Source: a virus
Lineage: Duplodnaviria; Caudoviricetes
Direction: 5' to 3' (one strand)
DNA length: 64,000 bases
IMG/VR virus record: IMGVR_UViG_3300028887_000079
Location: 67,712 to 131,711 of that record
Under the pieces are notes generated by a model. It did not search any database. It was given only the letters and a program-made list of their open reading frames with translations, and was not told where the DNA came from. Of the stretch, positions 1-64,000 are shown one piece after another (the first letter of the stretch is position 1; each line of letters opens with the position of its first letter). The translations under genes and the position numbers were made by a program.

Positions 1-653
1 CCATCAAGGAACAACGGAGCCTTCAATGCTTGGGCAATGCGGAGCAGGGATTCAACAGCGAGCATCTTGCCGCCATCCTTATTCAAGGATTCGGACACAA
101 GGGAAGGCTGTGCTTCAAGGAATCCGGGGTCTTGGACGAAATCAAAGCGTTCAAGGCAATAGGTGTCCGGATCCATAATATCATCGCCGCTTTCGGTTTT
201 TCCCTTATAATCACCAGTGGCGCGGGAGCTCACAAACAAAACAATACCCGCACGAAGGCAGGTAAGCAGGTTGCGCCCCATCGGGGTATCAATGATAACG
301 GATTCGGCTTCGCCGGTTTCCCAATTGATGTTGCGGGTGAAATGCGAGAACTTTCCTTCGCCGATGTCTTCGTCCGTAATTTCAGGTTCGTGGCCAACGC
401 GGCCCACCACTGCATTGCGCTTGAGGCGTGCCATAAAGTTTTCATCATTCTTCACGCCGGTCCAAAGTTCAGGCGGATACCAACGGTGATTGCGGGAGGT
501 GCCGCCGGGACAGAAATGCTTGCCCTTCACAATGGCAAGGATGGCGCCACGGCTGTTGTTGACCTCGTCCTTAAACGCTTCGGAAATCTTAGCGCGATCT
601 TCAATAAGGGTGTAACCTTCAAATGCGATCTCGTCAATAATTTTGCGTTTCAT
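1..653 (-). CDS. prohead core protease (T4 gp21-like), runs off window start
   Basis: Not in the ORF track. Manual translation MKRKIIDEIAFEG... contains SRNHRWYP, GHEP, TPMGR, VSSRATG and FDFVQDPGF, matching gp21/peptidase S77 motifs. Confidence 0.85.
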   Translation of the reverse strand, partial: MKRKIIDEIAFEGYTLIEDRAKISEAFKDEVNNSRGAILAIVKGKHFCPGGTSRNHRWYPPELWTGVKNDENFMARLKRNAVVGRVGHEPEITDEDIGEGKFSHFTRNINWETGEAESVIIDTPMGRNLLTCLRAGIVLFVSSRATGDYKGKTESGDDIMDPDTYCLERFDFVQDPGFLEAQPSLVSESLNKDGGKMLAVESLLRIAQALKAPLFLD

Positions 654-734
654 ATGTTTGGAACCTCTTTTAATAGTGAATATATGAAAAAAGAGGGGCG
701 ATGACAACCCCTCCTTTTCCCATTCAGGACTTTT

Positions 735-1424
735 TTAGTTCGACACATTCTTGTCCATCAAGGCGAATGCTTCGGCGCGTGCAGCGTCATTCTCCGTGAA
801 GATGCCACGCACACAGCTGGTAGTCGTCTTGGAAGTCTGTTCGGAAGCGCCTCGCATAGAGACACAGGAATGGATCCCGCTAATGCGAACAGCAACGGCA
901 ACGGCGCCGAGCTTTTCCATAATGGCGTCCGCGATGTTTGCCTGCCAGCCCTCCTGAAGATTCAGGCGGCGGCCATACATCTTGACCATACGGACAATCT
1001 TAGAAAGTCCGACCACCTTGTCCTTCGGGATGTAAGCAACATCCACGCGGCAATGCATTGCGGCAAGATGATGGACGCAGTTGGACCACGCATCGGTCGA
1101 AACAACCACAATTCCCTGCTCGTAAAGGGACGGGGTGGCTTTGGCATCAAAGTGGCGGTTTTCCGCATCGTCAGCCATATTCGGGCTGTTCACGGGGAAC
1201 ATCTTGTTCAAGAAGTCCGCAGGGTTAGTGCGATAACCTTCAGTCATTTCGGTCCACATCTTGCAAACGCGATGCGGAGTTTCTTTAAGGTTATCATCCA
1301 GTTCTTCATTCTCGGAGATGCCAAGCATCTTGCGAATGAGATGTTCTACCATCTTTTCGTCTTCGGCGTTAAAGATGTTTTTGGTGACGGACACCTGTTC
1401 GGTGATTTCATATTTGCGTTTCAA
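735..1424 (-). CDS. folE: GTP cyclohydrolase I
   Basis: ETPHRV, NCVHH, VVGLSKIVR, LQE and HSCVSMRG motifs; TTG start after AGGAG. Confidence 0.95.
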   Translation of the reverse strand: MKRKYEITEQVSVTKNIFNAEDEKMVEHLIRKMLGISENEELDDNLKETPHRVCKMWTEMTEGYRTNPADFLNKMFPVNSPNMADDAENRHFDAKATPSLYEQGIVVVSTDAWSNCVHHLAAMHCRVDVAYIPKDKVVGLSKIVRMVKMYGRRLNLQEGWQANIADAIMEKLGAVAVAVRISGIHSCVSMRGASEQTSKTTTSCVRGIFTENDAARAEAFALMDKNVSN

Positions 1425-1511
1425 AGGGAGTCTCCTATTGTAAGTATACAAATATACGAAAAGCGGCCCCTCCCGAAGGAGGAGCCGGCTCCATTTGAGT
1501 GATAGGAACTC

Positions 1512-2318
1512 TTACTTAGGCTTGACCGGCGAACTATTCCATTCATTCGAGTCAAATACCACGCTGTCCCTGGAAGGCGCCACAACCATCCAAAGAGAGG
1601 AGGACTCCTGATAACGGGACTGAGCAGGATCATGCGAAGGCCATTGCGTATACAAGGACTTCAGCCCCGGAACAATGGAAGCATCCACCGTGCCGTAATC
1701 GGACCCTACGCGCTGGCACACCGGCTTTCCGGTCTTTTGGGCGCGTTCAACCATTGCGGCGTAAATCTGTTTAAGATCGCCAATCTTACGGGACAAAAGA
1801 GTTTCATTGTCGTCCTCGTAAGTGCCAAGCGCCTTCGAGAGATTCTTGCGGTCAATCCAAGAACATTCGCGACCACCTGAATAATCCTTCGCATCCAAGA
1901 TGAGCGTTGCGAGGAAGCAATCGTCAAACGGAATGAAAGTTCCAGTCGGAGTTTCGGCAGCCTTCGGGGCATCGGAATAGGGCGCATCTGTCTTGGTATC
2001 GCGCTTCACGCCTTTGAGATCATAATAATACGGGCGACCCAAATCCTTGCACGCGGAAACATAAAGGCGGTGAAGTTCCGGGGAGACGCTGTAGACGTAA
2101 TACGGCTTACCGGGGACCTGTTCATAGCCAAGGCCATCCGTGTTGAGAAGCACATTGCGCAGGCCCATATAATGCGAATAGATGCCTTGAAGATCCTTGG
2201 CGTAAGCCTGGTTACCCGTGGCGGCGATGCGGCCGACAACTTCAAGGAGACCGGTCGGCTTACCGCCACGAATAAAGGTTGACGCCTCGTTTGTTTTGGA
2301 GACAAGATTGATTTTCAT
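1512..2318 (-). CDS. hypothetical, putative virion-internal protein; paralog of 2722..3588
   Basis: MKINLVSKTNEA N-terminus; first ~95 aa similar to 2722..3588. Confidence 0.7.
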   Translation of the reverse strand: MKINLVSKTNEASTFIRGGKPTGLLEVVGRIAATGNQAYAKDLQGIYSHYMGLRNVLLNTDGLGYEQVPGKPYYVYSVSPELHRLYVSACKDLGRPYYYDLKGVKRDTKTDAPYSDAPKAAETPTGTFIPFDDCFLATLILDAKDYSGGRECSWIDRKNLSKALGTYEDDNETLLSRKIGDLKQIYAAMVERAQKTGKPVCQRVGSDYGTVDASIVPGLKSLYTQWPSHDPAQSRYQESSSLWMVVAPSRDSVVFDSNEWNSSPVKPK

Positions 2319-2713
2319 TAGTCTTCTCCCAGCGCAATCAAAATGTTTGCGGCAGCGCTGTTGAAATGGCGTTCAAATCCAAGGGCACGTGAAGATTCAC
2401 GGAGCTGGTCGGCCACTAAGGTCACCGACTTTCCGCCATCCTTGCTCGGGGATTGTAGCTCACCATTGATGAATGCGTGAATCGCCTTTTCGGCCGCATA
2501 GCGCAAGGCATCGGAAACGGTTTGCGAATTGAATGGGGCGCCTACCAATGCAGTGCCGGTGTCCCTTGCGGCGCCGTTCTTATCAATAAGAGTCACTTCA
2601 AGAAGGATGTCTTCCGGGCGCTGCTCGTAATAAGCGGAAAAGCCGGAGTTGATTTCAAGGGAGCCGGAGTTGCCTTCACGGACATTCTTTTCAACAAGCT
2701 TGATCTTTGCCAT
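2318..2713 (-). CDS. hypothetical, MAKIKL-family
   Basis: Starts MAKIKLVEKNVREG after a GAGG RBS. Confidence 0.7.
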   Translation of the reverse strand: MAKIKLVEKNVREGNSGSLEINSGFSAYYEQRPEDILLEVTLIDKNGAARDTGTALVGAPFNSQTVSDALRYAAEKAIHAFINGELQSPSKDGGKSVTLVADQLRESSRALGFERHFNSAAANILIALGED

Positions 2714-2721
2714 AATGACCT

Positions 2722-3588
2722 CTATTTGTAATCCCAATCGGTGATACGCGGGTTGGCGGGGTAAGGTTCAACAAACTGGACCTCTTCATCCGTCTCATAC
2801 CCATCCTTATTCACAATCACGTATTCGCCATCGCGTTCGCCGGTCGGCTTGAGTTTCAAGCCGTTAAAGTATGCCTTGAATTCGTCCATCGTGGCATCCT
2901 CTTTATAATCCGGATCCCAACCAAGGCGGCGAACATAATACTCGGTGGACCAAACAATCGGACTCCAGCCCCACCCCTGATCGATCTTGTGCGAGAAGGT
3001 GAGTTTGATTTTCTCGCAAGACGGGGCAGCATCACGCGGTTTCAGTCGGTTGATGTAGCGGGATGCCTTGTCCATAACATCCTGAGCGGCACGGTTGTAG
3101 CGAATGTCAATATCAAAATTACTCACGCGCTGCTTAATGCGATTGTAGAAGTCCACGTCCTTCGGGCCGTTATCCAATGCACGGCTCAGCGCATCGAAAT
3201 ACGCGAAGGTCGCACTGGTATTGGCGGTATCGGGGAACGGGGGCAAATCGTATTTGTCGGCGCTCTTCTTCGGAGCAGCCGGAGCGGGAGTTTCGCCAGC
3301 CGGGGTTCTACCCAATTCTTTGCAGGCGGCGATGTAATCCTTCTTCAAATCGTCCGTGACCGCCAACGCAGGGAAAGACCCGGAGGTGTCGCGGACGATG
3401 CCGGTAGCATTACGCAATGTCGAATAGAGGACCTGAGGACGGGTGAAGAACTGGTGAAGATCCTTCCCGCGGCACTTTCCGCCATTCTTAATGATGAAAT
3501 CAACCACATCAAAAAGCTTGGTAGGGCGCCCGCCACGAATCAAGGCGGATGCTTCGCTCTTGCTTGACACTAAATGAATTTGCGGCAT
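2722..3588 (-). CDS. hypothetical, putative virion-internal protein
   Basis: MPQIHLVSSKSEA N-terminus; shares a domain with 1512..2318. Confidence 0.7.
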   Translation of the reverse strand: MPQIHLVSSKSEASALIRGGRPTKLFDVVDFIIKNGGKCRGKDLHQFFTRPQVLYSTLRNATGIVRDTSGSFPALAVTDDLKKDYIAACKELGRTPAGETPAPAAPKKSADKYDLPPFPDTANTSATFAYFDALSRALDNGPKDVDFYNRIKQRVSNFDIDIRYNRAAQDVMDKASRYINRLKPRDAAPSCEKIKLTFSHKIDQGWGWSPIVWSTEYYVRRLGWDPDYKEDATMDEFKAYFNGLKLKPTGERDGEYVIVNKDGYETDEEVQFVEPYPANPRITDWDYK

Positions 3589-3636
3589 ATAATTCTCGGA
3601 TAAAAGTTTTCAATAATATACTCTTTTTCCGGAATA

Positions 3637-4050
3637 TCAGGCACCTGACAAATGCTCCAACAATAGGCGCTTCAAGCGTTCTACCGCTTCTTCCAGCGGG
3701 GGATCACCCCAAAAGCCAAACCCCTCCTTTGTATGAAGGGCGGATGCATCCCTTATCGGATAGACAAAATCCTTGAATGGGCGGGTGGATGTGAAAAGCG
3801 CGTGAATGTCCCTGTCGGACACTTTCTTTGGCGCCGGGAAGAAGGCCAAGAAGGGCCACAATAAACCCTTGGCGCCTGAATGCGAAACTAGGTCGCCGGT
3901 ATCGGGGACAACCATTCCCTTGCCGGGCGAATACATGTGCTGGCGATGGACAAGATCCGTGGTCTCGCCGACAATTATTGCCTTGCGATAATACTTGGTT
4001 CCGAGCAGGTTGTCGCCTGCAAAGTAGATGTATTTTTGCTTGTCCGCCAT
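3637..4050 (-). CDS. GIY-YIG/T5orf172-like nuclease-fold protein
   Basis: YIYFA...VGETTDLVHR pattern. Confidence 0.4.
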   Translation of the reverse strand: MADKQKYIYFAGDNLLGTKYYRKAIIVGETTDLVHRQHMYSPGKGMVVPDTGDLVSHSGAKGLLWPFLAFFPAPKKVSDRDIHALFTSTRPFKDFVYPIRDASALHTKEGFGFWGDPPLEEAVERLKRLLLEHLSGA

Positions 4051-5147
4051 TAACCTTCCACCGGCATCGGGGTCACAACATACTCTTCGCCGGTTGCCTG
4101 CTTGATGGCATCCGACACCGCCTTAGCGGTCGCCAACATGTCGGCATTGTGTTCGGCCCCTTCGACATGATTCAGGGACAACGGCATATTTGCGACCGCC
4201 ATATACGGCGTCTTATGAATGGAAACTTCGCCGCCAATTCCAACCACGGCGGATTCAATCAAAACACGCGCTTCCGGCGTGATTTCTTCAACGGCGCCGG
4301 CATAAGGCGCCGTGATTGCAAACGGGGCGTAATCATGCGGTTTTGCGGCAGTAAGCGCCACTGTAGGCTCGGCAGGCACCTCAACGGTTTCGCCAGTAGT
4401 TGCCGTATGCGTTTTTGTGACCGCATAGCCGAATTGGTCCAGCGATGAGATCGGGAAGCCCTTCGGATCATAAAGGTCAATGACCAATTTCTCGACCGGA
4501 TAAACACGCGACCACGCAAATTCGGACACGTAGTTCATATAGATGGTCGCGGACCAAGCATACGCAAAAAGGTTGCCCTCTTTGAAGTTGACAAGATCCG
4601 CCTCGCCCAAATTTTGAATGTAGGTGAAGTTGATGATCTTGTCCTTGACATACTCGGAGTTGTAAATGTATTGCAAGGAACTGACCTGCGTTACATTCCC
4701 GGCCGCGTCCTTCTTAGGCGTGGTCAGCGGCATATTGTAGGTGTTTTGGAAAACAGCCGCAAAGGCTTCTTCCAAGTCTTCTACCGCTTCGGCCTTGTTC
4801 GATACGAAGGCGCATGCAATCTTGAACGATGCGGAAACCGTTGATTTGCCGGACGGGCGGTTCTCCGGATCCTCATGAGTATCAAGCAGGCGATAACGCT
4901 GGCGCACAATCGGCTCAAGCGAAGTGCGCGTCCAAAATAAGCACATGAACGGCTTGGAACGGACATCTTCTTTAGTTGTCATTCCTTTGCGGTCCATTTT
5001 CTTCTCGGCCAATTCGTCCGAAAGCCACGCTTCATTTTTCGCGTTCTCGGAATCATAAATGACCTTCATAGAGTCATCAAAACCCTGTTCCTTGAACAAG
5101 GCTCGAATCTTGGTCAAATATGCTTGAACGGCAACAGAGGTTATCAT
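4050..5147 (-). CDS. hypothetical, possible neck/tail-completion structural protein
   Basis: 365 aa, translationally coupled downstream of the portal; function inferred from context only. Confidence 0.45.
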   Translation of the reverse strand: MITSVAVQAYLTKIRALFKEQGFDDSMKVIYDSENAKNEAWLSDELAEKKMDRKGMTTKEDVRSKPFMCLFWTRTSLEPIVRQRYRLLDTHEDPENRPSGKSTVSASFKIACAFVSNKAEAVEDLEEAFAAVFQNTYNMPLTTPKKDAAGNVTQVSSLQYIYNSEYVKDKIINFTYIQNLGEADLVNFKEGNLFAYAWSATIYMNYVSEFAWSRVYPVEKLVIDLYDPKGFPISSLDQFGYAVTKTHTATTGETVEVPAEPTVALTAAKPHDYAPFAITAPYAGAVEEITPEARVLIESAVVGIGGEVSIHKTPYMAVANMPLSLNHVEGAEHNADMLATAKAVSDAIKQATGEEYVVTPMPVEG

Positions 5148-5416
5148 TTGCCATCCTCCGATTCATTTACGATAGGCTTGCGTGCGATGGTGATTTCAAA
5201 GTGCTCGTGCAATGCCTTATGCAGCCCGAGCTTGCGATAAAAACGGCGGCCTGCCAACGAGTGGGTCCAGTTCAACATCCCTTTCTTACGCTTGATACCG
5301 GTAATGGTCCAAGAGCGGGAAGTCCGTGCCGCCTGAATTGGGTTGGGGCGATGATACAGATCGTGCATCAACTTCTTCGCGCCAACCGGCTCATGATGCA
5401 AAAAGTAGTCGCCCAT
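5144..5416 (-). CDS. basic hypothetical protein
   Basis: Start and stop overlap the neighbouring genes. Confidence 0.6.
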   Translation of the reverse strand: MGDYFLHHEPVGAKKLMHDLYHRPNPIQAARTSRSWTITGIKRKKGMLNWTHSLAGRRFYRKLGLHKALHEHFEITIARKPIVNESEDGK

Positions 5417-6969
5417 TATGACCTCTTCTGTTCCGCAGTTTCTTCATCAGGCACGTTGATAACCTGAGTGGCGCCTGAAATGCTATCAAGCAGCGACTCG
5501 ATATAGCGTGCCTTTTCGCGCTGGCTCACGAACGGCTGGACATCCGGATCGGTTGTCAGCGTGTTGATGGTATCATAGATGTTCTTGATAACCGTGGTCG
5601 TTGCGTCCACATATTCCATTCGGTCAAGTTCCGCAACGTTGACAGCACAATACTGGCTCACATGAATGTATTCGTCCGGAACCACCATTCCGTAGGACCG
5701 GAGAAGTTCCTTCAATACCCTAGTGAGGAATTTGCGAAGTCCGTTCTGCATCATCTTCACTGCACGCGCATAACGCACATACTGGCGCATTGCAAGACCG
5801 GCGGGCTGTGCCGTGCGACCTTCGGGGCTGAAGAGGAACGAATACGGAACGCCCTTAATATCGGTAATAAGATTGCGAAGCGAATTGATTTGGTCCGGAA
5901 GGGTAGCATCATTCGTCTGTGCGGATCCGAGCGCAACGCTCATAGCGCCACGCTGAGATTGTTCCGGAATCACGCGGAGCTTGGAAGCAGCGGCGGCGAA
6001 CATACGGATGGCGCCAAGGTCCTGAGTATTAAGGGTTGTCAGGTCGGCGTTGTCATTGTTGTTGAGAATGTTTTCGTAGTAGGCGGTGAACGACCGGATC
6101 TGCGGAAGATCAAGTCCGTCCGGCGCCTTCACGCCAATAATCGTGTTGCGCTGCATAGCGGCGGCAATGCCCGCGAGATACATTTGCTCAAGCAATTCAA
6201 GCGAGAAAATCTTGTCGTAGATGTCCACACAGAACGGGCGCCCAACCGTGGAGGTTTGCGCAATAACGGAGTCCCTGCCTTGAATCATGATAGGATCTTT
6301 GGACAAGGAGAAGCGCAATCTATCCGACTGCATAGACAAGCACACGATGTTGTCGTTATCGATGGTGGCGATGCGGGTAGTGTTGCCCGGTGTCACGCGA
6401 TAATACAGCGGCTTAGAACTCAAGCCTTCAAGGCCAATCGTGAACACGGAACCGGGCTGGTAGCTGTCCTGAAGTCCGACAACGTGGTTTTCCTTATCGC
6501 GGAGATATTCAATCCAGTATTGCCCGTAGAAAATGGCATCGCAAACAATCTTATTCAGAAACGTGTCCAGCGAGATGTTGTAGCGGAAATCGTCCACAAT
6601 TCGCTGTGCCTTCTTTGACGCCGGATACTTGGTATCGATGGTCAAATCAAAGGACTTTTCGGTTTGCGGGTCAATCGCAAGCACATCATAGGCGTAGGCG
6701 TTGATCATTGCAGACACCAAATACTGGTCCTTCAAGGGCTCGTATTTGTTGAGGTCATTGCGATAAGTGACGAAATGCTCATACAGCTGCATCCACAAGC
6801 CCATTTGAGCCGTGGGTGCATTGGAAATTTCTTTAAGGCGTTGGCGGTCGGCATCGGACGTGGCAATAGCGTATTCAACACCGGTCATGCGGGTTGCGAT
6901 GTCCTTCATGATCGTTTGATCCGCGAATACCTGCTGAAAAGTCCGTGACGCTCGAGTAAAAATGTTCAT
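5416..6969 (-). CDS. portal protein (T4 gp20-like)
   Basis: 517 aa; FYGQYWIE, IKGVPYSFL and YARAVKMMQ segments resemble gp20-family motifs. Confidence 0.75.
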   Translation of the reverse strand: MNIFTRASRTFQQVFADQTIMKDIATRMTGVEYAIATSDADRQRLKEISNAPTAQMGLWMQLYEHFVTYRNDLNKYEPLKDQYLVSAMINAYAYDVLAIDPQTEKSFDLTIDTKYPASKKAQRIVDDFRYNISLDTFLNKIVCDAIFYGQYWIEYLRDKENHVVGLQDSYQPGSVFTIGLEGLSSKPLYYRVTPGNTTRIATIDNDNIVCLSMQSDRLRFSLSKDPIMIQGRDSVIAQTSTVGRPFCVDIYDKIFSLELLEQMYLAGIAAAMQRNTIIGVKAPDGLDLPQIRSFTAYYENILNNNDNADLTTLNTQDLGAIRMFAAAASKLRVIPEQSQRGAMSVALGSAQTNDATLPDQINSLRNLITDIKGVPYSFLFSPEGRTAQPAGLAMRQYVRYARAVKMMQNGLRKFLTRVLKELLRSYGMVVPDEYIHVSQYCAVNVAELDRMEYVDATTTVIKNIYDTINTLTTDPDVQPFVSQREKARYIESLLDSISGATQVINVPDEETAEQKRS

Positions 6970-7017
6970 ACACTAAATATACTATTTCTTGCGAATCAGG
7001 CGCACCGGACAAATAAC

Positions 7018-7755
7018 TTATGGCAAGCGCACATGATTGTTGTTTTCAATCCAATACTTGAAGCGCCCCCATACCGGGGATTCGGGGCACACAAATCCAT
7101 CAGGAACCCAGCCGCCCGCATTTTGATATGCGGACACCGCCGTGAACAAAGAGGACGCCTTCCCCAACAAAAGTTTCTTGCTGTCCGTGTCGAGGAATGT
7201 TTCCGGGATGTCCTGCCAATAGCGAAGCAGGTTCAAGGCGCCCTGCCAAAAGTATGCCGGCGCCTTCATCTTTGCCTTCAGTCCGATCGACTGGACCATT
7301 TCACAAATTCGCGGCTTGAGTTCCGCCTGAGCCTCGGCGATGCGTGCCGCCTCGGACTTTTGGAAATAGAAATGGAGGAACGGACTGAATACGCCCTGCC
7401 CCTTTGTGACCGGGGCTATAAGAAAGTGTGCTACCGGAACTTTCATGCGGACGCCGTTCTGTAAAGGCGGATACCAACATCCCTCCTTTTGGCGCTCGCT
7501 GATTGTCTGCAAGGCGGTTGTGATTGCATTGACCGCTGAATCTGTCCCGTTAAAGACTAGCGGGTAACGCGGCTTGCAGTGATCCGCCCAATCGCGGACA
7601 AATCGGTTGGTCGCAATTTCATCAATAAGGGCGAGACCTTCTCGGTGCGTCTTGGTGAACGCATTTTGCGAAGGCCTTAAAATGTTCGGAAAACGGCGCT
7701 CGAGGACAAATACCGGATCGTCCTCGGCTGCTTGTGGTTTAAGATTGAATGCCAT
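7018..7755 (-). CDS. hypothetical protein
   Basis: 245-aa ORF with TATAAT 5 nt upstream of the ATG. Confidence 0.65.
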   Translation of the reverse strand: MAFNLKPQAAEDDPVFVLERRFPNILRPSQNAFTKTHREGLALIDEIATNRFVRDWADHCKPRYPLVFNGTDSAVNAITTALQTISERQKEGCWYPPLQNGVRMKVPVAHFLIAPVTKGQGVFSPFLHFYFQKSEAARIAEAQAELKPRICEMVQSIGLKAKMKAPAYFWQGALNLLRYWQDIPETFLDTDSKKLLLGKASSLFTAVSAYQNAGGWVPDGFVCPESPVWGRFKYWIENNNHVRLP

Positions 7756-7761
7756 ACCAAA

Positions 7762-8067
7762 TTATACGGCGCCCTTTTGCTTTCGATCCACGCTCTCGCG
7801 GACGGAAGGGCTGAACTTGAGAATTGGGATGAAGCGCTCCGGTATGGCAGCCTTCTCACCGGTGCGGGGATTTCTTGCGGGGCGGCTCTTGCGGCGCTGG
7901 ACGGAGAATGTTCCGAAGCCCCGGATCTCAATGCACTCGCCCTTCAAAAGATGGCGTTCGACTGCCTTCAAAAATTCCTCGACCACCGGGCGAACTTGAG
8001 GTTCCTTAATAAACGTGCGGTCGACAATGTCGTCAATGAGATTCTTCTTGGTGATGTTCGTAGCCAC
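7762..8067 (-). CDS. HU/IHF family DNA-binding protein
   Basis: IEIRGFGTF and ARNPRTGE motifs; GTG start after AGGAGG. Confidence 0.95.
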   Translation of the reverse strand: MATNITKKNLIDDIVDRTFIKEPQVRPVVEEFLKAVERHLLKGECIEIRGFGTFSVQRRKSRPARNPRTGEKAAIPERFIPILKFSPSVRESVDRKQKGAV

Positions 8068-8080
8068 TAGTCCTCCTAAA

Positions 8081-8632
8081 TTATCCGATTGAAATTGTAG
8101 GCACGGTTGAGGCGTGAACGCCTTGGAGCGGACAAACCGTGCAGGCGTTGAGTGCCGGGGCGATTGCGTTGCCCACATTGATGATATCGCCCGTGATGGT
8201 TACAAGGCCGGACGCCTCGATCTTCGTGCCGACCGGGTCGTGCGTAATCTTCAAGTTGCCATCACCGGTTTCCATCGAAATCATTGAGCCGTCCTTCTTG
8301 CCAGTAATGATATTCTTCCCGAAGCGCAAATAGAAGTCGGTGGTGAGGTCGGTCCCTTCCAATTCCTCCGCAAGTCCCATAATGTAGCTTTGCATAAAGG
8401 TATCAACCGAAACGACCACCTTATCACCAATTTCATAGGAGAATGTCATTGGCGCGAGCTGGCGGGCAAACGTGGTCAGCTGCGTTTCATTCCCCTCGGA
8501 ATCCGTGTAAGTGATTTCAACGGTGTAATTCGGTCCATCTTCGGTGATTACGCCGATATAGCAGGCACGGCGGGGATCGAGAAATTTATGCAAGGCGCGA
8601 AGCCCAAGATCAAACTGCATACATGCCTCCAT
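8081..8632 (-). CDS. putative baseplate spike (gpV-like)
   Basis: OB-fold-like N-terminus (IGDKVVV), beta-rich middle, C-terminal CxxC..H metal-tip motif. Confidence 0.5.
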   Translation of the reverse strand: MEACMQFDLGLRALHKFLDPRRACYIGVITEDGPNYTVEITYTDSEGNETQLTTFARQLAPMTFSYEIGDKVVVSVDTFMQSYIMGLAEELEGTDLTTDFYLRFGKNIITGKKDGSMISMETGDGNLKITHDPVGTKIEASGLVTITGDIINVGNAIAPALNACTVCPLQGVHASTVPTISIG

Positions 8633-8775
8633 TTGCGCAATAACGCGCTTCTACGGCGAGTTTTCGCATCAGGCATAAACTTATACGGGGATTGCGGAAA
8701 ACGCGCTTAAACTCTCATTAAAATATAAAAAACGCCCCCGATAATCAATACCGGAGGCGCCTTGTAGTTTAGGGG

Positions 8776-9174
8776 TTACTTGATTGACGGACTGGTCAAT
8801 TCCCAAGGGAACTCAAACCACGCCTCGCTATCCTTATGCAATTCCGGGACGAACAGCCCGCAAAGATCCGGCTGGACTTTCGCGGTCTCCTTCGAGACAT
8901 CCGTGTAGAAAATCGGGTTATACTTTTGATAGTCAACCAACGTATTTCCGGTGTCACAAATATCGTCCACAATAAGGCAGCCTTCACGAGGCGCCGTCAA
9001 AAATTCAACCTTCAGCAGGTGCGAGAAAAGGACCGCAAGGCAGGCGCCACCGCGAGGGATGCCATACACCCCATTCACGAAGCGCTTAGTCTTCACAAGT
9101 TCCTTTGCCGCAGTGCCTGCCGAAAGGACAACATCTTCCCAAGTGCGATGGACAACTCTAGGCGTTTGCTTCAT
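8776..9174 (-). CDS. purine phosphoribosyltransferase (Gpt/XGPRT-like)
   Basis: GIPRGG, LIVDDICDTGNT (PRPP loop) and WFEFPWE; overlaps the end of queC. Confidence 0.88.
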   Translation of the reverse strand: MKQTPRVVHRTWEDVVLSAGTAAKELVKTKRFVNGVYGIPRGGACLAVLFSHLLKVEFLTAPREGCLIVDDICDTGNTLVDYQKYNPIFYTDVSKETAKVQPDLCGLFVPELHKDSEAWFEFPWELTSPSIK

Positions 9175-9865
9175 ATTCAATCGGATCCTTTGTTCCGTTT
9201 GCTTCAAAAGCAGCCTTGCGGTCAATGCAGGTGCCGCACGTGCCACAAGCCTTTTCGCCGCCCTTATAGCAGCTCCACGTCAATTCGTAAGGAACTTTCA
9301 GGCGCAAGCCCTCGGCGACCACGCCAGCCTTGTTCAGGTTGATGAGCGGGCGCCAAACGTGAATCTTTCCGTAAGTGCCGATCGAAATGGCGTTATCCAT
9401 AGCATCGGCGAAGGCGGGAGAACAATCAGCGTATGCCTGCCCGGCGGCATCATCCGCATGTGCGCCATACACAACCACGGCATCCTGACCGGGGAAGAGG
9501 GAATCGGCGTAAGCGGTAGCGATGGACAAAAGCAAGCCGTTGCGGAACGGGACGTAAGTGCCAACGCGGCCTTCACCATTTTCTGCGATCTGTTCGGCGT
9601 AGGACTTATCCGGAATTTCCGTCTTGGAATCCTTCATGAGCGAGCAAACATCGCCGGCATACTTCATCACGCAAGAAATGTCTTCTTCGATATGGCGGAC
9701 GCCATAATGTTCGGCGACCTTGCGAGCGCATTCAAGTTCCTTGTCGTGGCGCTGCCCGTAATAGAGCGTGGCGGTGACAACATTTTCCTTGCCATACTTT
9801 TCAATGGCGAGGGCAACACAGGTGGTAGAATCGACTCCACCGGAATTCAAAACCAATGCCTTCAT
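9158..9865 (-). CDS. queC: 7-cyano-7-deazaguanine synthase
   Basis: SGGVDS, VPFRN, YADCS and TWSCY..CGTCGTC motifs. Confidence 0.96.
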   Translation of the reverse strand: MKALVLNSGGVDSTTCVALAIEKYGKENVVTATLYYGQRHDKELECARKVAEHYGVRHIEEDISCVMKYAGDVCSLMKDSKTEIPDKSYAEQIAENGEGRVGTYVPFRNGLLLSIATAYADSLFPGQDAVVVYGAHADDAAGQAYADCSPAFADAMDNAISIGTYGKIHVWRPLINLNKAGVVAEGLRLKVPYELTWSCYKGGEKACGTCGTCIDRKAAFEANGTKDPIEYEANA

Positions 9866-9909
9866 TTGACATTCTCCTATTTGAAATGTTTATACGCAAA
9901 AAGGACACC

Positions 9910-10674
9910 TTAGAAAGTGTCCCAAATGAGCTGGTTCAACTTGGCGACTGCACAACTAATCATATGCCCGCGGTTGTATCCGTAAGCCCGGATGAACTCC
10001 GGAACGGATGTGACCGGCTTGATGTAGGTGAACGAGTCAACCGAATCAAAGTCAATATAGCGTGCGAGTTTGGAAGTGATGCCGAGGCCGTGAATATGCA
10101 CATCGCGAGCGCGGGCATACCAAACGAGTTCACGCATCAGGCGGGCAACATCGTGGCAGTTCGTCAAACCGGATCCGGCAACGCCACCAATAGCGAAGAA
10201 GCCGCCGGGGCCGACCTGCTGGCAGTAATCGGCGAACTTTTGAATCGGGTCAAAGATATGCCAAACGAGGGTAGGTTCCTCGCCGACAAGTTTGATGAGT
10301 TTGTCACGGAGACGCGCATATTCCTTTTCGCCAACCACGGACTGAATATCCAGTTCGAAGAAGTGAGTGAAATACTTGCGGTATTTCTTGATGAAAGCCG
10401 CGTAGTCTTCCACATACTTGTCGAGGTTAAATTCGCCCTTGAGTTTGCCCTTCTTGTGCGCCATCATCATAGAGAAGGCGCCGGAGTCAAGCAAGATTTC
10501 TTGTCCCGGTTCGGGACCTGAATAAAGCTCCAGCGCCTCCTCAACGCGCTCGGGGGATGCCTTGGACAAGTAATAGAACGACACAAGGCAATACTTGAAT
10601 TTGTATTTACGGAATGCTTCTTTCGAGACGGACGCATGAAGCTTTCCGATGTCAAGACCGGCGTAATACTTCAA
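9910..10674 (-). CDS. TGT-fold guanine transglycosylase (DpdA-like, probably DNA-directed)
   Basis: DSGAFS, ELD, VWH, AIGG, HGLG and SVDS motifs; lies next to queC; TTG start after AAGGAGG. Confidence 0.75.
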   Translation of the reverse strand: MKYYAGLDIGKLHASVSKEAFRKYKFKYCLVSFYYLSKASPERVEEALELYSGPEPGQEILLDSGAFSMMMAHKKGKLKGEFNLDKYVEDYAAFIKKYRKYFTHFFELDIQSVVGEKEYARLRDKLIKLVGEEPTLVWHIFDPIQKFADYCQQVGPGGFFAIGGVAGSGLTNCHDVARLMRELVWYARARDVHIHGLGITSKLARYIDFDSVDSFTYIKPVTSVPEFIRAYGYNRGHMISCAVAKLNQLIWDTF

Positions 10675-10685
10675 AGCGGACCTCC

Positions 10686-11279
10686 TTACACCTTGTCCCA
10701 ACCGATAATGTCAAAGTTTTCTTCGCCTTCGGAATTATCGTTGACCGGACCTTCGGAACCATCAACATCCACCGGGCATTCAGGTTCAGCGGCGGGCGCA
10801 TTGGATTCGCCAACAATTTCGGAAGCGATGCCTGCTTCTTGCGGGAGCATGTTGCGCTTCTTGAGAATCTTGGGATCGAGCGGGCGGATGTTCTTGATGT
10901 CCGTGATGATGTTTTTCATTTCAACAAGATACTTGGAGTGAACGCGGCCGCCCATAATTTCCTTCGCAACGGAAGCAAAGTCCAGCTTACCGAGGGACTG
11001 TGTCACGTTGTCGATAATGCGGAATTCGTCTTCAGCCTCCTTGTCAAGGTCGGAGATGATGCACGGAATTTCGGACAAGCCAAGTTTCTGCGCAGCCATA
11101 AGACGGCCGTGGCCGGTGATGACAACATGTTCGGCGTTCACCACAATCGGAATTTGGAAGCCGAAGCATTCAATGGAGTTCGCGATCGAGTCCACATTGT
11201 CTGCGTGAGTCTTGTTGTTGTTCTTGTAAGGATAGATGTCCTTTACGGGGAGATAAACGATTTCGAGTTTTTTAGTCAT
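10686..11279 (-). CDS. ParB/Srx N-terminal domain protein
   Basis: PYKNN, FGFQIPIVV, GHGRLMAA and RIIDN motifs. Confidence 0.9.
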   Translation of the reverse strand: MTKKLEIVYLPVKDIYPYKNNNKTHADNVDSIANSIECFGFQIPIVVNAEHVVITGHGRLMAAQKLGLSEIPCIISDLDKEAEDEFRIIDNVTQSLGKLDFASVAKEIMGGRVHSKYLVEMKNIITDIKNIRPLDPKILKKRNMLPQEAGIASEIVGESNAPAAEPECPVDVDGSEGPVNDNSEGEENFDIIGWDKV

Positions 11280-11438
11280 AGTAACCAAATATACGAAAGC
11301 GGGCGCCTAAATCCAGCGCCCGCTTTACAAGGAAAGAAAAAACATGAAACCGCCACCGGAGTTCGGATTTCCACCGTATTAAACAGGACTGTCTCCCGTC
11401 AGGTGGCGGCTACCCTCATGAGGTATGACTAAATATAC

Positions 11439-11557
11439 GATGCCAGTGACTCGGGGAAGGATCGAACTTCCGAGGATAGAGGCCCATCCAAGTCGCGGCG
11501 CCTCTGTTTCCGCGACTCACGGCTTGCCAACCACCGCTCACGCAAGCCACTGACATC
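11439..11557 (-). ncRNA. tRNA-like structured RNA with extended terminal stem
   Basis: 15-bp 5'/3' stem, D-like arm, two hairpins and T-arm GGAAG-TTCGATC-CTTCC. Confidence 0.55.
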
Positions 11558-11891
11558 AAAAAGAATGTTCGCCCCAATCGGCTCGGGGATGCTTATGGCG
11601 GAATGCTTCGTGCCACACCTTGCCGAGATTTGATACATGAAACACTGTATCGGAGCAAGAAAAATCGGGCCCTTTCCTGATTGTCATAAGCCCTTTTGCG
11701 ACCAATGATTCACAAGCAAGAAAGAGTTTTCCTTTCGAATTGCTATTGAGCCCCAAGAAATTGCGATAACCACCGGAGCCCCATCCATTGAAGACCGGAT
11801 AGGTGTTGAAGCCCAATGCGCTTGACATTGCCTTGACTTCTTCGACCGAGCAGGTCACTCCATAAAAACTAAGTCGCAATCCTTTTGACAT
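11556..11891 (-). CDS. hypothetical protein
   Basis: MSKGLRLSFY..., 111 aa, embedded in the RNA array. Confidence 0.55.
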   Translation of the reverse strand: MSKGLRLSFYGVTCSVEEVKAMSSALGFNTYPVFNGWGSGGYRNFLGLNSNSKGKLFLACESLVAKGLMTIRKGPDFSCSDTVFHVSNLGKVWHEAFRHKHPRADWGEHSF

Positions 11892-12380
11892 TTTGAACTC
11901 TCTTAAATGGTATGCGGCAGTTCCGCTCTTACCTGCCCGGTTTCCGCTTTGGGCGGGCGCCGTTAAGCCTCGGAGTAGAACTGCCGCTAGGCATTGGCCA
12001 CTGCTGTTAGCCACCAACTTTTTTGCGGTAGTTAAGTCCCGTCAGGTGTATCGGGCCCTGCGCCGCCACCATTGCCAGGCGTGGAATCCTTCCCGTCTTG
12101 TTCACCGCGCTTCGCCTCGGAGTCCAACCCTTGCGGGTGTATGCCCCACTGGCAGATTACTTCTACAAGAAACTACTCACAGCGGTCGGTTGATGTCTCT
12201 TTGATAGGAGTGAAGTCAACCGAAAAACAAAGCTCTCCTCTTTCAAAATGAAAGGTGCTGGCAAGGGATTCTAGCTTTATGCCACGCGCGGCTCTTCACC
12301 GTCTCAGGGGATTGCTCCCGCACCTCTTTCAAAAGCGCCGCCTCGGAGATGCATTCCCCGAGACTTCTGCCGTGTGCCTA

Positions 12381-12454
12381 AACCCGTTACCGGACTTGAA
12401 CCAGTGACTTCCCGGGAGTGACCACCCGAGCTCTACCAACTGAGCTAAACGCAC
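12381..12454 (-). tRNA. degenerate tRNA, 8-nt anticodon loop TGGTCACT
   Basis: Canonical D arm AGCTCAGTTGGTAGAGC and T loop TTCAAGT; weak acceptor stem. Confidence 0.55.
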
Positions 12455-12689
12455 AAAGGCTCCGACAGCATTTCAAACTTGCGGTGTGCCCTAGCCCGGT
12501 GGGCGATGCGTTCCTCGTAAGGACGGAGCATCTGAGCATCACCAAACACAATATACAAAATGTTCGTCCGCTTCTACTTATTACCCCCAGCCCTTTCGGC
12601 CGCCAGGGACAAACATAAGGTCCGATCCCGAATCGTTTGCGCATGATGCCCAAGCCTAGGACGAGGCACGCACGCCTTCTTTTATGTAG

Positions 12690-12764
12690 GGGCAGGAGCC
12701 GGACTCGAACCGACAACCTCAGGGCCGAAACACCCTGCGCTCTCCCAGTTAGAGCTATCCTGCC
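12690..12764 (-). tRNA. tRNA with non-canonical 8-nt anticodon loop TGTTTCGG
   Basis: Perfect acceptor GGCAGGA/TCCTGCC, intact D and T arms, anticodon stem CAGGG/CCCTG. Confidence 0.75.
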
Positions 12765-13589
12765 ATAGTCCTTGTGGTTGATAGTCACTTTTCATCCGGT
12801 AGTAGCCGAACGAGCCCTGAAGGATGCCGGGCGCTCCGTCTTCACACCCTATTGACGGAACCGAGGGAAACTACTTCACACGGGTAATCAGCCCGCACTA
12901 CGTAGGCGGTCCTGATGCAGTTTGGCCCTCCGCCGGGCGCTGCTTAGTCGGTAGTCGTAACATCCGACCTGCACCAGTCAGTTTTCCGATTTCCACAGAG
13001 GCACGTCCTACGGGGCCACTTCATGCTAGAAGCTCTAACTTCATCGGGAAGCTATTCAAATTCAAGTAGGCGCTGCCGGGGCTTTCCGCTTCCCTATTGG
13101 GTTGCCGCGTCTTGGCTTCGAACCAAGGGAGCGACCACCGGGCTTGGACCCTATTTCATCAGTGCGACAACGCCTGCTTGAATTCAAATTAAGTGGGCAG
13201 GAATGAACCTGCATTGCCCGCGGAGTGCTGTCTTTCCCTGCCGGGATGTTTACACCATTCTGCCGCCGCCGGAGTCCTAAGCACACCGGATATTAACCGA
13301 TGCTCATTTAGACGACCACTTCCGGAATGTTAAAAGGAACGCACAGCACCTGCTGGCACACCACGGGCAGGACCTTACCCCCGGCTAAACGGGTCATGGC
13401 CGCCGGAGCCTAGCAATTTATCTCGAGTTCAGCTAGGACGCTACTGCACGTTCCTTCTAAAGGTTGAATCTCAATGCTTCTACCGGCGTTAAGCGGATCC
13501 AATGGCGACTAACCTGACCCGGCACGGGTGCGACCCGATTTTCAATTAAGCCCACAAAGAACAACGGAATGGGCGCACTGAGATTTTAA

Positions 13590-13727
13590 TGGACCTGCCT
13601 GGAGTCGAACCAGCGCATCCTCAACATCGCTTCTGCCTACCGATTGGCTGTAGCGGTTTCCCGCCCAGTGTTTACACGCACCTTATTTCAGAGCTATCGG
13701 CATATTGCGTTGGTTTGAGGCAAGCCC
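13590..13727 (-). ncRNA. mini tmRNA-like RNA with Ala-type acceptor
   Basis: GGGCTTG/CAGGTCC-A acceptor (G3:U70, A73), T-arm CTGG-TTCGACT-CCAG, CCTCAA/TTGAGG stem. Confidence 0.55.
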
Positions 13728-13755
13728 ACGCGTTCGCAAGCCCAAGATTTTTTAG

Positions 13756-13933
13756 CAGCACCCGCCGGGATCGAACCGGTAGGCTTCCCAAGGAACATCC
13801 TACTACAAGCTTCGGATTCTATTACAAGGGTCGCCAGCGCAGAAACATTGCAATGCCGCTGCCATTTAGAACGGAACCAACCTTCACCTCGGGCAAGTTT
13901 GCAACCCTGCCTCCGGCTATCCGTTCAGGTGCC
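13756..13933 (-). ncRNA. structured RNA with tRNA-like acceptor/T-arm end
   Basis: GGCACCTG/CGGGTGCT terminal stem plus CCGG-TTCGATC-CCGG. Confidence 0.5.
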
Positions 13934-13948
13934 AAAAGATTTTTTTAG

Positions 13949-14022
13949 TAGCGGGGGCAGGACTCGAACGCTGCGACCTCGTGGTTATGAGCCACGCGAG
14001 CTACCAACTGCTCTACCCCGCA
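13949..14022 (-). tRNA. tRNA-Met(CAT), initiator-like
   Basis: Loop CTCATAA, GAGC/GCTC D stem, 1:72 mismatch; one bulged base in the T stem. Confidence 0.9.
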
Positions 14023-14645
14023 TCGGGTTCGGGAACAGCGTTATCCTAGCTTCCGGAGCGCGTCAACGCCCAGTTCCCTGACAGCGGGTTGTTCAATCCC
14101 TATTCTCTGTTGCTGCTACAACATCATCCGACTGCGCTGCCGGCGCGAGGCTGATACGCTCAGGCTCTTAGGCGACACATTCTTACGCTCCAGTGTCTTG
14201 CCCTCTCGGGCGCAACTGGCAACTACGCATCCGCATTTCATTTTTTTGCCGGTCGAGGCGGTGTGCGAGACGGACCGGTGAGATCTTTCCCTGAACTCGG
14301 GGCGATTCTCAAATTCGCTCTTCCGCTGGAGGTCTTTAATTATACCAGCTCTTTTTACGGCTTGCATTCCGCTGCCGCACCCGATTTAGAATTGCGTAGG
14401 ATCTGCAGCGCCCGCGCAACTCACGGAAGAAAAACTTTGCCGTTGCCTTCGCGTGTAACGATTGCCACCCGGCGAATCTATTATACGCTCTACCCCGTGC
14501 TGAAGGGCGGTGTCGCCGACAACGGCGAGAAATTAAAAGCGCATACCCGCGGTCCACCTATATCCGCCAGTATTTAGCCGTCCCGGACACGGCGGGGCAC
14601 AGTGGTTCCAAGAATGACTTGTCTCCCACACGTATGCGCCATTCG

Positions 14646-14998
14646 TGGAGGTGGCGGGAGTCGAACCCGCGTCCAAAAATACTTACGCGCTTGCTACTAC
14701 ACGCTTTTTCCTTGCATTTGCTCTCGCCTTGCCACGCCCAAAAGGAAACGGCGATGCTTCGGCCTACAGCGACAGATTTCGGATATGCGCCTCGCTGTCA
14801 AGCTTCTATCCTAGCCCGATTTGCGACTCGGACTCCATCCCTACGGGCGGCGAGGTGGGTCCAAGGGTTGCCCTAAATTAGGCAGCCTGTGCTACAGGTG
14901 CAGCATTTATTTTTTACAGACTTTTTTACGAGTGCCCACGTCTGTGACCTCGGCGTGCAACTTGCGTATCGGTATCCCTGTCGAAACCAGGCACCCCC
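14646..14998 (-). ncRNA. ssrA: tmRNA, tag (A)AAPVAQAA
   Basis: 5' GGGGGTGCCTGGTTTCGAC; 3' GGACGCGGGTTCGACTCCCGCCACCTCCA; G3:U70; tag ORF 14904-14878 follows ATAAAT. Confidence 0.95.
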
Positions 14999-15004
14999 GA
15001 TAGT

Positions 15005-15217
15005 TTAAGCCTGAGCCGGAGCTTCAGCCGTTTCGGTCTTTTCAGCCTTGGCGCCCTTTTCGGCAGCCTTGGCGGCCTTTTCGGCAGCGCGTTCAGCCTT
15101 GCGCTGTTCACGGAGCGGGGTCAGTTCGGCGAGAACGGCGGCGGTGTCCTTTCCGGCCTTCTTGAGGGTGGAAGCCTTGTGGGCGAGTTTGCGAATCTTC
15201 AACTGTAATTCGGTCAT
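15005..15217 (-). CDS. small basic Ala/Lys-rich protein upstream of tmRNA
   Basis: Strong AAGGAG RBS; 70 aa. Confidence 0.75.
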   Translation of the reverse strand: MTELQLKIRKLAHKASTLKKAGKDTAAVLAELTPLREQRKAERAAEKAAKAAEKGAKAEKTETAEAPAQA

Positions 15218-15323
15218 TTTGATCTCCTTGGTTAAAATGCCAGTTAAATGTCCTCTGTAATATACGGACTTGTGGACTCATTGGCAATGCCCGCCCGAAA
15301 AAAGTCCATTTTTCTGCAAAAAC

Positions 15324-15355
15324 GGGGTGTCTTTTTCAAAATACGGATGTATATT
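15324..15355 (+). promoter_or_regulatory. conserved promoter GTGTCT-N17-TATATT
   Basis: Near-identical copies at 20323, 27835(-) and 33339(-). Confidence 0.75.
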
Positions 15356-15398
15356 ATAGACATAGCCCGCAGGTAGCGGGTAGACAAGGAAAGAAATT

Positions 15399-15680
15399 AT
15401 GGAAGATAATAAGAAGAAGCCCCTCTACCGCCTCGGGACCGCTATGGAACGCGCTTTGTTTGCCAGCGGAAAAGCACAATACTTTAATGAATGTGCCGAA
15501 TATCATCGCGCCATTTGGCGCAAAACCCGCTCACAAAAGCGTGCCGCCCACGCTATGGCGTGGATCTCCAAGATGCTCAAAAAAAAGGAATTTTGGATGA
15601 AAGCCGCAGAATACTGGGGCAACAAGATTTGTGAAACATACCGCCTCGGGCAGTCCGCCCGCGTTATTTTCGGAGTATAG
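15399..15680 (+). CDS. hypothetical early protein (paralog of next gene)
   Basis: MERALFA...WMKAAEYWGNKI versus MERLLFA...WNKAVKYYAAKI. Confidence 0.75.
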   Translation: MEDNKKKPLYRLGTAMERALFASGKAQYFNECAEYHRAIWRKTRSQKRAAHAMAWISKMLKKKEFWMKAAEYWGNKICETYRLGQSARVIFGV

Positions 15681-15689
15681 GGGGCGCCG

Positions 15690-15938
15690 ATGAAAATCCC
15701 ATTGCTCAAAACTAATATGGAGCGCCTGCTTTTCGCAGCATCCCGCCAGCGCGTTTTCGAAGAGGCGGCCGAAACGCATAAGCAACGCGCCTGCCGTGCG
15801 CAGCGCCCGGACACATACCGGAAAGCATACCGCCTCGCAGTCCTGACCTTAAAGCGAGCCAACTTTTGGAATAAGGCCGTCAAATACTACGCGGCGAAGA
15901 TCAAAGGCGCCGACTATTTCATCACACGTTATTTATAA
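15690..15938 (+). CDS. hypothetical early protein (paralog of previous gene)
   Basis: Similarity to 15399..15680. Confidence 0.75.
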   Translation: MKIPLLKTNMERLLFAASRQRVFEEAAETHKQRACRAQRPDTYRKAYRLAVLTLKRANFWNKAVKYYAAKIKGADYFITRYL

Positions 15939-15950
15939 AAGGAGTCCATC

Positions 15951-16259
15951 ATGACAAAAGCAACAGAAACCAAATTCTCCAGCGAAGAAACTTTCGTCCT
16001 CGGTCTTTTCGTAAAGGCCCATAACGGCAAATCGTGGGTCGCCTTCAGGGAGACCGCCAATAGCATCTACATGTCCGCTACCGCAACCGGAAAGCAGGTC
16101 AAGAAGATCGAAATCACAAAAACGTCCGATACCGGCTTTCAGGTCGAAATCTCAAGCGGCCATTTTGTGCGCTGCCACATGCACTGGTTAGGCTCGCTCA
16201 CAAACCTGCTCCGCCGTATGGAACTTGAACTGATTCACCCCGAATTTCAGGAGGACTAA
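15951..16259 (+). CDS. hypothetical protein
   Basis: AGGAG RBS, operon packing. Confidence 0.7.
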   Translation: MTKATETKFSSEETFVLGLFVKAHNGKSWVAFRETANSIYMSATATGKQVKKIEITKTSDTGFQVEISSGHFVRCHMHWLGSLTNLLRRMELELIHPEFQED

Positions 16260-16261
16260 CA

Positions 16262-16384
16262 ATGAAGTCCGTATCTTATGAAACACTCCGCCGCATTATG
16301 GCGGACCGCATTGCAAGTCGCTACCACGATGCCGCCATCAAGGCCGTGCGTGAACGCCACGCCAACAAAGGAGATGCAAAATGA
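16262..16384 (+). CDS. 40-aa hypothetical protein
   Basis: GGAGG RBS; ATGA overlap with the next gene. Confidence 0.6.
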   Translation: MKSVSYETLRRIMADRIASRYHDAAIKAVRERHANKGDAK

Positions 16385-16626
16385 GAATCACATATGAAGA
16401 TGTCCCAATAGCGTTTGCCGTGAAACATCGCGCCGAATGTGAAGCGGAATGCGATAGCGAAACCTCGCTTACCTGCTATTGTGGCAGGCTGGCGACCGGT
16501 TTCCACACTATGAATTGCAGCCGATACAAGAAGAAACTTCAGGCGAAGATCACCGCCCGCTATCGTGCAGCGTTGAAAACAATGAAGGCGAGCGCCGCAA
16601 ACGCCCCCGCAAAGGCGGCAGTATGA
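16381..16626 (+). CDS. putative zinc-binding protein
   Basis: CYC..H..C pattern. Confidence 0.6.
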   Translation: MRITYEDVPIAFAVKHRAECEAECDSETSLTCYCGRLATGFHTMNCSRYKKKLQAKITARYRAALKTMKASAANAPAKAAV

Positions 16627-16865
16627 TCGCTATACGCCATATTAGAAAAGAACGCGAAGGCAGAAAAACCGTAGAAAAGGTCTACGGCGATCCCATCAAG
16701 TTTTTAGATTTACAATCGCAAGCGGCCGCGTTTGTGCAAAACTGGAATAGCGGATCGATGCTGTCGAGAGTTACGGCGGAGAATTGGTCGCCCGCGCAGT
16801 TTGCCGAATGGGTGCGCGAGCAGCTTGAAAACATCGCCAACCGATTGGACAACCATAATTTGTAG
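16623..16865 (+). CDS. hypothetical protein
   Basis: ATGA overlap. Confidence 0.6.
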   Translation: MIAIRHIRKEREGRKTVEKVYGDPIKFLDLQSQAAAFVQNWNSGSMLSRVTAENWSPAQFAEWVREQLENIANRLDNHNL

Positions 16866-16873
16866 GAGGTCCT

Positions 16874-17284
16874 ATGTATTTGTTTCGAAGAGTTATGCAG
16901 GAGATAAACGAGACGAAGCACACCGCATTCATCAACGTTTATCAAACCCTCAGCCCCGATTTGAATGACCTGATCAAGTCAGCGAAAAGCAACGTGGCGC
17001 CCGGATTTGATGTCACCATTCGCCGAGCATTTTACACTCCCGCGCCGAATCAGGTCCTCTATCAAGGATGCGTGTTCAGTTGCCGTGGATGGTATCGCTT
17101 CAAAGACAACGCTACCGGAAACTCCTACTTCACCCGCATGCGCATTTTTATTTACAATGTAGACAACAATTACAGCCCGAATGTGGACATTAAGGCGTTT
17201 GAGAAAACACCAATCGCGGGCGGGTATGTTGGCGACAACATCGGCGAATTTGACCACTACTACAACGTCCTTTCGATGAGATAA
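16874..17284 (+). CDS. hypothetical protein
   Basis: AGGAGG RBS. Confidence 0.7.
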   Translation: MYLFRRVMQEINETKHTAFINVYQTLSPDLNDLIKSAKSNVAPGFDVTIRRAFYTPAPNQVLYQGCVFSCRGWYRFKDNATGNSYFTRMRIFIYNVDNNYSPNVDIKAFEKTPIAGGYVGDNIGEFDHYYNVLSMR

Positions 17285-17401
17285 AAATGCAATACGGCGC
17301 TTAAATCGCATGAATGCGGCAAAGGCGCCTCTTACTATGGGCAGGCGGAGAAACCGGCTCAAACGCGCGTTTACGGCGAAAGAAACGCTACTAGGCGACT
17401 A

Positions 17402-17644
17402 ATGGGAAATGAAAAATACATAATCGGACCATATGAAAAAGGAAAGATCTACGAATGCTCTTGGTTTGACAGCCGCATGAATGGGTGCTCCGCCCGTTTC
17501 AAGGCAGTCATGCGCAAGGGCCGCATCGTATTCAACGAGCTGGACTCGTCCAGGGTTCATTCCCCGGAGGAGTTTTATTATATTGGAATTGCGAGGGATC
17601 AGTATCCGCACGAGCGCATAGTCTTCCAACAAATTGAAGACTAG
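17402..17644 (+). CDS. hypothetical protein
   Basis: 80-aa ORF in operon orientation. Confidence 0.55.
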   Translation: MGNEKYIIGPYEKGKIYECSWFDSRMNGCSARFKAVMRKGRIVFNELDSSRVHSPEEFYYIGIARDQYPHERIVFQQIED

Positions 17645-17672
17645 CGTATATTTGGTAAAACAGAGGACCGCT

Positions 17673-18209
17673 ATGAAAAAACTCACCAAGGCACAAATCG
17701 AAAAAATCACGAACTACGCCAAGGAACATTTCACTGTCGAAAAGGACAAAGAATGGGCGGATTCGTGGGATGTCCTGATGGACGGCTGCTTCATTGGGCT
17801 TGCCCACAAGGAATTTGAAAACGAGGACTACACCTACAACATCCCGGTCGGAGATCCGAAACTGGAACTCGCATTCGAACCGGATGGCGAAATTCTCCTC
17901 CTTGTCGAAAAGGAGATTTCGAAGGTGGAAGCCTACAAGGACTTTGATAAAACAAGCGACAGCCGCGTTGCCTGCATCGGATTCTCGGAAAAGAATCAGG
18001 CGTGGACGGGCTGGTCACATCGCGCCTGCTGCAGTTTCAAGATCGGGGACGAAATCAAGAAGGGCGACCTTGCCGCGTCCTCCGGTTGGATCCCCGAATA
18101 CGAAAAGGAACATCCGGAACGCTGCTTCAATCTCAAGCCCGGTTTCAAATGCGAAACGCTTGATGATTGCCGCAAGGCAGCAATCGCCTACGCGATGGCC
18201 GTGGCATAA
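17673..18209 (+). CDS. conserved phage hypothetical protein
   Basis: IGFSEK..W.GWSHRA motif; GAGG RBS. Confidence 0.7.
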   Translation: MKKLTKAQIEKITNYAKEHFTVEKDKEWADSWDVLMDGCFIGLAHKEFENEDYTYNIPVGDPKLELAFEPDGEILLLVEKEISKVEAYKDFDKTSDSRVACIGFSEKNQAWTGWSHRACCSFKIGDEIKKGDLAASSGWIPEYEKEHPERCFNLKPGFKCETLDDCRKAAIAYAMAVA

Positions 18210-18279
18210 CAAACATTTACCCGTAAACAAATAACCCCGGAATTGCTTCCGGGGTTTCCTTTTGTGCGGGGAAGGAAAT

Positions 18280-18624
18280 TTATTCCTCGATGATCACGGC
18301 GCCAGCAGGTTCGAGATATTCGTGTGCTGCCTTGTTCTCCATCTTGCAACCGCGATACTGGTCCCAACCCTTGACGAAGAAGACGATGTCCGCAGTGGAC
18401 AGAAGTTCGAAGGACTTGCCGAGGAACCACAGCGGCTTGGCGTCATGCGGGGCATCCTTGAAGAAGGAGTCGATGACTTCGATCTTGCGTTCGCCTTCAG
18501 GGATACCAAGCTGAGCGTTGACGTAATTCTGTGCGGCTTCAATCGCACGCTTACGTTCGGCTTCGATCTGTTCGTTGGTCTTGTCCTTCATGGGCTGGGA
18601 AATGAAAAGTCTATGCGTAGACAT
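18280..18624 (-). CDS. DUF4406 / nucleoside deoxyribosyltransferase-like protein
   Basis: LFISQPM, LGKSFELLSTAD and RGCKME motifs. Confidence 0.7.
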   Translation of the reverse strand: MSTHRLFISQPMKDKTNEQIEAERKRAIEAAQNYVNAQLGIPEGERKIEVIDSFFKDAPHDAKPLWFLGKSFELLSTADIVFFVKGWDQYRGCKMENKAAHEYLEPAGAVIIEE

Positions 18625-18656
18625 TTTGGATTCTCCTTTATGGATTAAGTGGATAC

Positions 18657-19148
18657 TCATGCGGAGCGTCTCCGGGCCCATTCGGCGATAAGAAGCGCAT
18701 CGGCATCTCCGTGCTTGCGGATAAGTTCCTCATGGGCGGGGAACATGCGGATACCAATTTCTTTGCTTGCCTTCTTGAGAACGGGGGCGCCTTTAAGTCC
18801 GGCGGGAAGAAGCGCCTTCTGCCAAGCACCGGAATCGATGTATTCATAACCGAGTTTCAAGCGCTCCAGCACAATCAGCGTTGCTTCAATGGAGCGGGCC
18901 GCCGAGATGGATGCCTGAAAGCGCATTGCGTTAATCATTGGGCGCTCAATCACAACGCGCGTGCTCATCGAATTGAACGGGGAAAGAAGTTTCTCCAGTT
19001 CAACCGTATCAATGCGGTTGATGTGGCGCACCTTGGATTTTTGATAGCCAAGGCATTCAAACACCGGGGTTTCAAGGAAAGTCGTGGTGTCGCCGTCAAG
19101 GATGGCGATGGTCCCGGTTACGCCGTTGTCGATTCCGATATAGGTCAT
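18657..19148 (-). CDS. RuvC-like Holliday junction resolvase
   Basis: YIGIDNG, VVIE and DADALLIA motifs. Confidence 0.85.
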   Translation of the reverse strand: MTYIGIDNGVTGTIAILDGDTTTFLETPVFECLGYQKSKVRHINRIDTVELEKLLSPFNSMSTRVVIERPMINAMRFQASISAARSIEATLIVLERLKLGYEYIDSGAWQKALLPAGLKGAPVLKKASKEIGIRMFPAHEELIRKHGDADALLIAEWARRRSA

Positions 19149-19149
19149 A

Positions 19150-20043
19150 TTAGTCCTTTATTTTCCAATCGTTAATAGCAAGGGAGCGCAACCACTTTTC
19201 CTGATCCGGAAGGGTGGCGGCGATTTCATCGAGCGAATGCGGAGTGCCGACCTGTTCAAGGCACTTGCCGTATGTCGCAATGAAATTCGGAACTTTTGCC
19301 ATAGCACGGAGGATGGTTGCCGCATCATCAAAGCCGCATTCAAGATTTAGAATCCGGAGCGCTTCGCGGGCGGCGGCGTTCATAGCAGTTTCACGAAGGG
19401 CATTTTCAAACTCCTCGCGCGTTACCGGCGGGTGTTCCACCTTCGGCGCATCAACCTTCGGTGGTTCAGCCTTCGGGACTTCAGCCTTCGGCGGTTCTTC
19501 AACGGGAGCCGTTTCAGGTTCACCTTCAAGTTTCTTGCGGTCTTCTGCCTGTTTGATTTTTTCAAGTTCGTCCGGTTCTTCCCAATCGCTGACATTGTCC
19601 GGCGTGCACCAATCATCGTTCGGCTGTTCGGCAGGTGCTGCGGCTTCCACCGTAACGGGGACGTTTACCGCATGAACATCATTACCGCGTGCCGCATCAA
19701 GATGGACCACCACCTCCGGTTCGGCGGGCGTAAGCGCAACCGCATCTTCAATGTCGGAAGGTTTCTTGGGTTCGGGAAGGGCTGCCACCTGAATCGGATC
19801 GAGGCCATCGCCTTCCATAACGCAGGCGAGGAGAACATCAAAAGTGATGCCATCCAAATTGACGGCGCCACCATCAAAGGTGAGCGATTTGAGTTCACCA
19901 CCATTTTCGATGTATTTGAATCTTCCGATTTCGCGGAGCTTGCCTTCGGGCGTCCCCGTATATTTTCGCGTGCACGGCTGGTTGTAATCAACTGCGCCGC
20001 ACGCATAGCGTAATTGCTTAGATTGAGCTTTCGTGATAATCAT
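19150..20043 (-). CDS. hypothetical protein with Pro/Glu-rich linker
   Basis: 297 aa; leaderless-type promoter. Confidence 0.7.
   Translation of the reverse strand: MIITKAQSKQLRYACGAVDYNQPCTRKYTGTPEGKLREIGRFKYIENGGELKSLTFDGGAVNLDGITFDVLLACVMEGDGLDPIQVAALPEPKKPSDIEDAVALTPAEPEVVVHLDAARGNDVHAVNVPVTVEAAAPAEQPNDDWCTPDNVSDWEEPDELEKIKQAEDRKKLEGEPETAPVEEPPKAEVPKAEPPKVDAPKVEHPPVTREEFENALRETAMNAAAREALRILNLECGFDDAATILRAMAKVPNFIATYGKCLEQVGTPHSLDEIAATLPDQEKWLRSLAINDWKIKD
19440..19499. repeat. 4 x 15-nt coding tandem repeat (xxPK)
   Basis: CCTTCGG-N8 units. Confidence 0.8.
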
Positions 20044-20065
20044 GAACTAATATACGAGGTATAGG

Positions 20066-20323
20066 ATGCCAACGGACAGAAAACAATATAATCGGGATTA
20101 CTACAAGAAACATCCCGGTATATGGAAAAAAAATTACGAAAAGAACGCGGACGCACGCCGCGAGAGTTCTAGGAACTACGCGAACAAGAAGTGGGAGTCC
20201 GACCCCGAGTATAGAAAGAGTCATACCGAAAATACAATCCGGCGCACGCGCATTTTGCGCCTTGCTGGCTCTATAACTAAAAGCGCTTCCAAGGCCCTTG
20301 CAGCACTAGAAAAGCTCTTATAG
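20066..20323 (+). CDS. basic hypothetical protein
   Basis: K/R/Y-rich helical 85 aa. Confidence 0.55.
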   Translation: MPTDRKQYNRDYYKKHPGIWKKNYEKNADARRESSRNYANKKWESDPEYRKSHTENTIRRTRILRLAGSITKSASKALAALEKLL

Positions 20324-20354
20324 GGGTGTCTTTTTCAAACAAAGAATGTATATT
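20323..20354 (+). promoter_or_regulatory. conserved promoter GTGTCT-N17-TATATT
   Basis: Copy of the 15324 element. Confidence 0.75.
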
Positions 20355-20400
20355 TAAGGTAGGCGGCGATGTTGCCTGCCTTCTTTTATGCGAGGAAATT

Positions 20401-20832
20401 ATGAGCAGAAGTCCTATAATCGAGGCTTTGAAAGCCACAGACGCGAAAATGCTTCGCGATGCAAAATACACCATCGAAAACGGCATCCTCGAACATGCAG
20501 GGCTGGACGAAATCAATGGCGTTATGGTAGTCAACGCGACTATCCAATTTCCGGGAGGAGGTGGCGCGTGCTCCCTCGGCGGCCTCACGTGCGGCCAGTT
20601 CATCCCCTTCGACAAAACAATTCACGGTTCCCGCTTCGGATTGGAAGCGCTCTTGTGGCTGATGGCCGTTGCCGGGGTAGAACATAGCGAGGACCTCTGT
20701 GGCCAGTATGTCCGTGTAGCTTTTGACGAAACCGGAAAGGCTCGCTACATAGGCCACATTGTCAAGGACATTTGGCTCGACTTTGAAAGGCTTGCCAAGG
20801 GAATCAAGGATGAAGACGATGCAAAAAAGTGA
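20401..20832 (+). CDS. conserved phage hypothetical protein
   Basis: GAGG RBS; L.GQYVRV..IGHIVKDIW motif. Confidence 0.7.
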   Translation: MSRSPIIEALKATDAKMLRDAKYTIENGILEHAGLDEINGVMVVNATIQFPGGGGACSLGGLTCGQFIPFDKTIHGSRFGLEALLWLMAVAGVEHSEDLCGQYVRVAFDETGKARYIGHIVKDIWLDFERLAKGIKDEDDAKK

Positions 20833-20839
20833 GAATCCA

Positions 20840-21388
20840 ATGGAACACAAGACCAATACAGCACGGCTGCTCAACGCCGGAATCACCACGCGCGTTGAAA
20901 ACCGCTTGAAGGCGGAGAACATCCCCTACGAAAGGATTCACGACTCCATTGCCGTGGCGCCGGAACACTTTGCCATTCTCCAGCGCATTACAGATGAAGT
21001 GATGCACGAAATGGTCGAGCAGGCTTCCACAGCTACGGACGCGATACGGCAGTCCATTCAAAGAAAACGTGAGCTTGCCGAGAAATGCACACGCTACTAC
21101 CCCGTGATGCAGCGCTGCAAGGGATTCTCTCAGCAGGTGGCAGCAGCGGCAACGATTGAAGGCGCCGTCACCATCAAAGATACGATGGAACGCCGCAACC
21201 GGTCGGAAGAGTATTTCATCGGTCCGCGGACCATCATATTCAGCGATGAACTGGCAGCCCTTGAATTTGAACCAACCGAATTTGAAAGAGCGGAGATGGA
21301 AAACGAAGCTGCCTACGCTGCCGCGAAATTGAATCAATCTCTCCAAATAGATCCGGAAGAAATGAGGCGCCAAATTGAACAAGGGTGA
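20840..21388 (+). CDS. hypothetical protein (start uncertain)
   Basis: Operon packing. Confidence 0.65.
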   Translation: MEHKTNTARLLNAGITTRVENRLKAENIPYERIHDSIAVAPEHFAILQRITDEVMHEMVEQASTATDAIRQSIQRKRELAEKCTRYYPVMQRCKGFSQQVAAAATIEGAVTIKDTMERRNRSEEYFIGPRTIIFSDELAALEFEPTEFERAEMENEAAYAAAKLNQSLQIDPEEMRRQIEQG

Positions 21389-21395
21389 GGCAATT

Positions 21396-21941
21396 ATGAG
21401 CGAGCTGACCGTTTACAGAGATCCCAAAGAAGGACCCGCATACCGCGAGTTCTATGAAAAGACTGAAGTGGACAAAATCCTTGCCGAAAAGGATGCCAAA
21501 ATAGCAGGCTTTGAGAATGCGCTCCATTGGGACAACAGCGAAGCGCTGATCAATGCGGTCGAGAAAACCAAAAGCCTTGAAGAGGAATTGGCGAAGGCAC
21601 GAGACGAAATCAAATCCCTGAAGGCAGAACTCTTTGACAAAACCAAAGTGCAGGTGTTCAGCGTGGTGGACCAACGCATTGACGAACTCAAGGCCGAGCT
21701 AAAGAAAAAGGGCGCCGCAAACCTTCGTCTTGAATGTGAAAAGCGGGATCTGTGGTTGAGATTCGTCCAGCTCCGCCGGGCGCTGTGCCGCCTTCGCATC
21801 GGCTTCGCCCTGCACTTCGGCAGGGTCAATTCAGGAAAGAAGATTATCGACTACTGGAAGCACCGCTGCAAAACGGCGCCCTACTGGGACAGCAAAACTT
21901 ACAATGACATTCCACAAACACCGGTGGAAAAGGAAATTTAG
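21396..21941 (+). CDS. coiled-coil hypothetical protein
   Basis: GAGG RBS; heptad pattern. Confidence 0.7.
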   Translation: MSELTVYRDPKEGPAYREFYEKTEVDKILAEKDAKIAGFENALHWDNSEALINAVEKTKSLEEELAKARDEIKSLKAELFDKTKVQVFSVVDQRIDELKAELKKKGAANLRLECEKRDLWLRFVQLRRALCRLRIGFALHFGRVNSGKKIIDYWKHRCKTAPYWDSKTYNDIPQTPVEKEI

Positions 21942-21942
21942 T

Positions 21943-22425
21943 ATGGACATCGGAAGCAACGGTAAGTGGCCCGGTTGCGCATTGAGCAACTTCGCTGCAC
22001 ACGAATTTGAAATTGACGGCGTGAAATGCGCATCTATGGAAGGATTCCTCCAGTCGCTCAAGCACAAGAATCCGGACATGCAACGCGAGATTTGCAGCTA
22101 TGTCGGGATCAAGGCGAAGCGTGCCGGCGGAACTCATTGGATGCGGCATCAAAAACTCTACTGGAAAGGCGTAGCGTATGTGCGCACATCGCAGGCGTAT
22201 CAGGACCTGCTTGATCGCGCATACGATGCCCTCTACCAAAACGAAGGGTTCAAAGCTGCCCTTGCGGCAACCGGAAACGCCGAACTCCGGCACAGCGTTG
22301 GAAAACATAAGCAGGGTGAAACCTGCTTGACTACCCAAGAATTTTGCCACCGCCTTAATAAACTCCGTGAACGCCTCAAGCGCGAAACGGAGGAGGCGCT
22401 TGGTATTAAGAAGTTCAAACTTTAA
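21943..22425 (+). CDS. NADAR family protein (T4 gp30.3-like)
   Basis: MDIGS..WP..ALSNF..H.FEIDGV.CASMEGFLQSLK motif. Confidence 0.85.
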   Translation: MDIGSNGKWPGCALSNFAAHEFEIDGVKCASMEGFLQSLKHKNPDMQREICSYVGIKAKRAGGTHWMRHQKLYWKGVAYVRTSQAYQDLLDRAYDALYQNEGFKAALAATGNAELRHSVGKHKQGETCLTTQEFCHRLNKLRERLKRETEEALGIKKFKL

Positions 22426-22437
22426 GGAGTAATTGAA

Positions 22438-22926
22438 ATGGACGAATTGCGCACACTGCTTACCGCCAAGGGATTCAAAGTCACGGCGGATGACACATTC
22501 ACCAAACTGGAATCGCGCTGCGGCCCGGACTCCAGCACTTCCCGTATGGCAGAATACATCAATGATTGCCGTAACGCCAAGGGATTCAAGGACTACAAGA
22601 TTGTGCCCAACGGCAACGGATTTCTCATTGCCACCGACTACGATTACGGCGCTGAAATCGAAAAGTTGGACGAATATGCAAATGCCGCCATCAAGGCGGA
22701 TATTGAAGGCAACTACGCGAACATCCATTTCGATCCGGGGTCTTTCGAGGTCGTGGTTGTAGACGGGAAGCTGGCATTCAAATATGTGATGCTTTACAAT
22801 TCAATGATGTGTGGGTTCGGCGCAAAATCGGAGCATACGGATGAACGCCCGGAACTCGAACGCCGTATCATTGAGTATGCTATGAAGATTCTCCCTGAGG
22901 AGATCCAACCGAAAAAGGCAGGTTAA
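22438..22926 (+). CDS. hypothetical protein
   Basis: AAGGAG RBS. Confidence 0.7.
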   Translation: MDELRTLLTAKGFKVTADDTFTKLESRCGPDSSTSRMAEYINDCRNAKGFKDYKIVPNGNGFLIATDYDYGAEIEKLDEYANAAIKADIEGNYANIHFDPGSFEVVVVDGKLAFKYVMLYNSMMCGFGAKSEHTDERPELERRIIEYAMKILPEEIQPKKAG

Positions 22927-22927
22927 A

Positions 22928-23197
22928 ATGATTACGCGAAGTGAACTCGCCGCCGCAATGCTGAAAAGCAAAAAGCTCACGCTCGGCACCACCGAAAAAT
23001 TCTATGACCGGGAAACCCAATGCGCCTACTGCGGCGACAAGGGCCAAGTGATTTTCGATCAGGACAATCAGGAACTGGAACGCTATGAAAACGATTTCTG
23101 CGTTGCGGTTCTTCCGGTTGATTCGGTTGAAAGCGCCATTGCTGCGTTGGAAGCGTATGCGGATACCGGAGAACTTCCGGATGAAGAATTCGTGTAG
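22928..23197 (+). CDS. hypothetical protein (CxxC)
   Basis: Operon packing. Confidence 0.65.
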   Translation: MITRSELAAAMLKSKKLTLGTTEKFYDRETQCAYCGDKGQVIFDQDNQELERYENDFCVAVLPVDSVESAIAALEAYADTGELPDEEFV

Positions 23198-23206
23198 GAG
23201 CAGCCA

Positions 23207-23476
23207 ATGGCGTTGGACCACCAAGAAATTTTCGCGATAGCGCATATGCTACAAACCGCCAAGGGCCAAATTCCCTCGGATGAATTTGCCCAAGGGTTTC
23301 TTCAAGGCATTCACTATATGGAGGTTCTCCACGAAATCCGCGTGATGGAAACACCGGATCCGCCCAAACACTCTCCAGCGGCCGAAGCCCTGATGCGAAC
23401 GAAGGTCGGACCGGTTGCCCCGGAAAAGAAGAGCCCGATCGGACCTCCGCCACCTCCACCTATGGATGGTCTATGA
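23207..23476 (+). CDS. hypothetical protein
   Basis: AGGAG RBS. Confidence 0.65.
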   Translation: MALDHQEIFAIAHMLQTAKGQIPSDEFAQGFLQGIHYMEVLHEIRVMETPDPPKHSPAAEALMRTKVGPVAPEKKSPIGPPPPPPMDGL

Positions 23477-23622
23477 AATTGATATGGCTCATTATCGGAT
23501 ATTTCTTTTGGACGCTCGGATGGTTTATCCAGTTAATTGGCGACTGGTGCAATTCGTGGCTCGATTGGATTGAAGAATGGTTGGACTATTGCGAAGACCA
23601 TATCAACAAGGATGACCGATGA
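23473..23622 (+). CDS. small Trp-rich membrane protein
   Basis: MKLIWLIIGYFFW...; ATGA overlaps at both ends. Confidence 0.55.
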   Translation: MKLIWLIIGYFFWTLGWFIQLIGDWCNSWLDWIEEWLDYCEDHINKDDR

Positions 23623-23747
23623 AAATCTTTCGCTGTGGCAAATGCCATAAACATTTCCCCGCCGAATACAAGGTGAACAAATGGACTGTTGGCTGGTGTC
23701 CGGAATGCAAGGTCATCCGCAGAATTTACTTCGAGCGTGAAGATTAG
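23619..23747 (+). CDS. 42-aa zinc-ribbon protein
   Basis: CGKC...CPEC. Confidence 0.6.
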   Translation: MKIFRCGKCHKHFPAEYKVNKWTVGWCPECKVIRRIYFERED

Positions 23748-23796
23748 CGTGCCATCGCGAATTGATGTTCGTATATTATTCAACAAAGGAAATCAC

Positions 23797-23880
23797 ATGA
23801 AGCAGTATTTCGCAAATAATTTCAACTATGAAGCCGAGGCCAGTTCCGAAGCTTCAATTTTGCGTATACTGCAGCGGTGA
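23797..23880 (+). CDS. putative attenuator leader peptide MKQYFANNFNYEAEASSEASILRILQR
   Basis: AAAGGA RBS; own promoter (TATATT 23772-77); codons match the downstream tRNAs. Confidence 0.8.
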   Translation: MKQYFANNFNYEAEASSEASILRILQR

Positions 23881-23937
23881 TAAAACTCCAAGAGAAGTGT
23901 GAAGAGAAGTCCGCTGCGCAAGCAGCGGATTTTTTTT
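23870..23937 (+). promoter_or_regulatory. mutually exclusive antiterminator / intrinsic terminator (attenuator)
   Basis: Terminator TCCGCTGC-GCAA-GCAGCGGA-T8 (23910-37); TGCAGCGG (23870-77) can alternatively pair with CCGCTGCG (23911-18). Confidence 0.8.
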
Positions 23938-23951
23938 ATGCTTTTCAATTC

Positions 23952-24023
23952 GGCACTATAGGCAAGCGGTTACGCCTCCTGAATTTCACTCAGGCGACTG
24001 CGGTTCGACTCCGCATAGTGCTA
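23952..24023 (+). tRNA. tRNA-Glu(TTC)
   Basis: Cloverleaf; CCTGA-ATTTCAC-TCAGG. Confidence 0.9.
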
Positions 24024-24028
24024 CTATT

Positions 24029-24101
24029 GGGACGTTAGCTCAGTTGGTAGAGCACCTGTTTTGCAAGCAGGGGGTCAAGGGTTCGAGCCCCTTACGCTCC
24101 A
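24029..24101 (+). tRNA. tRNA-Ala(TGC)
   Basis: Cloverleaf; G3:U70. Confidence 0.92.
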
Positions 24102-24106
24102 CGAAC

Positions 24107-24188
24107 GGATAGGTATGCAAGTGGTAAAGCAGGCTGACTGTAAATCAGCTCCCTTCGGGGTTCGCGGGTTCAAATCCTACCCTATCCA
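24107..24188 (+). tRNA. tRNA-Tyr(GTA)
   Basis: GCTGA-CTGTAAA-TCAGC; long variable arm. Confidence 0.92.
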
Positions 24189-24196
24189 CTAAACAT

Positions 24197-24268
24197 TGGA
24201 TTGTAGCTCAATGGTAGAGCGGTGCGCCGTTAACGCAAGGGTTGCAGGTTCGAGTCCTGCCTTTCCAG
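24197..24268 (+). tRNA. tRNA-Asn(GTT)
   Basis: Loop CCGTTAA (C33). Confidence 0.85.
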
Positions 24269-24272
24269 CTAT

Positions 24273-24354
24273 GGAAGCGTCCCACAACTGGTGGTGGAGC
24301 GGTCTTGAAAACCGCCGGCCGTAAGGTTTGGGGGTTCGAATCCCTCCGCTTCCG
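24273..24354 (+). tRNA. tRNA-Ser(TGA)
   Basis: GCGGT-CTTGAAA-ACCGC; variable arm. Confidence 0.9.
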
Positions 24355-24360
24355 CTACAT

Positions 24361-24447
24361 AGAGGCGTGGCCGAGTGGTCTAAGGCAGCACTTTGCTAAA
24401 GTGCCGTAGTGAAATACCTACCGCTGGTCCGAATCCAGCCGCCTCTG
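24361..24447 (+). tRNA. tRNA-Ser(GCT)
   Basis: GCACT-TTGCTAA-AGTGC; variable arm. Confidence 0.9.
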
Positions 24448-24450
24448 TCC

Positions 24451-24482
24451 ACGGCGCCACAAGATAGGTTGGCGCCGTTTTT
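24451..24482 (+). terminator. terminator closing the tRNA operon
   Basis: ACGGCGCCA...TGGCGCCGT followed by a T-tract. Confidence 0.75.
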
Positions 24483-24524
24483 ATGTCCGTGTCGGCAGGC
24501 GCCCAACAAAGGTATATTTCCAGT

Positions 24525-25037
24525 ATGCCGCATAGTTTCAATGTCATTACAAAGCACGCCGACTTCAAGGAGTATATCGCCCTCAAACACCTGGTCCAAA
24601 TCCAGGGCTACGTTACGGACGTCTACCTCCCTATTGATGACGCATATGACCCCGCGACAAGAACCGGATCCATCTACAATTCGAAGGACCACGAATATCG
24701 GTATGCGGACAAACCGGACTTCCAAGCCCGCATAGCATACACCGACCCGCAATCCGATATGTTCGATCACGGCGATGTGCAGGAGGTGAACTACACCAAC
24801 ATTGCCTACACGCTCAAGCGCACACCGCCTGCAACCGGCGGTCCCGGCCAATACACGCCAAAGCAGGCAGACAAATTCTGCCCCGGCGAAATCAAGCAGT
24901 TCTCCAAATTGTATGTCAACTACGGCGGAATGGATCTTTCGTATTTCGTGCGCGAGATTACAGTTTTGCGCAACCCCAATTCAAAAAATGTTGACGCCGA
25001 GGCGCTCATCCGCCTTGAACTGGTCATCCACGTTTAA
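24525..25037 (+). CDS. hypothetical, possible head-completion protein
   Basis: TATATT 6 nt upstream of the ATG; function is a guess. Confidence 0.55.
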   Translation: MPHSFNVITKHADFKEYIALKHLVQIQGYVTDVYLPIDDAYDPATRTGSIYNSKDHEYRYADKPDFQARIAYTDPQSDMFDHGDVQEVNYTNIAYTLKRTPPATGGPGQYTPKQADKFCPGEIKQFSKLYVNYGGMDLSYFVREITVLRNPNSKNVDAEALIRLELVIHV

Positions 25038-25142
25038 TTAGGCGATTTATGCGCCGGAAACGCGCATATAAGGCTGTTAAATACAAAAGGCGCCCATTTA
25101 CATGGGTGCCTTCTTTTATCGCCTTAAAAGCGCTGTATTGCG

Positions 25143-25604
25143 CTAGTCGCCGTAATCCGCCGGGACAATGGATGCAAAATAAATACCTTCCAGCTCCATT
25201 TGATTGTCCGGCATCATTTGCCCAATGCCCGACAGCCCATACGCCATCTTCCCGGCGCCCTTGAGGATCAATTCCTGAGCGGCACGCCCTTCCGGGGTAT
25301 TATGCAAGGCAATATCAATACAATCGCCTTGGCTACCGCAAACGCGCACCACATGCCCCGCAATGCCAACGCCGTTCTTGGCAAACGATGCCTCGGCGCC
25401 ATCGCCTGAAATGATGTTGGCGGATGCCTCCCTGCCGGGGAAGCCGATCGTCACGCAGCGCTTGTCTTCGGGACGTTTCATGAATTCATCAAACGCCTTC
25501 GGCGCAATTTTAAGGTGACGCTTAATCGGTCCGAGAGAAATCTCAACGCGGACACGCTTCGGATTGCGCTTGAAGAGTCCGAAAAACCATTTGAAAAACT
25601 TCAT
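25143..25604 (-). CDS. hypothetical protein
   Basis: AAGGAG RBS. Confidence 0.65.
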   Translation of the reverse strand: MKFFKWFFGLFKRNPKRVRVEISLGPIKRHLKIAPKAFDEFMKRPEDKRCVTIGFPGREASANIISGDGAEASFAKNGVGIAGHVVRVCGSQGDCIDIALHNTPEGRAAQELILKGAGKMAYGLSGIGQMMPDNQMELEGIYFASIVPADYGD

Positions 25605-25614
25605 GCGGTCTCCT

Positions 25615-26928
25615 TTAAGTATCGCGCTCGGCGCCGTGAACTACCTTCAAGGTCGGGAAGCGCAGGGAGGTGTTGCCATCCGCGTTTGTCGTTTCCTCGA
25701 AATACTTAACTGTAATGACCTTGCCGACAATGAGCTTCGGATCATTCATCCAAGCGATGCGCTGTTCGCGGGAAAGCCCGGCGCCAACGCCAACGCGGGT
25801 GCCCTTATGCGTAATGAGCAGGCGCGTCACGCCTTCAAATGTCACATTGCCTTGACCGGGAAGGGCGGTGGTCATCGACCCGCACTCAACGCCCTCAACG
25901 GTGTATTCGGCATCAAAGAACTTCTTGACCTTCAAAAGATCCTTGGTGCGCCCGGACTGGTAGTAGGTGTTCTTGCGAAGCATGAAGCCTTCCCAGTTGC
26001 CTTCGGACACGTAGCCGGACCAACGATCGAAGTCGTCCTGGCTGCGGAGGAGTTCCTGCTTGAGCGGCTTGACATAGCAGCGGTCATGCGGGAGAGCGGC
26101 ATATTCCATCGCCAGCTCGGCAAGGCGCTTGAAGCGGACGGACAAGATTTCTTTGGACTTGCCTTCACAGAATTCATCGTAAGTGAGGATGTCGAAAACC
26201 TGATAGCAGCAATCTTCAATCATGTAGTCCTTGCGGCGAATTTCCTTCATCATCGACTGGAAGTCTTCATCGCCGTTGGCGTCCACCTTGCAAAGTTCGC
26301 CATCGAGAACCCACTTGCCGGAAAGCGGAGCGCAGAAGCGGCTTACGCCGGGCTTGAGATTTTCGAGGGTGGTGAACTCCTTGTTTTGGCGGGAACGGAA
26401 TTCAACCGTGCCTTCATCCAAGTCCACGATCGCCACGCAACGAACGCCATCACACTTGCGGCTTGCGAAGTAGGTGCCGTTGACCGGATTCACGCCCTTG
26501 ACTTTTTCGAGATGCTGGGCGAGCGCCACTTCAAACTTTTCGGAGATGCCCAAAACTTCGGCACGCCAAGTCTTCCAGCTAATGCCCATCTTGAGATCGC
26601 GGTCAAGAACCTGCTTGAGAAGTTCCTGCACCGGGGCATCCTGATACGAAAGGTATTCGGAAATTTCAGTGATGGCCGCATTTCCGGTAAGGGTGCGGGC
26701 AGCAAGGCGTTCGAGAATAGGACGGAAGCCGTCATACCAACCGGAGAACAAATGGTCCGAATGCCTCGGGCCGGCAACGATGTCCTTCGAGGTTACACCA
26801 TAGGTGATGCTCGGATCCATTGCATCGGCAACGATTTGGTCGATGAGTGCGCTGTGGTGTTCTTTTGCGTAGGCAACCTTCGCAGCGGTGCCGGGGATGG
26901 AGCGGATTGTTTCAAAGAAATCAGTCAT
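25615..26928 (-). CDS. ATP-dependent DNA ligase
   Basis: KCDG (KxDG), LDGEL, EGFMLR, LLKVKK and SLRFP motifs. Confidence 0.96.
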   Translation of the reverse strand: MTDFFETIRSIPGTAAKVAYAKEHHSALIDQIVADAMDPSITYGVTSKDIVAGPRHSDHLFSGWYDGFRPILERLAARTLTGNAAITEISEYLSYQDAPVQELLKQVLDRDLKMGISWKTWRAEVLGISEKFEVALAQHLEKVKGVNPVNGTYFASRKCDGVRCVAIVDLDEGTVEFRSRQNKEFTTLENLKPGVSRFCAPLSGKWVLDGELCKVDANGDEDFQSMMKEIRRKDYMIEDCCYQVFDILTYDEFCEGKSKEILSVRFKRLAELAMEYAALPHDRCYVKPLKQELLRSQDDFDRWSGYVSEGNWEGFMLRKNTYYQSGRTKDLLKVKKFFDAEYTVEGVECGSMTTALPGQGNVTFEGVTRLLITHKGTRVGVGAGLSREQRIAWMNDPKLIVGKVITVKYFEETTNADGNTSLRFPTLKVVHGAERDT

Positions 26929-26930
26929 TG

Positions 26931-27083
26931 TTAAACCTCCTTCACTTCAAGGATTTCGTGCTCACACTGATCGAGCCCATACAGTTTTTTGCATTCTTCT
27001 ACGGAGCGGACAACACATTCCTGCTCACGGAATTTGCCATCGCGGCAAAGTTCATCGCGGTATTTGAAGCGAACATGAACCAT
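26931..27083 (-). CDS. 50-aa hypothetical protein
   Basis: MVHVRFKYRD...; coupled to the upstream gene. Confidence 0.6.
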   Translation of the reverse strand: MVHVRFKYRDELCRDGKFREQECVVRSVEECKKLYGLDQCEHEILEVKEV

Positions 27084-27757
27084 TATGCCCCCCTTTTGAT
27101 TACGGCGTATGCCCTGAAATCCTTGCCCTTGCGCCAAGCATCGGCGGCGGCCTTGATGCCGCAAAGAGCGCTTTCATATCTTTCCTTGCAGGTCCACGGG
27201 AGGACGCGGGCGAGGAACAAACCGCGAGGCGTGATCGGGCGCTTAGAACCTGCATTGCTCTTGCGGTCATACCAACCGGCGATGCAAGCGTCATAAAGCG
27301 TGGTGGCATCGGCTCCAGCCTTGACCACATATTCGCGAAGCGTATCTTTTTCATCGGGCTTGCCAATGAGTGTCAGCAAATCAACAGTGCCTTCGCCATC
27401 GGAGGAGGAGCCCTTAGTTACATTGTTCTTATGCTTGGATTCAACGCGGATGTCTGTGCCAGTAAGGCGGCGAAGCTGCGTTGCGACATAGGTGGGAAGT
27501 GCGGCATCGCCGTTCGGATCCCAGCGGAGGCAGGCGATGCAGAAAATCAAATTCGCGCGTGCTTCCAATTCATCGGCCGACATCGGCGTGCGGGAGCTGT
27601 GGTAATAAACGGCGTAGTCAATAACCTTCTTGCATTGGGCGTAGTAGGCCTCTTTATTTTGTTCCCAACGCTTCCAAACTTCAGGCGAAATTTCGGAGAG
27701 GTGCTCTTTATAATCATCCCGGTAAAGACCGGTGCTCGGGCGTAATTCAACAACCAT
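27083..27757 (-). CDS. sigma70 region-2-like protein
   Basis: ELEARANLIFCIACLRWDP..AALPTYV resembles the region 2 consensus DLxQxGxxGLxxAxxxFDP..FxTYA. Confidence 0.65.
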   Translation of the reverse strand: MVVELRPSTGLYRDDYKEHLSEISPEVWKRWEQNKEAYYAQCKKVIDYAVYYHSSRTPMSADELEARANLIFCIACLRWDPNGDAALPTYVATQLRRLTGTDIRVESKHKNNVTKGSSSDGEGTVDLLTLIGKPDEKDTLREYVVKAGADATTLYDACIAGWYDRKSNAGSKRPITPRGLFLARVLPWTCKERYESALCGIKAAADAWRKGKDFRAYAVIKRGA

Positions 27758-27803
27758 TATTTTTCTTTCCTTGTTACGCGGGCGTCATTACCCGCATGAT
27801 TTT

Positions 27804-27835
27804 AATATAGAAACATTTATTGAAAAAGACACTCC
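27804..27835 (-). promoter_or_regulatory. conserved promoter GTGTCT-N17-TATATT
   Basis: Copy of the 15324 element. Confidence 0.75.
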
Positions 27836-27923
27836 TTTTCTGTAACTTTTTCGCAAATTTTTGAAGAAAACGGCGCCGGACCTCGCCCGGTGGTCCGGAC
27901 TAAAAAGGCGGGAGCATACCCGC

Positions 27924-30900
27924 CTATGAAATTACCCCGATTGCCTTGAGAAATGGCAGCAGCGCCAGCCCCACAAAGGCAAGCGTGGCGAACCCAATGA
28001 TGGTCCAACCAATTATGCGATCATTGCGCCGATAATCATCCTCGCACTTCTTGGATGCGTATTCGTAGGCGCCTTCGGTTGTGCCGTGCTTCTGCGCATA
28101 TTCACAATAATACCACTCGAACATTTCATTCATATCGCTGCCTGCTATTTGGTAGTGGCGCCATCGGGAAGTGTAGTGTATACCTCTTCGAACTTGCGGG
28201 CAAGACCCCAAGCATCGTTCTCGCGCCAAAAGTCAAAGCACAAACCAAGATTCGAAGGGATCGATTCTCCGCGTTCATCAAACAGCGATTCCCAAAACTT
28301 CGTGATGCGCCACGGGAACGGATCACACTGATTCGACCAAGAGTAATCGGTGAACTTCTTGAGAGGTGCGTAATTCCGCATAAACGTGTCCATCTCGCAT
28401 CCGGGGAAGAACCACAGAACGATGATGCCCATGTGCTGAACGACAACGCAGTTGCCTGAGCAATCCCACGGCATACCACGTTCAAACCCGGCGGCCTGCT
28501 TGAGAAGGAACTGGCGGTAATACATTTCATCACCAATGTCGAGGTTGTCGAAATCATGTGCACCGCGTTTCTTCTTGAGGAATTCTTCCGTGTAGCGGAT
28601 AGCCCACTTCGCTGCATCCGGAGTGATGCGCGACTGCAAATACGCAAGATAGTCCGTGCGCATCTTATTCAGGAACTTCATCAGTTTTTCGGTCGTTGCC
28701 ATTCGCGTAGGGACGCGGTGGCAGTTATAGCACCTTGTGCTCATTTTCACTCCTCAGCGCTTCCAGCTTCGCGCTATACTTTAAGTGGTTTGCAAATTCA
28801 AAAAGGCACTCGGCAATCTTCGATTCAAGATTGACTTTGCCCAAATACTTCATGAACCGGCTAGTCCCTTCCCGGGCAGCACGCAAATCGGTTGTGTAGT
28901 AGGATGCACGAAAATCAGTGTGCCAATCAACTTCGCCAACCTTGCGCCATATTCCAATTCCGTGGGAGATCGGGCCGGCGCATGAAATCTTGATAAATAT
29001 GCGCTCGATTGACGGGGAGGATATATTCTCATACATTTCGTTCTTCATTTCTTTTTCTCCCAATTGACGTGGGTTTCATAAAACTCCGACCAAGTGTCTA
29101 AATAAACATCCTTGCGCAAGTATTCATGAATCGGTCCATAAAAAAGCAATGTCACAAGCGAGTCCTTCAAGCGGACATAACTGGAGCAGGCGCCAGCGCT
29201 GCGTTGCCACATGCCGGCGTGAGTAGTGTGCCAAGTGGTCGGATCAATTTCAAATCCGAGTTCATCCTTGAGTCGCTTTGCCAGTCGCTCGCGCTGAGTC
29301 ATAGATCACCAAACCCAAATCCCGCCAACCAATGCGGTGAACAACAAATCAAAGAGGGTGGCGCATAGCACGGCGAAGCCCCTATCGGAGCAGGCGAAGA
29401 AGCCGGAAGATCCATCGCGCGTCCACGCCCAAATTTGAGTTACGACCCACACCACGATGATAACAATAACGGGTAAACTAAGCGTAATTTCCATTTCATA
29501 CCTCGGACTACTTATACGGGCTTAGTCCCGCGGAACTTGCGGAAACTTTGTGCCCGGGCCTTGATTTTCATTCTTGAGCTTTTCGGTTATTTCCTTGCAT
29601 ATCGCGATGGTAGAGGACATATCGATTGGATGCCCGCTATACCGCCTCGGCGGATCTATGAAAGGCAGGCCGCTGCGCATCATCGGATATCCTGCTACAA
29701 ACGAGAATGCGAAAATGCAGACGACCGCCAAACCCGGATGAGCATCCATCCATACGGAAATCTGCGCTTGATACGCCGCCATCGCCAAGGTGAGGAAAAA
29801 CAGCAAGAACAGAAACCACGCGAATGCGGTCCACTTAGCCAACGCGGCCGGAACCTGCTTCAACAGAATTTTCATTTGGCGCCTCCTTTTTTGAATCGCC
29901 CATAATTGAAATCGGTGTAGGCAAAGAAAAAGCCTAGAATGTGAAAGTTGAGATCGAGGCAGTTGTCTTTCCCTTTGACGGCGCCATTTGAGTGACACCA
30001 AAAATGGAATGTGTGGCGGGGAACCCAATGGCAGCTTACAACCAGCCCCGGTTTTATCCACCACTCAATCAGCATAAGGCTCCACCCGATCGGATGGAGG
30101 ATCGTGAGCCTTCCCTTAAACAAATCCTTCATAAGCCTACCATTTGAATTTTTTAGCCTTTTCGCGGCACTTGGCTGCCACAGTGTCCCACACGCTGACC
30201 CACTGGGCTGCCGTGAGCATTCGACTGCATTTCAAGCCCGAGAACACAATCTTCCACTTGTTGCCGAAGATCCAAAACCGCTGCTCGTCATCATCATTGA
30301 TGTCCTCGAAAGTGCGGAACATCGATGCATAGCTGTCGGCGGCGAATGCGCGTTGCATCCATATGTGCTTTCTTGCGGCATAGAGTTCGCCATCGCGGGA
30401 ATCCGGCGGCGGGGGAATGATGCCATCAATGTCGCCATCGGCGGTCAGGCGCACGGATCCATTGATAAGGTCCACGCGCTTCACATCGCGGGTCTTGCCT
30501 TCGCGCGTAAACGTGCTTACAAACGCGTCCGGCGGATACAGCAGCATCTGCGCGATTACTTCTTTGTTGCGCATTCTAATTTCTCCATTTCATCCGCAAT
30601 TTGCGGTTTCTCCAGCGCGATAGCGCATGCAGGTTTTTCAGTCTCTTCGACAAGTTCATACGTCAACTTATGGCGGGCGATTACGCGCTTGCACGCCATC
30701 GTATACTTGAAAGAATTGGTCCAATCCTTCTTGACGTTCTTCAGGCGGTCGTTTTCCTGAATCATATCCGCAATCGATGCCACATCACCGGCCGCAATCA
30801 ATTCACGGGCTTTCACTTCGGCATCCATACGCCGAATGATGCGCTTTTCGATCGATTTCATCAATTGGGCAAGAGCGCTTCTAGCCATGTGCACCTCCTT

Positions 30901-33264
30901 TGTTTATCTTCGGCGCATTTCCGAACTTGCGGACCATATCGCAATAAATTTTCTGTGCGCGAAGCACACTCGATTCTTCCGGGGAGAAAGCGTGGACGGG
31001 AAATGCAAAGATTCCCGAACAATACGAGAGCACCGCAACGTGCCCGTCAATGTGGGCTTCGCCGGAACGCAGCACTATGTGGTGGACAATGCGAACAGAC
31101 CACTCCTTACCGGCGGCGCCGTTTATGGCCGCCAGCGCCTTCGCAAGATACCATTCCTTGGATCTTCCCTTGTATCTCGTGCCTCGCATGTTGCCTCCAC
31201 TATTTTCTTTTGGCGGGCGCCTTCACAAAGGCAACCCGGAGTTGTCCGTTAGCCCCTGCTACCAGCATCGGGGCGCTGTATGTTGTTTCCTTCTTCATCT
31301 TGTTTCCTTTCATATTTAATACGGGTTAACTTGTCCGGAGTCCGGGCATCGAAATACTCGAACTCGCATTTGATTGCTTGCACCAGCACATCCTCGCGCA
31401 TGCGCAGCAGGATGGAATCGCGGCCGAGAGTGTTGAGAGCATCGGCATCGCTCAGCCCGACCCACGGATCCGTCTTCTTCAGCTGCTCACGCACAAAGGC
31501 AACCAAGTCTGTTGTCAATCGCTTCGCTGCTGCATTGCAAATGGAACGCACACACTCGCCGATTGCATCCTCAAGATATTCCGTGACTTCATCATCGGAA
31601 GGACCATTAGACCAGCGCGTGTGAATGCGGGAAAGATAATCCTTGCGAACGTAGACCGGATCCAGCGAATGTGAAACGGTTAGAATGTTAGGCTTGGGGT
31701 CCATCCGGCGCCTCCTTTTTACGCTGTTCTTTTTTGTGTTCGAATGCCTTGATCAAAACGTTGGCGAAGGTTGCACGCGCGAAAGTCGCCTGCTCCTGCC
31801 CGTAAAACTTTTCAGTCCCTTTCAGGCATTCAATGACGCGTTCGGAAAGATTCACCCCGTCCTTCACCACGGCGCCATCGCCATAGAAGAATTTCGAGAG
31901 GTGCGCCAAGAACATCGGATTGCATTCGAGAAACATCTTTTGGAAAGATTCCGAACGCAGCCAATCGCCTTCGTGTGCCTTCATATACGCGGCGAAGGCG
32001 TCCGGGATGCCACGTGCCTTCGCTTCTTCCGGGGTCAAATTCGGAATGCGGTATTCCGCATTATTCTCATAGAAGAAGCGCCACATAGAGCGGCTCACCA
32101 AACGGCGAGTCATTAGAATTGCAAGATCGTTAGCCATTTGAAGTCTCCTTGCGCTCAAAGTCGTTTCCGGCGGGGACCTGCTTGGCAACCCATTCGCGGA
32201 ACGCCTTGACGCTTTCAAATCCATAATCGTAAGAGTGGGTGCGCCACAGTGACACACAGCCGGTGTTGCGATTATAGGTCACGCGGTCCACTTCCCAATT
32301 CCCAAGGGTCTTCGCATACAAATGCAGGTCGGTGGATGCTTCGCCGTAAAATTTAATGCCGGGGTAATGCTTGGTCAAAATGGAGCGGAAAGTCCGCTCC
32401 GCCATTCGGCCAAAGTTCTTCCTCGGCGCCATATGATTCAAGAGCCGCTTGAAGTTCATAGCCGCCTCCTATTTCGTGCAGTGAAGCGCCTTCATAGACA
32501 CTTCAGGGACACCGCAGAAGAATGCGCCCGGATCATTCTCATCGGCGAGATACCAGGTCTTGAAGATGTTGAAGTGCAAGGCTTCATCTTCATCCAAGTC
32601 ATCGCGGCGAAGCATCAGCGAGAAGCAGATCACCGCCTGCCCTGCCTTGTGAGCGAGGTTATACAACCTCTGTGCGCGTTCATACGTTTCCTTGTAATCA
32701 TAGCCGCAAACGGCAACGTGCGTGCGCTCGCAGTATCCGGCGTCTTTCGTGGCGCCGATGTCAAACTGAATGTCCCAAAAAAGGTTTCCGTGTTCCTGCA
32801 TAATTAAGCCTCCATATCGGAAATGATGAGGATGGAATCAATCGATTCTTCATCGTAGTGTTTGAAGATATAGGCGAACAAGGACTTGCGGTCCGGCGCC
32901 TCGTGTTCAATAGTGTGAGTCAGCTTGGTTTTGGTTTTGCCAAAAGAGCGGATGATGACGACATTATAACGGCGCATGATTAGGCCTCCTTCTTGGCTTC
33001 GCGATAAAGGATGGTGTAGACCAAAACGACAGTGTCCTGCCTGCCGTTGTTGTGGCGGTCAAGCGTGTAATTCATCGGCTTGATGTCAATCACATCGGCC
33101 TGCTCCTTTTCGATCCACGCATTGATTTTCTTATCAATGGACTTCTCATCGTCAATTTTATACTTGCCGCTCTGAGCCGTCCAAAATTCAATTGAGGAGT
33201 CGCGATGGAGGTTGTTTCCGGCCGCGTGCGAAACGAGAAACTGGAAGGTCTTGGTCTTAATCAT
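27924..33264 (-). other. operon of ~17 small tightly packed hypothetical genes (27924-28133, 28145-28702, 28725-29063, 29045-29302, 29306-29494, 29522-29875, 29872-30132, 30137-30574, 30556-30888, 30881-31189, 31249-31704, 31688-32137, 32130-32459, 32469-32801, 32804-32977, 32980-33264)
   Basis: Same strand, overlapping starts/stops, GGAGG RBSs; several are predicted membrane proteins. Confidence 0.7.
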
Positions 33265-33307
33265 ATTCTTTCCTTGGCTTGGGCACTACCCGTGCCCTTA
33301 TGTCCTA

Positions 33308-33339
33308 AATATAGATTCCTGTTTTGAAAAAGACACCCC
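33308..33339 (-). promoter_or_regulatory. conserved promoter GTGTCT-N17-TATATT
   Basis: Copy of the 15324 element. Confidence 0.75.
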
Positions 33340-33404
33340 GTTTTCTCAAAAAAAATAAAAAAAAGGCGGCAAGCCGCCGCCCTAATCTTCCGAAAAACTT
33401 CCCA

Positions 33405-33638
33405 TTACGTGAATGCGCTAGTAGAAACGCCCAGTTTCTCGGTCAGGCATTGCTTGATGGCATCTTCAAGCACAAGGCGATCGCCAAGTCCAAATTCGGG
33501 GCAATAATTCTTGAGTATCGCCTCGGCGCCATCTTCAACATCAAGCGGACCATCAAACGGATCCATCATCGACTCGGCTACATCGGAGTCATCTTCTTCC
33601 GGTTCAAATTCATGTCCGCAGTTTGGGCACTCAACCAT
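33405..33638 (-). CDS. zinc-ribbon hypothetical protein
   Basis: ECPNCGHEF. Confidence 0.65.
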   Translation of the reverse strand: MVECPNCGHEFEPEEDDSDVAESMMDPFDGPLDVEDGAEAILKNYCPEFGLGDRLVLEDAIKQCLTEKLGVSTSAFT

Positions 33639-33904
33639 TTTTACCTCCCTTTTTCTTGACCGGCGGTATCGGTCCGTGTTTGCGACAAAATGCCAAAACC
33701 CGCTCTCTGTCGGGCTTCGGCAGGTTTGAAAGGATCGACTTCAGCTGTGCTGCGCCTTCTAATCGCATATACGGCGCCTTCCAGCCTTGTTTTCCTTTTC
33801 GCCTTCGTTTGTATCGCCTTCGGCAACTTTGTCGATTATATCAGCGCATTTGCGCAAATACTTCGATGCTTCGCCAAGGGCGGCAACTACTTTCTTGTCA
33901 GGTT

Positions 33905-34201
33905 TCATTTCATTCTCCTTGAAAGGGGTTTTGCGTTGTATTCCGCCCGGATGGCGTGGCTAGCGTCCGTGCCTGCCAAGGCAGCGCGAACGCCAAGACC
34001 CTGCAATACAGAAAGATAGTCTTCTGCCGTTGTCGGGCGTGCCCTTCGGACTTGCGGGATGGTTACCGCAAACTTCCAAGCACTGATCTCATCCGGGGTC
34101 ATTCCTTTGAAATCATAAGAAATATACCCCGTGTGCGGAACAATGCCCGGAACAATTACATAGCCGTCATCTACATTTGCCTTAAATGATTCCAACAGCA
34201 T
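33905..34201 (-). CDS. hypothetical protein
   Basis: AAGGAG RBS. Confidence 0.65.
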   Translation of the reverse strand: MLLESFKANVDDGYVIVPGIVPHTGYISYDFKGMTPDEISAWKFAVTIPQVRRARPTTAEDYLSVLQGLGVRAALAGTDASHAIRAEYNAKPLSRRMK

Positions 34202-34210
34202 ACACGCTCC

Positions 34211-35230
34211 TTAGCGAGGAACGCGGTTGAAACTAATAAGGGTAACTCCGTTCGGATGGCGAGCTTCAACTGCCGCCTTCAAAGTGCGGACCAGCGCGAT
34301 CCCGCGCATAGAGGTCGCAAACACCGCGGAGACCGGCTGAGGATAACCGACCGGCCAGTAGGAAACGAGATACGCTTCTTCATCATCGCGAAGTTCGTCT
34401 TCCGGCTTCGATACCTCAACAGCAACTTCTACGTGGTCCACTTCAGGTTCCGGTCTTTCCTTCAACTGGCATTCATCCGCCGGCGCCAGCTGACAGCCCA
34501 AAATTCCTTCGCGGCGGAGGTATTCAAGTTTCTTGTGCGCGTGCGCAAAATCCCAATTACATTCCATAAGGACTTTGCGACATGTGCCAACGCCGATACC
34601 GGTCTTATTGGACAAGGTGCGGACCATTTCATGACGGGCACGGAATTCTTCACGGCTTGCCTGCTTAGGCGCAAGCGCTGCGGCATCCACTTCCATCTTC
34701 GGGCGTTCAACGCGGGCATCGCGTTCGCTTTGAATAGGAATGTTGGCACAAGCCTTCTTCGGCTTGTCCGGATCGACCGCCGGTTCGCTGCCACAATCGC
34801 GAGTCCAAGTCACAGTGTTCTTTGCGGTCTCGCTTGCCTTCAAACGCTCGAGGGTCAAACCCAGCTGTGCGGTGTCGAACGCGACCTGCAAATCGTTTGC
34901 CCAAGTTCCGACCATCCATTCGAGGGTCGGGTTGGCATCAACGATGTGGAGGCGGGTGGTTTCATAGTCCGACATCAAAGCAGGAGCAAGCGGATCCGCT
35001 GCATTGAAGCAGGCGCCGTGATCCCACGCTTCATCAAGGACGCCCTTGACAATCTCCTTCAACTTCTTGAAGTCAACAATCATTCCGTCCTTGTTAAGAC
35101 TGCGGTGTTTGGAAGTCACCGTAATTTCGACCTCGTAGCGATGGCCGTGCAAATGACGGCACTTCTGCGCATAGGAGGTGACGAGCCGATGCGCAATCTC
35201 AAGTTCCGTGTAGGTTGTTAATTCAAGCAT
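34211..35230 (-). CDS. queD: 6-carboxytetrahydropterin synthase with long C-terminal extension
   Basis: AHRL..C..LHGHRY, GMIVDF, DH, NPTLE and ET motifs in aa 1-142. Confidence 0.92.
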   Translation of the reverse strand: MLELTTYTELEIAHRLVTSYAQKCRHLHGHRYEVEITVTSKHRSLNKDGMIVDFKKLKEIVKGVLDEAWDHGACFNAADPLAPALMSDYETTRLHIVDANPTLEWMVGTWANDLQVAFDTAQLGLTLERLKASETAKNTVTWTRDCGSEPAVDPDKPKKACANIPIQSERDARVERPKMEVDAAALAPKQASREEFRARHEMVRTLSNKTGIGVGTCRKVLMECNWDFAHAHKKLEYLRREGILGCQLAPADECQLKERPEPEVDHVEVAVEVSKPEDELRDDEEAYLVSYWPVGYPQPVSAVFATSMRGIALVRTLKAAVEARHPNGVTLISFNRVPR

Positions 35231-35418
35231 ATACCTGTCCTGTTAAAATAATAAACGTTTGGCGCCGACAACAAGCAAGCCGATGAAAGCGCAAAAGGCA
35301 CAAAGCCCGATTATTGAAAAAACGATCGCGACAAACCAAAGCCACAACTCGCGAAGCAGCACAAGCCAGCCTTGCGACCGAAGTTCCTTTAACCACGCTA
35401 TGAGGTCCTTTAGATATT

Positions 35419-35829
35419 TCATCCTTCCGAGCTGCAGTCCGGGGCATTCATGTGGATGTCCAACGGGATTGTATTGCCCTTGGAGCGTGCTTCCAGCTCC
35501 TCGGTCGTTTCAGTTACCCCGGACATTTCGGCGATGTCGATTTCACGCAGCTTGCAGGCGCGATCAAGCACATTCACGAAGTATTTGCGCAGATCCGTCA
35601 ATTCCTTCGTGGTGTTGGCGCGTGATACCGCAAACGGAATAACGGACGTTGCAATGTCCGAAATTCTTGCGTTGACAATCACCGGGGTCATGAGGCCATC
35701 TCCTTTACGGGCAAACAAAAAGCCGCCGTTGTGCAGGGCGCTCATCAATGCCTTTTGGAGAGTCTTCTTAGATGTTTCAAGCGTATTCGCTTGTTTGATT
35801 TTGTGCTTACGTTCTTTTTTCTGTGTCAT
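35419..35829 (-). CDS. hypothetical protein
   Basis: Leaderless-type promoter. Confidence 0.65.
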   Translation of the reverse strand: MTQKKERKHKIKQANTLETSKKTLQKALMSALHNGGFLFARKGDGLMTPVIVNARISDIATSVIPFAVSRANTTKELTDLRKYFVNVLDRACKLREIDIAEMSGVTETTEELEARSKGNTIPLDIHMNAPDCSSEG

Positions 35830-36001
35830 AAACCAATTATACGAAAAGCGCCCCGCCCCGGTGAAACAAAAAAATAGTCCAACCGGACCTACCGGTTATT
35901 GATTAGAAAACGGGGCGAGGCGCAATTCAGATGTCCCCGCACGAATGGTCCCTTCCGGTTACCCTGCCTCGGGATTGCTCCACCACGTGCGGGGCAGTTT
36001 C

Positions 36002-39000
36002 TCAGTCGTCCAACCTCTTTGAGAGCCGGGCAACCCAAACAGTGTTATGTATCGCCGAACCTATACACAGCGGCATCAATATCATGAATGACAATGTCTG
36101 CCACACTGTCGGCTCCGCAATCTTGTCCGAATAGCATACCGCGAAAAAGCCGGTGAGGAACCAATACCAAGCAGCCTTCGCCACCCGATAAAAGTAGTCC
36201 CTCCGGATTTGTTCTTTGGAAGGGGCGCCCATTAGTCCGCTTCCCTTTCATCGCATCTCGGCGGATCCTCGGGGCATTCAATGCCAGCCGTGCGGCAAAT
36301 CTCGCCCCAACTGAATCCGGTTTCATCGCGGACAATCGAGCTGAATGTTTCGCGGTCGGTTGCGATGTCAAGGCAATGATTCACGCGTTCCTTGCCATCG
36401 AGAAAGTCCAAGGCGTCCTGACCCATCTTGTCGAACTTTTCACGGATCTGTTCAGTGGCCGCTTCCATCGCCAGCTTGCGCCGCTTCTCAATGTATTCGG
36501 TCACATAGGTTTTCGGGTCGTCCTTCGCGATGTCAAACCTCGAATCAATCATCGGCAACTCCTCATACTTGAGAGTCACCGAATCCATTGTCCGGATTCC
36601 GTAGGACACTTGCTCAACGCCACGCCCATAAAGGTGGAGTTCCCACTTTTCGAACTTGACGCGGTCCACCGTAATGATGAAAAAATCCTTGCAGCTGTCG
36701 ATGCCCATAATCGTCTTGCCGACATAGCCTTCGACCTTTTCAACAATGTCCGGATTGACCAGCGCGAGAATTTCACGCATTGCTTCCGAAACCGCGTGCG
36801 CCTGCTTATCCCAAATCTCATGGGACTGCCTGCGTAGCTCAACAAACCCTTCAAGGTTCTTGCGGATCTTTTCAACCCTTTCTTTCTTGTCCATATCTAA
36901 ACCTCCGGCCAATACTCGGACAAAAATTCAACAAAACTTTCCTTCTCGGTCCAACGCGCGTTGTCGGCCAATGTGTATTCCTTGCCATCGATGGCAACAA
37001 ACACATCACGCGGATCGAAATACCCTTCAACAAAATGGCCCTCGTTCGCATCGCTTACATGCTCAATGAGGATATAAACGAGAATGGGCTTGCAGTAGGT
37101 GGGCTTGCGCTGCCCAAACAAATACCATCTCATTTGCCCGCCTTCTTTGCTGCGTATTCATCGATAGCACGCAACGCGGCGCCTTCGCCGTTATCGCGAT
37201 CATAAAGATACGGATCAATAGTTTCGGAGAAGCGGGCGAATTTCGTCTTGATGACGCGGCCGTGCAGATAGTCCACGTAGTCCACCTGTTCAAGCAATTC
37301 CTTCGCCTCATTTACCGACATATCGCCGGGGACAAAGTGAAGGCGCCCAAGGCCGAGCGGCTTCGAATGGTTGTAAAGGGCGCAAAGCACTTCTTCGCGT
37401 TCCAGCCCTTTTTCCTTGTAGTTGATTGTGCCCATAATGATTTCCTTATGTCTTTTTCAACATATACGGAAATCACTTGCAGACGCATTCGGATATGTGG
37501 TAAACGCAAATACCGATGAGGGTGCCGGACCAAAGAAGAGTGGACAACCAATATGCGATCTTGAGCCACCGCGGGATATCCTCCCGGACAATCTTTACTT
37601 CAGGGCGCTTCGGTTTGCTTGACGGACCAAATATCTTGCAATTCTTGCCCTCGTTGCAATCATTGCGGCGGGGACAGATGCCGCACGATCCGCGAAAGCC
37701 AAATCCGTGCGGCCAACCCTTCTTGTAAAAAGGGTTGAACTTCTCAAATCCGCACATTATCATGAGTCACCTCAGTCAGGATGGAGACCAGCCGGTTGCG
37801 ATATTCGCGGAGATATGCCTTCGCTTCAGCCTTGGTGTCAAACAATGCGAACATGCGAGGATGGATTCCAAGCCGCTGCGCGATCGCATCATCACAATAC
37901 ACCGTGCCCCACATCTTGCCGAGCATACGGCAGGCGGGATCGCTATCATAGTCCCATCGCTGGACCTGCCAAGTGTCCTTGTTATAGCGATGGACGCGGG
38001 TGCTCATCCACGTAGTCACCACCGCCACAAATTTCCTTGCGAATTTCTTCATAGTTGTCCTTTGTTAAACACCGCGTCCATCGCGCCACGCCTCAAGCGC
38101 AGCGTCCGCGTCCCAATTCGGATCTTCAAGCCCTCGCGCGTGCATCGTCCACCACTCGGACTCAGCCATCGCATCGTCAAATTCCTTGAAGCATTCCGGA
38201 CATAAATAATCGGGGGTCAGCGACTCCCCGTTATACCAAAATCCAACAAGCATTTCGTGCTTGCCGCAATGCGGGCATTTGCCGTAAGAGGTTACCTGCA
38301 TTATAACTCCGTATGCAAGATCAGCGGGTGCAAAACACCCATATAAGGCAATGCGCGAACGGTATTGAAATCAAAAAACTCCTCCGCGTCTTTCCTTGTC
38401 ATCTTGTCATTGCCCATCAAGGACTGGATGCATTTTTCATAATCGTAGACAACACGGAAACCGTCCGGCACATCGACATAGCCGACAATCGCGCTGTCAA
38501 AGTTTGATTGTCCATTATCGAGGACCGGAACGCGGACGCCCATGTTGTCCGCCAGTTCATCAATTTCTTCACGAGTCATTTTGCTGCTCCTTCATTTCCT
38601 TGCGGAGTTTATCCCACATTGCTCGCCATCTGTCCGCCTCGCAGTGCAGGCGGGCACACTGCCCAACACTCCGTGCCGCACCTGCCAGCGATTCCAAGCG
38701 GTAAATGATTCCGTGAATCGCCAAACTGCGAAGGGACAAATTCTTCTTGCGAAGGTCCGCGTTTTCCTTGCGGAGCGCCTTGTTCGCATCTTCAAGCATC
38801 TTGATCCGGTGCTCCGCTATCGCATACGGATGGGAGTGGGTGTCCACCGGATATTCCTTCTTGGCGGGTGGCGCCGGAACCGGACTCTTTTCCGGAAGAC
38901 GCATTGCCGCCATCTTAGAAACTTCTTCAGGAGTGCGCCGCGTCATAGTCAGCCCTTCCGGTATTCCGCTGCACGGCGCTCATTGTTCTTCTTGAAGAAT

Positions 39001-40269
39001 CCGTCCTCCGCCATAAACTTCCCTAAGCGGAAGAACAGCGTCTCTTCGCTTTCACAGAAGCCGTCATACGCCACTCGCGCCGGATAGGCGCCAAGGACCT
39101 TCCCCGAATCATCCAAGTCGATCACAATGGTCCACCCAAAAATTTGGAGGAATGTGTTGACGAATCGAAAAAGTCCGGTCATGCGAAATTCATTCCAGTC
39201 CTTCTTGATGAACGGGACTTCTTCTCCTTGTTCTTTTATTTCCTGCTGTTCTGCCATTTGGCGCTCCTTTCAAAATTGGGTTCACAAGACTATACGGGGT
39301 CGGGCGCGATTTCAAAAATTCTTTGTTGCCCGTGCGCATCGACCACCACGCATTTGTAGGGTGCATCATCCGGTTCAGATGCCACCGCCGGCACATCGTT
39401 TCCGGATCCGTGCTTGGATTCCAGCCCGGGAGGAATTGGCTTCCCTGCCGCCATCAGGCGCTTTCTTAAATGGGACTTCTGTTGCGGGGTCATTTTCGTG
39501 AAGTCCTGCTTTATTGCTTCTTCCAATTTCATCTACTTGTCCTCCTTGTGGCCCTTGGATAATCTTTCCTTGATCTCAAGCGTCAAGATAATGTGCCACC
39601 CAAAAATCCAGGCGAGCGCCACCATAAAACGATAAAACATTTTGCAAAACAACTTTTCCATCTACTTATCCTCTGTGGGACATGCTGTGCGCTATAAGCG
39701 CCCGATCCCTTTCATCGTTGTCCGGATCCAGCAAGTAGCCGGTTTGCCGACTCGGGGAAAATAAACACTTCCGCCACATGTCCGGGTTTTGGATCCGCAT
39801 TTGGTCGTATTGCTCCTTCGTGAACGAAAACTCAACATGCGGATCCATCTACTTGTCCTCCGTGCGCCATAAGCGCTCGCGTGCCTCTTCGTCCTCCCGT
39901 TCCCATCTTTCCTCATCGGACAACATGAGCCACTCGCATTGCTTCATTATCCACTCCAGCACGCAAAGCGCCAAGTAGGCAGCCGACAAAACGAACCACG
40001 AGAAAAAGTCCAATACGCTACGCATTCGACTTGTCCTCTAATTTCTTGAGGACACCTTTGAGAATTTCCTTCGCGCAGTCCGGACAGATATCCGCGTTGG
40101 TCGTGCTGCGCCCATACCAAATGTCAATATCGAATTTGATAAAGACGTAGTCGTCCCGATCTCGCATATATCCGGGGCCGGGGAAGTTAAAGCGATAGTC
40201 GCATTTCTCAAATTCCTTCCCGCATTTGTCGCAGGTATGCGTTATGGTTACGTTTTTGATTTCTGCCAT
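36002..40269 (-). other. block of small hypothetical genes (36002-36232, 36232-36894, 36897-37133, 37130-37435, 37473-37763, 37744-38052, 38065-38301, 38301-38579, 38569-38946, 38949-39257, 39290-39532, 39666-39848, 40018-40269)
   Basis: Tight same-strand packing with RBSs; several CxxC proteins. Confidence 0.7.
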
Positions 40270-40366
40270 ATTGTCCTCGCGTGTATGCTTTATTATACGG
40301 ACTTGTCCAACATGGCAACGGGAACGTATATTTCGGAGACGATTTTCCCTTATAGGATTTTACTTG

Positions 40367-41581
40367 ATGAAATTGGAAGTATTCCCGTATCGGTTTCGTG
40401 GCAAGGCGAAGGCCGCCGCACTTTATAGACGCGGTGGCGGATGCCTAGAAGTCCACGGCGCCCAAGCCCTTTTTGAACTTTATAATTCCGGTGTTTCTTT
40501 TCGTCCAATGCCGGGGACTCCCTTCGAAGCGGTAGTCTTCGACCTTGATGAGGTCTCGCCGGAGTATGCGAACAAATTAGATAATTTATCCCGACCCGGA
40601 ATCTTTGTTGCGAAGAGTCCGTCCGCCGTTCTCGAGGTGGACGGAAAACTTTATCGAAGAAAAGTATTCTACCAACTTTCGGAACCGGTCAAGTTCGGCT
40701 CATACGGCGAAGCCTATATAGCAGCCTTCGCCCGCTTCATACTGGACGCAGGGCTGCCCTTGCTGCCTTGCGACCAATGTATGCACTCGCCTCGGCAAAT
40801 GACCTTCGGTAAACCTTTTCCTGAAATGGACAAGTCCATCGAAAAAGTCCCGATTGAAGGTTTAACAAATGTCCGTCCGCCGCTCCCGCTGTCTCGCTAT
40901 ATGGCGAAGGCGATATTCGGAATTGACGATGACATCCCGCTGCCCCCGATCGAGTTCTATGCACGTGGACCGGTCCCTGAAGGGGAACGGCACGCATACA
41001 TTTGGCAGCGCATCGTCCCCGCCGCATTCTCTTGGTTCCGTTACTTTGAGAACACTATCGAAACGCGATGGGGACTAAATCAGGCAGGCTACCAATTCAA
41101 GGACTGCGAGGCGGCAATTCGGACCGCGATGCTCCGAATTGGCGTGAGTCCGGAAGAAACGGAAGCGGTGATACGCGGGGCGCTCTATGAGGCATACACG
41201 AAATTCAAGGCGCCAACGCTCACATACTATCGCCCGCGTGTTACGGTGGTGAAGCAACGGAAGCCTGCTGTATCGCGCTGGTCGAAGAAGACGGAAGCGG
41301 AGAAGCAACGGACATATGCGAGGCAGAAGGAGAATCGCCATCGCAAGCGTTTCCTCCATAGGCAGGGGGTGACGGAGCGCTCGGCAAGCCCTGGCAGGCC
41401 GCGTAACATAGCGGTCGGATCTTTGGACGAATTGGAGGCATTATGGACGGCGGGGAAGATCTCGAAGCCGTATTACTATCGCCTTCGTAAGGAGTTGGGC
41501 GGAGAGCCGCGTAAGCGTGGACGCCCGCCCAAACCGGAGAATCCGGGTAGACCTTTGAACCCCGAAATTGTCTCAAAATAG
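40367..41581 (+). CDS. putative Rep/AEP primase-like replication protein with AT-hook-like C-terminus
   Basis: VVFDLD and SPS motifs; GERH segment; PGRPR and KRGRPPK. Confidence 0.5.
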   Translation: MKLEVFPYRFRGKAKAAALYRRGGGCLEVHGAQALFELYNSGVSFRPMPGTPFEAVVFDLDEVSPEYANKLDNLSRPGIFVAKSPSAVLEVDGKLYRRKVFYQLSEPVKFGSYGEAYIAAFARFILDAGLPLLPCDQCMHSPRQMTFGKPFPEMDKSIEKVPIEGLTNVRPPLPLSRYMAKAIFGIDDDIPLPPIEFYARGPVPEGERHAYIWQRIVPAAFSWFRYFENTIETRWGLNQAGYQFKDCEAAIRTAMLRIGVSPEETEAVIRGALYEAYTKFKAPTLTYYRPRVTVVKQRKPAVSRWSKKTEAEKQRTYARQKENRHRKRFLHRQGVTERSASPGRPRNIAVGSLDELEALWTAGKISKPYYYRLRKELGGEPRKRGRPPKPENPGRPLNPEIVSK

Positions 41582-41830
41582 GGACAAGTTTTTCGTTCGG
41601 TCCTTTTTGCGGAATTTCGTAGCAAATTCCGCATTTTTTGTTGGACAATTTTTGAGTAGGGACAACTTCCCATACGTTCCTTGTATCTTTACCCCATTAA
41701 CACTTTTCGGGAGGGGAGTCCATTTAAGAGACAATTCCGTAAACGGACGCGTCCGTTCGTTACTTTGGTTGGAAGATGTCCGATAACGTGGACAAGTCCG
41801 GGAGTAGGCAGGACGTGTCCGGCGGACATA
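41582..41830. repeat. non-coding GGACAA repeats and GGAC-NN-GTCC palindromes (candidate origin)
   Basis: GGACAA at ~41582, 41643, 41660 and 41790; palindromes at 41745, 41790 and 41811. Confidence 0.55.
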
Positions 41831-41849
41831 AATAGTGTATATTTACTGC

Positions 41850-42236
41850 ATGTCGGATTCTAAAGAAATGACACTGCATACGCAAGATGACTTGGACGAG
41901 ATAAAGCGCCGGGTCAACACCACGATGGTCGATATGGTCGACCGGTCGGTTCAATCGTTGGACAAATTATCGAAAAGGCTTGACCGCGTAGATGATGCGA
42001 TGGACAAGTTAGTTGATTTGGAGCACATGACGATAAATGAGTTGGTAGCGTATCAGGCATTCATGCGCGAGTCGTTCAAGATGCGAGCGGACTTTTTGCG
42101 CACATTAAGTGGTTATGACATTAACGTCTCAAAGGTCCCGGTCAAGGCGGACGAAAATTCTCTTATGGATGAGGATGCTGCTGTTGCCTTGAGGGACGAG
42201 GTTATGCGCCGCGATGGATCAAGTCCGCACACATAA
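41850..42236 (+). CDS. coiled-coil hypothetical protein
   Basis: GTGTCC-N17-TATATT-N6-ATG. Confidence 0.65.
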   Translation: MSDSKEMTLHTQDDLDEIKRRVNTTMVDMVDRSVQSLDKLSKRLDRVDDAMDKLVDLEHMTINELVAYQAFMRESFKMRADFLRTLSGYDINVSKVPVKADENSLMDEDAAVALRDEVMRRDGSSPHT

Positions 42237-42921
42237 GGCGAAGGTCAATGCCGAATTTCAGCGGGCGCATTTGGTAGCAAGGTGCGTCTATACGCCGGAG
42301 CCGCATGACGAGTCCGTTGGGTTTGAAACGGACGACCCGGTGATGAAAACGGTTGTGGCGATGCGCGAGCGCTTGGCGGCGATGAATGTATCCAAGGGAA
42401 TGTTGACGCAGGGCTGGATGCGGTCCGCGTTATTTTTGCGAATGGTCTACCTGATAAAGGGCAGCGAGGGCTTTGATGTTCTTGCGAACGCTATATGGGC
42501 ATACACCGCAGCGCTTGTGGACAACTTAGAGAAGGTCAGCAGCGACCCGGACATTTTGAATGATGTTCCGCCTGAGGAGCGGTATGCGGCTTGGCGTGAG
42601 ATGATGCTCACGTTGAAAAAGGGTTTGGCTGAGCAGGTCAAGTTGCTCAATGAAATCAAGGCCAAGAAGATTGAATTTGAGTCCGGCGAGCAGGCGTTGG
42701 AATATGGGCGGCGATTGCTGAAGACCGTTCATTTTCCGCGATACGAAGGCGAGGACTTTATTGCATTTGCGGACGCTATAACGAAATTTGGACCGGGCGG
42801 TTTGCCGGACATTAAGGACGGCGAATGGGAGCAGGCTGTGGCGCTGGCGAAGGCGATTTTGAAGTATGAGGAGAGCCGCGAACCGGAGCCTAGCGATAAT
42901 GCGCCGGAAACCGATGTTTAA
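42214..42921 (+). CDS. hypothetical protein
   Basis: 235-aa helical ORF. Confidence 0.65.
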   Translation: MDQVRTHKAKVNAEFQRAHLVARCVYTPEPHDESVGFETDDPVMKTVVAMRERLAAMNVSKGMLTQGWMRSALFLRMVYLIKGSEGFDVLANAIWAYTAALVDNLEKVSSDPDILNDVPPEERYAAWREMMLTLKKGLAEQVKLLNEIKAKKIEFESGEQALEYGRRLLKTVHFPRYEGEDFIAFADAITKFGPGGLPDIKDGEWEQAVALAKAILKYEESREPEPSDNAPETDV

Positions 42922-43210
42922 GGCTGTTAAATTGAAAATGAATGTAAATGTGCGCCCGGCGAGAAAATCGCCTTAGAAGCGCAGCAAATGAGGGTTTTAG
43001 AAATGAAGCAAAAGACGATAGAATTTGGTCCGAAGAAGGATTGGGTGAAGGCGGCGAAGGCGTTTGCGAAGCAGGCGTATGGGACTGCGCGATGCAAGGA
43101 CATTGAGCGCGAGCGCCACATCAACAAGGAACCCGATTTTTGGGAAGACTAACAAAATTAAGTTGTCCACATCAACGAAGGCTTCCCCCTAAAGGGGGAA
43201 GGGGTATGGC

Positions 43211-44509
43211 ATGATTCACGTAGTTGACCACGTTAAAGAAAAAGAGTCCGTTATCAAATTGAATCTCACCCGCATATTGCGAGCGCTGAAGCGGGGCGAA
43301 GAGGTAGTTGTTTATCATCCGGTTGGCAAGATCCACCAGCGCCTAGCGGACATAAGAGGTGTTGAGTATGTTGCGTGCAAGGGTCTTGGCGTCTGCAAGG
43401 ACAAGAAGCTCGAAATAGTTGAGCCTGCATTCCTGCTTGCGAATTATGTAGACCCGGCGATGGTGCGCACAATGCTCCCCGCCTGCAATGCCTCGCTATT
43501 CCGTTGGAAGGGGAAATTGATGTTTCTCGGCAGGGAAACGAATTACACATTCCGTTGGCACGAAAATCGGAAAATGATTTTGGGCTGGCCGCTCATACAC
43601 GGCTGGCCTTCTAAACAGCACTGCTATACAAATGAAGTCCTCTATGAATTCAATGAGCGGACAAATACCGCAACGAAGGTCGGCTATCTTTCATACGTCC
43701 CGGAAGAGGACCGCCATCGCCTGCATTACATAGGGTATGAAGATGTCCGCCTGATGGAGTGGGACGGGGAATTGTTTGCGAGTTTTACGATTGTGGACAA
43801 CGACCACCACTTCACAATGGGGCACGCCAAGGTCTTGGACGATCTTACGTTGGGCGAAGTCACGAAGGTGCCGACCGCGAATGCGATTGAAAAGAACTGG
43901 CTGCCGATTGAAGGGCGCCCGCATTGGTATGTTTATTCGTTCAAGCCTTATCGCCTCATCAATATGGCGACCGGAGAATTTCGCGATATGGGCGGCGGGA
44001 CGGAGCGGGTGCTTCGTGGCAGTTCTCCGATAATTTGTCATAGGGGGAAGCGGATATGCTTGGCGCATATCAACAACTGGCCTGCCTGCAAAACATATGT
44101 CCACGTTTTTGTGGAATTTGATGAGGACCTAAACATCATCAAGGTCACCAAGCCGTTTTCATTTTTTGGCGCACCGATTGAATTCAGCACTTCGATTTTG
44201 TCCGATGGCGGCAATTTGAATGTGGTATTTTCGATTCATGACCAGTTGCCGTATAGGGCTGTAATCGGACCGGATTTGTTTGACGAAATCATGTCGGACA
44301 AATTATCGGATAAGCGCCCGGTTCCGAATCTGTATAAGCGCCTATATGGGAATGCGGTGGCGAATGAGAATTACAAAACCGCCGCCGCGATGGCAACATT
44401 TGTTTTGGACAAGGATGTCCGGGCGGAAGCGGCCGAATACACGAAGGCGCTGCCGGATGTTTCGGAAGAGAATAAGGCGTTGCTCATACAGCAGCTTAGT
44501 GCGCCGTAA
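43211..44509 (+). CDS. five-bladed beta-propeller glycoside hydrolase-like protein (GH43/GH130-like)
   Basis: GYEDVRL, EKNWLP, RGSSP, YVH.F and IEF motifs. Confidence 0.65.
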   Translation: MIHVVDHVKEKESVIKLNLTRILRALKRGEEVVVYHPVGKIHQRLADIRGVEYVACKGLGVCKDKKLEIVEPAFLLANYVDPAMVRTMLPACNASLFRWKGKLMFLGRETNYTFRWHENRKMILGWPLIHGWPSKQHCYTNEVLYEFNERTNTATKVGYLSYVPEEDRHRLHYIGYEDVRLMEWDGELFASFTIVDNDHHFTMGHAKVLDDLTLGEVTKVPTANAIEKNWLPIEGRPHWYVYSFKPYRLINMATGEFRDMGGGTERVLRGSSPIICHRGKRICLAHINNWPACKTYVHVFVEFDEDLNIIKVTKPFSFFGAPIEFSTSILSDGGNLNVVFSIHDQLPYRAVIGPDLFDEIMSDKLSDKRPVPNLYKRLYGNAVANENYKTAAAMATFVLDKDVRAEAAEYTKALPDVSEENKALLIQQLSAP

Positions 44510-44534
44510 GCGCATGTTTAAGCGCATCAAATCA

Positions 44535-44559
44535 AAAAGGCGGGCAAATACCCGCCTTT
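44535..44559. terminator. bidirectional terminator
   Basis: AAAGGCGGG..CCCGCCTTT between convergent genes. Confidence 0.7.
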
Positions 44560-44586
44560 GAATTTTATCGCCGGAGAAGCGCTGTA

Positions 44587-46302
44587 TTAAGCGTATTCCT
44601 CAATGGCGCCGTTGAGCAATGTAAGGACCTCGCCAAGTTCGGAATCGCCCAATTCCCAAAATTCGGGCTTGAACTTGATATCCACATACCAATACGGCTT
44701 TCCGTTCTCCATCTCGGACACGATGTTGTATTCAACATAGTCGTCAAAATCGGACAGCGCCTTCTTGGCTTCCGTTTCGCAATCGCCCTTATCGCCGCAA
44801 CCCATATCAAGGTCAAAGCCCTTATCGTGCAGGTCCTTCGCGGATCTTCCGATAACGGAATTGAAGACATAAAGGCCTTTGAGGTAGTTGTCCACGCGCG
44901 AGAGTTTGCTGCGCAGCGCCAGCTTCGGGCTCAGCGCTTCGCGCCTGCCTTTTTTGTCCGCCTTCAACATTTCAGCCACAATGTCCGACAATTCGCTGAA
45001 GACATAGTTGGCGTCCTTGTCATTCAATTCCAAGATGGCGTCCTTGAATTTCAAGGCAGGGAACCACATGTCCTCGCCCTTCGGACCGCCTTCCGGGATG
45101 AGGGTCGGAGAGTAGTCAACGTAATCATCAAAGTCGGCAAACTTTGCGGCGGACTCCTTTTTGGCTTCTTCTTCGGTATTGTATCCCACAGGGATTGCCA
45201 TATGAGAATCGAAGACGTCCTCAAAATCCGGACCCCATTTTTGGAAGCCGGTATGCTTGTCGAACAGTTTGCCGAGTTCACCGATTCGGGTGGTGCGCTG
45301 CATCATCGGCTTGGCAGCATCCGGTGCTTCGCCGCATACCCCGCGATAAATGGCATCGGAAATCTTTGTGAAGGCATCCTTCGCTTCGGCGGAGTCAAGT
45401 TCAAAAATGGTTGGCTTGAACTTGATAACTGGAGACCAAACCGGTTCGCCGTGAGGTCCGCCCATTTCATCAAACTCAACATTGTAGTCAAGGTATTTCT
45501 TCAAGCCGCCGAAAAGATCGTCCGCATACTTTTGGGCATCTTTTTCCGTGGGCATCCCATAGACGGGAACCATATATGGGTCTTGAACGCTAGCGGTGTT
45601 GAAGTCCGAGAATGCCATCCCGATTTCTTTGAAGCCGCGAAGGTTTGCACAGAGGTTGTCGTATTCCTTGATCTTTTCTTTTGCCTTGGCACGCTGCGCT
45701 AATTTCGGGCTGAGACCTGCTTCGGACGTTTTCCCTTCGCCAAAGTATTCCGCTTCCGGCCAAGAGGTTTCGCTGTCGCCGTTGGACACCTTTGCGATGC
45801 CATCGATGAGGTCAATCTCGTTGCGGATGCGATCTTCAACATCGGACAACGTATCGGTGTTAGTGATGACAAAGTCAAACACGAATTGGTGGACGCGCCC
45901 GTCAGTAGCCTTGGGCCTGCCTTCGCTCTTGGTCTTGCTTTCGGCAAAGTAGCCATCTTTCAGCACATCGCCGAGATCCGCAAGGAGTCCGGTTTTAGCG
46001 TTGGTCGAAAGGCGATTGAACAGCGGCTTGAATTTGATTTGGGCAACCCTGAAGTCGGGTTCGCTTTCATCGGGCTTGATGTAGCGGCCTTCAACGAAGT
46101 CGGCAAAAGGTCCGAAGGTGTCGGCAATGTATTTGTCCCACCCGGCATCCGTATTGTCTTCGGCGCCAGTCATGAGCCCAATCCATTCGCCCGTTTCAAT
46201 GCTGTTGGCAAGGTCGGCGGTGTCGCCGCCGCTGATTTCATTCCACACCGGATTCTTTGCAAGGAGTCCGGAAAGGATGCTTTCATTTTTAGGGGTTTTC
46301 AT
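44587..46302 (-). CDS. multi-domain putative internal virion protein with 4 homologous domains
   Basis: Repeated F..F.DYV.Y...IKFKP..EL; K-x-E linkers. Confidence 0.7.
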   Translation of the reverse strand: MKTPKNESILSGLLAKNPVWNEISGGDTADLANSIETGEWIGLMTGAEDNTDAGWDKYIADTFGPFADFVEGRYIKPDESEPDFRVAQIKFKPLFNRLSTNAKTGLLADLGDVLKDGYFAESKTKSEGRPKATDGRVHQFVFDFVITNTDTLSDVEDRIRNEIDLIDGIAKVSNGDSETSWPEAEYFGEGKTSEAGLSPKLAQRAKAKEKIKEYDNLCANLRGFKEIGMAFSDFNTASVQDPYMVPVYGMPTEKDAQKYADDLFGGLKKYLDYNVEFDEMGGPHGEPVWSPVIKFKPTIFELDSAEAKDAFTKISDAIYRGVCGEAPDAAKPMMQRTTRIGELGKLFDKHTGFQKWGPDFEDVFDSHMAIPVGYNTEEEAKKESAAKFADFDDYVDYSPTLIPEGGPKGEDMWFPALKFKDAILELNDKDANYVFSELSDIVAEMLKADKKGRREALSPKLALRSKLSRVDNYLKGLYVFNSVIGRSAKDLHDKGFDLDMGCGDKGDCETEAKKALSDFDDYVEYNIVSEMENGKPYWYVDIKFKPEFWELGDSELGEVLTLLNGAIEEYA

Positions 46303-46316
46303 TTTGAGGTCTCCTT

Positions 46317-47294
46317 TTACATTTCGTGAAGCGCATCGCGAATGTGCTCAAGCAGGTCCGCTTCAATTTCGTTTCGGATGCCAGCGGCATCGTCATAGTC
46401 CGACATTGTGTTGTCTTCGATTTCATCAGTATCGGACCACCACTGAGTAAATTCGCCACCACAGAAAGTATAGCGAATTAACGGCTCGCGGTCAACGAGG
46501 AGTTCCACCGAGGAGGTGGGAATGTCCAGCCCGGGCGAATCAAAAGTGGTGATGAGACGCGTTTTGGTGCGGCGGCGATCGCGCCCATCAAAATAGGTGT
46601 CCAACATATTGTCGAGCGCCTTTTGAAAGTCGACCGCGTCCTTGTCCGCATCTTGGTTCGGGCTGATTTTATTGATAGGTTGTCCGGGGTGTCGTTTCAT
46701 ACCTTCGTTTTCTCCGTCCGGATCTTTATTCCAAGCGGATGTCACATCCAACACTTCAACGCCGGGGAAGGCTTGCGGGACCAATTCCCTGACCATATTG
46801 AGGAAAAACTTTTTCGCATTTTCATCGCTGTGGTCTTTGTAATAGGCGTCAATCAAATTGTCCATCTTCTTGGCGCCTGCTTTCAATTCCGGATGAACGT
46901 GTGCGAGCGCATCCCCGAGGACATGGGCAACGTGGATAACATCAATTCCACCAACGCGAAGAATCGGCTGCTCCTTCCCATTTAATTTGTAATGGAGGTT
47001 AAGTCGGCGCATCGAGTTGTAGTAGCGATGATACCAATAGTCGCCCGCGTGCTTGGCGAGAATATCGCCAGCCCCTTCGGACTTGCCTTTTGCAAGGTAG
47101 TCCTTGACGGCGGCAATGCAGTCCGGGCAAATGTCGGCGTTGTCCGCATAGCCTTTTTCTTTCAGGTATGCTTTCACATCCGGTTCGAGTTCATCGAGAT
47201 AGAATGTTTGGCGCCAGCCCTTGCCGCAATTCTTGCAGCGGCCAAGATGCGTTCTTTTGGCGCCTTCATTTTTGATGAGTTTGATTTTCGCCAT
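46317..47294 (-). CDS. MAKIKL-family multi-domain protein
   Basis: MAKIKLIKNEG; CxxC..CxxC domain; KSEG and ENEG linkers. Confidence 0.75.
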   Translation of the reverse strand: MAKIKLIKNEGAKRTHLGRCKNCGKGWRQTFYLDELEPDVKAYLKEKGYADNADICPDCIAAVKDYLAKGKSEGAGDILAKHAGDYWYHRYYNSMRRLNLHYKLNGKEQPILRVGGIDVIHVAHVLGDALAHVHPELKAGAKKMDNLIDAYYKDHSDENAKKFFLNMVRELVPQAFPGVEVLDVTSAWNKDPDGENEGMKRHPGQPINKISPNQDADKDAVDFQKALDNMLDTYFDGRDRRRTKTRLITTFDSPGLDIPTSSVELLVDREPLIRYTFCGGEFTQWWSDTDEIEDNTMSDYDDAAGIRNEIEADLLEHIRDALHEM

Positions 47295-47306
47295 AAGGAG
47301 CGCCCT

Positions 47307-47681
47307 CTACTTTTTGCTTTCAAGTCCGGCGCTGTTGCCCGTAATACCGGGAGCGCTGCCGCCGAGGTTCTTCAAAAAGTCTTGGCACCACACAATCGCC
47401 TTTTCGCAAGGATCAACGCTTGCGGTGAAGAAGCGACCGACCGGCCAAAACTGAATGATTTCGCCGCCGAGGAAATGTCTTCCGGCATCGTCCTTTGCGC
47501 TGCCCATCGGATGCCCATACGCCTCTTCGGATATGGCGTCCGCGAGTGCGATGGCATTTTCCGGCGTGCCGCAATCAATCATAAACGATTCTGTGTAGCG
47601 GTCGCCGCTGTTGCGGGTAACGGCACCGATTGATTCATTTTTGGGAGCGCTTTCACGGCGCTGCAATTTGATTCTAGCCAT
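47307..47681 (-). CDS. MAKIKL-family protein
   Basis: MARIKLQRRESAPKNES. Confidence 0.75.
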   Translation of the reverse strand: MARIKLQRRESAPKNESIGAVTRNSGDRYTESFMIDCGTPENAIALADAISEEAYGHPMGSAKDDAGRHFLGGEIIQFWPVGRFFTASVDPCEKAIVWCQDFLKNLGGSAPGITGNSAGLESKK

Positions 47682-47982
47682 TTGAAATCTCCGTGTTGAT
47701 AGTAAAGTCTTTGAGGTCCGATCCAAATTCGCGCAAGAGCCAACGCAGGTCGGAAGGCTTGACCCTTTCATCAAACACATAGATGTCAAGGTCATTGCCC
47801 GTTGTATTGTTGGACCAGTCCGATTGGACTTCGCCCATCATAAAGTGGTTGTCGAAGTCGTCCACAATTCCGTTCGCGTCCGCATCGTCAATGCCTTTGA
47901 GCGTAAAGACGGACATGATGTGGTAGGCTTCGTTTTTCGGCTTGGCGCCTTCATTCTTTTTTGTGAGTTTGATCTTAGCCAT
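47674..47982 (-). CDS. MAKIKL-family protein
   Basis: MAKIKLTKKNEGAKPKNEA. Confidence 0.75.
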   Translation of the reverse strand: MAKIKLTKKNEGAKPKNEAYHIMSVFTLKGIDDADANGIVDDFDNHFMMGEVQSDWSNNTTGNDLDIYVFDERVKPSDLRWLLREFGSDLKDFTINTEISNG

Positions 47983-47992
47983 CATAACCTCC

Positions 47993-48646
47993 TTATGCGC
48001 TCGCAATCATGACAAGCGCTTCTGCCGGATCCATATCTGCGAGTTCTTCGTATTCATGTGCGGCGCCGAAGAAGGTTCCGCTCATCAACGTCACCGGGTT
48101 TGCAAAACCGGAATGCAGCGCAATGACCTTGAATTGGCCGCTGCCCGGCACCTTCGTAATCTTCACAATCGCCTGAACATCGGAATCGTCCGGATGGATG
48201 ACAAAGTGGTCAATGTAATTGGGGTCGTCAACCGTGAAGCGGTCAATCGCATCCTTGTCGAATGCTTCTGCCTTCCCGGACTCATTTGCCCCAATCTCGT
48301 AAACACGGATATCGGAAAAAGTATTCCAGCCGTCAACAAGATAGGACATTGAGGTGATTTTGTCGATGCCATTATCGCGCTTGAACGTTTCAAGCGTGAT
48401 GCCATCATCAAACACTTCTCCGTAGCGGTATTCGCGATCGTTCACGCAAATGCTTTGTTCGTAGTCGTCACTTGCCGCTGCCTTGACTTCATCCCAAATT
48501 TGCTGCTCCGGCGTTTTCCCGGATTCAGGATCTACCGACCATTCTTCGATGATGGTGCCAGCATCGTCCATACGCCCACCTTTAACAGTGTATGCGCGAA
48601 TGGCGGTGCTTGCCTCATTCTTTTTTGCCAGTTTAATCTTCGCCAT
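47993..48646 (-). CDS. MAKIKL-family protein
   Basis: MAKIKLAKKNEAS. Confidence 0.75.
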   Translation of the reverse strand: MAKIKLAKKNEASTAIRAYTVKGGRMDDAGTIIEEWSVDPESGKTPEQQIWDEVKAAASDDYEQSICVNDREYRYGEVFDDGITLETFKRDNGIDKITSMSYLVDGWNTFSDIRVYEIGANESGKAEAFDKDAIDRFTVDDPNYIDHFVIHPDDSDVQAIVKITKVPGSGQFKVIALHSGFANPVTLMSGTFFGAAHEYEELADMDPAEALVMIASA

Positions 48647-48657
48647 TTGAATACCTC

Positions 48658-49815
48658 TTAATGAGAAAGTTTGCGGCCGTCCTCATCCTCCTCAACGGTG
48701 GACGAGAAATCCTTGCTCGGGTTTTTCTTTTTCTTTTTGGCTTCGGATTTCATCGAGGCGTTTTCGCCAGCCTCGGCAAGGTCGGAACCGAGTTGGGCAA
48801 TGTGGGCGCCAAGTTCAGCCCAAGTCTTACAACGGGTCTTGGATCCGCGAACGCAGGTGCGCAATTCGTATGTGAGCTGCTCAATGCCGTTGATGGCATC
48901 TTCCAGCCCTTCAACATCTTCCCATCCGTCCCAACCTTCAAAGCCGCTTTCGCGCTTCTTGGATTCCTTGAGCGAATAGCCAAGTTCACGGAGGACCTTG
49001 CCCACGCAAACCTTCTCGGTTTCGGTGGCATCGGTTTCGCCGGACTCACCATTCACGGACACCTTATAAATGTCCGGGCTTGTGTTGCCCTGCCAGTCGT
49101 CATCAACCTCAATGTATTCAACATTGACCGGAAATTCCTTTCCGTCCTTGATGCCGATGTAGGCTTCGGAGTATTCGGGGTGCTTGCTTACGTTGCGGCC
49201 TTTGAGCAATTCATAGGCGTAGTAGCAATCCTTGACCGAATACGGGTCGCTGTAAGACAAATAGTCGGTGGTGTTGGTGTTGCCGCGATCCCACTTGAGC
49301 CCTTCTTCTTTCACAAGGAACTTAATCTTGTCCGCAAGGAATTGCTTGACGCGTGCATCGGACATTCCATCCCAAAGGTTATAGACGGTGCGGCCGCTAT
49401 CGCCACCCCAATGGGCGTTGTCGATTTCAAGGTAAATTTTGTTGTCCTTGAGAATCGGGGTGGCGAACTTCCAGTAGCCACGCATACGCGGGGAGTTTTC
49501 CCAATAGCCGTCACTCATTTGTCCGAATACGGAATCAATCATGTCCTTGAATTTGGCGTCAAGGCCGAGATCGACCAAATGCGTGTTTTCGGATTCGGTT
49601 TTTGATTCAGCCGGAACCAGCGTTTTCAATTCCTTCGCGATGCGGGTCATTTCGGTTTCATCGCCCGCTTCGGCGGCATCTTCCCAATCGCCAACGAGCG
49701 CACGCACCTTCTTGCGGAAAGCCGCGTCCTTGTTGGCAAGTCCCATAATGTTATGGACATCGCCATAATCAATTTCACCCGAGATTTGGGCAATATCTTC
49801 CAGCTTCGATTCCAT
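48658..49815 (-). CDS. multi-domain putative internal virion protein
   Basis: Linkers ESKTESE, ESKKRES and MKSEA. Confidence 0.7.
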   Translation of the reverse strand: MESKLEDIAQISGEIDYGDVHNIMGLANKDAAFRKKVRALVGDWEDAAEAGDETEMTRIAKELKTLVPAESKTESENTHLVDLGLDAKFKDMIDSVFGQMSDGYWENSPRMRGYWKFATPILKDNKIYLEIDNAHWGGDSGRTVYNLWDGMSDARVKQFLADKIKFLVKEEGLKWDRGNTNTTDYLSYSDPYSVKDCYYAYELLKGRNVSKHPEYSEAYIGIKDGKEFPVNVEYIEVDDDWQGNTSPDIYKVSVNGESGETDATETEKVCVGKVLRELGYSLKESKKRESGFEGWDGWEDVEGLEDAINGIEQLTYELRTCVRGSKTRCKTWAELGAHIAQLGSDLAEAGENASMKSEAKKKKKNPSKDFSSTVEEDEDGRKLSH

Positions 49816-49829
49816 AGGTCATTTTCCTT

Positions 49830-50678
49830 TTAAGCCATTGGAGAAACCATATCACGCAGCGCCCTGAAGTTGAGCGCGATCTCCGCCATAAACGACAAAG
49901 TCAGGCTGCCGTTCGCCTCGGTGCCTTGCGCAAACTTTTCAATCTTAGAAATATCGTTTTGGACCAAGTTGTCCAAGAAGACGCGGACCTTGTATTCCCA
50001 TTCAATGCCGTTGCCCATTGTCATCGCTTCATCATAGGAGGTGACGTGCATAACGATGGAATCGTATGCGGGGTCGGAATAGTAGGACTTATCGCCGGGA
50101 TGCTGCAATACCTCTTGCATAGAAACCGGCGCCCAGTGTTCGCCATCTTCATTCGGCGCCAAAGAGCCTTCCGTATAAACGTAGCCATCGGCGCTGTCCG
50201 TGATGCAAACATAGGCGGTGCTGCGATCGGTGCCATACCAAACGTGATCGCCGTAGTAATAGGTTTTATTCCATTCGGCGGATTTGTATTGGCGATACCG
50301 GCGGCCCAACATACAAACGGTTTGATATGTGATGGCGGTTGAAAGTCTGCTCCCGCTATTGCTGGAGTCGCCATCGTCCGGGGTAGGTAGTTGCGTATTG
50401 AAATCGAAGTCAACCGCCCATGCGGACGTGTCGCCCTCTTTCACTTCGACCGGAAGAATACCGGTGCACGGAATCATGCGCACAATGGGGTTGCCGGCGA
50501 TACCGGTGGTTTCGCCATCATCAACCGTAACCTCGTGGGACGTTGCCGCGATGTCATAAGGGCTTGTGCCAAGCGGCTGACCATCGAGCAATGCTGCTCC
50601 ATAAACCAAAAAAAGCTCGCCGCCCGAAAGGGCGCGTGCAATTTGAAGGGAGCCATCATTTGTAAGTATGGCGATCAT
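49830..50678 (-). CDS. putative baseplate/tail protein with CBM-like repeat
   Basis: WNKTYYYGDHVWY...YVC..W; structural context. Confidence 0.55.
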   Translation of the reverse strand: MIAILTNDGSLQIARALSGGELFLVYGAALLDGQPLGTSPYDIAATSHEVTVDDGETTGIAGNPIVRMIPCTGILPVEVKEGDTSAWAVDFDFNTQLPTPDDGDSSNSGSRLSTAITYQTVCMLGRRYRQYKSAEWNKTYYYGDHVWYGTDRSTAYVCITDSADGYVYTEGSLAPNEDGEHWAPVSMQEVLQHPGDKSYYSDPAYDSIVMHVTSYDEAMTMGNGIEWEYKVRVFLDNLVQNDISKIEKFAQGTEANGSLTLSFMAEIALNFRALRDMVSPMA

Positions 50679-50911
50679 GCCTCTTTCTCCGCAAGGCTGA
50701 GGGTTGCCCAAACGATTGTATGAAGGGCGCCTTCCGTCCTCGCGCTACCAAGCACGCGACCCGCCTTGGTCACCACCACAGCGTTTTGGTCCGCATCATA
50801 CGTGAATGCCACATCGTTTGAATACAAGGCTGCCAGCCTATCCAGCAAACCCTGAAACTCCGGGCCGGTAACATTTGCCTCGGCCTTCTTATGAACCAAT
50901 CGTATACTCAT
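50675..50911 (-). CDS. small protein with MAKIKL-like N-terminus
   Basis: MSIRLVHKKAEA. Confidence 0.65.
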   Translation of the reverse strand: MSIRLVHKKAEANVTGPEFQGLLDRLAALYSNDVAFTYDADQNAVVVTKAGRVLGSARTEGALHTIVWATLSLAEKEA

Positions 50912-50946
50912 ATACTGAATATACAAAAAATTGGCGCTTGGGCGCA

Positions 50947-53820
50947 CTACCCGTAGGTGAATGTAACCTTCGCGATGTCCACGGTTCTGCCTTGGCAGTA
51001 TTCCTCAATATCCGCCGCAGTGAGCGTGTATTTGCCAAGCGTAAGACCGAAGGCGCCAATCACGGTTCCGTCCGCGTCCTTCATGTATGCGGAACTCGGG
51101 AAGCAGTTTTGGAAGACAAGCGTATCGCCGTCCCAAACATAGGCGAGTTCTTCGCCGCCGTGAATCTCGGTGGTGATCTTCGCCAGCACGGACTTGAGTG
51201 TATCCACACTCCCTTCAAAGGGGTAGATGTCCATTCCAACAACCTCGGCGCGATCCCATCCGACAAATGCTTCCGTTTCGGACAACTGCCACGTTTCCTC
51301 TTCTTCGGAATCATTCAGCACATACATCCAGCGCAAGCCCAGTGCGGTGTCAATGTAAAGTCCTTTCGGGCGGTAGAGCGCCGTAACTCCGACATAGCCG
51401 TTGGCAAGCATCAAATCGCTTTCGTCCGTAACCTCCGGATCCGTGACGTTGCGGAAGTGGTCCGTTGAAGTGGACTCCTTCAATCCAAGAAGTCCGAAGG
51501 TGTGGGTGGACTGCCAATAGCGAATAAATGTGTTGTTTTCCAAATCGATAGCGCGAATGCGGAGCGGATACTGGACGCGGTCAAATTCATAAATCTTGGT
51601 TCCGCGTTCCTCATTGACGCGCGTAGGCACCAGCTCGGCCCACTCATCCGTTTCCGGATCAGCAAGGACAAATACCCCGGTCTCAATGTCCACATAATTG
51701 TGGAGCGCCCTGCTGAAGTAGCGGGTCGGGAACAACTCAATAACGTTCTTGCCGCCGGAGCGCTGCCCATCGAGAACGCTTGAGAAGATCGCCGTTTCCA
51801 TTTCGATTTTGGATTCGTCATACAAATTCATGTGGAGGCGGACCCAAACATAGATAGGAATTTCATAGGCGATAACATCGGCGACCAGCGCCGAATACGA
51901 ACCAGCCCACGCAGAAGCCTTCACCCAAGTCTTGCCATCGCCAAGATCCTTGACGGCATCCTCGGCGAGGCGGGCAAGCACGTTAAGATCCGCATCGTAG
52001 TAGCGATTGTTGAAATTCTGTGTAGGCTCAATTTCTGCGAAGCGATAGCGCGTGACCCATTCGCCGTCCGTGTATTGCTGAATGGAGCAACCGGACTTAT
52101 CTTCAGGATCATAGCGCAGGGCGCCTTCTTCCGCCTTGCCTTCGGAACCGAGCGGCTCAAGCGTTGAAATGTTGGCGACCAGCTTGCGGAGATTTTCGTG
52201 CTGCTCGTAAATGTCCTTGACCTCTTTTTCCTCATCATCGGTTTCCGACTGGCAATAGTATGCAATCGAAGGTTCCGAGAGGGAAAGGTTTTCAACATCA
52301 AGGCCGACCGCACGCATACACATGCGCAAGCCATCATAAGTGTTGCGGGTGCGCACCAGCAAGGCAAACAGCAATGCGGACCACTTGGCGCCGCATTCAT
52401 CCATAATGGATTGCGGGATGCCGACCATATGCGCATACGCCTTGCACATCTCTTCCGACACGCTCCACGTTTTTGCGATCACCGCGTTGGACGCATTGGT
52501 ATGCGGAATGACGTAGTATTCGGAGAGGAGCGGGGAATTGTCCATCTGCATGTGGTTGTAGATTTCTTCCCACGCCGGATTGAGATAATGTCCCGGCGGA
52601 TAAATCAAGGTCGATTCATCCTGAATGTCCGTATGCTTGCGCATGAACAACCGGGTGGCGTTCTCATTCACATATGAGACAATATCATCGGAATTGTAGT
52701 CCGCATAATTCTTTTTGTCGTAGTGGCCGCGATATGTGCCGAGCGAAGTGGTATGCGCGATGTCCACCCAAAACGGATAGCCTTGGCTGTCCACCGTAAC
52801 CCAAATATGTTCGATCGCGCCTTTGCGAATAGGCAGGCGCCCGCGGGGAAGAACGAATGTGTCTTCTTCCAATGCGGCAAAGCGATAGAGGTAGCCCTGG
52901 CGCCAATAGCGCGTATCATTCAGGGAAGTGCCCTCAGGCGCATTGACAATACACACATAGGAGTTTTTGCCCTGACGGCGCACGGTTCCAACGGTATAGC
53001 TGCCGGGCGTGCGCTTATGGGTTTCAATATCCATATGAGTTATTTCGCCCTGAACATCGGGGTAGACCGGCTCCTGTAATTGGAGCATACGCTGTTGATA
53101 AACAACCACGGAGCCTTGCGGGAGTTTCAAGCCGGTGATGAAGATCGTGGAATCGCTTTTTGCCTTCACGGTTTTGCCGGCGCCCCACGCCTGAATGCCC
53201 GCATACTTTGAAAGGTTGTTTGCCCTGATGGAAGGATGTTGGTTCGCCTGCATGAATCCGTAAAGGGGTTCGCCCGCGGCGTGGAGTGCTTCCATAAACT
53301 GCGGTTCCATCACGAGGCGGTTAAGCGTCTTGATGATGTAGCTATCTCGAACCCAGCCCGCGGCGGCCTTACGGAGAAGCGGGCGCTGCTGAATGGAAAC
53401 ATGCGCCTGCCAAAAGATTGAGGACATGCGCTTGTTGAGATTGATGCGGTAGTCAAGGCGGAACAACCCCGGCACTTCCGTATTGGGCCGGTTGGCTGCT
53501 ACCTTAGAAGAAATGTTGACGCGCCTGCCTGCCACTTCAAGGTAGACAAGCGGAATGTCCGGAATGAAATCGGAGAATTGGTCGATCAGGACCACTTCGG
53601 GCGGCACCTGCTCGATCTTCACATACATCGGATTGTCTTCCGGTTCGGGGCCTGGCGGATCCGGCGGAACAACTACATCCGCCGAAATAAATTGCCTCCA
53701 GTAGTTTGCATACAAGTCCGCATCCTTAACCTTCAACACGGCGGAGTCGCGCGTTTTCGAAACCACCACATATTCATGCGGCTCATACGATTGATTAAGG
53801 CGTTCATTAAGACTAGTCAT
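50947..53820 (-). CDS. large baseplate/tail structural protein
   Basis: 957 aa; CBM5/12-like aromatic repeats; baseplate operon context. Confidence 0.6.
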   Translation of the reverse strand: MTSLNERLNQSYEPHEYVVVSKTRDSAVLKVKDADLYANYWRQFISADVVVPPDPPGPEPEDNPMYVKIEQVPPEVVLIDQFSDFIPDIPLVYLEVAGRRVNISSKVAANRPNTEVPGLFRLDYRINLNKRMSSIFWQAHVSIQQRPLLRKAAAGWVRDSYIIKTLNRLVMEPQFMEALHAAGEPLYGFMQANQHPSIRANNLSKYAGIQAWGAGKTVKAKSDSTIFITGLKLPQGSVVVYQQRMLQLQEPVYPDVQGEITHMDIETHKRTPGSYTVGTVRRQGKNSYVCIVNAPEGTSLNDTRYWRQGYLYRFAALEEDTFVLPRGRLPIRKGAIEHIWVTVDSQGYPFWVDIAHTTSLGTYRGHYDKKNYADYNSDDIVSYVNENATRLFMRKHTDIQDESTLIYPPGHYLNPAWEEIYNHMQMDNSPLLSEYYVIPHTNASNAVIAKTWSVSEEMCKAYAHMVGIPQSIMDECGAKWSALLFALLVRTRNTYDGLRMCMRAVGLDVENLSLSEPSIAYYCQSETDDEEKEVKDIYEQHENLRKLVANISTLEPLGSEGKAEEGALRYDPEDKSGCSIQQYTDGEWVTRYRFAEIEPTQNFNNRYYDADLNVLARLAEDAVKDLGDGKTWVKASAWAGSYSALVADVIAYEIPIYVWVRLHMNLYDESKIEMETAIFSSVLDGQRSGGKNVIELFPTRYFSRALHNYVDIETGVFVLADPETDEWAELVPTRVNEERGTKIYEFDRVQYPLRIRAIDLENNTFIRYWQSTHTFGLLGLKESTSTDHFRNVTDPEVTDESDLMLANGYVGVTALYRPKGLYIDTALGLRWMYVLNDSEEEETWQLSETEAFVGWDRAEVVGMDIYPFEGSVDTLKSVLAKITTEIHGGEELAYVWDGDTLVFQNCFPSSAYMKDADGTVIGAFGLTLGKYTLTAADIEEYCQGRTVDIAKVTFTYG

Positions 53821-55057
53821 CCAAATCTCCTATGGGCAAGAATTCATATTCAACGGCGGTGATTTTGTTTCCGGACCAAATGAAATGACGCTTCGCCATA
53901 AACTCACGAATACACGGACCTTTAATCGAGCGGGTCGTGCCCGGATACCAGCTCCACGCCTCCTCGCTTTCGAAGGTGTAGCGGTCGGTCAGGCAAACCG
54001 GAACCGATACGCTCGAAAAGCACTTGACAGTGACAATCATTCCATCCGCTTCCGCCTTCATCGGCGGGGTGGTAGAGTTCGTGTAAGTGCTGTCGGCGGC
54101 TGCCCTCACCGGCCAAATCAGGTTCGGGGATCCGAACATGCTTGCGGTGGTGCCTACGCGCACCTTATACCAGTAAATGCCGTCAGTGTCCTGCCAGTAA
54201 GGAACGGAAGGGCGCGTTGCCGAAGGAACCCAAGCGAAAGATGGCTTCCACGGCGACCCGTGTTCGTCCATATAAATTTTGTCCGGATAGAACGGGTTGT
54301 CCACCAACGGCTTTTCATAACCATTGATAGCTTCGCCGGTAGCGGAGAGCGGGAGGAACGGAATGTAGGCGGTATACTTGGCATCCGTTTGTGGGCGCGT
54401 GGTGCCCACGCTCGCCCCATACCACGCATTGAATGATTCCACCGTAATGCGCTGTTCGCCAGTGCAAATCAATTCGGTCGTCTTGATCTCATCGATGCGG
54501 GCGCTGACAACATCTTCTACTTCCGCATCCGGCGCCAACACATCATTGAATGTGCAGTTGCCCAATGTGGTATTCGTCCCGGTGAACTCTTGGATGGTGA
54601 GTGCCAGCGCATCGATAGTCCCGGTCGAAAGGTCTTCGATTTGCGGGAAGATGATTGAAAGGACATCGCCATAATCCTCGTTATTAAGCGATATAAGCCC
54701 GTCAGTTTTGAGGGCGCCTACTTCTATGGGCGCATCCGAAATAAGGCCGTAGAACGCGCCTACGGAGGCAGAAGCGGAGCCTACGCGCCACTGCGCCGAG
54801 TGCTCGCCATTGATGAACGTGATTTTTTCACGGACATCCTTTTCCGAGAACATAAAGACATTCCAAACACACGGCACATTGAAGATGCTGCCGTCCGAAT
54901 ACTCGAATCCAACATAGCCTTCGGGAACTGTGGAATCTTCCCCCAATGAGGAGTCGTCCTGCTCCGCAAGGAGCCAGCTCCATTTCTTGAAGAATTCGTT
55001 TGCGTCATGAATTATATCATGCGCAACCTTGAGCGAGGAGTCACTATCCAAAAGCAT
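53813..55057 (-). CDS. putative tail fibre/receptor-binding protein
   Basis: Shares an N-terminal motif with the next two genes. Confidence 0.55.
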   Translation of the reverse strand: MLLDSDSSLKVAHDIIHDANEFFKKWSWLLAEQDDSSLGEDSTVPEGYVGFEYSDGSIFNVPCVWNVFMFSEKDVREKITFINGEHSAQWRVGSASASVGAFYGLISDAPIEVGALKTDGLISLNNEDYGDVLSIIFPQIEDLSTGTIDALALTIQEFTGTNTTLGNCTFNDVLAPDAEVEDVVSARIDEIKTTELICTGEQRITVESFNAWYGASVGTTRPQTDAKYTAYIPFLPLSATGEAINGYEKPLVDNPFYPDKIYMDEHGSPWKPSFAWVPSATRPSVPYWQDTDGIYWYKVRVGTTASMFGSPNLIWPVRAAADSTYTNSTTPPMKAEADGMIVTVKCFSSVSVPVCLTDRYTFESEEAWSWYPGTTRSIKGPCIREFMAKRHFIWSGNKITAVEYEFLPIGDLDD

Positions 55058-55064
55058 AGGCGCC

Positions 55065-56192
55065 TCACAGTTTATACAGCCAGTTGTGTGTTACCGATGC
55101 GCCGGGATTGGTCTCTTCTTCAAGCTCCGCCATAAAGCGGGTGCATTGATAAGTTTTGAGCGCACGCAGCGTTCGGATTTGGGCTTCTCTTCCGGTCGGA
55201 GTAGACACGTCATCAATTCGGATCGGCACAAGACCAGTGCTGCCGCTATCGCCGGTGCGTGCATAATGGATGCGCCCGATTTGATCGTCAAGCGGGAGCC
55301 AGCGGATTCGGTAGCCGCCGTCAACCTGCTCATACATCTTGTAAGGCCAAGTTGCGACAAAGTTCGGAATGAAATCGTAGGACGAGCCTAACGCGCCCAG
55401 CAATTTAAGATCGCCGCCCATCTCCGGGGTGTCCCAGTAGATGTGAATGGTATTTCCGTTAAGGGCGGAGATGATGCTTGCCGGGGTGTAAGTGCAATCG
55501 GACCAAGTCGGCTCGGAATAAATTCCCGCCGCTTCAAGGACGCTTACATTCCCGGTCCAAATGTCCCCGTTAGTCGAGGCATCAAGGTCGCTAGTTCTCA
55601 ACCCTTCAACGCCGAACTTCACCACCTGCTTGCGATACTCGATCTTGCCCATATTGAGGGTATTCGTGGTGACGCTCTTAACAGTCAGCGAACCCTGAAT
55701 GCGAGTAGTTCCGGAGATTGTGGTGGTCCCGGTAAGCGTTGCGTTCACAATCCTGCTCGCATTAGCATTCAAAGAATTGATGCTCGCGTTTTGGATGGAT
55801 CCGCCCAAAAGTGCCACGCGGCCGCTGATAGGCAAAGTTCCACTAATGCCTTCAAGTCGAGATGCCGCAACATACCCCGCAACCAAATTTGCGCGGGTTC
55901 TATTCGGCTTGATCATTTCGATCTCGCCGCTGTCATTCATACGGATGATTACGGAGTCATTTCCGTCCGTAAGCGTAAGTTGCGAAAAGATGCCGCCAAG
56001 GTAGCGGTTGATCGCTTCGCGGATGGACGGCATCGAAACCGTGTATTCAACACCATCGGCATCGCGCAAGTTAAGCGTAACCTCGCCGGGCGCTTCAATC
56101 AGTTCCCGCCACTTGGCAAGAATCGCAACAGCGTCCGCGTGTGCTTCGCGAATGAGCTTGATGCCTTCACTGAAATCGGCTGACTTTCCCAT
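55065..56192 (-). CDS. putative tail fibre protein
   Basis: DGVEYTVSMPS anchor; beta-helix-like middle. Confidence 0.6.
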   Translation of the reverse strand: MGKSADFSEGIKLIREAHADAVAILAKWRELIEAPGEVTLNLRDADGVEYTVSMPSIREAINRYLGGIFSQLTLTDGNDSVIIRMNDSGEIEMIKPNRTRANLVAGYVAASRLEGISGTLPISGRVALLGGSIQNASINSLNANASRIVNATLTGTTTISGTTRIQGSLTVKSVTTNTLNMGKIEYRKQVVKFGVEGLRTSDLDASTNGDIWTGNVSVLEAAGIYSEPTWSDCTYTPASIISALNGNTIHIYWDTPEMGGDLKLLGALGSSYDFIPNFVATWPYKMYEQVDGGYRIRWLPLDDQIGRIHYARTGDSGSTGLVPIRIDDVSTPTGREAQIRTLRALKTYQCTRFMAELEEETNPGASVTHNWLYKL

Positions 56193-56858
56193 TTATACCT
56201 CGTTCATTTTTTCAAAGCGTGCCCAGCAATTCAACCCGTAGCGGTATACATTATTCGCAACCATACACCCGTGGAAAATCGAAAGTCCATTTCCGATGAG
56301 AGTGGTGTGGGAAGACTGCCCGTATGAGGAGAACGTTAAATCAACGGTGACTCCATCCGGAACGAATATATAGAAGTCGGACATGTGGACCACATCATTA
56401 TCCGGCAGTTTAGGGCGGAACATCACTGACGGGTGCGTGCCGCTTTTAGCAAACATAAAGCGAGGGACCGGCCATTCCGTTACTGTAGAACTTCCATTAT
56501 CAAGCGCCTGCGCTACGCCTTGAATGCCATCCGCATCGTAGGTCATTTCTTTTCCGGAGCCTGCAAACGCAAGGCCGCCAGCCGTGAGAAGACCGCCACC
56601 ACCTCTTGTCGTGGTGTGCACCGAGTTGAACGTGGGGTTCGGCGGAAGCGTTCTTGTATTGATGGTCTCGATAATCTTTTGGATGTTCGGGATGGTGTAT
56701 TGAACCGGCTCGCCGCCCTGCCCTTTCAAGTTGAAGGTAACGTCCTGAGCCTTCGAGGAGAGCATATCTCCCCACTTTTGAACAAGCGTCATCACATCGG
56801 ACTGCGCGTTGATAAGAGCCTTGAGCGCCGTCTCAAAATCATAATGCATCTCAGCCAT
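56193..56858 (-). CDS. putative short tail fibre protein
   Basis: Paralogous N-terminus (QKWGDML..YTIPNIQK). Confidence 0.55.
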   Translation of the reverse strand: MAEMHYDFETALKALINAQSDVMTLVQKWGDMLSSKAQDVTFNLKGQGGEPVQYTIPNIQKIIETINTRTLPPNPTFNSVHTTTRGGGGLLTAGGLAFAGSGKEMTYDADGIQGVAQALDNGSSTVTEWPVPRFMFAKSGTHPSVMFRPKLPDNDVVHMSDFYIFVPDGVTVDLTFSSYGQSSHTTLIGNGLSIFHGCMVANNVYRYGLNCWARFEKMNEV

Positions 56859-58783
56859 TAGTTAGCCTCCGAGAGAAATACCTGCAATGTGCTTTGCGCC
56901 ACATATTCGTTTGTGGTCAACTGGATTTCATTGACCTGGACTGGGGTGATCTCGGCAATGTCGCCGTTTTCGTCCGTATCGTTTTCCACATAGCCGCCTT
57001 CATTGGGCGCCTTCGACAATCTTGCAAGCGAAATATACACCTTCGTAATGCCGAATGCCTCGGTCAACTTAGAATGAAGTTCGGCGGCGGACAAGCATTT
57101 GCCGACATGATAGCACGCATACTTTTGAATGAAGCGGGTAACCTCTTCATTCTCCTTGTAGGCGCCGGAGTAGGCGCAGCGGATCTCAACCTTGGACGCG
57201 ATGCAAGGCTCCACCACAACCGAGGTGAAACCAAGTTTCGGCGCCAGTCCGAAATACCCCTTCAATTCCAGCTCGTATGCGGCCTGCGTGATCGGGACAT
57301 AATCGTCAATCTTGTAGACGCTATACGGGGAATCCTTCGGCAGCGCTTCAAGGTCGTCCTGAGAAATCCAGTAGTTGGCGCCATCATCCGTTCCCGGTTC
57401 AATCCCATAAACATCCGCGATTGCCACATAGAGCATAGCGGTTGCCGCATGATAAACGATGTTACCGGACTTGTAGGAGTGCTTCGCTTCCCAGTAACGG
57501 CGCCCTGCCACCATAAGACCGGACAGCACGATAGTAGCATTGTCATAGCGGAATGCGGATTCGGCATTCAAGCCCATCGCTTTCAGTCCCGCATAAATGT
57601 CGGCGGGGACAATGACTTGCCATCCACCGGCCGGATCTGTAGGCAGCACGCCCTGAATCGTTCCCTTATCCTTCAACAGCGCCACATAGAGGGCGCCTTC
57701 GTATTCAACCATAGAGCCGTGCGGGTAGACCACCTTCGGCTTGTATTTGCTTACGGGGAAGTGGCGATTCTGTTGGCGCCTTGCCGAGCAGGATTTGATC
57801 AGCGGGATTTTCATAACCTCGGTGACCAAGTCCTTCTCATCCGTAATCTTGCCGGACGCAAACATTTCAGCGACCGCCCTGGAGCGGAACATTTCCGGGG
57901 TATCACCGGTGCTCGGCTTGTCGAGGAGCGGGATGCCATCCTTATTCAAGGGAGTGACATCGCTGTTGAATGTGATGGTTTCGTTTGCCGCCTCGGACAA
58001 ACTATCCGTCTTGATGTAGGAAACGCGCACCGCCGTGATGTTGGCGAACATTTCCTTGTTGTTGTATCCGGCGCCAAACACTTCGCCATCGCCAAGCGTA
58101 ATGACAAGTCCGCGTGCCGTGTGTTGGCAAAGAACCAAATAGTCCTTGTCCGAGTAGGCAAGGAGTTCCGCCATCGAGAAAATCGGGATGACATCCTGAT
58201 CAATGCCTTCGAGATGGACGCGCACTGACGGGGTCCAAACCGCCTTGTAGGTTTCCGGCACATAGATGGATTGGAATGTGCCCGGCGTCAGGTCAATATC
58301 GCTTGCCTCGAAGTCTTGCGTGACATACTGGCCGGCGCAGTAGAGCGCTTCATATTTCTGTTCGCCGAGGGAGGTTTTCTCCTCAAGCGATTGAAATTCG
58401 TAAAGAATCAGGTTGGCGCTGGATCCATCGCGCAATGTGATGGAGCCTACCGAACTGTAAAGGTCGTATTCGCGGAGCGAGGAAAAGAGGAACGGGTTGC
58501 CCTGATGGATGAGCGGCGGCGTAATGCTTTCAATTGAGTTGAGAAGGAAACCTTCGCCCAATTTAAGCAGGTAGGCGTCATTCGCCCTGAAGATGTCCAT
58601 ATTGAGCAAATGCGAGGCGGCACGCGCAGTAATCATGTCGTTGCCGTAGGACAACATTTGAACGGCGCCACGGGCCTGCATCCCATACAGGGCGGACAAT
58701 TTATTCAGCGCATTAGGCGCCGTGCCTAAACGTTCCTGAATGGTTTTGTTAGCAAGTGCGAAGTGGTCAAAGAATTGTTGCAC
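56858..58783 (-). CDS. baseplate wedge protein (gp6/J-like) with CBM-like inserts
   Basis: LGDGEVFG and GDTPEMFRSRA..ITDEKD motifs. Confidence 0.7.
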   Translation of the reverse strand: MQQFFDHFALANKTIQERLGTAPNALNKLSALYGMQARGAVQMLSYGNDMITARAASHLLNMDIFRANDAYLLKLGEGFLLNSIESITPPLIHQGNPFLFSSLREYDLYSSVGSITLRDGSSANLILYEFQSLEEKTSLGEQKYEALYCAGQYVTQDFEASDIDLTPGTFQSIYVPETYKAVWTPSVRVHLEGIDQDVIPIFSMAELLAYSDKDYLVLCQHTARGLVITLGDGEVFGAGYNNKEMFANITAVRVSYIKTDSLSEAANETITFNSDVTPLNKDGIPLLDKPSTGDTPEMFRSRAVAEMFASGKITDEKDLVTEVMKIPLIKSCSARRQQNRHFPVSKYKPKVVYPHGSMVEYEGALYVALLKDKGTIQGVLPTDPAGGWQVIVPADIYAGLKAMGLNAESAFRYDNATIVLSGLMVAGRRYWEAKHSYKSGNIVYHAATAMLYVAIADVYGIEPGTDDGANYWISQDDLEALPKDSPYSVYKIDDYVPITQAAYELELKGYFGLAPKLGFTSVVVEPCIASKVEIRCAYSGAYKENEEVTRFIQKYACYHVGKCLSAAELHSKLTEAFGITKVYISLARLSKAPNEGGYVENDTDENGDIAEITPVQVNEIQLTTNEYVAQSTLQVFLSEAN

Positions 58784-58927
58784 GATACCCTCGATCTGTA
58801 AAAGGCAAAGCGCCCTTTCCTAAATATAGACTTGTTTGAAACCAATATCAAGCAGCCATACCAAAAAACGGAGGCGACCAATCAAGGTGCCCCCGTTCCT
58901 ATACGGGTTGTATTGATGACCCAAACT

Positions 58928-59674
58928 TTAGCTCGGAAGTTGTCCGTGGAGCGGGCGGACTTTTCTTGCGGTGAGCTGCGGACGTTCGTTGCCCGGTCGC
59001 TTGTTGGTTATGCAGGCCACCAGCTCTTCCTTCGTTTTGAATCCGTCAATGTGCTCGCCATCAGTCCCATCATACAGATTCCACGGCTTGTCCGGGCTGT
59101 AATCGCTTTCGTCCGAATCATCAAACTGAATCGTGTAGATGGCATCGCCCTTCTGTGCGATCAGCAATTCCTCAAAGCGGTTTTCGAAATCGATGGTCCA
59201 GCCTTGCTTCATAAGCATATCGGCGAGGAGCTCGTAACCTTCAGGGTTGACCATCCCATAGTGGGGAATGACCTCGCGCTGCTTCGCTTCGGATTCGCTG
59301 TTGATGGCGCGGGTAAGCATCGATTCGATTATGTCCATAAGATCCGGTCTTCCGCACATTTCGTGTTCGATTATGGTCTTGCCATCCGGGGTCATGCGCA
59401 TGACCTTGTAGTCGCCGGTCGGAGTTGCGCTTGCGAACTTCACATCCACCACGGCGCCGATCTTTCCAGTGGTTCCGTTATGGGCGCCGATACGGAATGT
59501 ATCGTAGCAATGCGTTTCGTCATTCAGGAGCAGGCTGACGGCGCAGTCATATCCGAGATCCTCAACGATCTTAGCAATCTCGGGGTAGAGGTTTTTTTCG
59601 AGATTGTCGAAATCTTTGAGGCGGTCTTGAAGTTCGCGCCTTTGAGATTTCAAATCAAAAAGAATACTTGCCAT
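58928..59674 (-). CDS. hypothetical protein
   Basis: GAGG RBS; SESEA linker. Confidence 0.65.
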   Translation of the reverse strand: MASILFDLKSQRRELQDRLKDFDNLEKNLYPEIAKIVEDLGYDCAVSLLLNDETHCYDTFRIGAHNGTTGKIGAVVDVKFASATPTGDYKVMRMTPDGKTIIEHEMCGRPDLMDIIESMLTRAINSESEAKQREVIPHYGMVNPEGYELLADMLMKQGWTIDFENRFEELLIAQKGDAIYTIQFDDSDESDYSPDKPWNLYDGTDGEHIDGFKTKEELVACITNKRPGNERPQLTARKVRPLHGQLPS

Positions 59675-59678
59675 TTCA

Positions 59679-60887
59679 TTACCTCAGGTCTTCAGGTTGA
59701 TAGCCAAATTGGGCAGCGATGTGCGCCAGCACTGCACGCGTAACGATCTTGCGTTCCGGGGCATTGAGCTTGTTGTCCGTAACGTCCGGATCCGTGTTCG
59801 CAATGTGGTTTCCGGCATAGGTGGAAAGGGCGGTGATTTCGTGGAGAGCCTTATCGAGTTGACCATCCTTCTGCAGTTTATCAAGAACCTTGCGCACCTC
59901 CTTCATAGTGATGCGGTTCAGGACTGCCTCGGACTTGCGTTCGTCCGCAACGCGGCGAGCGGCCTCGACTGGGCCGACCCCATCGTTCCAGCAATCATCA
60001 ATCATCGCCGGATTCATGTTAATCAGGCGGTCCGCCTCGTCCCCGGATTTGCCCATATCCTTTGTGAGGGCAGTCCAAATATCAAGGCAATAAGTGCGAA
60101 GATCCCCGCCCTCGTTGAGGCCTTCGCCCTTGCGATTGCTCCAAACGACTTCGCTTTCGGTGTGGCCGTTTTCTTTCCAAAGAGCAACGATGTGGTAGAG
60201 ACCTTTCGGGTTTTCGCCCAAAGCCTTTTCAAGGGCGGAAATAACCTCCTTGTCGGATCCGGATGCGATATCATCCAGCTCATCCCCGTCCTTGTCAATT
60301 TCATAGAGGGTATAGTAGTCAACCGTGGAGTGGCGGTCCATAGAACCGGGCTCCTTGATTTTCTTTGGAATCTTTGCTTCGGATGTGCCTTCCAGCTTGG
60401 CAATCGCATTTTCGATTGTCTTAGGCGTAAGACGGATTGTGAAGGAGCAGGTCGGGCGACCCCAAGAAGAGGATTCTCCGCCCTTATCCCACTTGCCGTC
60501 ATATTCCTTTTCAATGACCTTGCCTTTCAGCTTGACCGATTTGCCGTTGTGGCGCACAGTGAAGGAAACCGTATCGCCTTCCCAAATGCCGGATTTGTCG
60601 GAGCACACCTTTTCCTTGTGGGTATGCCAGTTGGGGTTTCTCGGATCTTCGCTGCCGCCGAAACCAATCGTGGCGCCATCCGTGATAGTGACTTCTTCGG
60701 GCACACCATCATAGCGGGCGTATACACAATTTTCGTTGCGCGTCTGCGCACGCTTGAGCGAATCCAATCCAGGGAAAACATCCCAACCGCCAAACCATTC
60801 CTCGTATTCACCATCGGGAAGTCTTCCCAACCTATCGAGGTCCTTGGCGGCATCTTCGTTCTTTTCAACAAAACTCAATCTCGGCAT
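59679..60887 (-). CDS. multi-domain putative internal virion protein
   Basis: MPRLSFVEKNED; linkers TSEA, LNEG and RKSEA. Confidence 0.7.
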   Translation of the reverse strand: MPRLSFVEKNEDAAKDLDRLGRLPDGEYEEWFGGWDVFPGLDSLKRAQTRNENCVYARYDGVPEEVTITDGATIGFGGSEDPRNPNWHTHKEKVCSDKSGIWEGDTVSFTVRHNGKSVKLKGKVIEKEYDGKWDKGGESSSWGRPTCSFTIRLTPKTIENAIAKLEGTSEAKIPKKIKEPGSMDRHSTVDYYTLYEIDKDGDELDDIASGSDKEVISALEKALGENPKGLYHIVALWKENGHTESEVVWSNRKGEGLNEGGDLRTYCLDIWTALTKDMGKSGDEADRLINMNPAMIDDCWNDGVGPVEAARRVADERKSEAVLNRITMKEVRKVLDKLQKDGQLDKALHEITALSTYAGNHIANTDPDVTDNKLNAPERKIVTRAVLAHIAAQFGYQPEDLR

Positions 60888-60922
60888 AAAATCCTCTTTC
60901 GACTTAAATATACGGACAAGTC

Positions 60923-62557
60923 CTATCCGCCATACTTGGCGTAAAGGTCGCTGTAGTTCCTGATGATGCCCCAGTAGGTTTCATCATCCAGCCCGGCGTC
61001 CATTGCGGCGGCCTGCGAATCCATCAGCATGTTGTATTTGCCGCCCATTTGAACCTTGCGGTATGCGGCAAATTCGTCCGCCGTGATTTCATCGGCGCTC
61101 TTCGGATTCAACTTTTCATTCTTCTCGACAACGGAGAAGAGGGGTGTGCCGTGGATCTCGGCATCCGGGTTTTCCATAAAGAAAGCAGTCAGTGCGTTCT
61201 TCTTTGCGGTTTCTTTGTCCGGCCCAACGCCATAGGCGATTGTTTCCTTGCCGGAGTATTCGGGGTCAAATTCGTCAAGATACTGGATCTTGGCGGAGAC
61301 CTTCATTTCCCAACCGCCGTTATCCAAGGCAATTTGAAGCGTTTCGTCAAGGGATGCAAACTCGTCCGTGAAAATCTTTTCGAGTTCATCGAGATCCTTG
61401 AAGTTCAATTCCGCAACGACTTCGGAAGTGCCATCCTTGAGATTGTCCGCATAGCGGCCAATTACGCCGACATCCGGAAGAATGCGCCAAGACACGCCGC
61501 ACAATTCCCCGTCCATTGTTTTGGGGTAAACATCAATGCCGCTGTGCTTGGGGTCATCGTTGATGTCCAGCTTGAAGAGTTTAGTTCCGGCGGCGGACCA
61601 AGCAGCATTCACTGCGCCTTTGATTTCGGAGTTGTTCATAGCATCCTCTTTGATGGAGGCGCCTGCCGTAATCCTCTTTTGAAGACTGCGGAACGCGCCG
61701 GTAAGCAGTTGTTCAAGATCTTTGAGCGATTCCACGCCCATGCACGAAGTAGCGTTCTTCGCATTGTGGGTCGGGTAGTGGTCGACTTCGATTTTCTTCA
61801 GGCTATTGAGGACCGGATGCGGGAAATTGATTTCCCACTTATCGTCAACCTCATCGTGCCCGTTCAAGCCCTTGGTGTAGATAATGACGTGGCCGCCCAA
61901 GCGGACAATGTCCAATTCAAAATCCTTGGCGCCACTTGCATTCCAAGCAGCGCGTGCGGTGTTTTGAATATCTCGCGGGGTCAAGGGTTCAAGCGATGCC
62001 TCGTTCTTGTTTTCAAATTTCTCGATAGCCATAACTTCAAGATCCTCAACTTCGGCGCCGATGCTGTCGGCGAAGTTTTGTTTCATAGCAGCGCTGAAAC
62101 TTTCAGGGCCGGAACCTTCATACGCATCTTCGATATGCGTGGTCCAGTCACCAGCCTTGTTTTTGCAATAGGTGGTATCGTTTGGGCCTTTATGGGCAAG
62201 CACATAGGTCATTTCGGCTTCCCGTGTTTCGGGCTTGCGGCCGAGATCGTCCATAATCCATTTGGCAACCGCCGTGACGGACGCTTCGCCCTTCGTGGCA
62301 TCGCCAGTAATGCTCTTGCGGCGAACGCCGGGGAAAAAGATCCGCCAAGTGTCGCCGTCAAGGACTATATTGTATTTCGGCCGAGAATCGCGTTCTAAGG
62401 CGATTTCGAGGCCCGGCAATGTATTTGCCTGCCCCACATAAAAATCGGGCTTAGAACGCACGGAAACCGCCAAATCCGGCGCCATACGCTGGATGAGGCG
62501 TTTCAATTCTTCTACCAAGTCGATTTCTTGGACCGAACCTTCCCGTTTACTTCCCAT
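60923..62557 (-). CDS. multi-domain putative internal virion protein
   Basis: MGSKREG; linkers TREA, KNEA, IKED and EKNEK; duplicated AAW..G...F.LDI domain. Confidence 0.7.
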   Translation of the reverse strand: MGSKREGSVQEIDLVEELKRLIQRMAPDLAVSVRSKPDFYVGQANTLPGLEIALERDSRPKYNIVLDGDTWRIFFPGVRRKSITGDATKGEASVTAVAKWIMDDLGRKPETREAEMTYVLAHKGPNDTTYCKNKAGDWTTHIEDAYEGSGPESFSAAMKQNFADSIGAEVEDLEVMAIEKFENKNEASLEPLTPRDIQNTARAAWNASGAKDFELDIVRLGGHVIIYTKGLNGHDEVDDKWEINFPHPVLNSLKKIEVDHYPTHNAKNATSCMGVESLKDLEQLLTGAFRSLQKRITAGASIKEDAMNNSEIKGAVNAAWSAAGTKLFKLDINDDPKHSGIDVYPKTMDGELCGVSWRILPDVGVIGRYADNLKDGTSEVVAELNFKDLDELEKIFTDEFASLDETLQIALDNGGWEMKVSAKIQYLDEFDPEYSGKETIAYGVGPDKETAKKNALTAFFMENPDAEIHGTPLFSVVEKNEKLNPKSADEITADEFAAYRKVQMGGKYNMLMDSQAAAMDAGLDDETYWGIIRNYSDLYAKYGG

Positions 62558-62567
62558 TTGCTTACCC

Positions 62568-63443
62568 TTAGATGTCCGTCATGCCCTGCTTGGCAACATC
62601 CAAACCGGCATTGTTTCCGGTGTCGGTCTGCGGCATCACAGCACGGCTCGGGGCGTTCTTAATCGGCTTGTTTGAGGTAGCCATAATGCCCGCGTTACCC
62701 AAGATGGAGTTGCGCACCGCATTCTTGCTGACTGGGGAGTTGTAGTAGTCCTGATAAACATCGACCATCTTGTCCGTGATGTTCTTGTCAAGGTAATCCT
62801 TGAGTTTGTCATCGCCGTCTTTCAGCCAGTCGAAAATGTTCATGCCCGGTTCAACCTTGCTGGACGGAACCTTACCGCCGTTGGCAACCGCGATAGCGCC
62901 CTGGAAGTCACGGAGCATATCCGCCGGATCCTGAGGATTATCGCCAGCCGAATTCTTGAACACGATGGAATTGATCTTGCAGTTCGGGTTGAGCAGGAAT
63001 ACCTGCGACCAGCGGTGGTGGCCGTCAACGATGTAATGCGTGCCGTTGTAGTCATAGACCACGAGCGGGAGGTTGATGGTGACCGGGCCGTCGGCAAGAA
63101 TCTTCTTCTGCTGTTCGGGGTCTTTGGGGTTAACCTGATAGGACAGCGATTTGCCCACATCGATTTCGTTCTGTGTGGGGTGCAGGTCCTTGGCGGCGAT
63201 AGGTTCTTCGGTCCATTTCATCTTGTCAGCGAGAGTGCCGTTGCCGAAACCAAGTTCGAGCAGGTCAAGCTGATCCGGCGTCAAGTTGTTGAGCGCGTTG
63301 ACGAGATCCGGCATATCCTTTTGATTTTTGAGTGTTTGGACTTCTTTGTCGAATTGCGGCTTCTGTGCGGAGGCATCAGGCTGCTGACTCACCTCTTCTT
63401 CTTCGTTCCGCTTTTTCGCTTCGAATCTTTTTTTGATGAACAT
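62568..63443 (-). CDS. ParB/Srx-like domain protein
   Basis: DLHPTQNEID and YIVDGHHRW motifs; N-terminus KKRNE. Confidence 0.75.
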   Translation of the reverse strand: MFIKKRFEAKKRNEEEEVSQQPDASAQKPQFDKEVQTLKNQKDMPDLVNALNNLTPDQLDLLELGFGNGTLADKMKWTEEPIAAKDLHPTQNEIDVGKSLSYQVNPKDPEQQKKILADGPVTINLPLVVYDYNGTHYIVDGHHRWSQVFLLNPNCKINSIVFKNSAGDNPQDPADMLRDFQGAIAVANGGKVPSSKVEPGMNIFDWLKDGDDKLKDYLDKNITDKMVDVYQDYYNSPVSKNAVRNSILGNAGIMATSNKPIKNAPSRAVMPQTDTGNNAGLDVAKQGMTDI

Positions 63444-63461
63444 GGGTATTACTCCTTTTGG

Positions 63462-64000
63462 TTAATTCTTGTCGGCGTAGTTTTTCATACGCGCTAAATG
63501 CTGCTCGGCGGCATCCTTCTTTGCGAAAGAGGCGAGGATGCGCCCATCGGTGTGGCTACGAATCACCCACGGAGCATCCTCGCCCTTCGAGTTCTTGTGG
63601 CCTTTTTCATATTCCAGCTTTTCGTAAGACGATTCGGACTTTTCATTAAATTCGCATGAGGTCCAGTTTGTGGCGGTGAAATGGTCGCGGATATACTGCT
63701 TCGGATCTTCCGAAATTTCAGTGCTCCAAATCACATCGTATCCGTTGCCGGACCACTTCCCGGTGCGACCGGTATTTTTATACTTGTATACCTGCATCAG
63801 GGTTTTGCCATCGAACACAAAGTTATTGGAACTGCCACGGACGCGTGCGCCGCCATCACCGAGGGTATCGTATGCGGCTTTCCAAGTAGGATACACGCCA
63901 TCCTTGCTCACCGAACCATTTTCCGGATCCATAGAATACACGGTATATTCGGTAGATTCGGACTTACGCTTCGATTCATCACCCGCCGGGTCAAATCCGG
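63462..64000 (-). CDS. multi-domain protein, start lies beyond window end
   Basis: Frame is open to the window end (..DESKRKSESTEY..); EKSES linker. Confidence 0.7.
   Translation of the reverse strand, partial: GFDPAGDESKRKSESTEYTVYSMDPENGSVSKDGVYPTWKAAYDTLGDGGARVRGSSNNFVFDGKTLMQVYKYKNTGRTGKWSGNGYDVIWSTEISEDPKQYIRDHFTATNWTSCEFNEKSESSYEKLEYEKGHKNSKGEDAPWVIRSHTDGRILASFAKKDAAEQHLARMKNYADKN

Follow-up and report, generated by a model that had tools for sequence, protein, structure and literature searches.

Two minus-strand gene clusters of an uncultured phage with a T4-type head (132-kb contig) encode proteins built from 2-6 small modules, which are joined by short linkers that repeat the Glu-ending half of the N-terminal tags; judged by sequence comparison, relatives shuffle these modules as cassettes exactly at this motif. 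Both clusters are located in the window, i.e., the whole 64,000-nt stretch of DNA that was analyzed. On balance, we lean slightly towards reading their products as capsid-cargo polyproteins, which would be loaded by the tag, cut at the linkers by a protease of the gp21 family and injected as separate pieces; packaging, cutting and injection we infer from sequence and models. No published description of such cargo polyproteins was found.

Genes, modules and tags of the two clusters

The genes of both clusters, their modules and their junctions are summarized in Table 1. The two ends of the contig share a 160-nt overlap (158/160 identity), around which the 535-aa open reading frame (ORF) was rebuilt. 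Late structural genes surround the clusters in all related loci, with the terminase on one side and the tail/baseplate genes on the other. The 325-aa and 571-aa genes are separated by 14 nt. Read-through joining the 291-aa and 544-aa genes, the sole pair checked for this, was rejected, given that they are 10 nt apart and hence not in the same frame. Long plus-strand ORFs opposite the clusters, such as 59697-60944, were dismissed because a codon model, with the operon as its training set, identified them as shadow frames.

Table 1. Cluster genes and head protease gene in the window; a slash separates each junction Glu from the following residue, and codon positions of junction Glu residues are given in parentheses.
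Product	Position	Strand	N-terminus and modules	Junctions
Head maturation protease, 356 aa	1..707 (N-terminal 235 aa; whole gene at contig 67348-68418)	minus		
Cluster 2, 571 aa	44587-46302	minus	short tag MKTPKNE7/S	ESKTKSE127/G (45922-45924); GKTSE194/A (45721-45723); KGRRE455/A (44938-44940)
Cluster 2, 325 aa	46317-47294	minus	tag MAKIKLIKNE10/G	KGKSE73/G (47076-47078); DGENE197/G (46704-46706)
Cluster 2, 124 aa	47307-47681	minus	tag MARIKLQRRE/SAPKNE/S; single module; C-terminal tail ...GLESKK	
Cluster 2	47674-48006	minus		
Cluster 2, 217 aa	47993-48646	minus	tag MAKIKLAKKNE11/A	
Cluster 2, 385 aa	48658-49815	minus	start MESKLE6/D	AESKTE74/SE76/N; KESKKRE289/S (48949-48951); MKSE358/A (48742-48744)
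Cluster 1, 248 aa	58928-59674	minus	N-terminus not tag-like; two modules, 1-129 and 135-248	NSESE129/AKQRE134/V (59288-59290 and 59273-59275)
Cluster 1, 402 aa	59679-60887	minus	tag MPRLSFVEKNE11/D; modules 12-170, 171-255, 260-320, 321-402	E11 (60855-60857); E170 (60378-60380); E255 (60123-60125); E259 (60111-60113); E320 (59928-59930)
Cluster 1, 544 aa	60923-62557	minus	six modules, M1 7-113, M2 114-186, M3 187-304, M4 305-417, M5 418-481, M6 482-544	E6 (62540-62542); E113 (62219-62221); E186 (62000-62002); E304 (61646-61648); E417 (61307-61309); E481 (61115-61117)
Cluster 1, 291 aa	62568-63443	minus	type-2 tag MFIKKRFEAKKRNE14/E; single ParB-like nuclease-type domain	E14 (63402-63404)
Cluster 1, putative cargo protein, 535 aa	63462-64000 (C-terminal 178 aa; rest at contig start)	minus	tag MYFKKRFEAKNDSE14	ESKTE261/G; ESKRKSE371/S (63957-63959); NEKSE479/S (63633-63635)

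Two types of N-terminal tag, MAKIKLxKKNE and MYIKKxYEAKKNE, both short, basic and ending in Glu, are present on 16 proteins of the genome, and 13 different tags in relatives match them as well; the tag is common to otherwise unrelated proteins. Several multi-module proteins have short or atypical starts (MKTPKNE, MESKLE, MGSKRE, MASILFDL), which may be insufficient for targeting. The internal linkers comprise 5-9 residues with the consensus E-S-K-x(1-3)-E, in which P3 is K/R/T, P2 is N/S/K/R and P1 is Glu, followed by a small residue. The preliminary description had equated this internal motif with the end of the N-terminal tag, and the equivalence is borne out by the residue at which a module starts, which is the same after a tag or a linker. 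For instance, the last module of the 402-aa protein (AVLNRITM...) comes after ERKSE320 internally, and in L003, L004, L006 and L008 it forms its own gene with its own tag (e.g., MRKLNLVEKNE followed by AVLNRITM); other tags ahead of this module as a separate gene are MAAVIRVYE and MPKIKMVE. Likewise, 14 of 14 homologues keep E7 of the 571-aa protein, at an N-terminal or an internal position (GLESKGIKNE).

The motifs on which the segmentation had been proposed are all present: ESKTKSE127/G, KTSE194/A and RRE455/A in the 571-aa protein, ESKKRE289/S in the 385-aa protein, RKSE320/A in the 402-aa protein, ENKNE186/A in the 544-aa protein, and ESKRKSE371/S and EKSE479/S in the 535-aa protein. The division into modules stood as well, although the range of ~60-130 aa given for them was slightly narrow, the modules found spanning 56-160 aa. 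Within the 11 cluster proteins, the strict motif [KR][NSRKT]E followed by [ASG] occurs internally 12 times, versus 2.03 +/- 1.43 expected from per-protein, composition-preserving shuffles, 0 of 2000 of which reach 12; the choice of proteins and of motif was made post hoc, but the effect is large and is reproduced in relatives, where E[SA]K-x(1-4)-E was observed 65 times versus 15.9 +/- 3.8 expected. The corresponding count of ESK-x(1-4)-E in the clusters was 5 versus 0.41. In the other 156 proteins, the strict motif is at chance (15 versus 14.8 expected). Some borders have weak motifs (IKE304/D and GWE417/M in the 544-aa protein). Conversely, the strict site KKE383/S of the 571-aa protein lies within a predicted helix and is replaced by Ala in a 96%-identical relative; therefore, some strict matches are not junctions.

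Regarding the identity of the modules, Pfam and PHROGs returned no family for 10 cluster proteins or five relatives of 864-1086 aa, with the exception of a match of the 291-aa protein to PF08857 ParBc_2 (E = 2.7e-4, 21.5 bits) that falls under the 23.6-bit cut-off. Atlas look-ups gave no function, and neither Pfam nor PHROGs detected an embedded peptidase in the cluster proteins. Foldseek comparison of the 544-aa model with the PDB gave low-TM matches only (Mediator, polo-box), which were discarded. The designation "anti-host domains", which the preliminary description had applied to these modules, thus finds almost no support, the modules lacking Pfam and PHROGs matches apart from the weak ParB-like one.

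Module borders in predicted structures and in relatives

In the AlphaFold model of the 544-aa protein, residues with pLDDT<50 form the segments 1-7, 111-128, 178-188, 301-303, 417-430 and 477-488, which are reported to hold all six junction Glu; in that of the 571-aa protein, the equivalent segments (1-7, 117-147, 166-201 and 450-458) have the four junction Glu inside. Every junction Glu of both models is placed in an unstructured, low-confidence linker between confident domains. When domain boundaries were compared with motif positions in these two models, as had been suggested, no junction motif was found inside a folded domain, so that in the predicted structures the motifs separate independently folding units and do not lie inside them.

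Relatives from metagenomes (about 140) and 6 loci of related phages made up the comparison set; the related loci were found by an alignment-based scan only, four single-protein scans of IMG/VR giving no relatives. Megablast of the region detected no close relatives among GenBank phages, and tblastn of the 544-aa protein had zero matches in 50,697 phage records. Across 140 relatives, the starts and ends of phmmer matches to the 544-aa protein pile up at residues 101-120, 171-190, 301-310, 401-420 and 471-490. Domain matches of the 402-aa protein start or stop at its junction sites, and matches to the 535-aa protein start at residues 362-372 and 475-482. Relatives' matches to the 385-aa protein cover its residues 211-290 and 276-359 and therefore break at E289. 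Among 137 non-redundant module-start contexts in relatives, 51 have Glu exactly at -1 (Glu frequency 0.08, p = 1.6e-21) and 98 have Glu within -3..-1.

Among relatives, these modules are arranged in many different orders. M6 of the 544-aa protein is also found standalone as 55-80-aa proteins, and M4 as a 118-aa protein. Module 1 of the 248-aa protein occurs alone in L004 (123 aa) and ahead of M4 in P0054, and module 2 is found C-terminally in P0024 and P0046. The middle module of the 325-aa protein (79-199) recurs in P0004, flanked by ESKDGRQNE/Y and DPDGISE/G, and the 124-aa module is fused in P0006-P0013 upstream of the first module of the 571-aa protein via GLESKGIKNE/S. Five different modules come after the DGYFA...E linker in relatives. 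The ParB-like domain of the 291-aa protein is fused behind other modules in L005, L006 and L008, with a complete internal tag, MAKIHMTHKRRE followed by D. A single module, that of the 217-aa protein, distinguishes the otherwise near-identical genes of L005 and L006; it is inserted in L006 exactly between the linkers KESKTEE/S and KSEAAKSE/T and is absent from L005. Modular cassettes, as anticipated from the single sequence, are thus recognizable in homology breakpoints that fall on the motif Glu and in module orders that vary between relatives.

Head protease, proposed processing and alternative readings

By sequence, the phage encodes a head protease of the gp21 family, as the preliminary description had presumed. 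The protein matches phrog_207 head maturation protease (E = 4.7e-19), and tblastn retrieves T4-like "prohead core scaffolding and protease" genes (E = 1e-26, 44.7% identity). Since the phage's own protease gave no direct match to PF03420 in Pfam, membership in the gp21 family (MEROPS S77) rests on a Rhizobium phage homologue that matches PF03420 Peptidase_S77 (E = 1.7e-8). Sequence searches of solved structures gave zero matches for the protease or the ParB-like protein. The capsid protein matches PF07068 Gp23 (E = 7.5e-6, 26.0 bits, cut-off 24.4), and its sequence contains a candidate site, KRYE65/S, at a position that we take to be like that of the Glu65 site of T4. Between the protease and capsid genes, a scaffold-like 150-aa protein carries a tag and two strict sites.

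In the proposed mechanism, the short basic N-terminal tag would take the protein into the prohead core, like the T4 capsid-targeting sequence, each protein being a chain of small, independently folding modules whose linkers copy the tag in its processing half only. Cleavage after Glu by the gp21-family protease would detach the tag and sever every linker, so that separate proteins of 55-160 residues would remain in the head and be injected together with the DNA. Against this mechanism, P3 is Lys/Arg/Thr and not the Leu/Ile of the L/I-x-E rule of T4, so that a Lys-x-Glu specificity of the protease is an assumption; the indirect PF03420 assignment, the weak motifs at some borders, the short or atypical starts and the propeptide-destroying role of multiple cuts in known systems also count against it. 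Because the same signal frames every module, any in-frame join at a linker would give a loadable and cuttable product, and the cassette-like shuffling would therefore be explained.

The alternative that best withstands the evidence, possible though doubtful in our judgment, is that the proteins remain intact as multi-domain cargo or virion-associated proteins from which at most the tag is removed, the internal K-x-E motifs being fusion relics that serve as charged flexible spacers. Six fused ORFs retain a whole internal tag including its Met, which shows that junctions arise by fusion of tagged genes; linkers rich in Lys, Glu and Ser are common in multi-domain proteins, and delivery in uncut form is known for several polyvalent proteins and for the virion RNA polymerase of phage N4 (PMC5512222). 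However, relics should decay, whereas many independent contexts have the junction Glu at a fixed position, where it is either invariant or strongly enriched, and small residues come next as in the tags. Furthermore, tandem duplicated modules within one protein each retain the site, and all other multi-domain proteins of the phage have the motif at chance level.

It is improbable that tags and linkers are unrelated to the capsid and serve a different process altogether, or a host or other phage protease that acts after delivery or in the cytoplasm. Such a reading could draw on the full tag being missing from some proteins, on packaging being deduced, and on the proposal that polyvalent proteins are processed after injection (PMC5512222), but the clusters lie among late structural genes in all related loci, the scaffold-like and capsid proteins bear the same signal, and cutting after Glu is a hallmark of gp21-family proteases (PMC9026906). 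We consider it very improbable that the motif is mainly a recombination joint, at which a conserved DNA word drives cassette exchange and the peptide is incidental. In favour of this reading, module exchanges, insertions and deletions map exactly to the motif, and several junctions share the short word TCC GAA GC; nevertheless, junction codons vary (AGC/TCC for Ser, AAA/AAG, GAA/GAG, with differing P3/P2), shared identity is limited to <= about 8 nt, and conservation is at the amino-acid level, the same as at the tag ends. Because the codons differ, a DNA-level recombination signal at the junctions was rejected, and selection appears to act on the peptide and not on DNA microhomology. Chance matches in Lys/Glu-rich proteins have a negligible likelihood: the motif is short and degenerate, and the strict match at E383 is clearly no junction, but the shuffles refute this explanation, and the matches coincide with homology breakpoints and low-pLDDT linkers.

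If the linkers of the cargo polyproteins are cut, one gene would deliver several different proteins to the host at DNA entry, so that early-acting factors could be carried compactly and re-sorted quickly. Such cutting would flag dozens of orphan module families as likely injected proteins and as candidates against bacterial defence systems, and the linker would offer a natural and portable rule for designing T4-type heads loaded with several foreign proteins. Whether this extends to a general scheme in uncultured T4-like phages we regard as evenly balanced: one tag would load a chain of mini-proteins that the protease separates, yielding, by virtue of a frame-neutral border common to all modules, a plug-and-play array of injected effectors, with the protease rule moved in this lineage from Leu/Ile-x-Glu in T4 to Lys-x-Glu.

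Comparison with known systems

Polyvalent proteins (Iyer et al. 2017, PMC5512222) contain 2-15 shuffled domains encoded beside virion genes, comparable to the 2-6 modules described here, and the prediction for them is that they accompany the DNA and are then separated into their domains; cluster 1 likewise contains a ParB-like nuclease-type domain. Their hallmarks (zincin-like MPTase, other peptidase, ParB-like DNase, ART, methylase, ArdA/ArdC) have no match here above the cut-off. Polyvalent proteins consist of identifiable enzyme domains and usually bring along their own peptidase, a zincin-like MPTase, whereas the small orphan modules of the present clusters are proposed to be cut in trans by the head protease at a defined linker, which, if true, would tie them to the polyvalent-protein concept with no embedded peptidase required.

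In the giant phages phiKZ, 201phi2-1 and SPN3US, single head proteins contain several sites at which a gp21-related protease cuts after Glu (PMC10052503, PMC5694885, PMC9026906). The sites of these three phages are redundant, and tandem Glu residues are also seen here (KKNE/GAKPKNE/A); their motif is A/S/G-x-E, with a small residue at P3, in contrast to the basic residue at this position in the clusters. Known multiple cuts, i.e., those in T4 gp22, phiKZ and SPN3US, destroy propeptides and do not release folded products (PMC9026906, PMC10052503). In the three giant phages, these propeptides are long and leave the head once destroyed, and one mature C-terminal piece stays, while the pieces predicted here are folded, conserved and autonomous domains. 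No homology to the inner-body or ejection-protein families of phiKZ and SPN3US was found, the tblastn search with the 544-aa protein in the 50,697 phage records being empty.

A close parallel is offered by T4, whose capsid-targeting sequence combines an N-terminal targeting part with a C-terminal processing part, gp21 cutting after Glu; replacement of this Glu by Asp prevents processing but leaves targeting intact (PMC9026906). As in the present phage, the T4 proteins IPI, IPII, IPIII and Alt are unrelated proteins with a common Glu-ending tag (PMC9026906, PMC3012670), and a gp21-family protease, a capsid protein of apparent gp23 type and genes that vary between relatives are further shared features. 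The cut-site rule of T4 is Leu/Ile-x-Glu, whereas mostly Lys, Arg or Thr occupies this position here (KNE, KSE, RRE, TRE), only the Glu being common to both. Each of the T4 proteins forms one unit and has a single N-terminal site, to which Alt adds a C-terminal one, in contrast to the up to six modules and repeated processing half found here; if the linkers are indeed cut, the T4 capsid-targeting idea, in which each protein has its tag, would be extended to whole polyproteins loaded by one tag.

Tags, linkers and the exchange of modules

On the evidence of sequence comparison, the central result is that the end of the N-terminal tag of the cargo proteins (types MAKIKLxKKNE and MYIKKxYEAKKNE) and the linker between their modules are one and the same signal. 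As the preliminary description had proposed, the internal motifs match the motif that ends the tag. Modules interchange behind either. The NRITM module closes the 402-aa protein (ERKSE320↓AVLNRITM; arrow, proposed cut after Glu) and forms a separate tagged gene in related IMG/VR loci (MRKLNLVEKNE↓AVLNRITM in L003, MAAVIRVYE↓AVINRITM in L004, MPKIKMVE↓ATALNRITM in L006, MPKIKMIEAARPEEPWERKSE↓SALNRITM in L008); the metagenomic relatives P0017 and P0061 again have it internally, downstream of other modules. Similarly, the opening module of the 571-aa protein starts MKTPKNE7↓SILSG in the window; relatives with another module fused ahead of it read ...GLESKGIKNE↓SILSG, and that upstream module is a separate gene in the window, ending ...GLESKK. 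E7 is invariant in 14/14 aligned homologues, and the conserved end of this module, DGYFA, leads into five different downstream modules through a linker that is always 6-9 residues long and terminates in Glu plus a small residue. Shuffling across relatives, also anticipated earlier, is seen in near-identical L005 and L006 genes, which differ by a single module placed precisely between KESKTEE↓ and KSEAAKSE↓.

Across 137 non-redundant contexts, and against a background Glu frequency of 0.08, Glu immediately precedes the projected module start in 51 (p = 1.6e-21) and lies within 3 residues before it in 98 (p = 1.4e-34). A complete internal tag, Met included, is kept in six fused ORFs. Several multi-module proteins begin with no more than a short N-terminus (MKTPKNE, MESKLE, MGSKRE), which may be too little for loading. 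Inside the proteins the consensus is E-S-K-x-x-E, similar to the C-terminal half of tag type two, (M-Y-I-K-K-x-Y)-E-A/S-K-K-x-E; the linkers thus keep the putative processing half and are without the hydrophobic, basic N-terminal half. The more distant relative L004 (IMGVR_UViG_3300031760_007527) uses another tag flavour, MAMxI[KR]V.E.., for example MAMNIKVHGSKKSE and MTMKIKVDEAKVHE.

The serious rival to a shared, active signal takes the linkers of multi-domain cargo as remnants of tags that gene fusion left behind and that go uncut. In independent contexts, however, Glu is strictly conserved at a fixed position, which speaks against decay. The junction motif is unlikely to be a DNA-level recombination signal, because the junction codons vary.

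Motif enrichment, module borders and predicted folds

Every motif string quoted in the preliminary description was found, at a Glu codon located in the window. The strict motif, [KR][NSRKT]E followed by A, S or G, occurs at 12 internal sites in the 11 cluster proteins against 2.0 expected from per-protein shuffles, a count reached by 0/2000 shuffles, with both protein set and motif picked after seeing the data; in the genome's other 156 proteins it is at chance (15 versus 14.8 expected). Only three proteins in the genome have three strict sites each, all in the two clusters. ESK-x(1-4)-E was observed 5 times in cluster proteins versus 0.41 expected, and E[SA]K-x(1-4)-E 65 times in relatives versus 15.9 +/- 3.8. 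Chance matching is excluded by these shuffle counts.

Word-indexed and exhaustive protein searches gathered ~140 relatives, almost exclusively from metagenome assemblies, which align to parts only of the cluster proteins and reveal a modular architecture. In the 544-aa protein, phmmer match starts and ends cluster at residues 101-120, 171-190, 301-310, 401-420 and 471-490, corresponding to TRE113↓A, KNE186↓A, IKE304↓D, GWE417↓M and KNE481↓K. Match boundaries likewise split the 402-aa protein at E11, E170, E255/E259 and E320, the 535-aa protein at E371 and E479 (its site ESKTE261↓G is placed by motif only, with no match boundary there), and the 248-aa protein at E129/E134. The modules are autonomous. 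M6, the last module of the 544-aa protein, is widespread as a standalone 55-80-aa protein (>70 representative clusters at 50% identity), is covered by no Pfam family, and is fused into cargo proteins here and in the relatives P0034, P0059 and P0062. M4 (residues 305-417 of the same protein) is also found alone as a 118-aa protein, and the NRITM module forms a protein of its own in four related phages. Modules also multiply by within-gene tandem duplication, as shown by a ~65-aa domain (FDDY..GGP.GE.W....FKP) that is present four times in the 571-aa protein.

AlphaFold models were built with alignments for the 544-aa and 571-aa proteins (mean pLDDT 73.8 and 72.2). In both, each junction Glu is predicted in a segment of pLDDT <50 without secondary structure, flanked by confidently folded units: E6, E113, E186, E304, E417 and E481 in segments 1-7, 111-128, 178-188, 301-303, 417-430 and 477-488 of the former, and E7, E127, E194 and E455 in segments 1-7, 117-147, 166-201 and 450-458 of the latter. 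The preliminary description had named motifs inside folded domains as a refutation; this outcome was looked for in the models and not found, junction motifs lying between folded units. The one strict match off the homology borders, KKE383↓S of the 571-aa protein, falls within a confidently predicted helix, and the 96%-identical P0001 has Ala there; chance is the best reading of this match, which serves as an internal negative control.

Genome setting and head protease

Coordinates of features in the window, its contig and a related locus
Feature	Position	Remark
GTP cyclohydrolase	window 735-1451	phrog_2197
QueC-like ORF	window 9158-9865	judged from N-terminal MKALVLNSGGVDSTTC alone
QueD-like PTPS	window 34211-35230	PF01242
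571-aa protein	window 44587-46302	minus
Gene with internal MARIKLQRRE	window 47307-47795	minus; Met precedes canonical tag
Gene with internal MAKIKLTKKNE	window 47674-48006	minus; Met precedes canonical tag
248-aa protein	window 58928-59674	minus
402-aa protein	window 59679-60887	minus
544-aa protein	window 60923-62557	minus
M6	window 60923-61114	residues 482-544
291-aa protein	window 62568-63443	minus
535-aa protein	window 63462-64000	minus; resumes at contig start; N-terminus MYFKKRFEAKNDSE
End overlap	window 63841-64000; contig 1-160	160 nt
Head maturation protease	contig 67348-68418	N-terminal 235 aa in window 1-707; PHROG match, E 4.7e-19
Terminase large subunit homologue	contig 1317-3146	609 aa
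L003 terminase homologue	L003 5247-8291	minus; 1014 aa

The window forms the final 64 kb of a phage record in IMG/VR, a contig of 131,711 bp. The contig ends overlap with 158/160 identity, which points to a genome that is probably complete and circular or circularly permuted, despite the IMG/VR label 'linear'. The two mismatches cause two amino-acid changes in the wrap-around protein (S/F and D/A), suggestive of variants within a population. All genes of both clusters lie on the minus strand; long plus-strand ORFs opposite them scored as non-coding under an operon-trained codon model. The longest-ORF starts of the two genes with internal tags are probably wrong: with tag-Met starts the genes abut, whereas the longest-ORF starts give a 122-nt overlap.

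The cargo cluster of six related IMG/VR loci has a divergently transcribed terminase on one side and a conserved structural-gene block on the other; these flanks are conserved, but the genes between them differ among the phages. No close relatives of the region were found among GenBank phages. The terminase homologue is 601-614 aa in L004-L007; given its greater length, that of L003 may hold an intein or other insertion. The GTP cyclohydrolase, QueC-like and QueD-like genes lie scattered in the window and fit a 7-deazaguanine DNA-modification pathway.

By tblastn, the head protease matches 'prohead core scaffolding and protease' genes of T4-like Rhizobium phages and 50 Synechococcus phage records; the Rhizobium homologue matches Pfam Peptidase_S77 (T4 gp21 family), to which the phage's own protease has no direct match. 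The adjoining 565-aa protein matches Gp23, with candidate site KRYE65↓S preceding the conserved core. Between the protease and capsid genes, a 150-aa Lys/Glu/Ala-rich protein carries a tag and two strict sites, as would be expected of a scaffold that gets cut up.

Function of the proposed cargo and known systems

Against Pfam and PHROGs, the cluster proteins gave no match except the 291-aa protein, which has a ParB-like nuclease match below the Pfam cut-off; fold and Atlas searches returned nothing usable on function. For the 'anti-host' activity suggested in the preliminary description we found no evidence, the case consisting of analogy (T4 IPI and Alt; P1 Dar; polyvalent proteins, PMC5512222) and the weak ParB-like domain. 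That description's observation is confirmed and its interpretation, cleavage of single gene products by the prohead protease into mini-proteins inside the capsid, partly supported: the modular build, the identity of the motifs and the exchange of cassettes are demonstrated, whereas the cutting, packaging and function of the modules are inferred.

Among the full-text papers searched, none combined a prohead protease with a cargo polyprotein. The nearest published systems are the T4 targeting sequence with gp21 (PMC9026906), polyvalent proteins with embedded peptidases (PMC5512222), and propeptides destroyed by multi-site cuts in SPN3US and phiKZ (PMC10052503). Enzymes of the gp21 type cleave after Glu (PMC9026906). 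The T4 rule calls for Leu or Ile at P3, the third residue ahead of the cut. In this phage Lys, Arg or Thr occupies P3, so the specificity proposed for its protease is putative. The T4 capsid-targeting sequence has a two-part layout (PMC9026906), and the tag of this phage is laid out alike, with putative targeting and processing halves.
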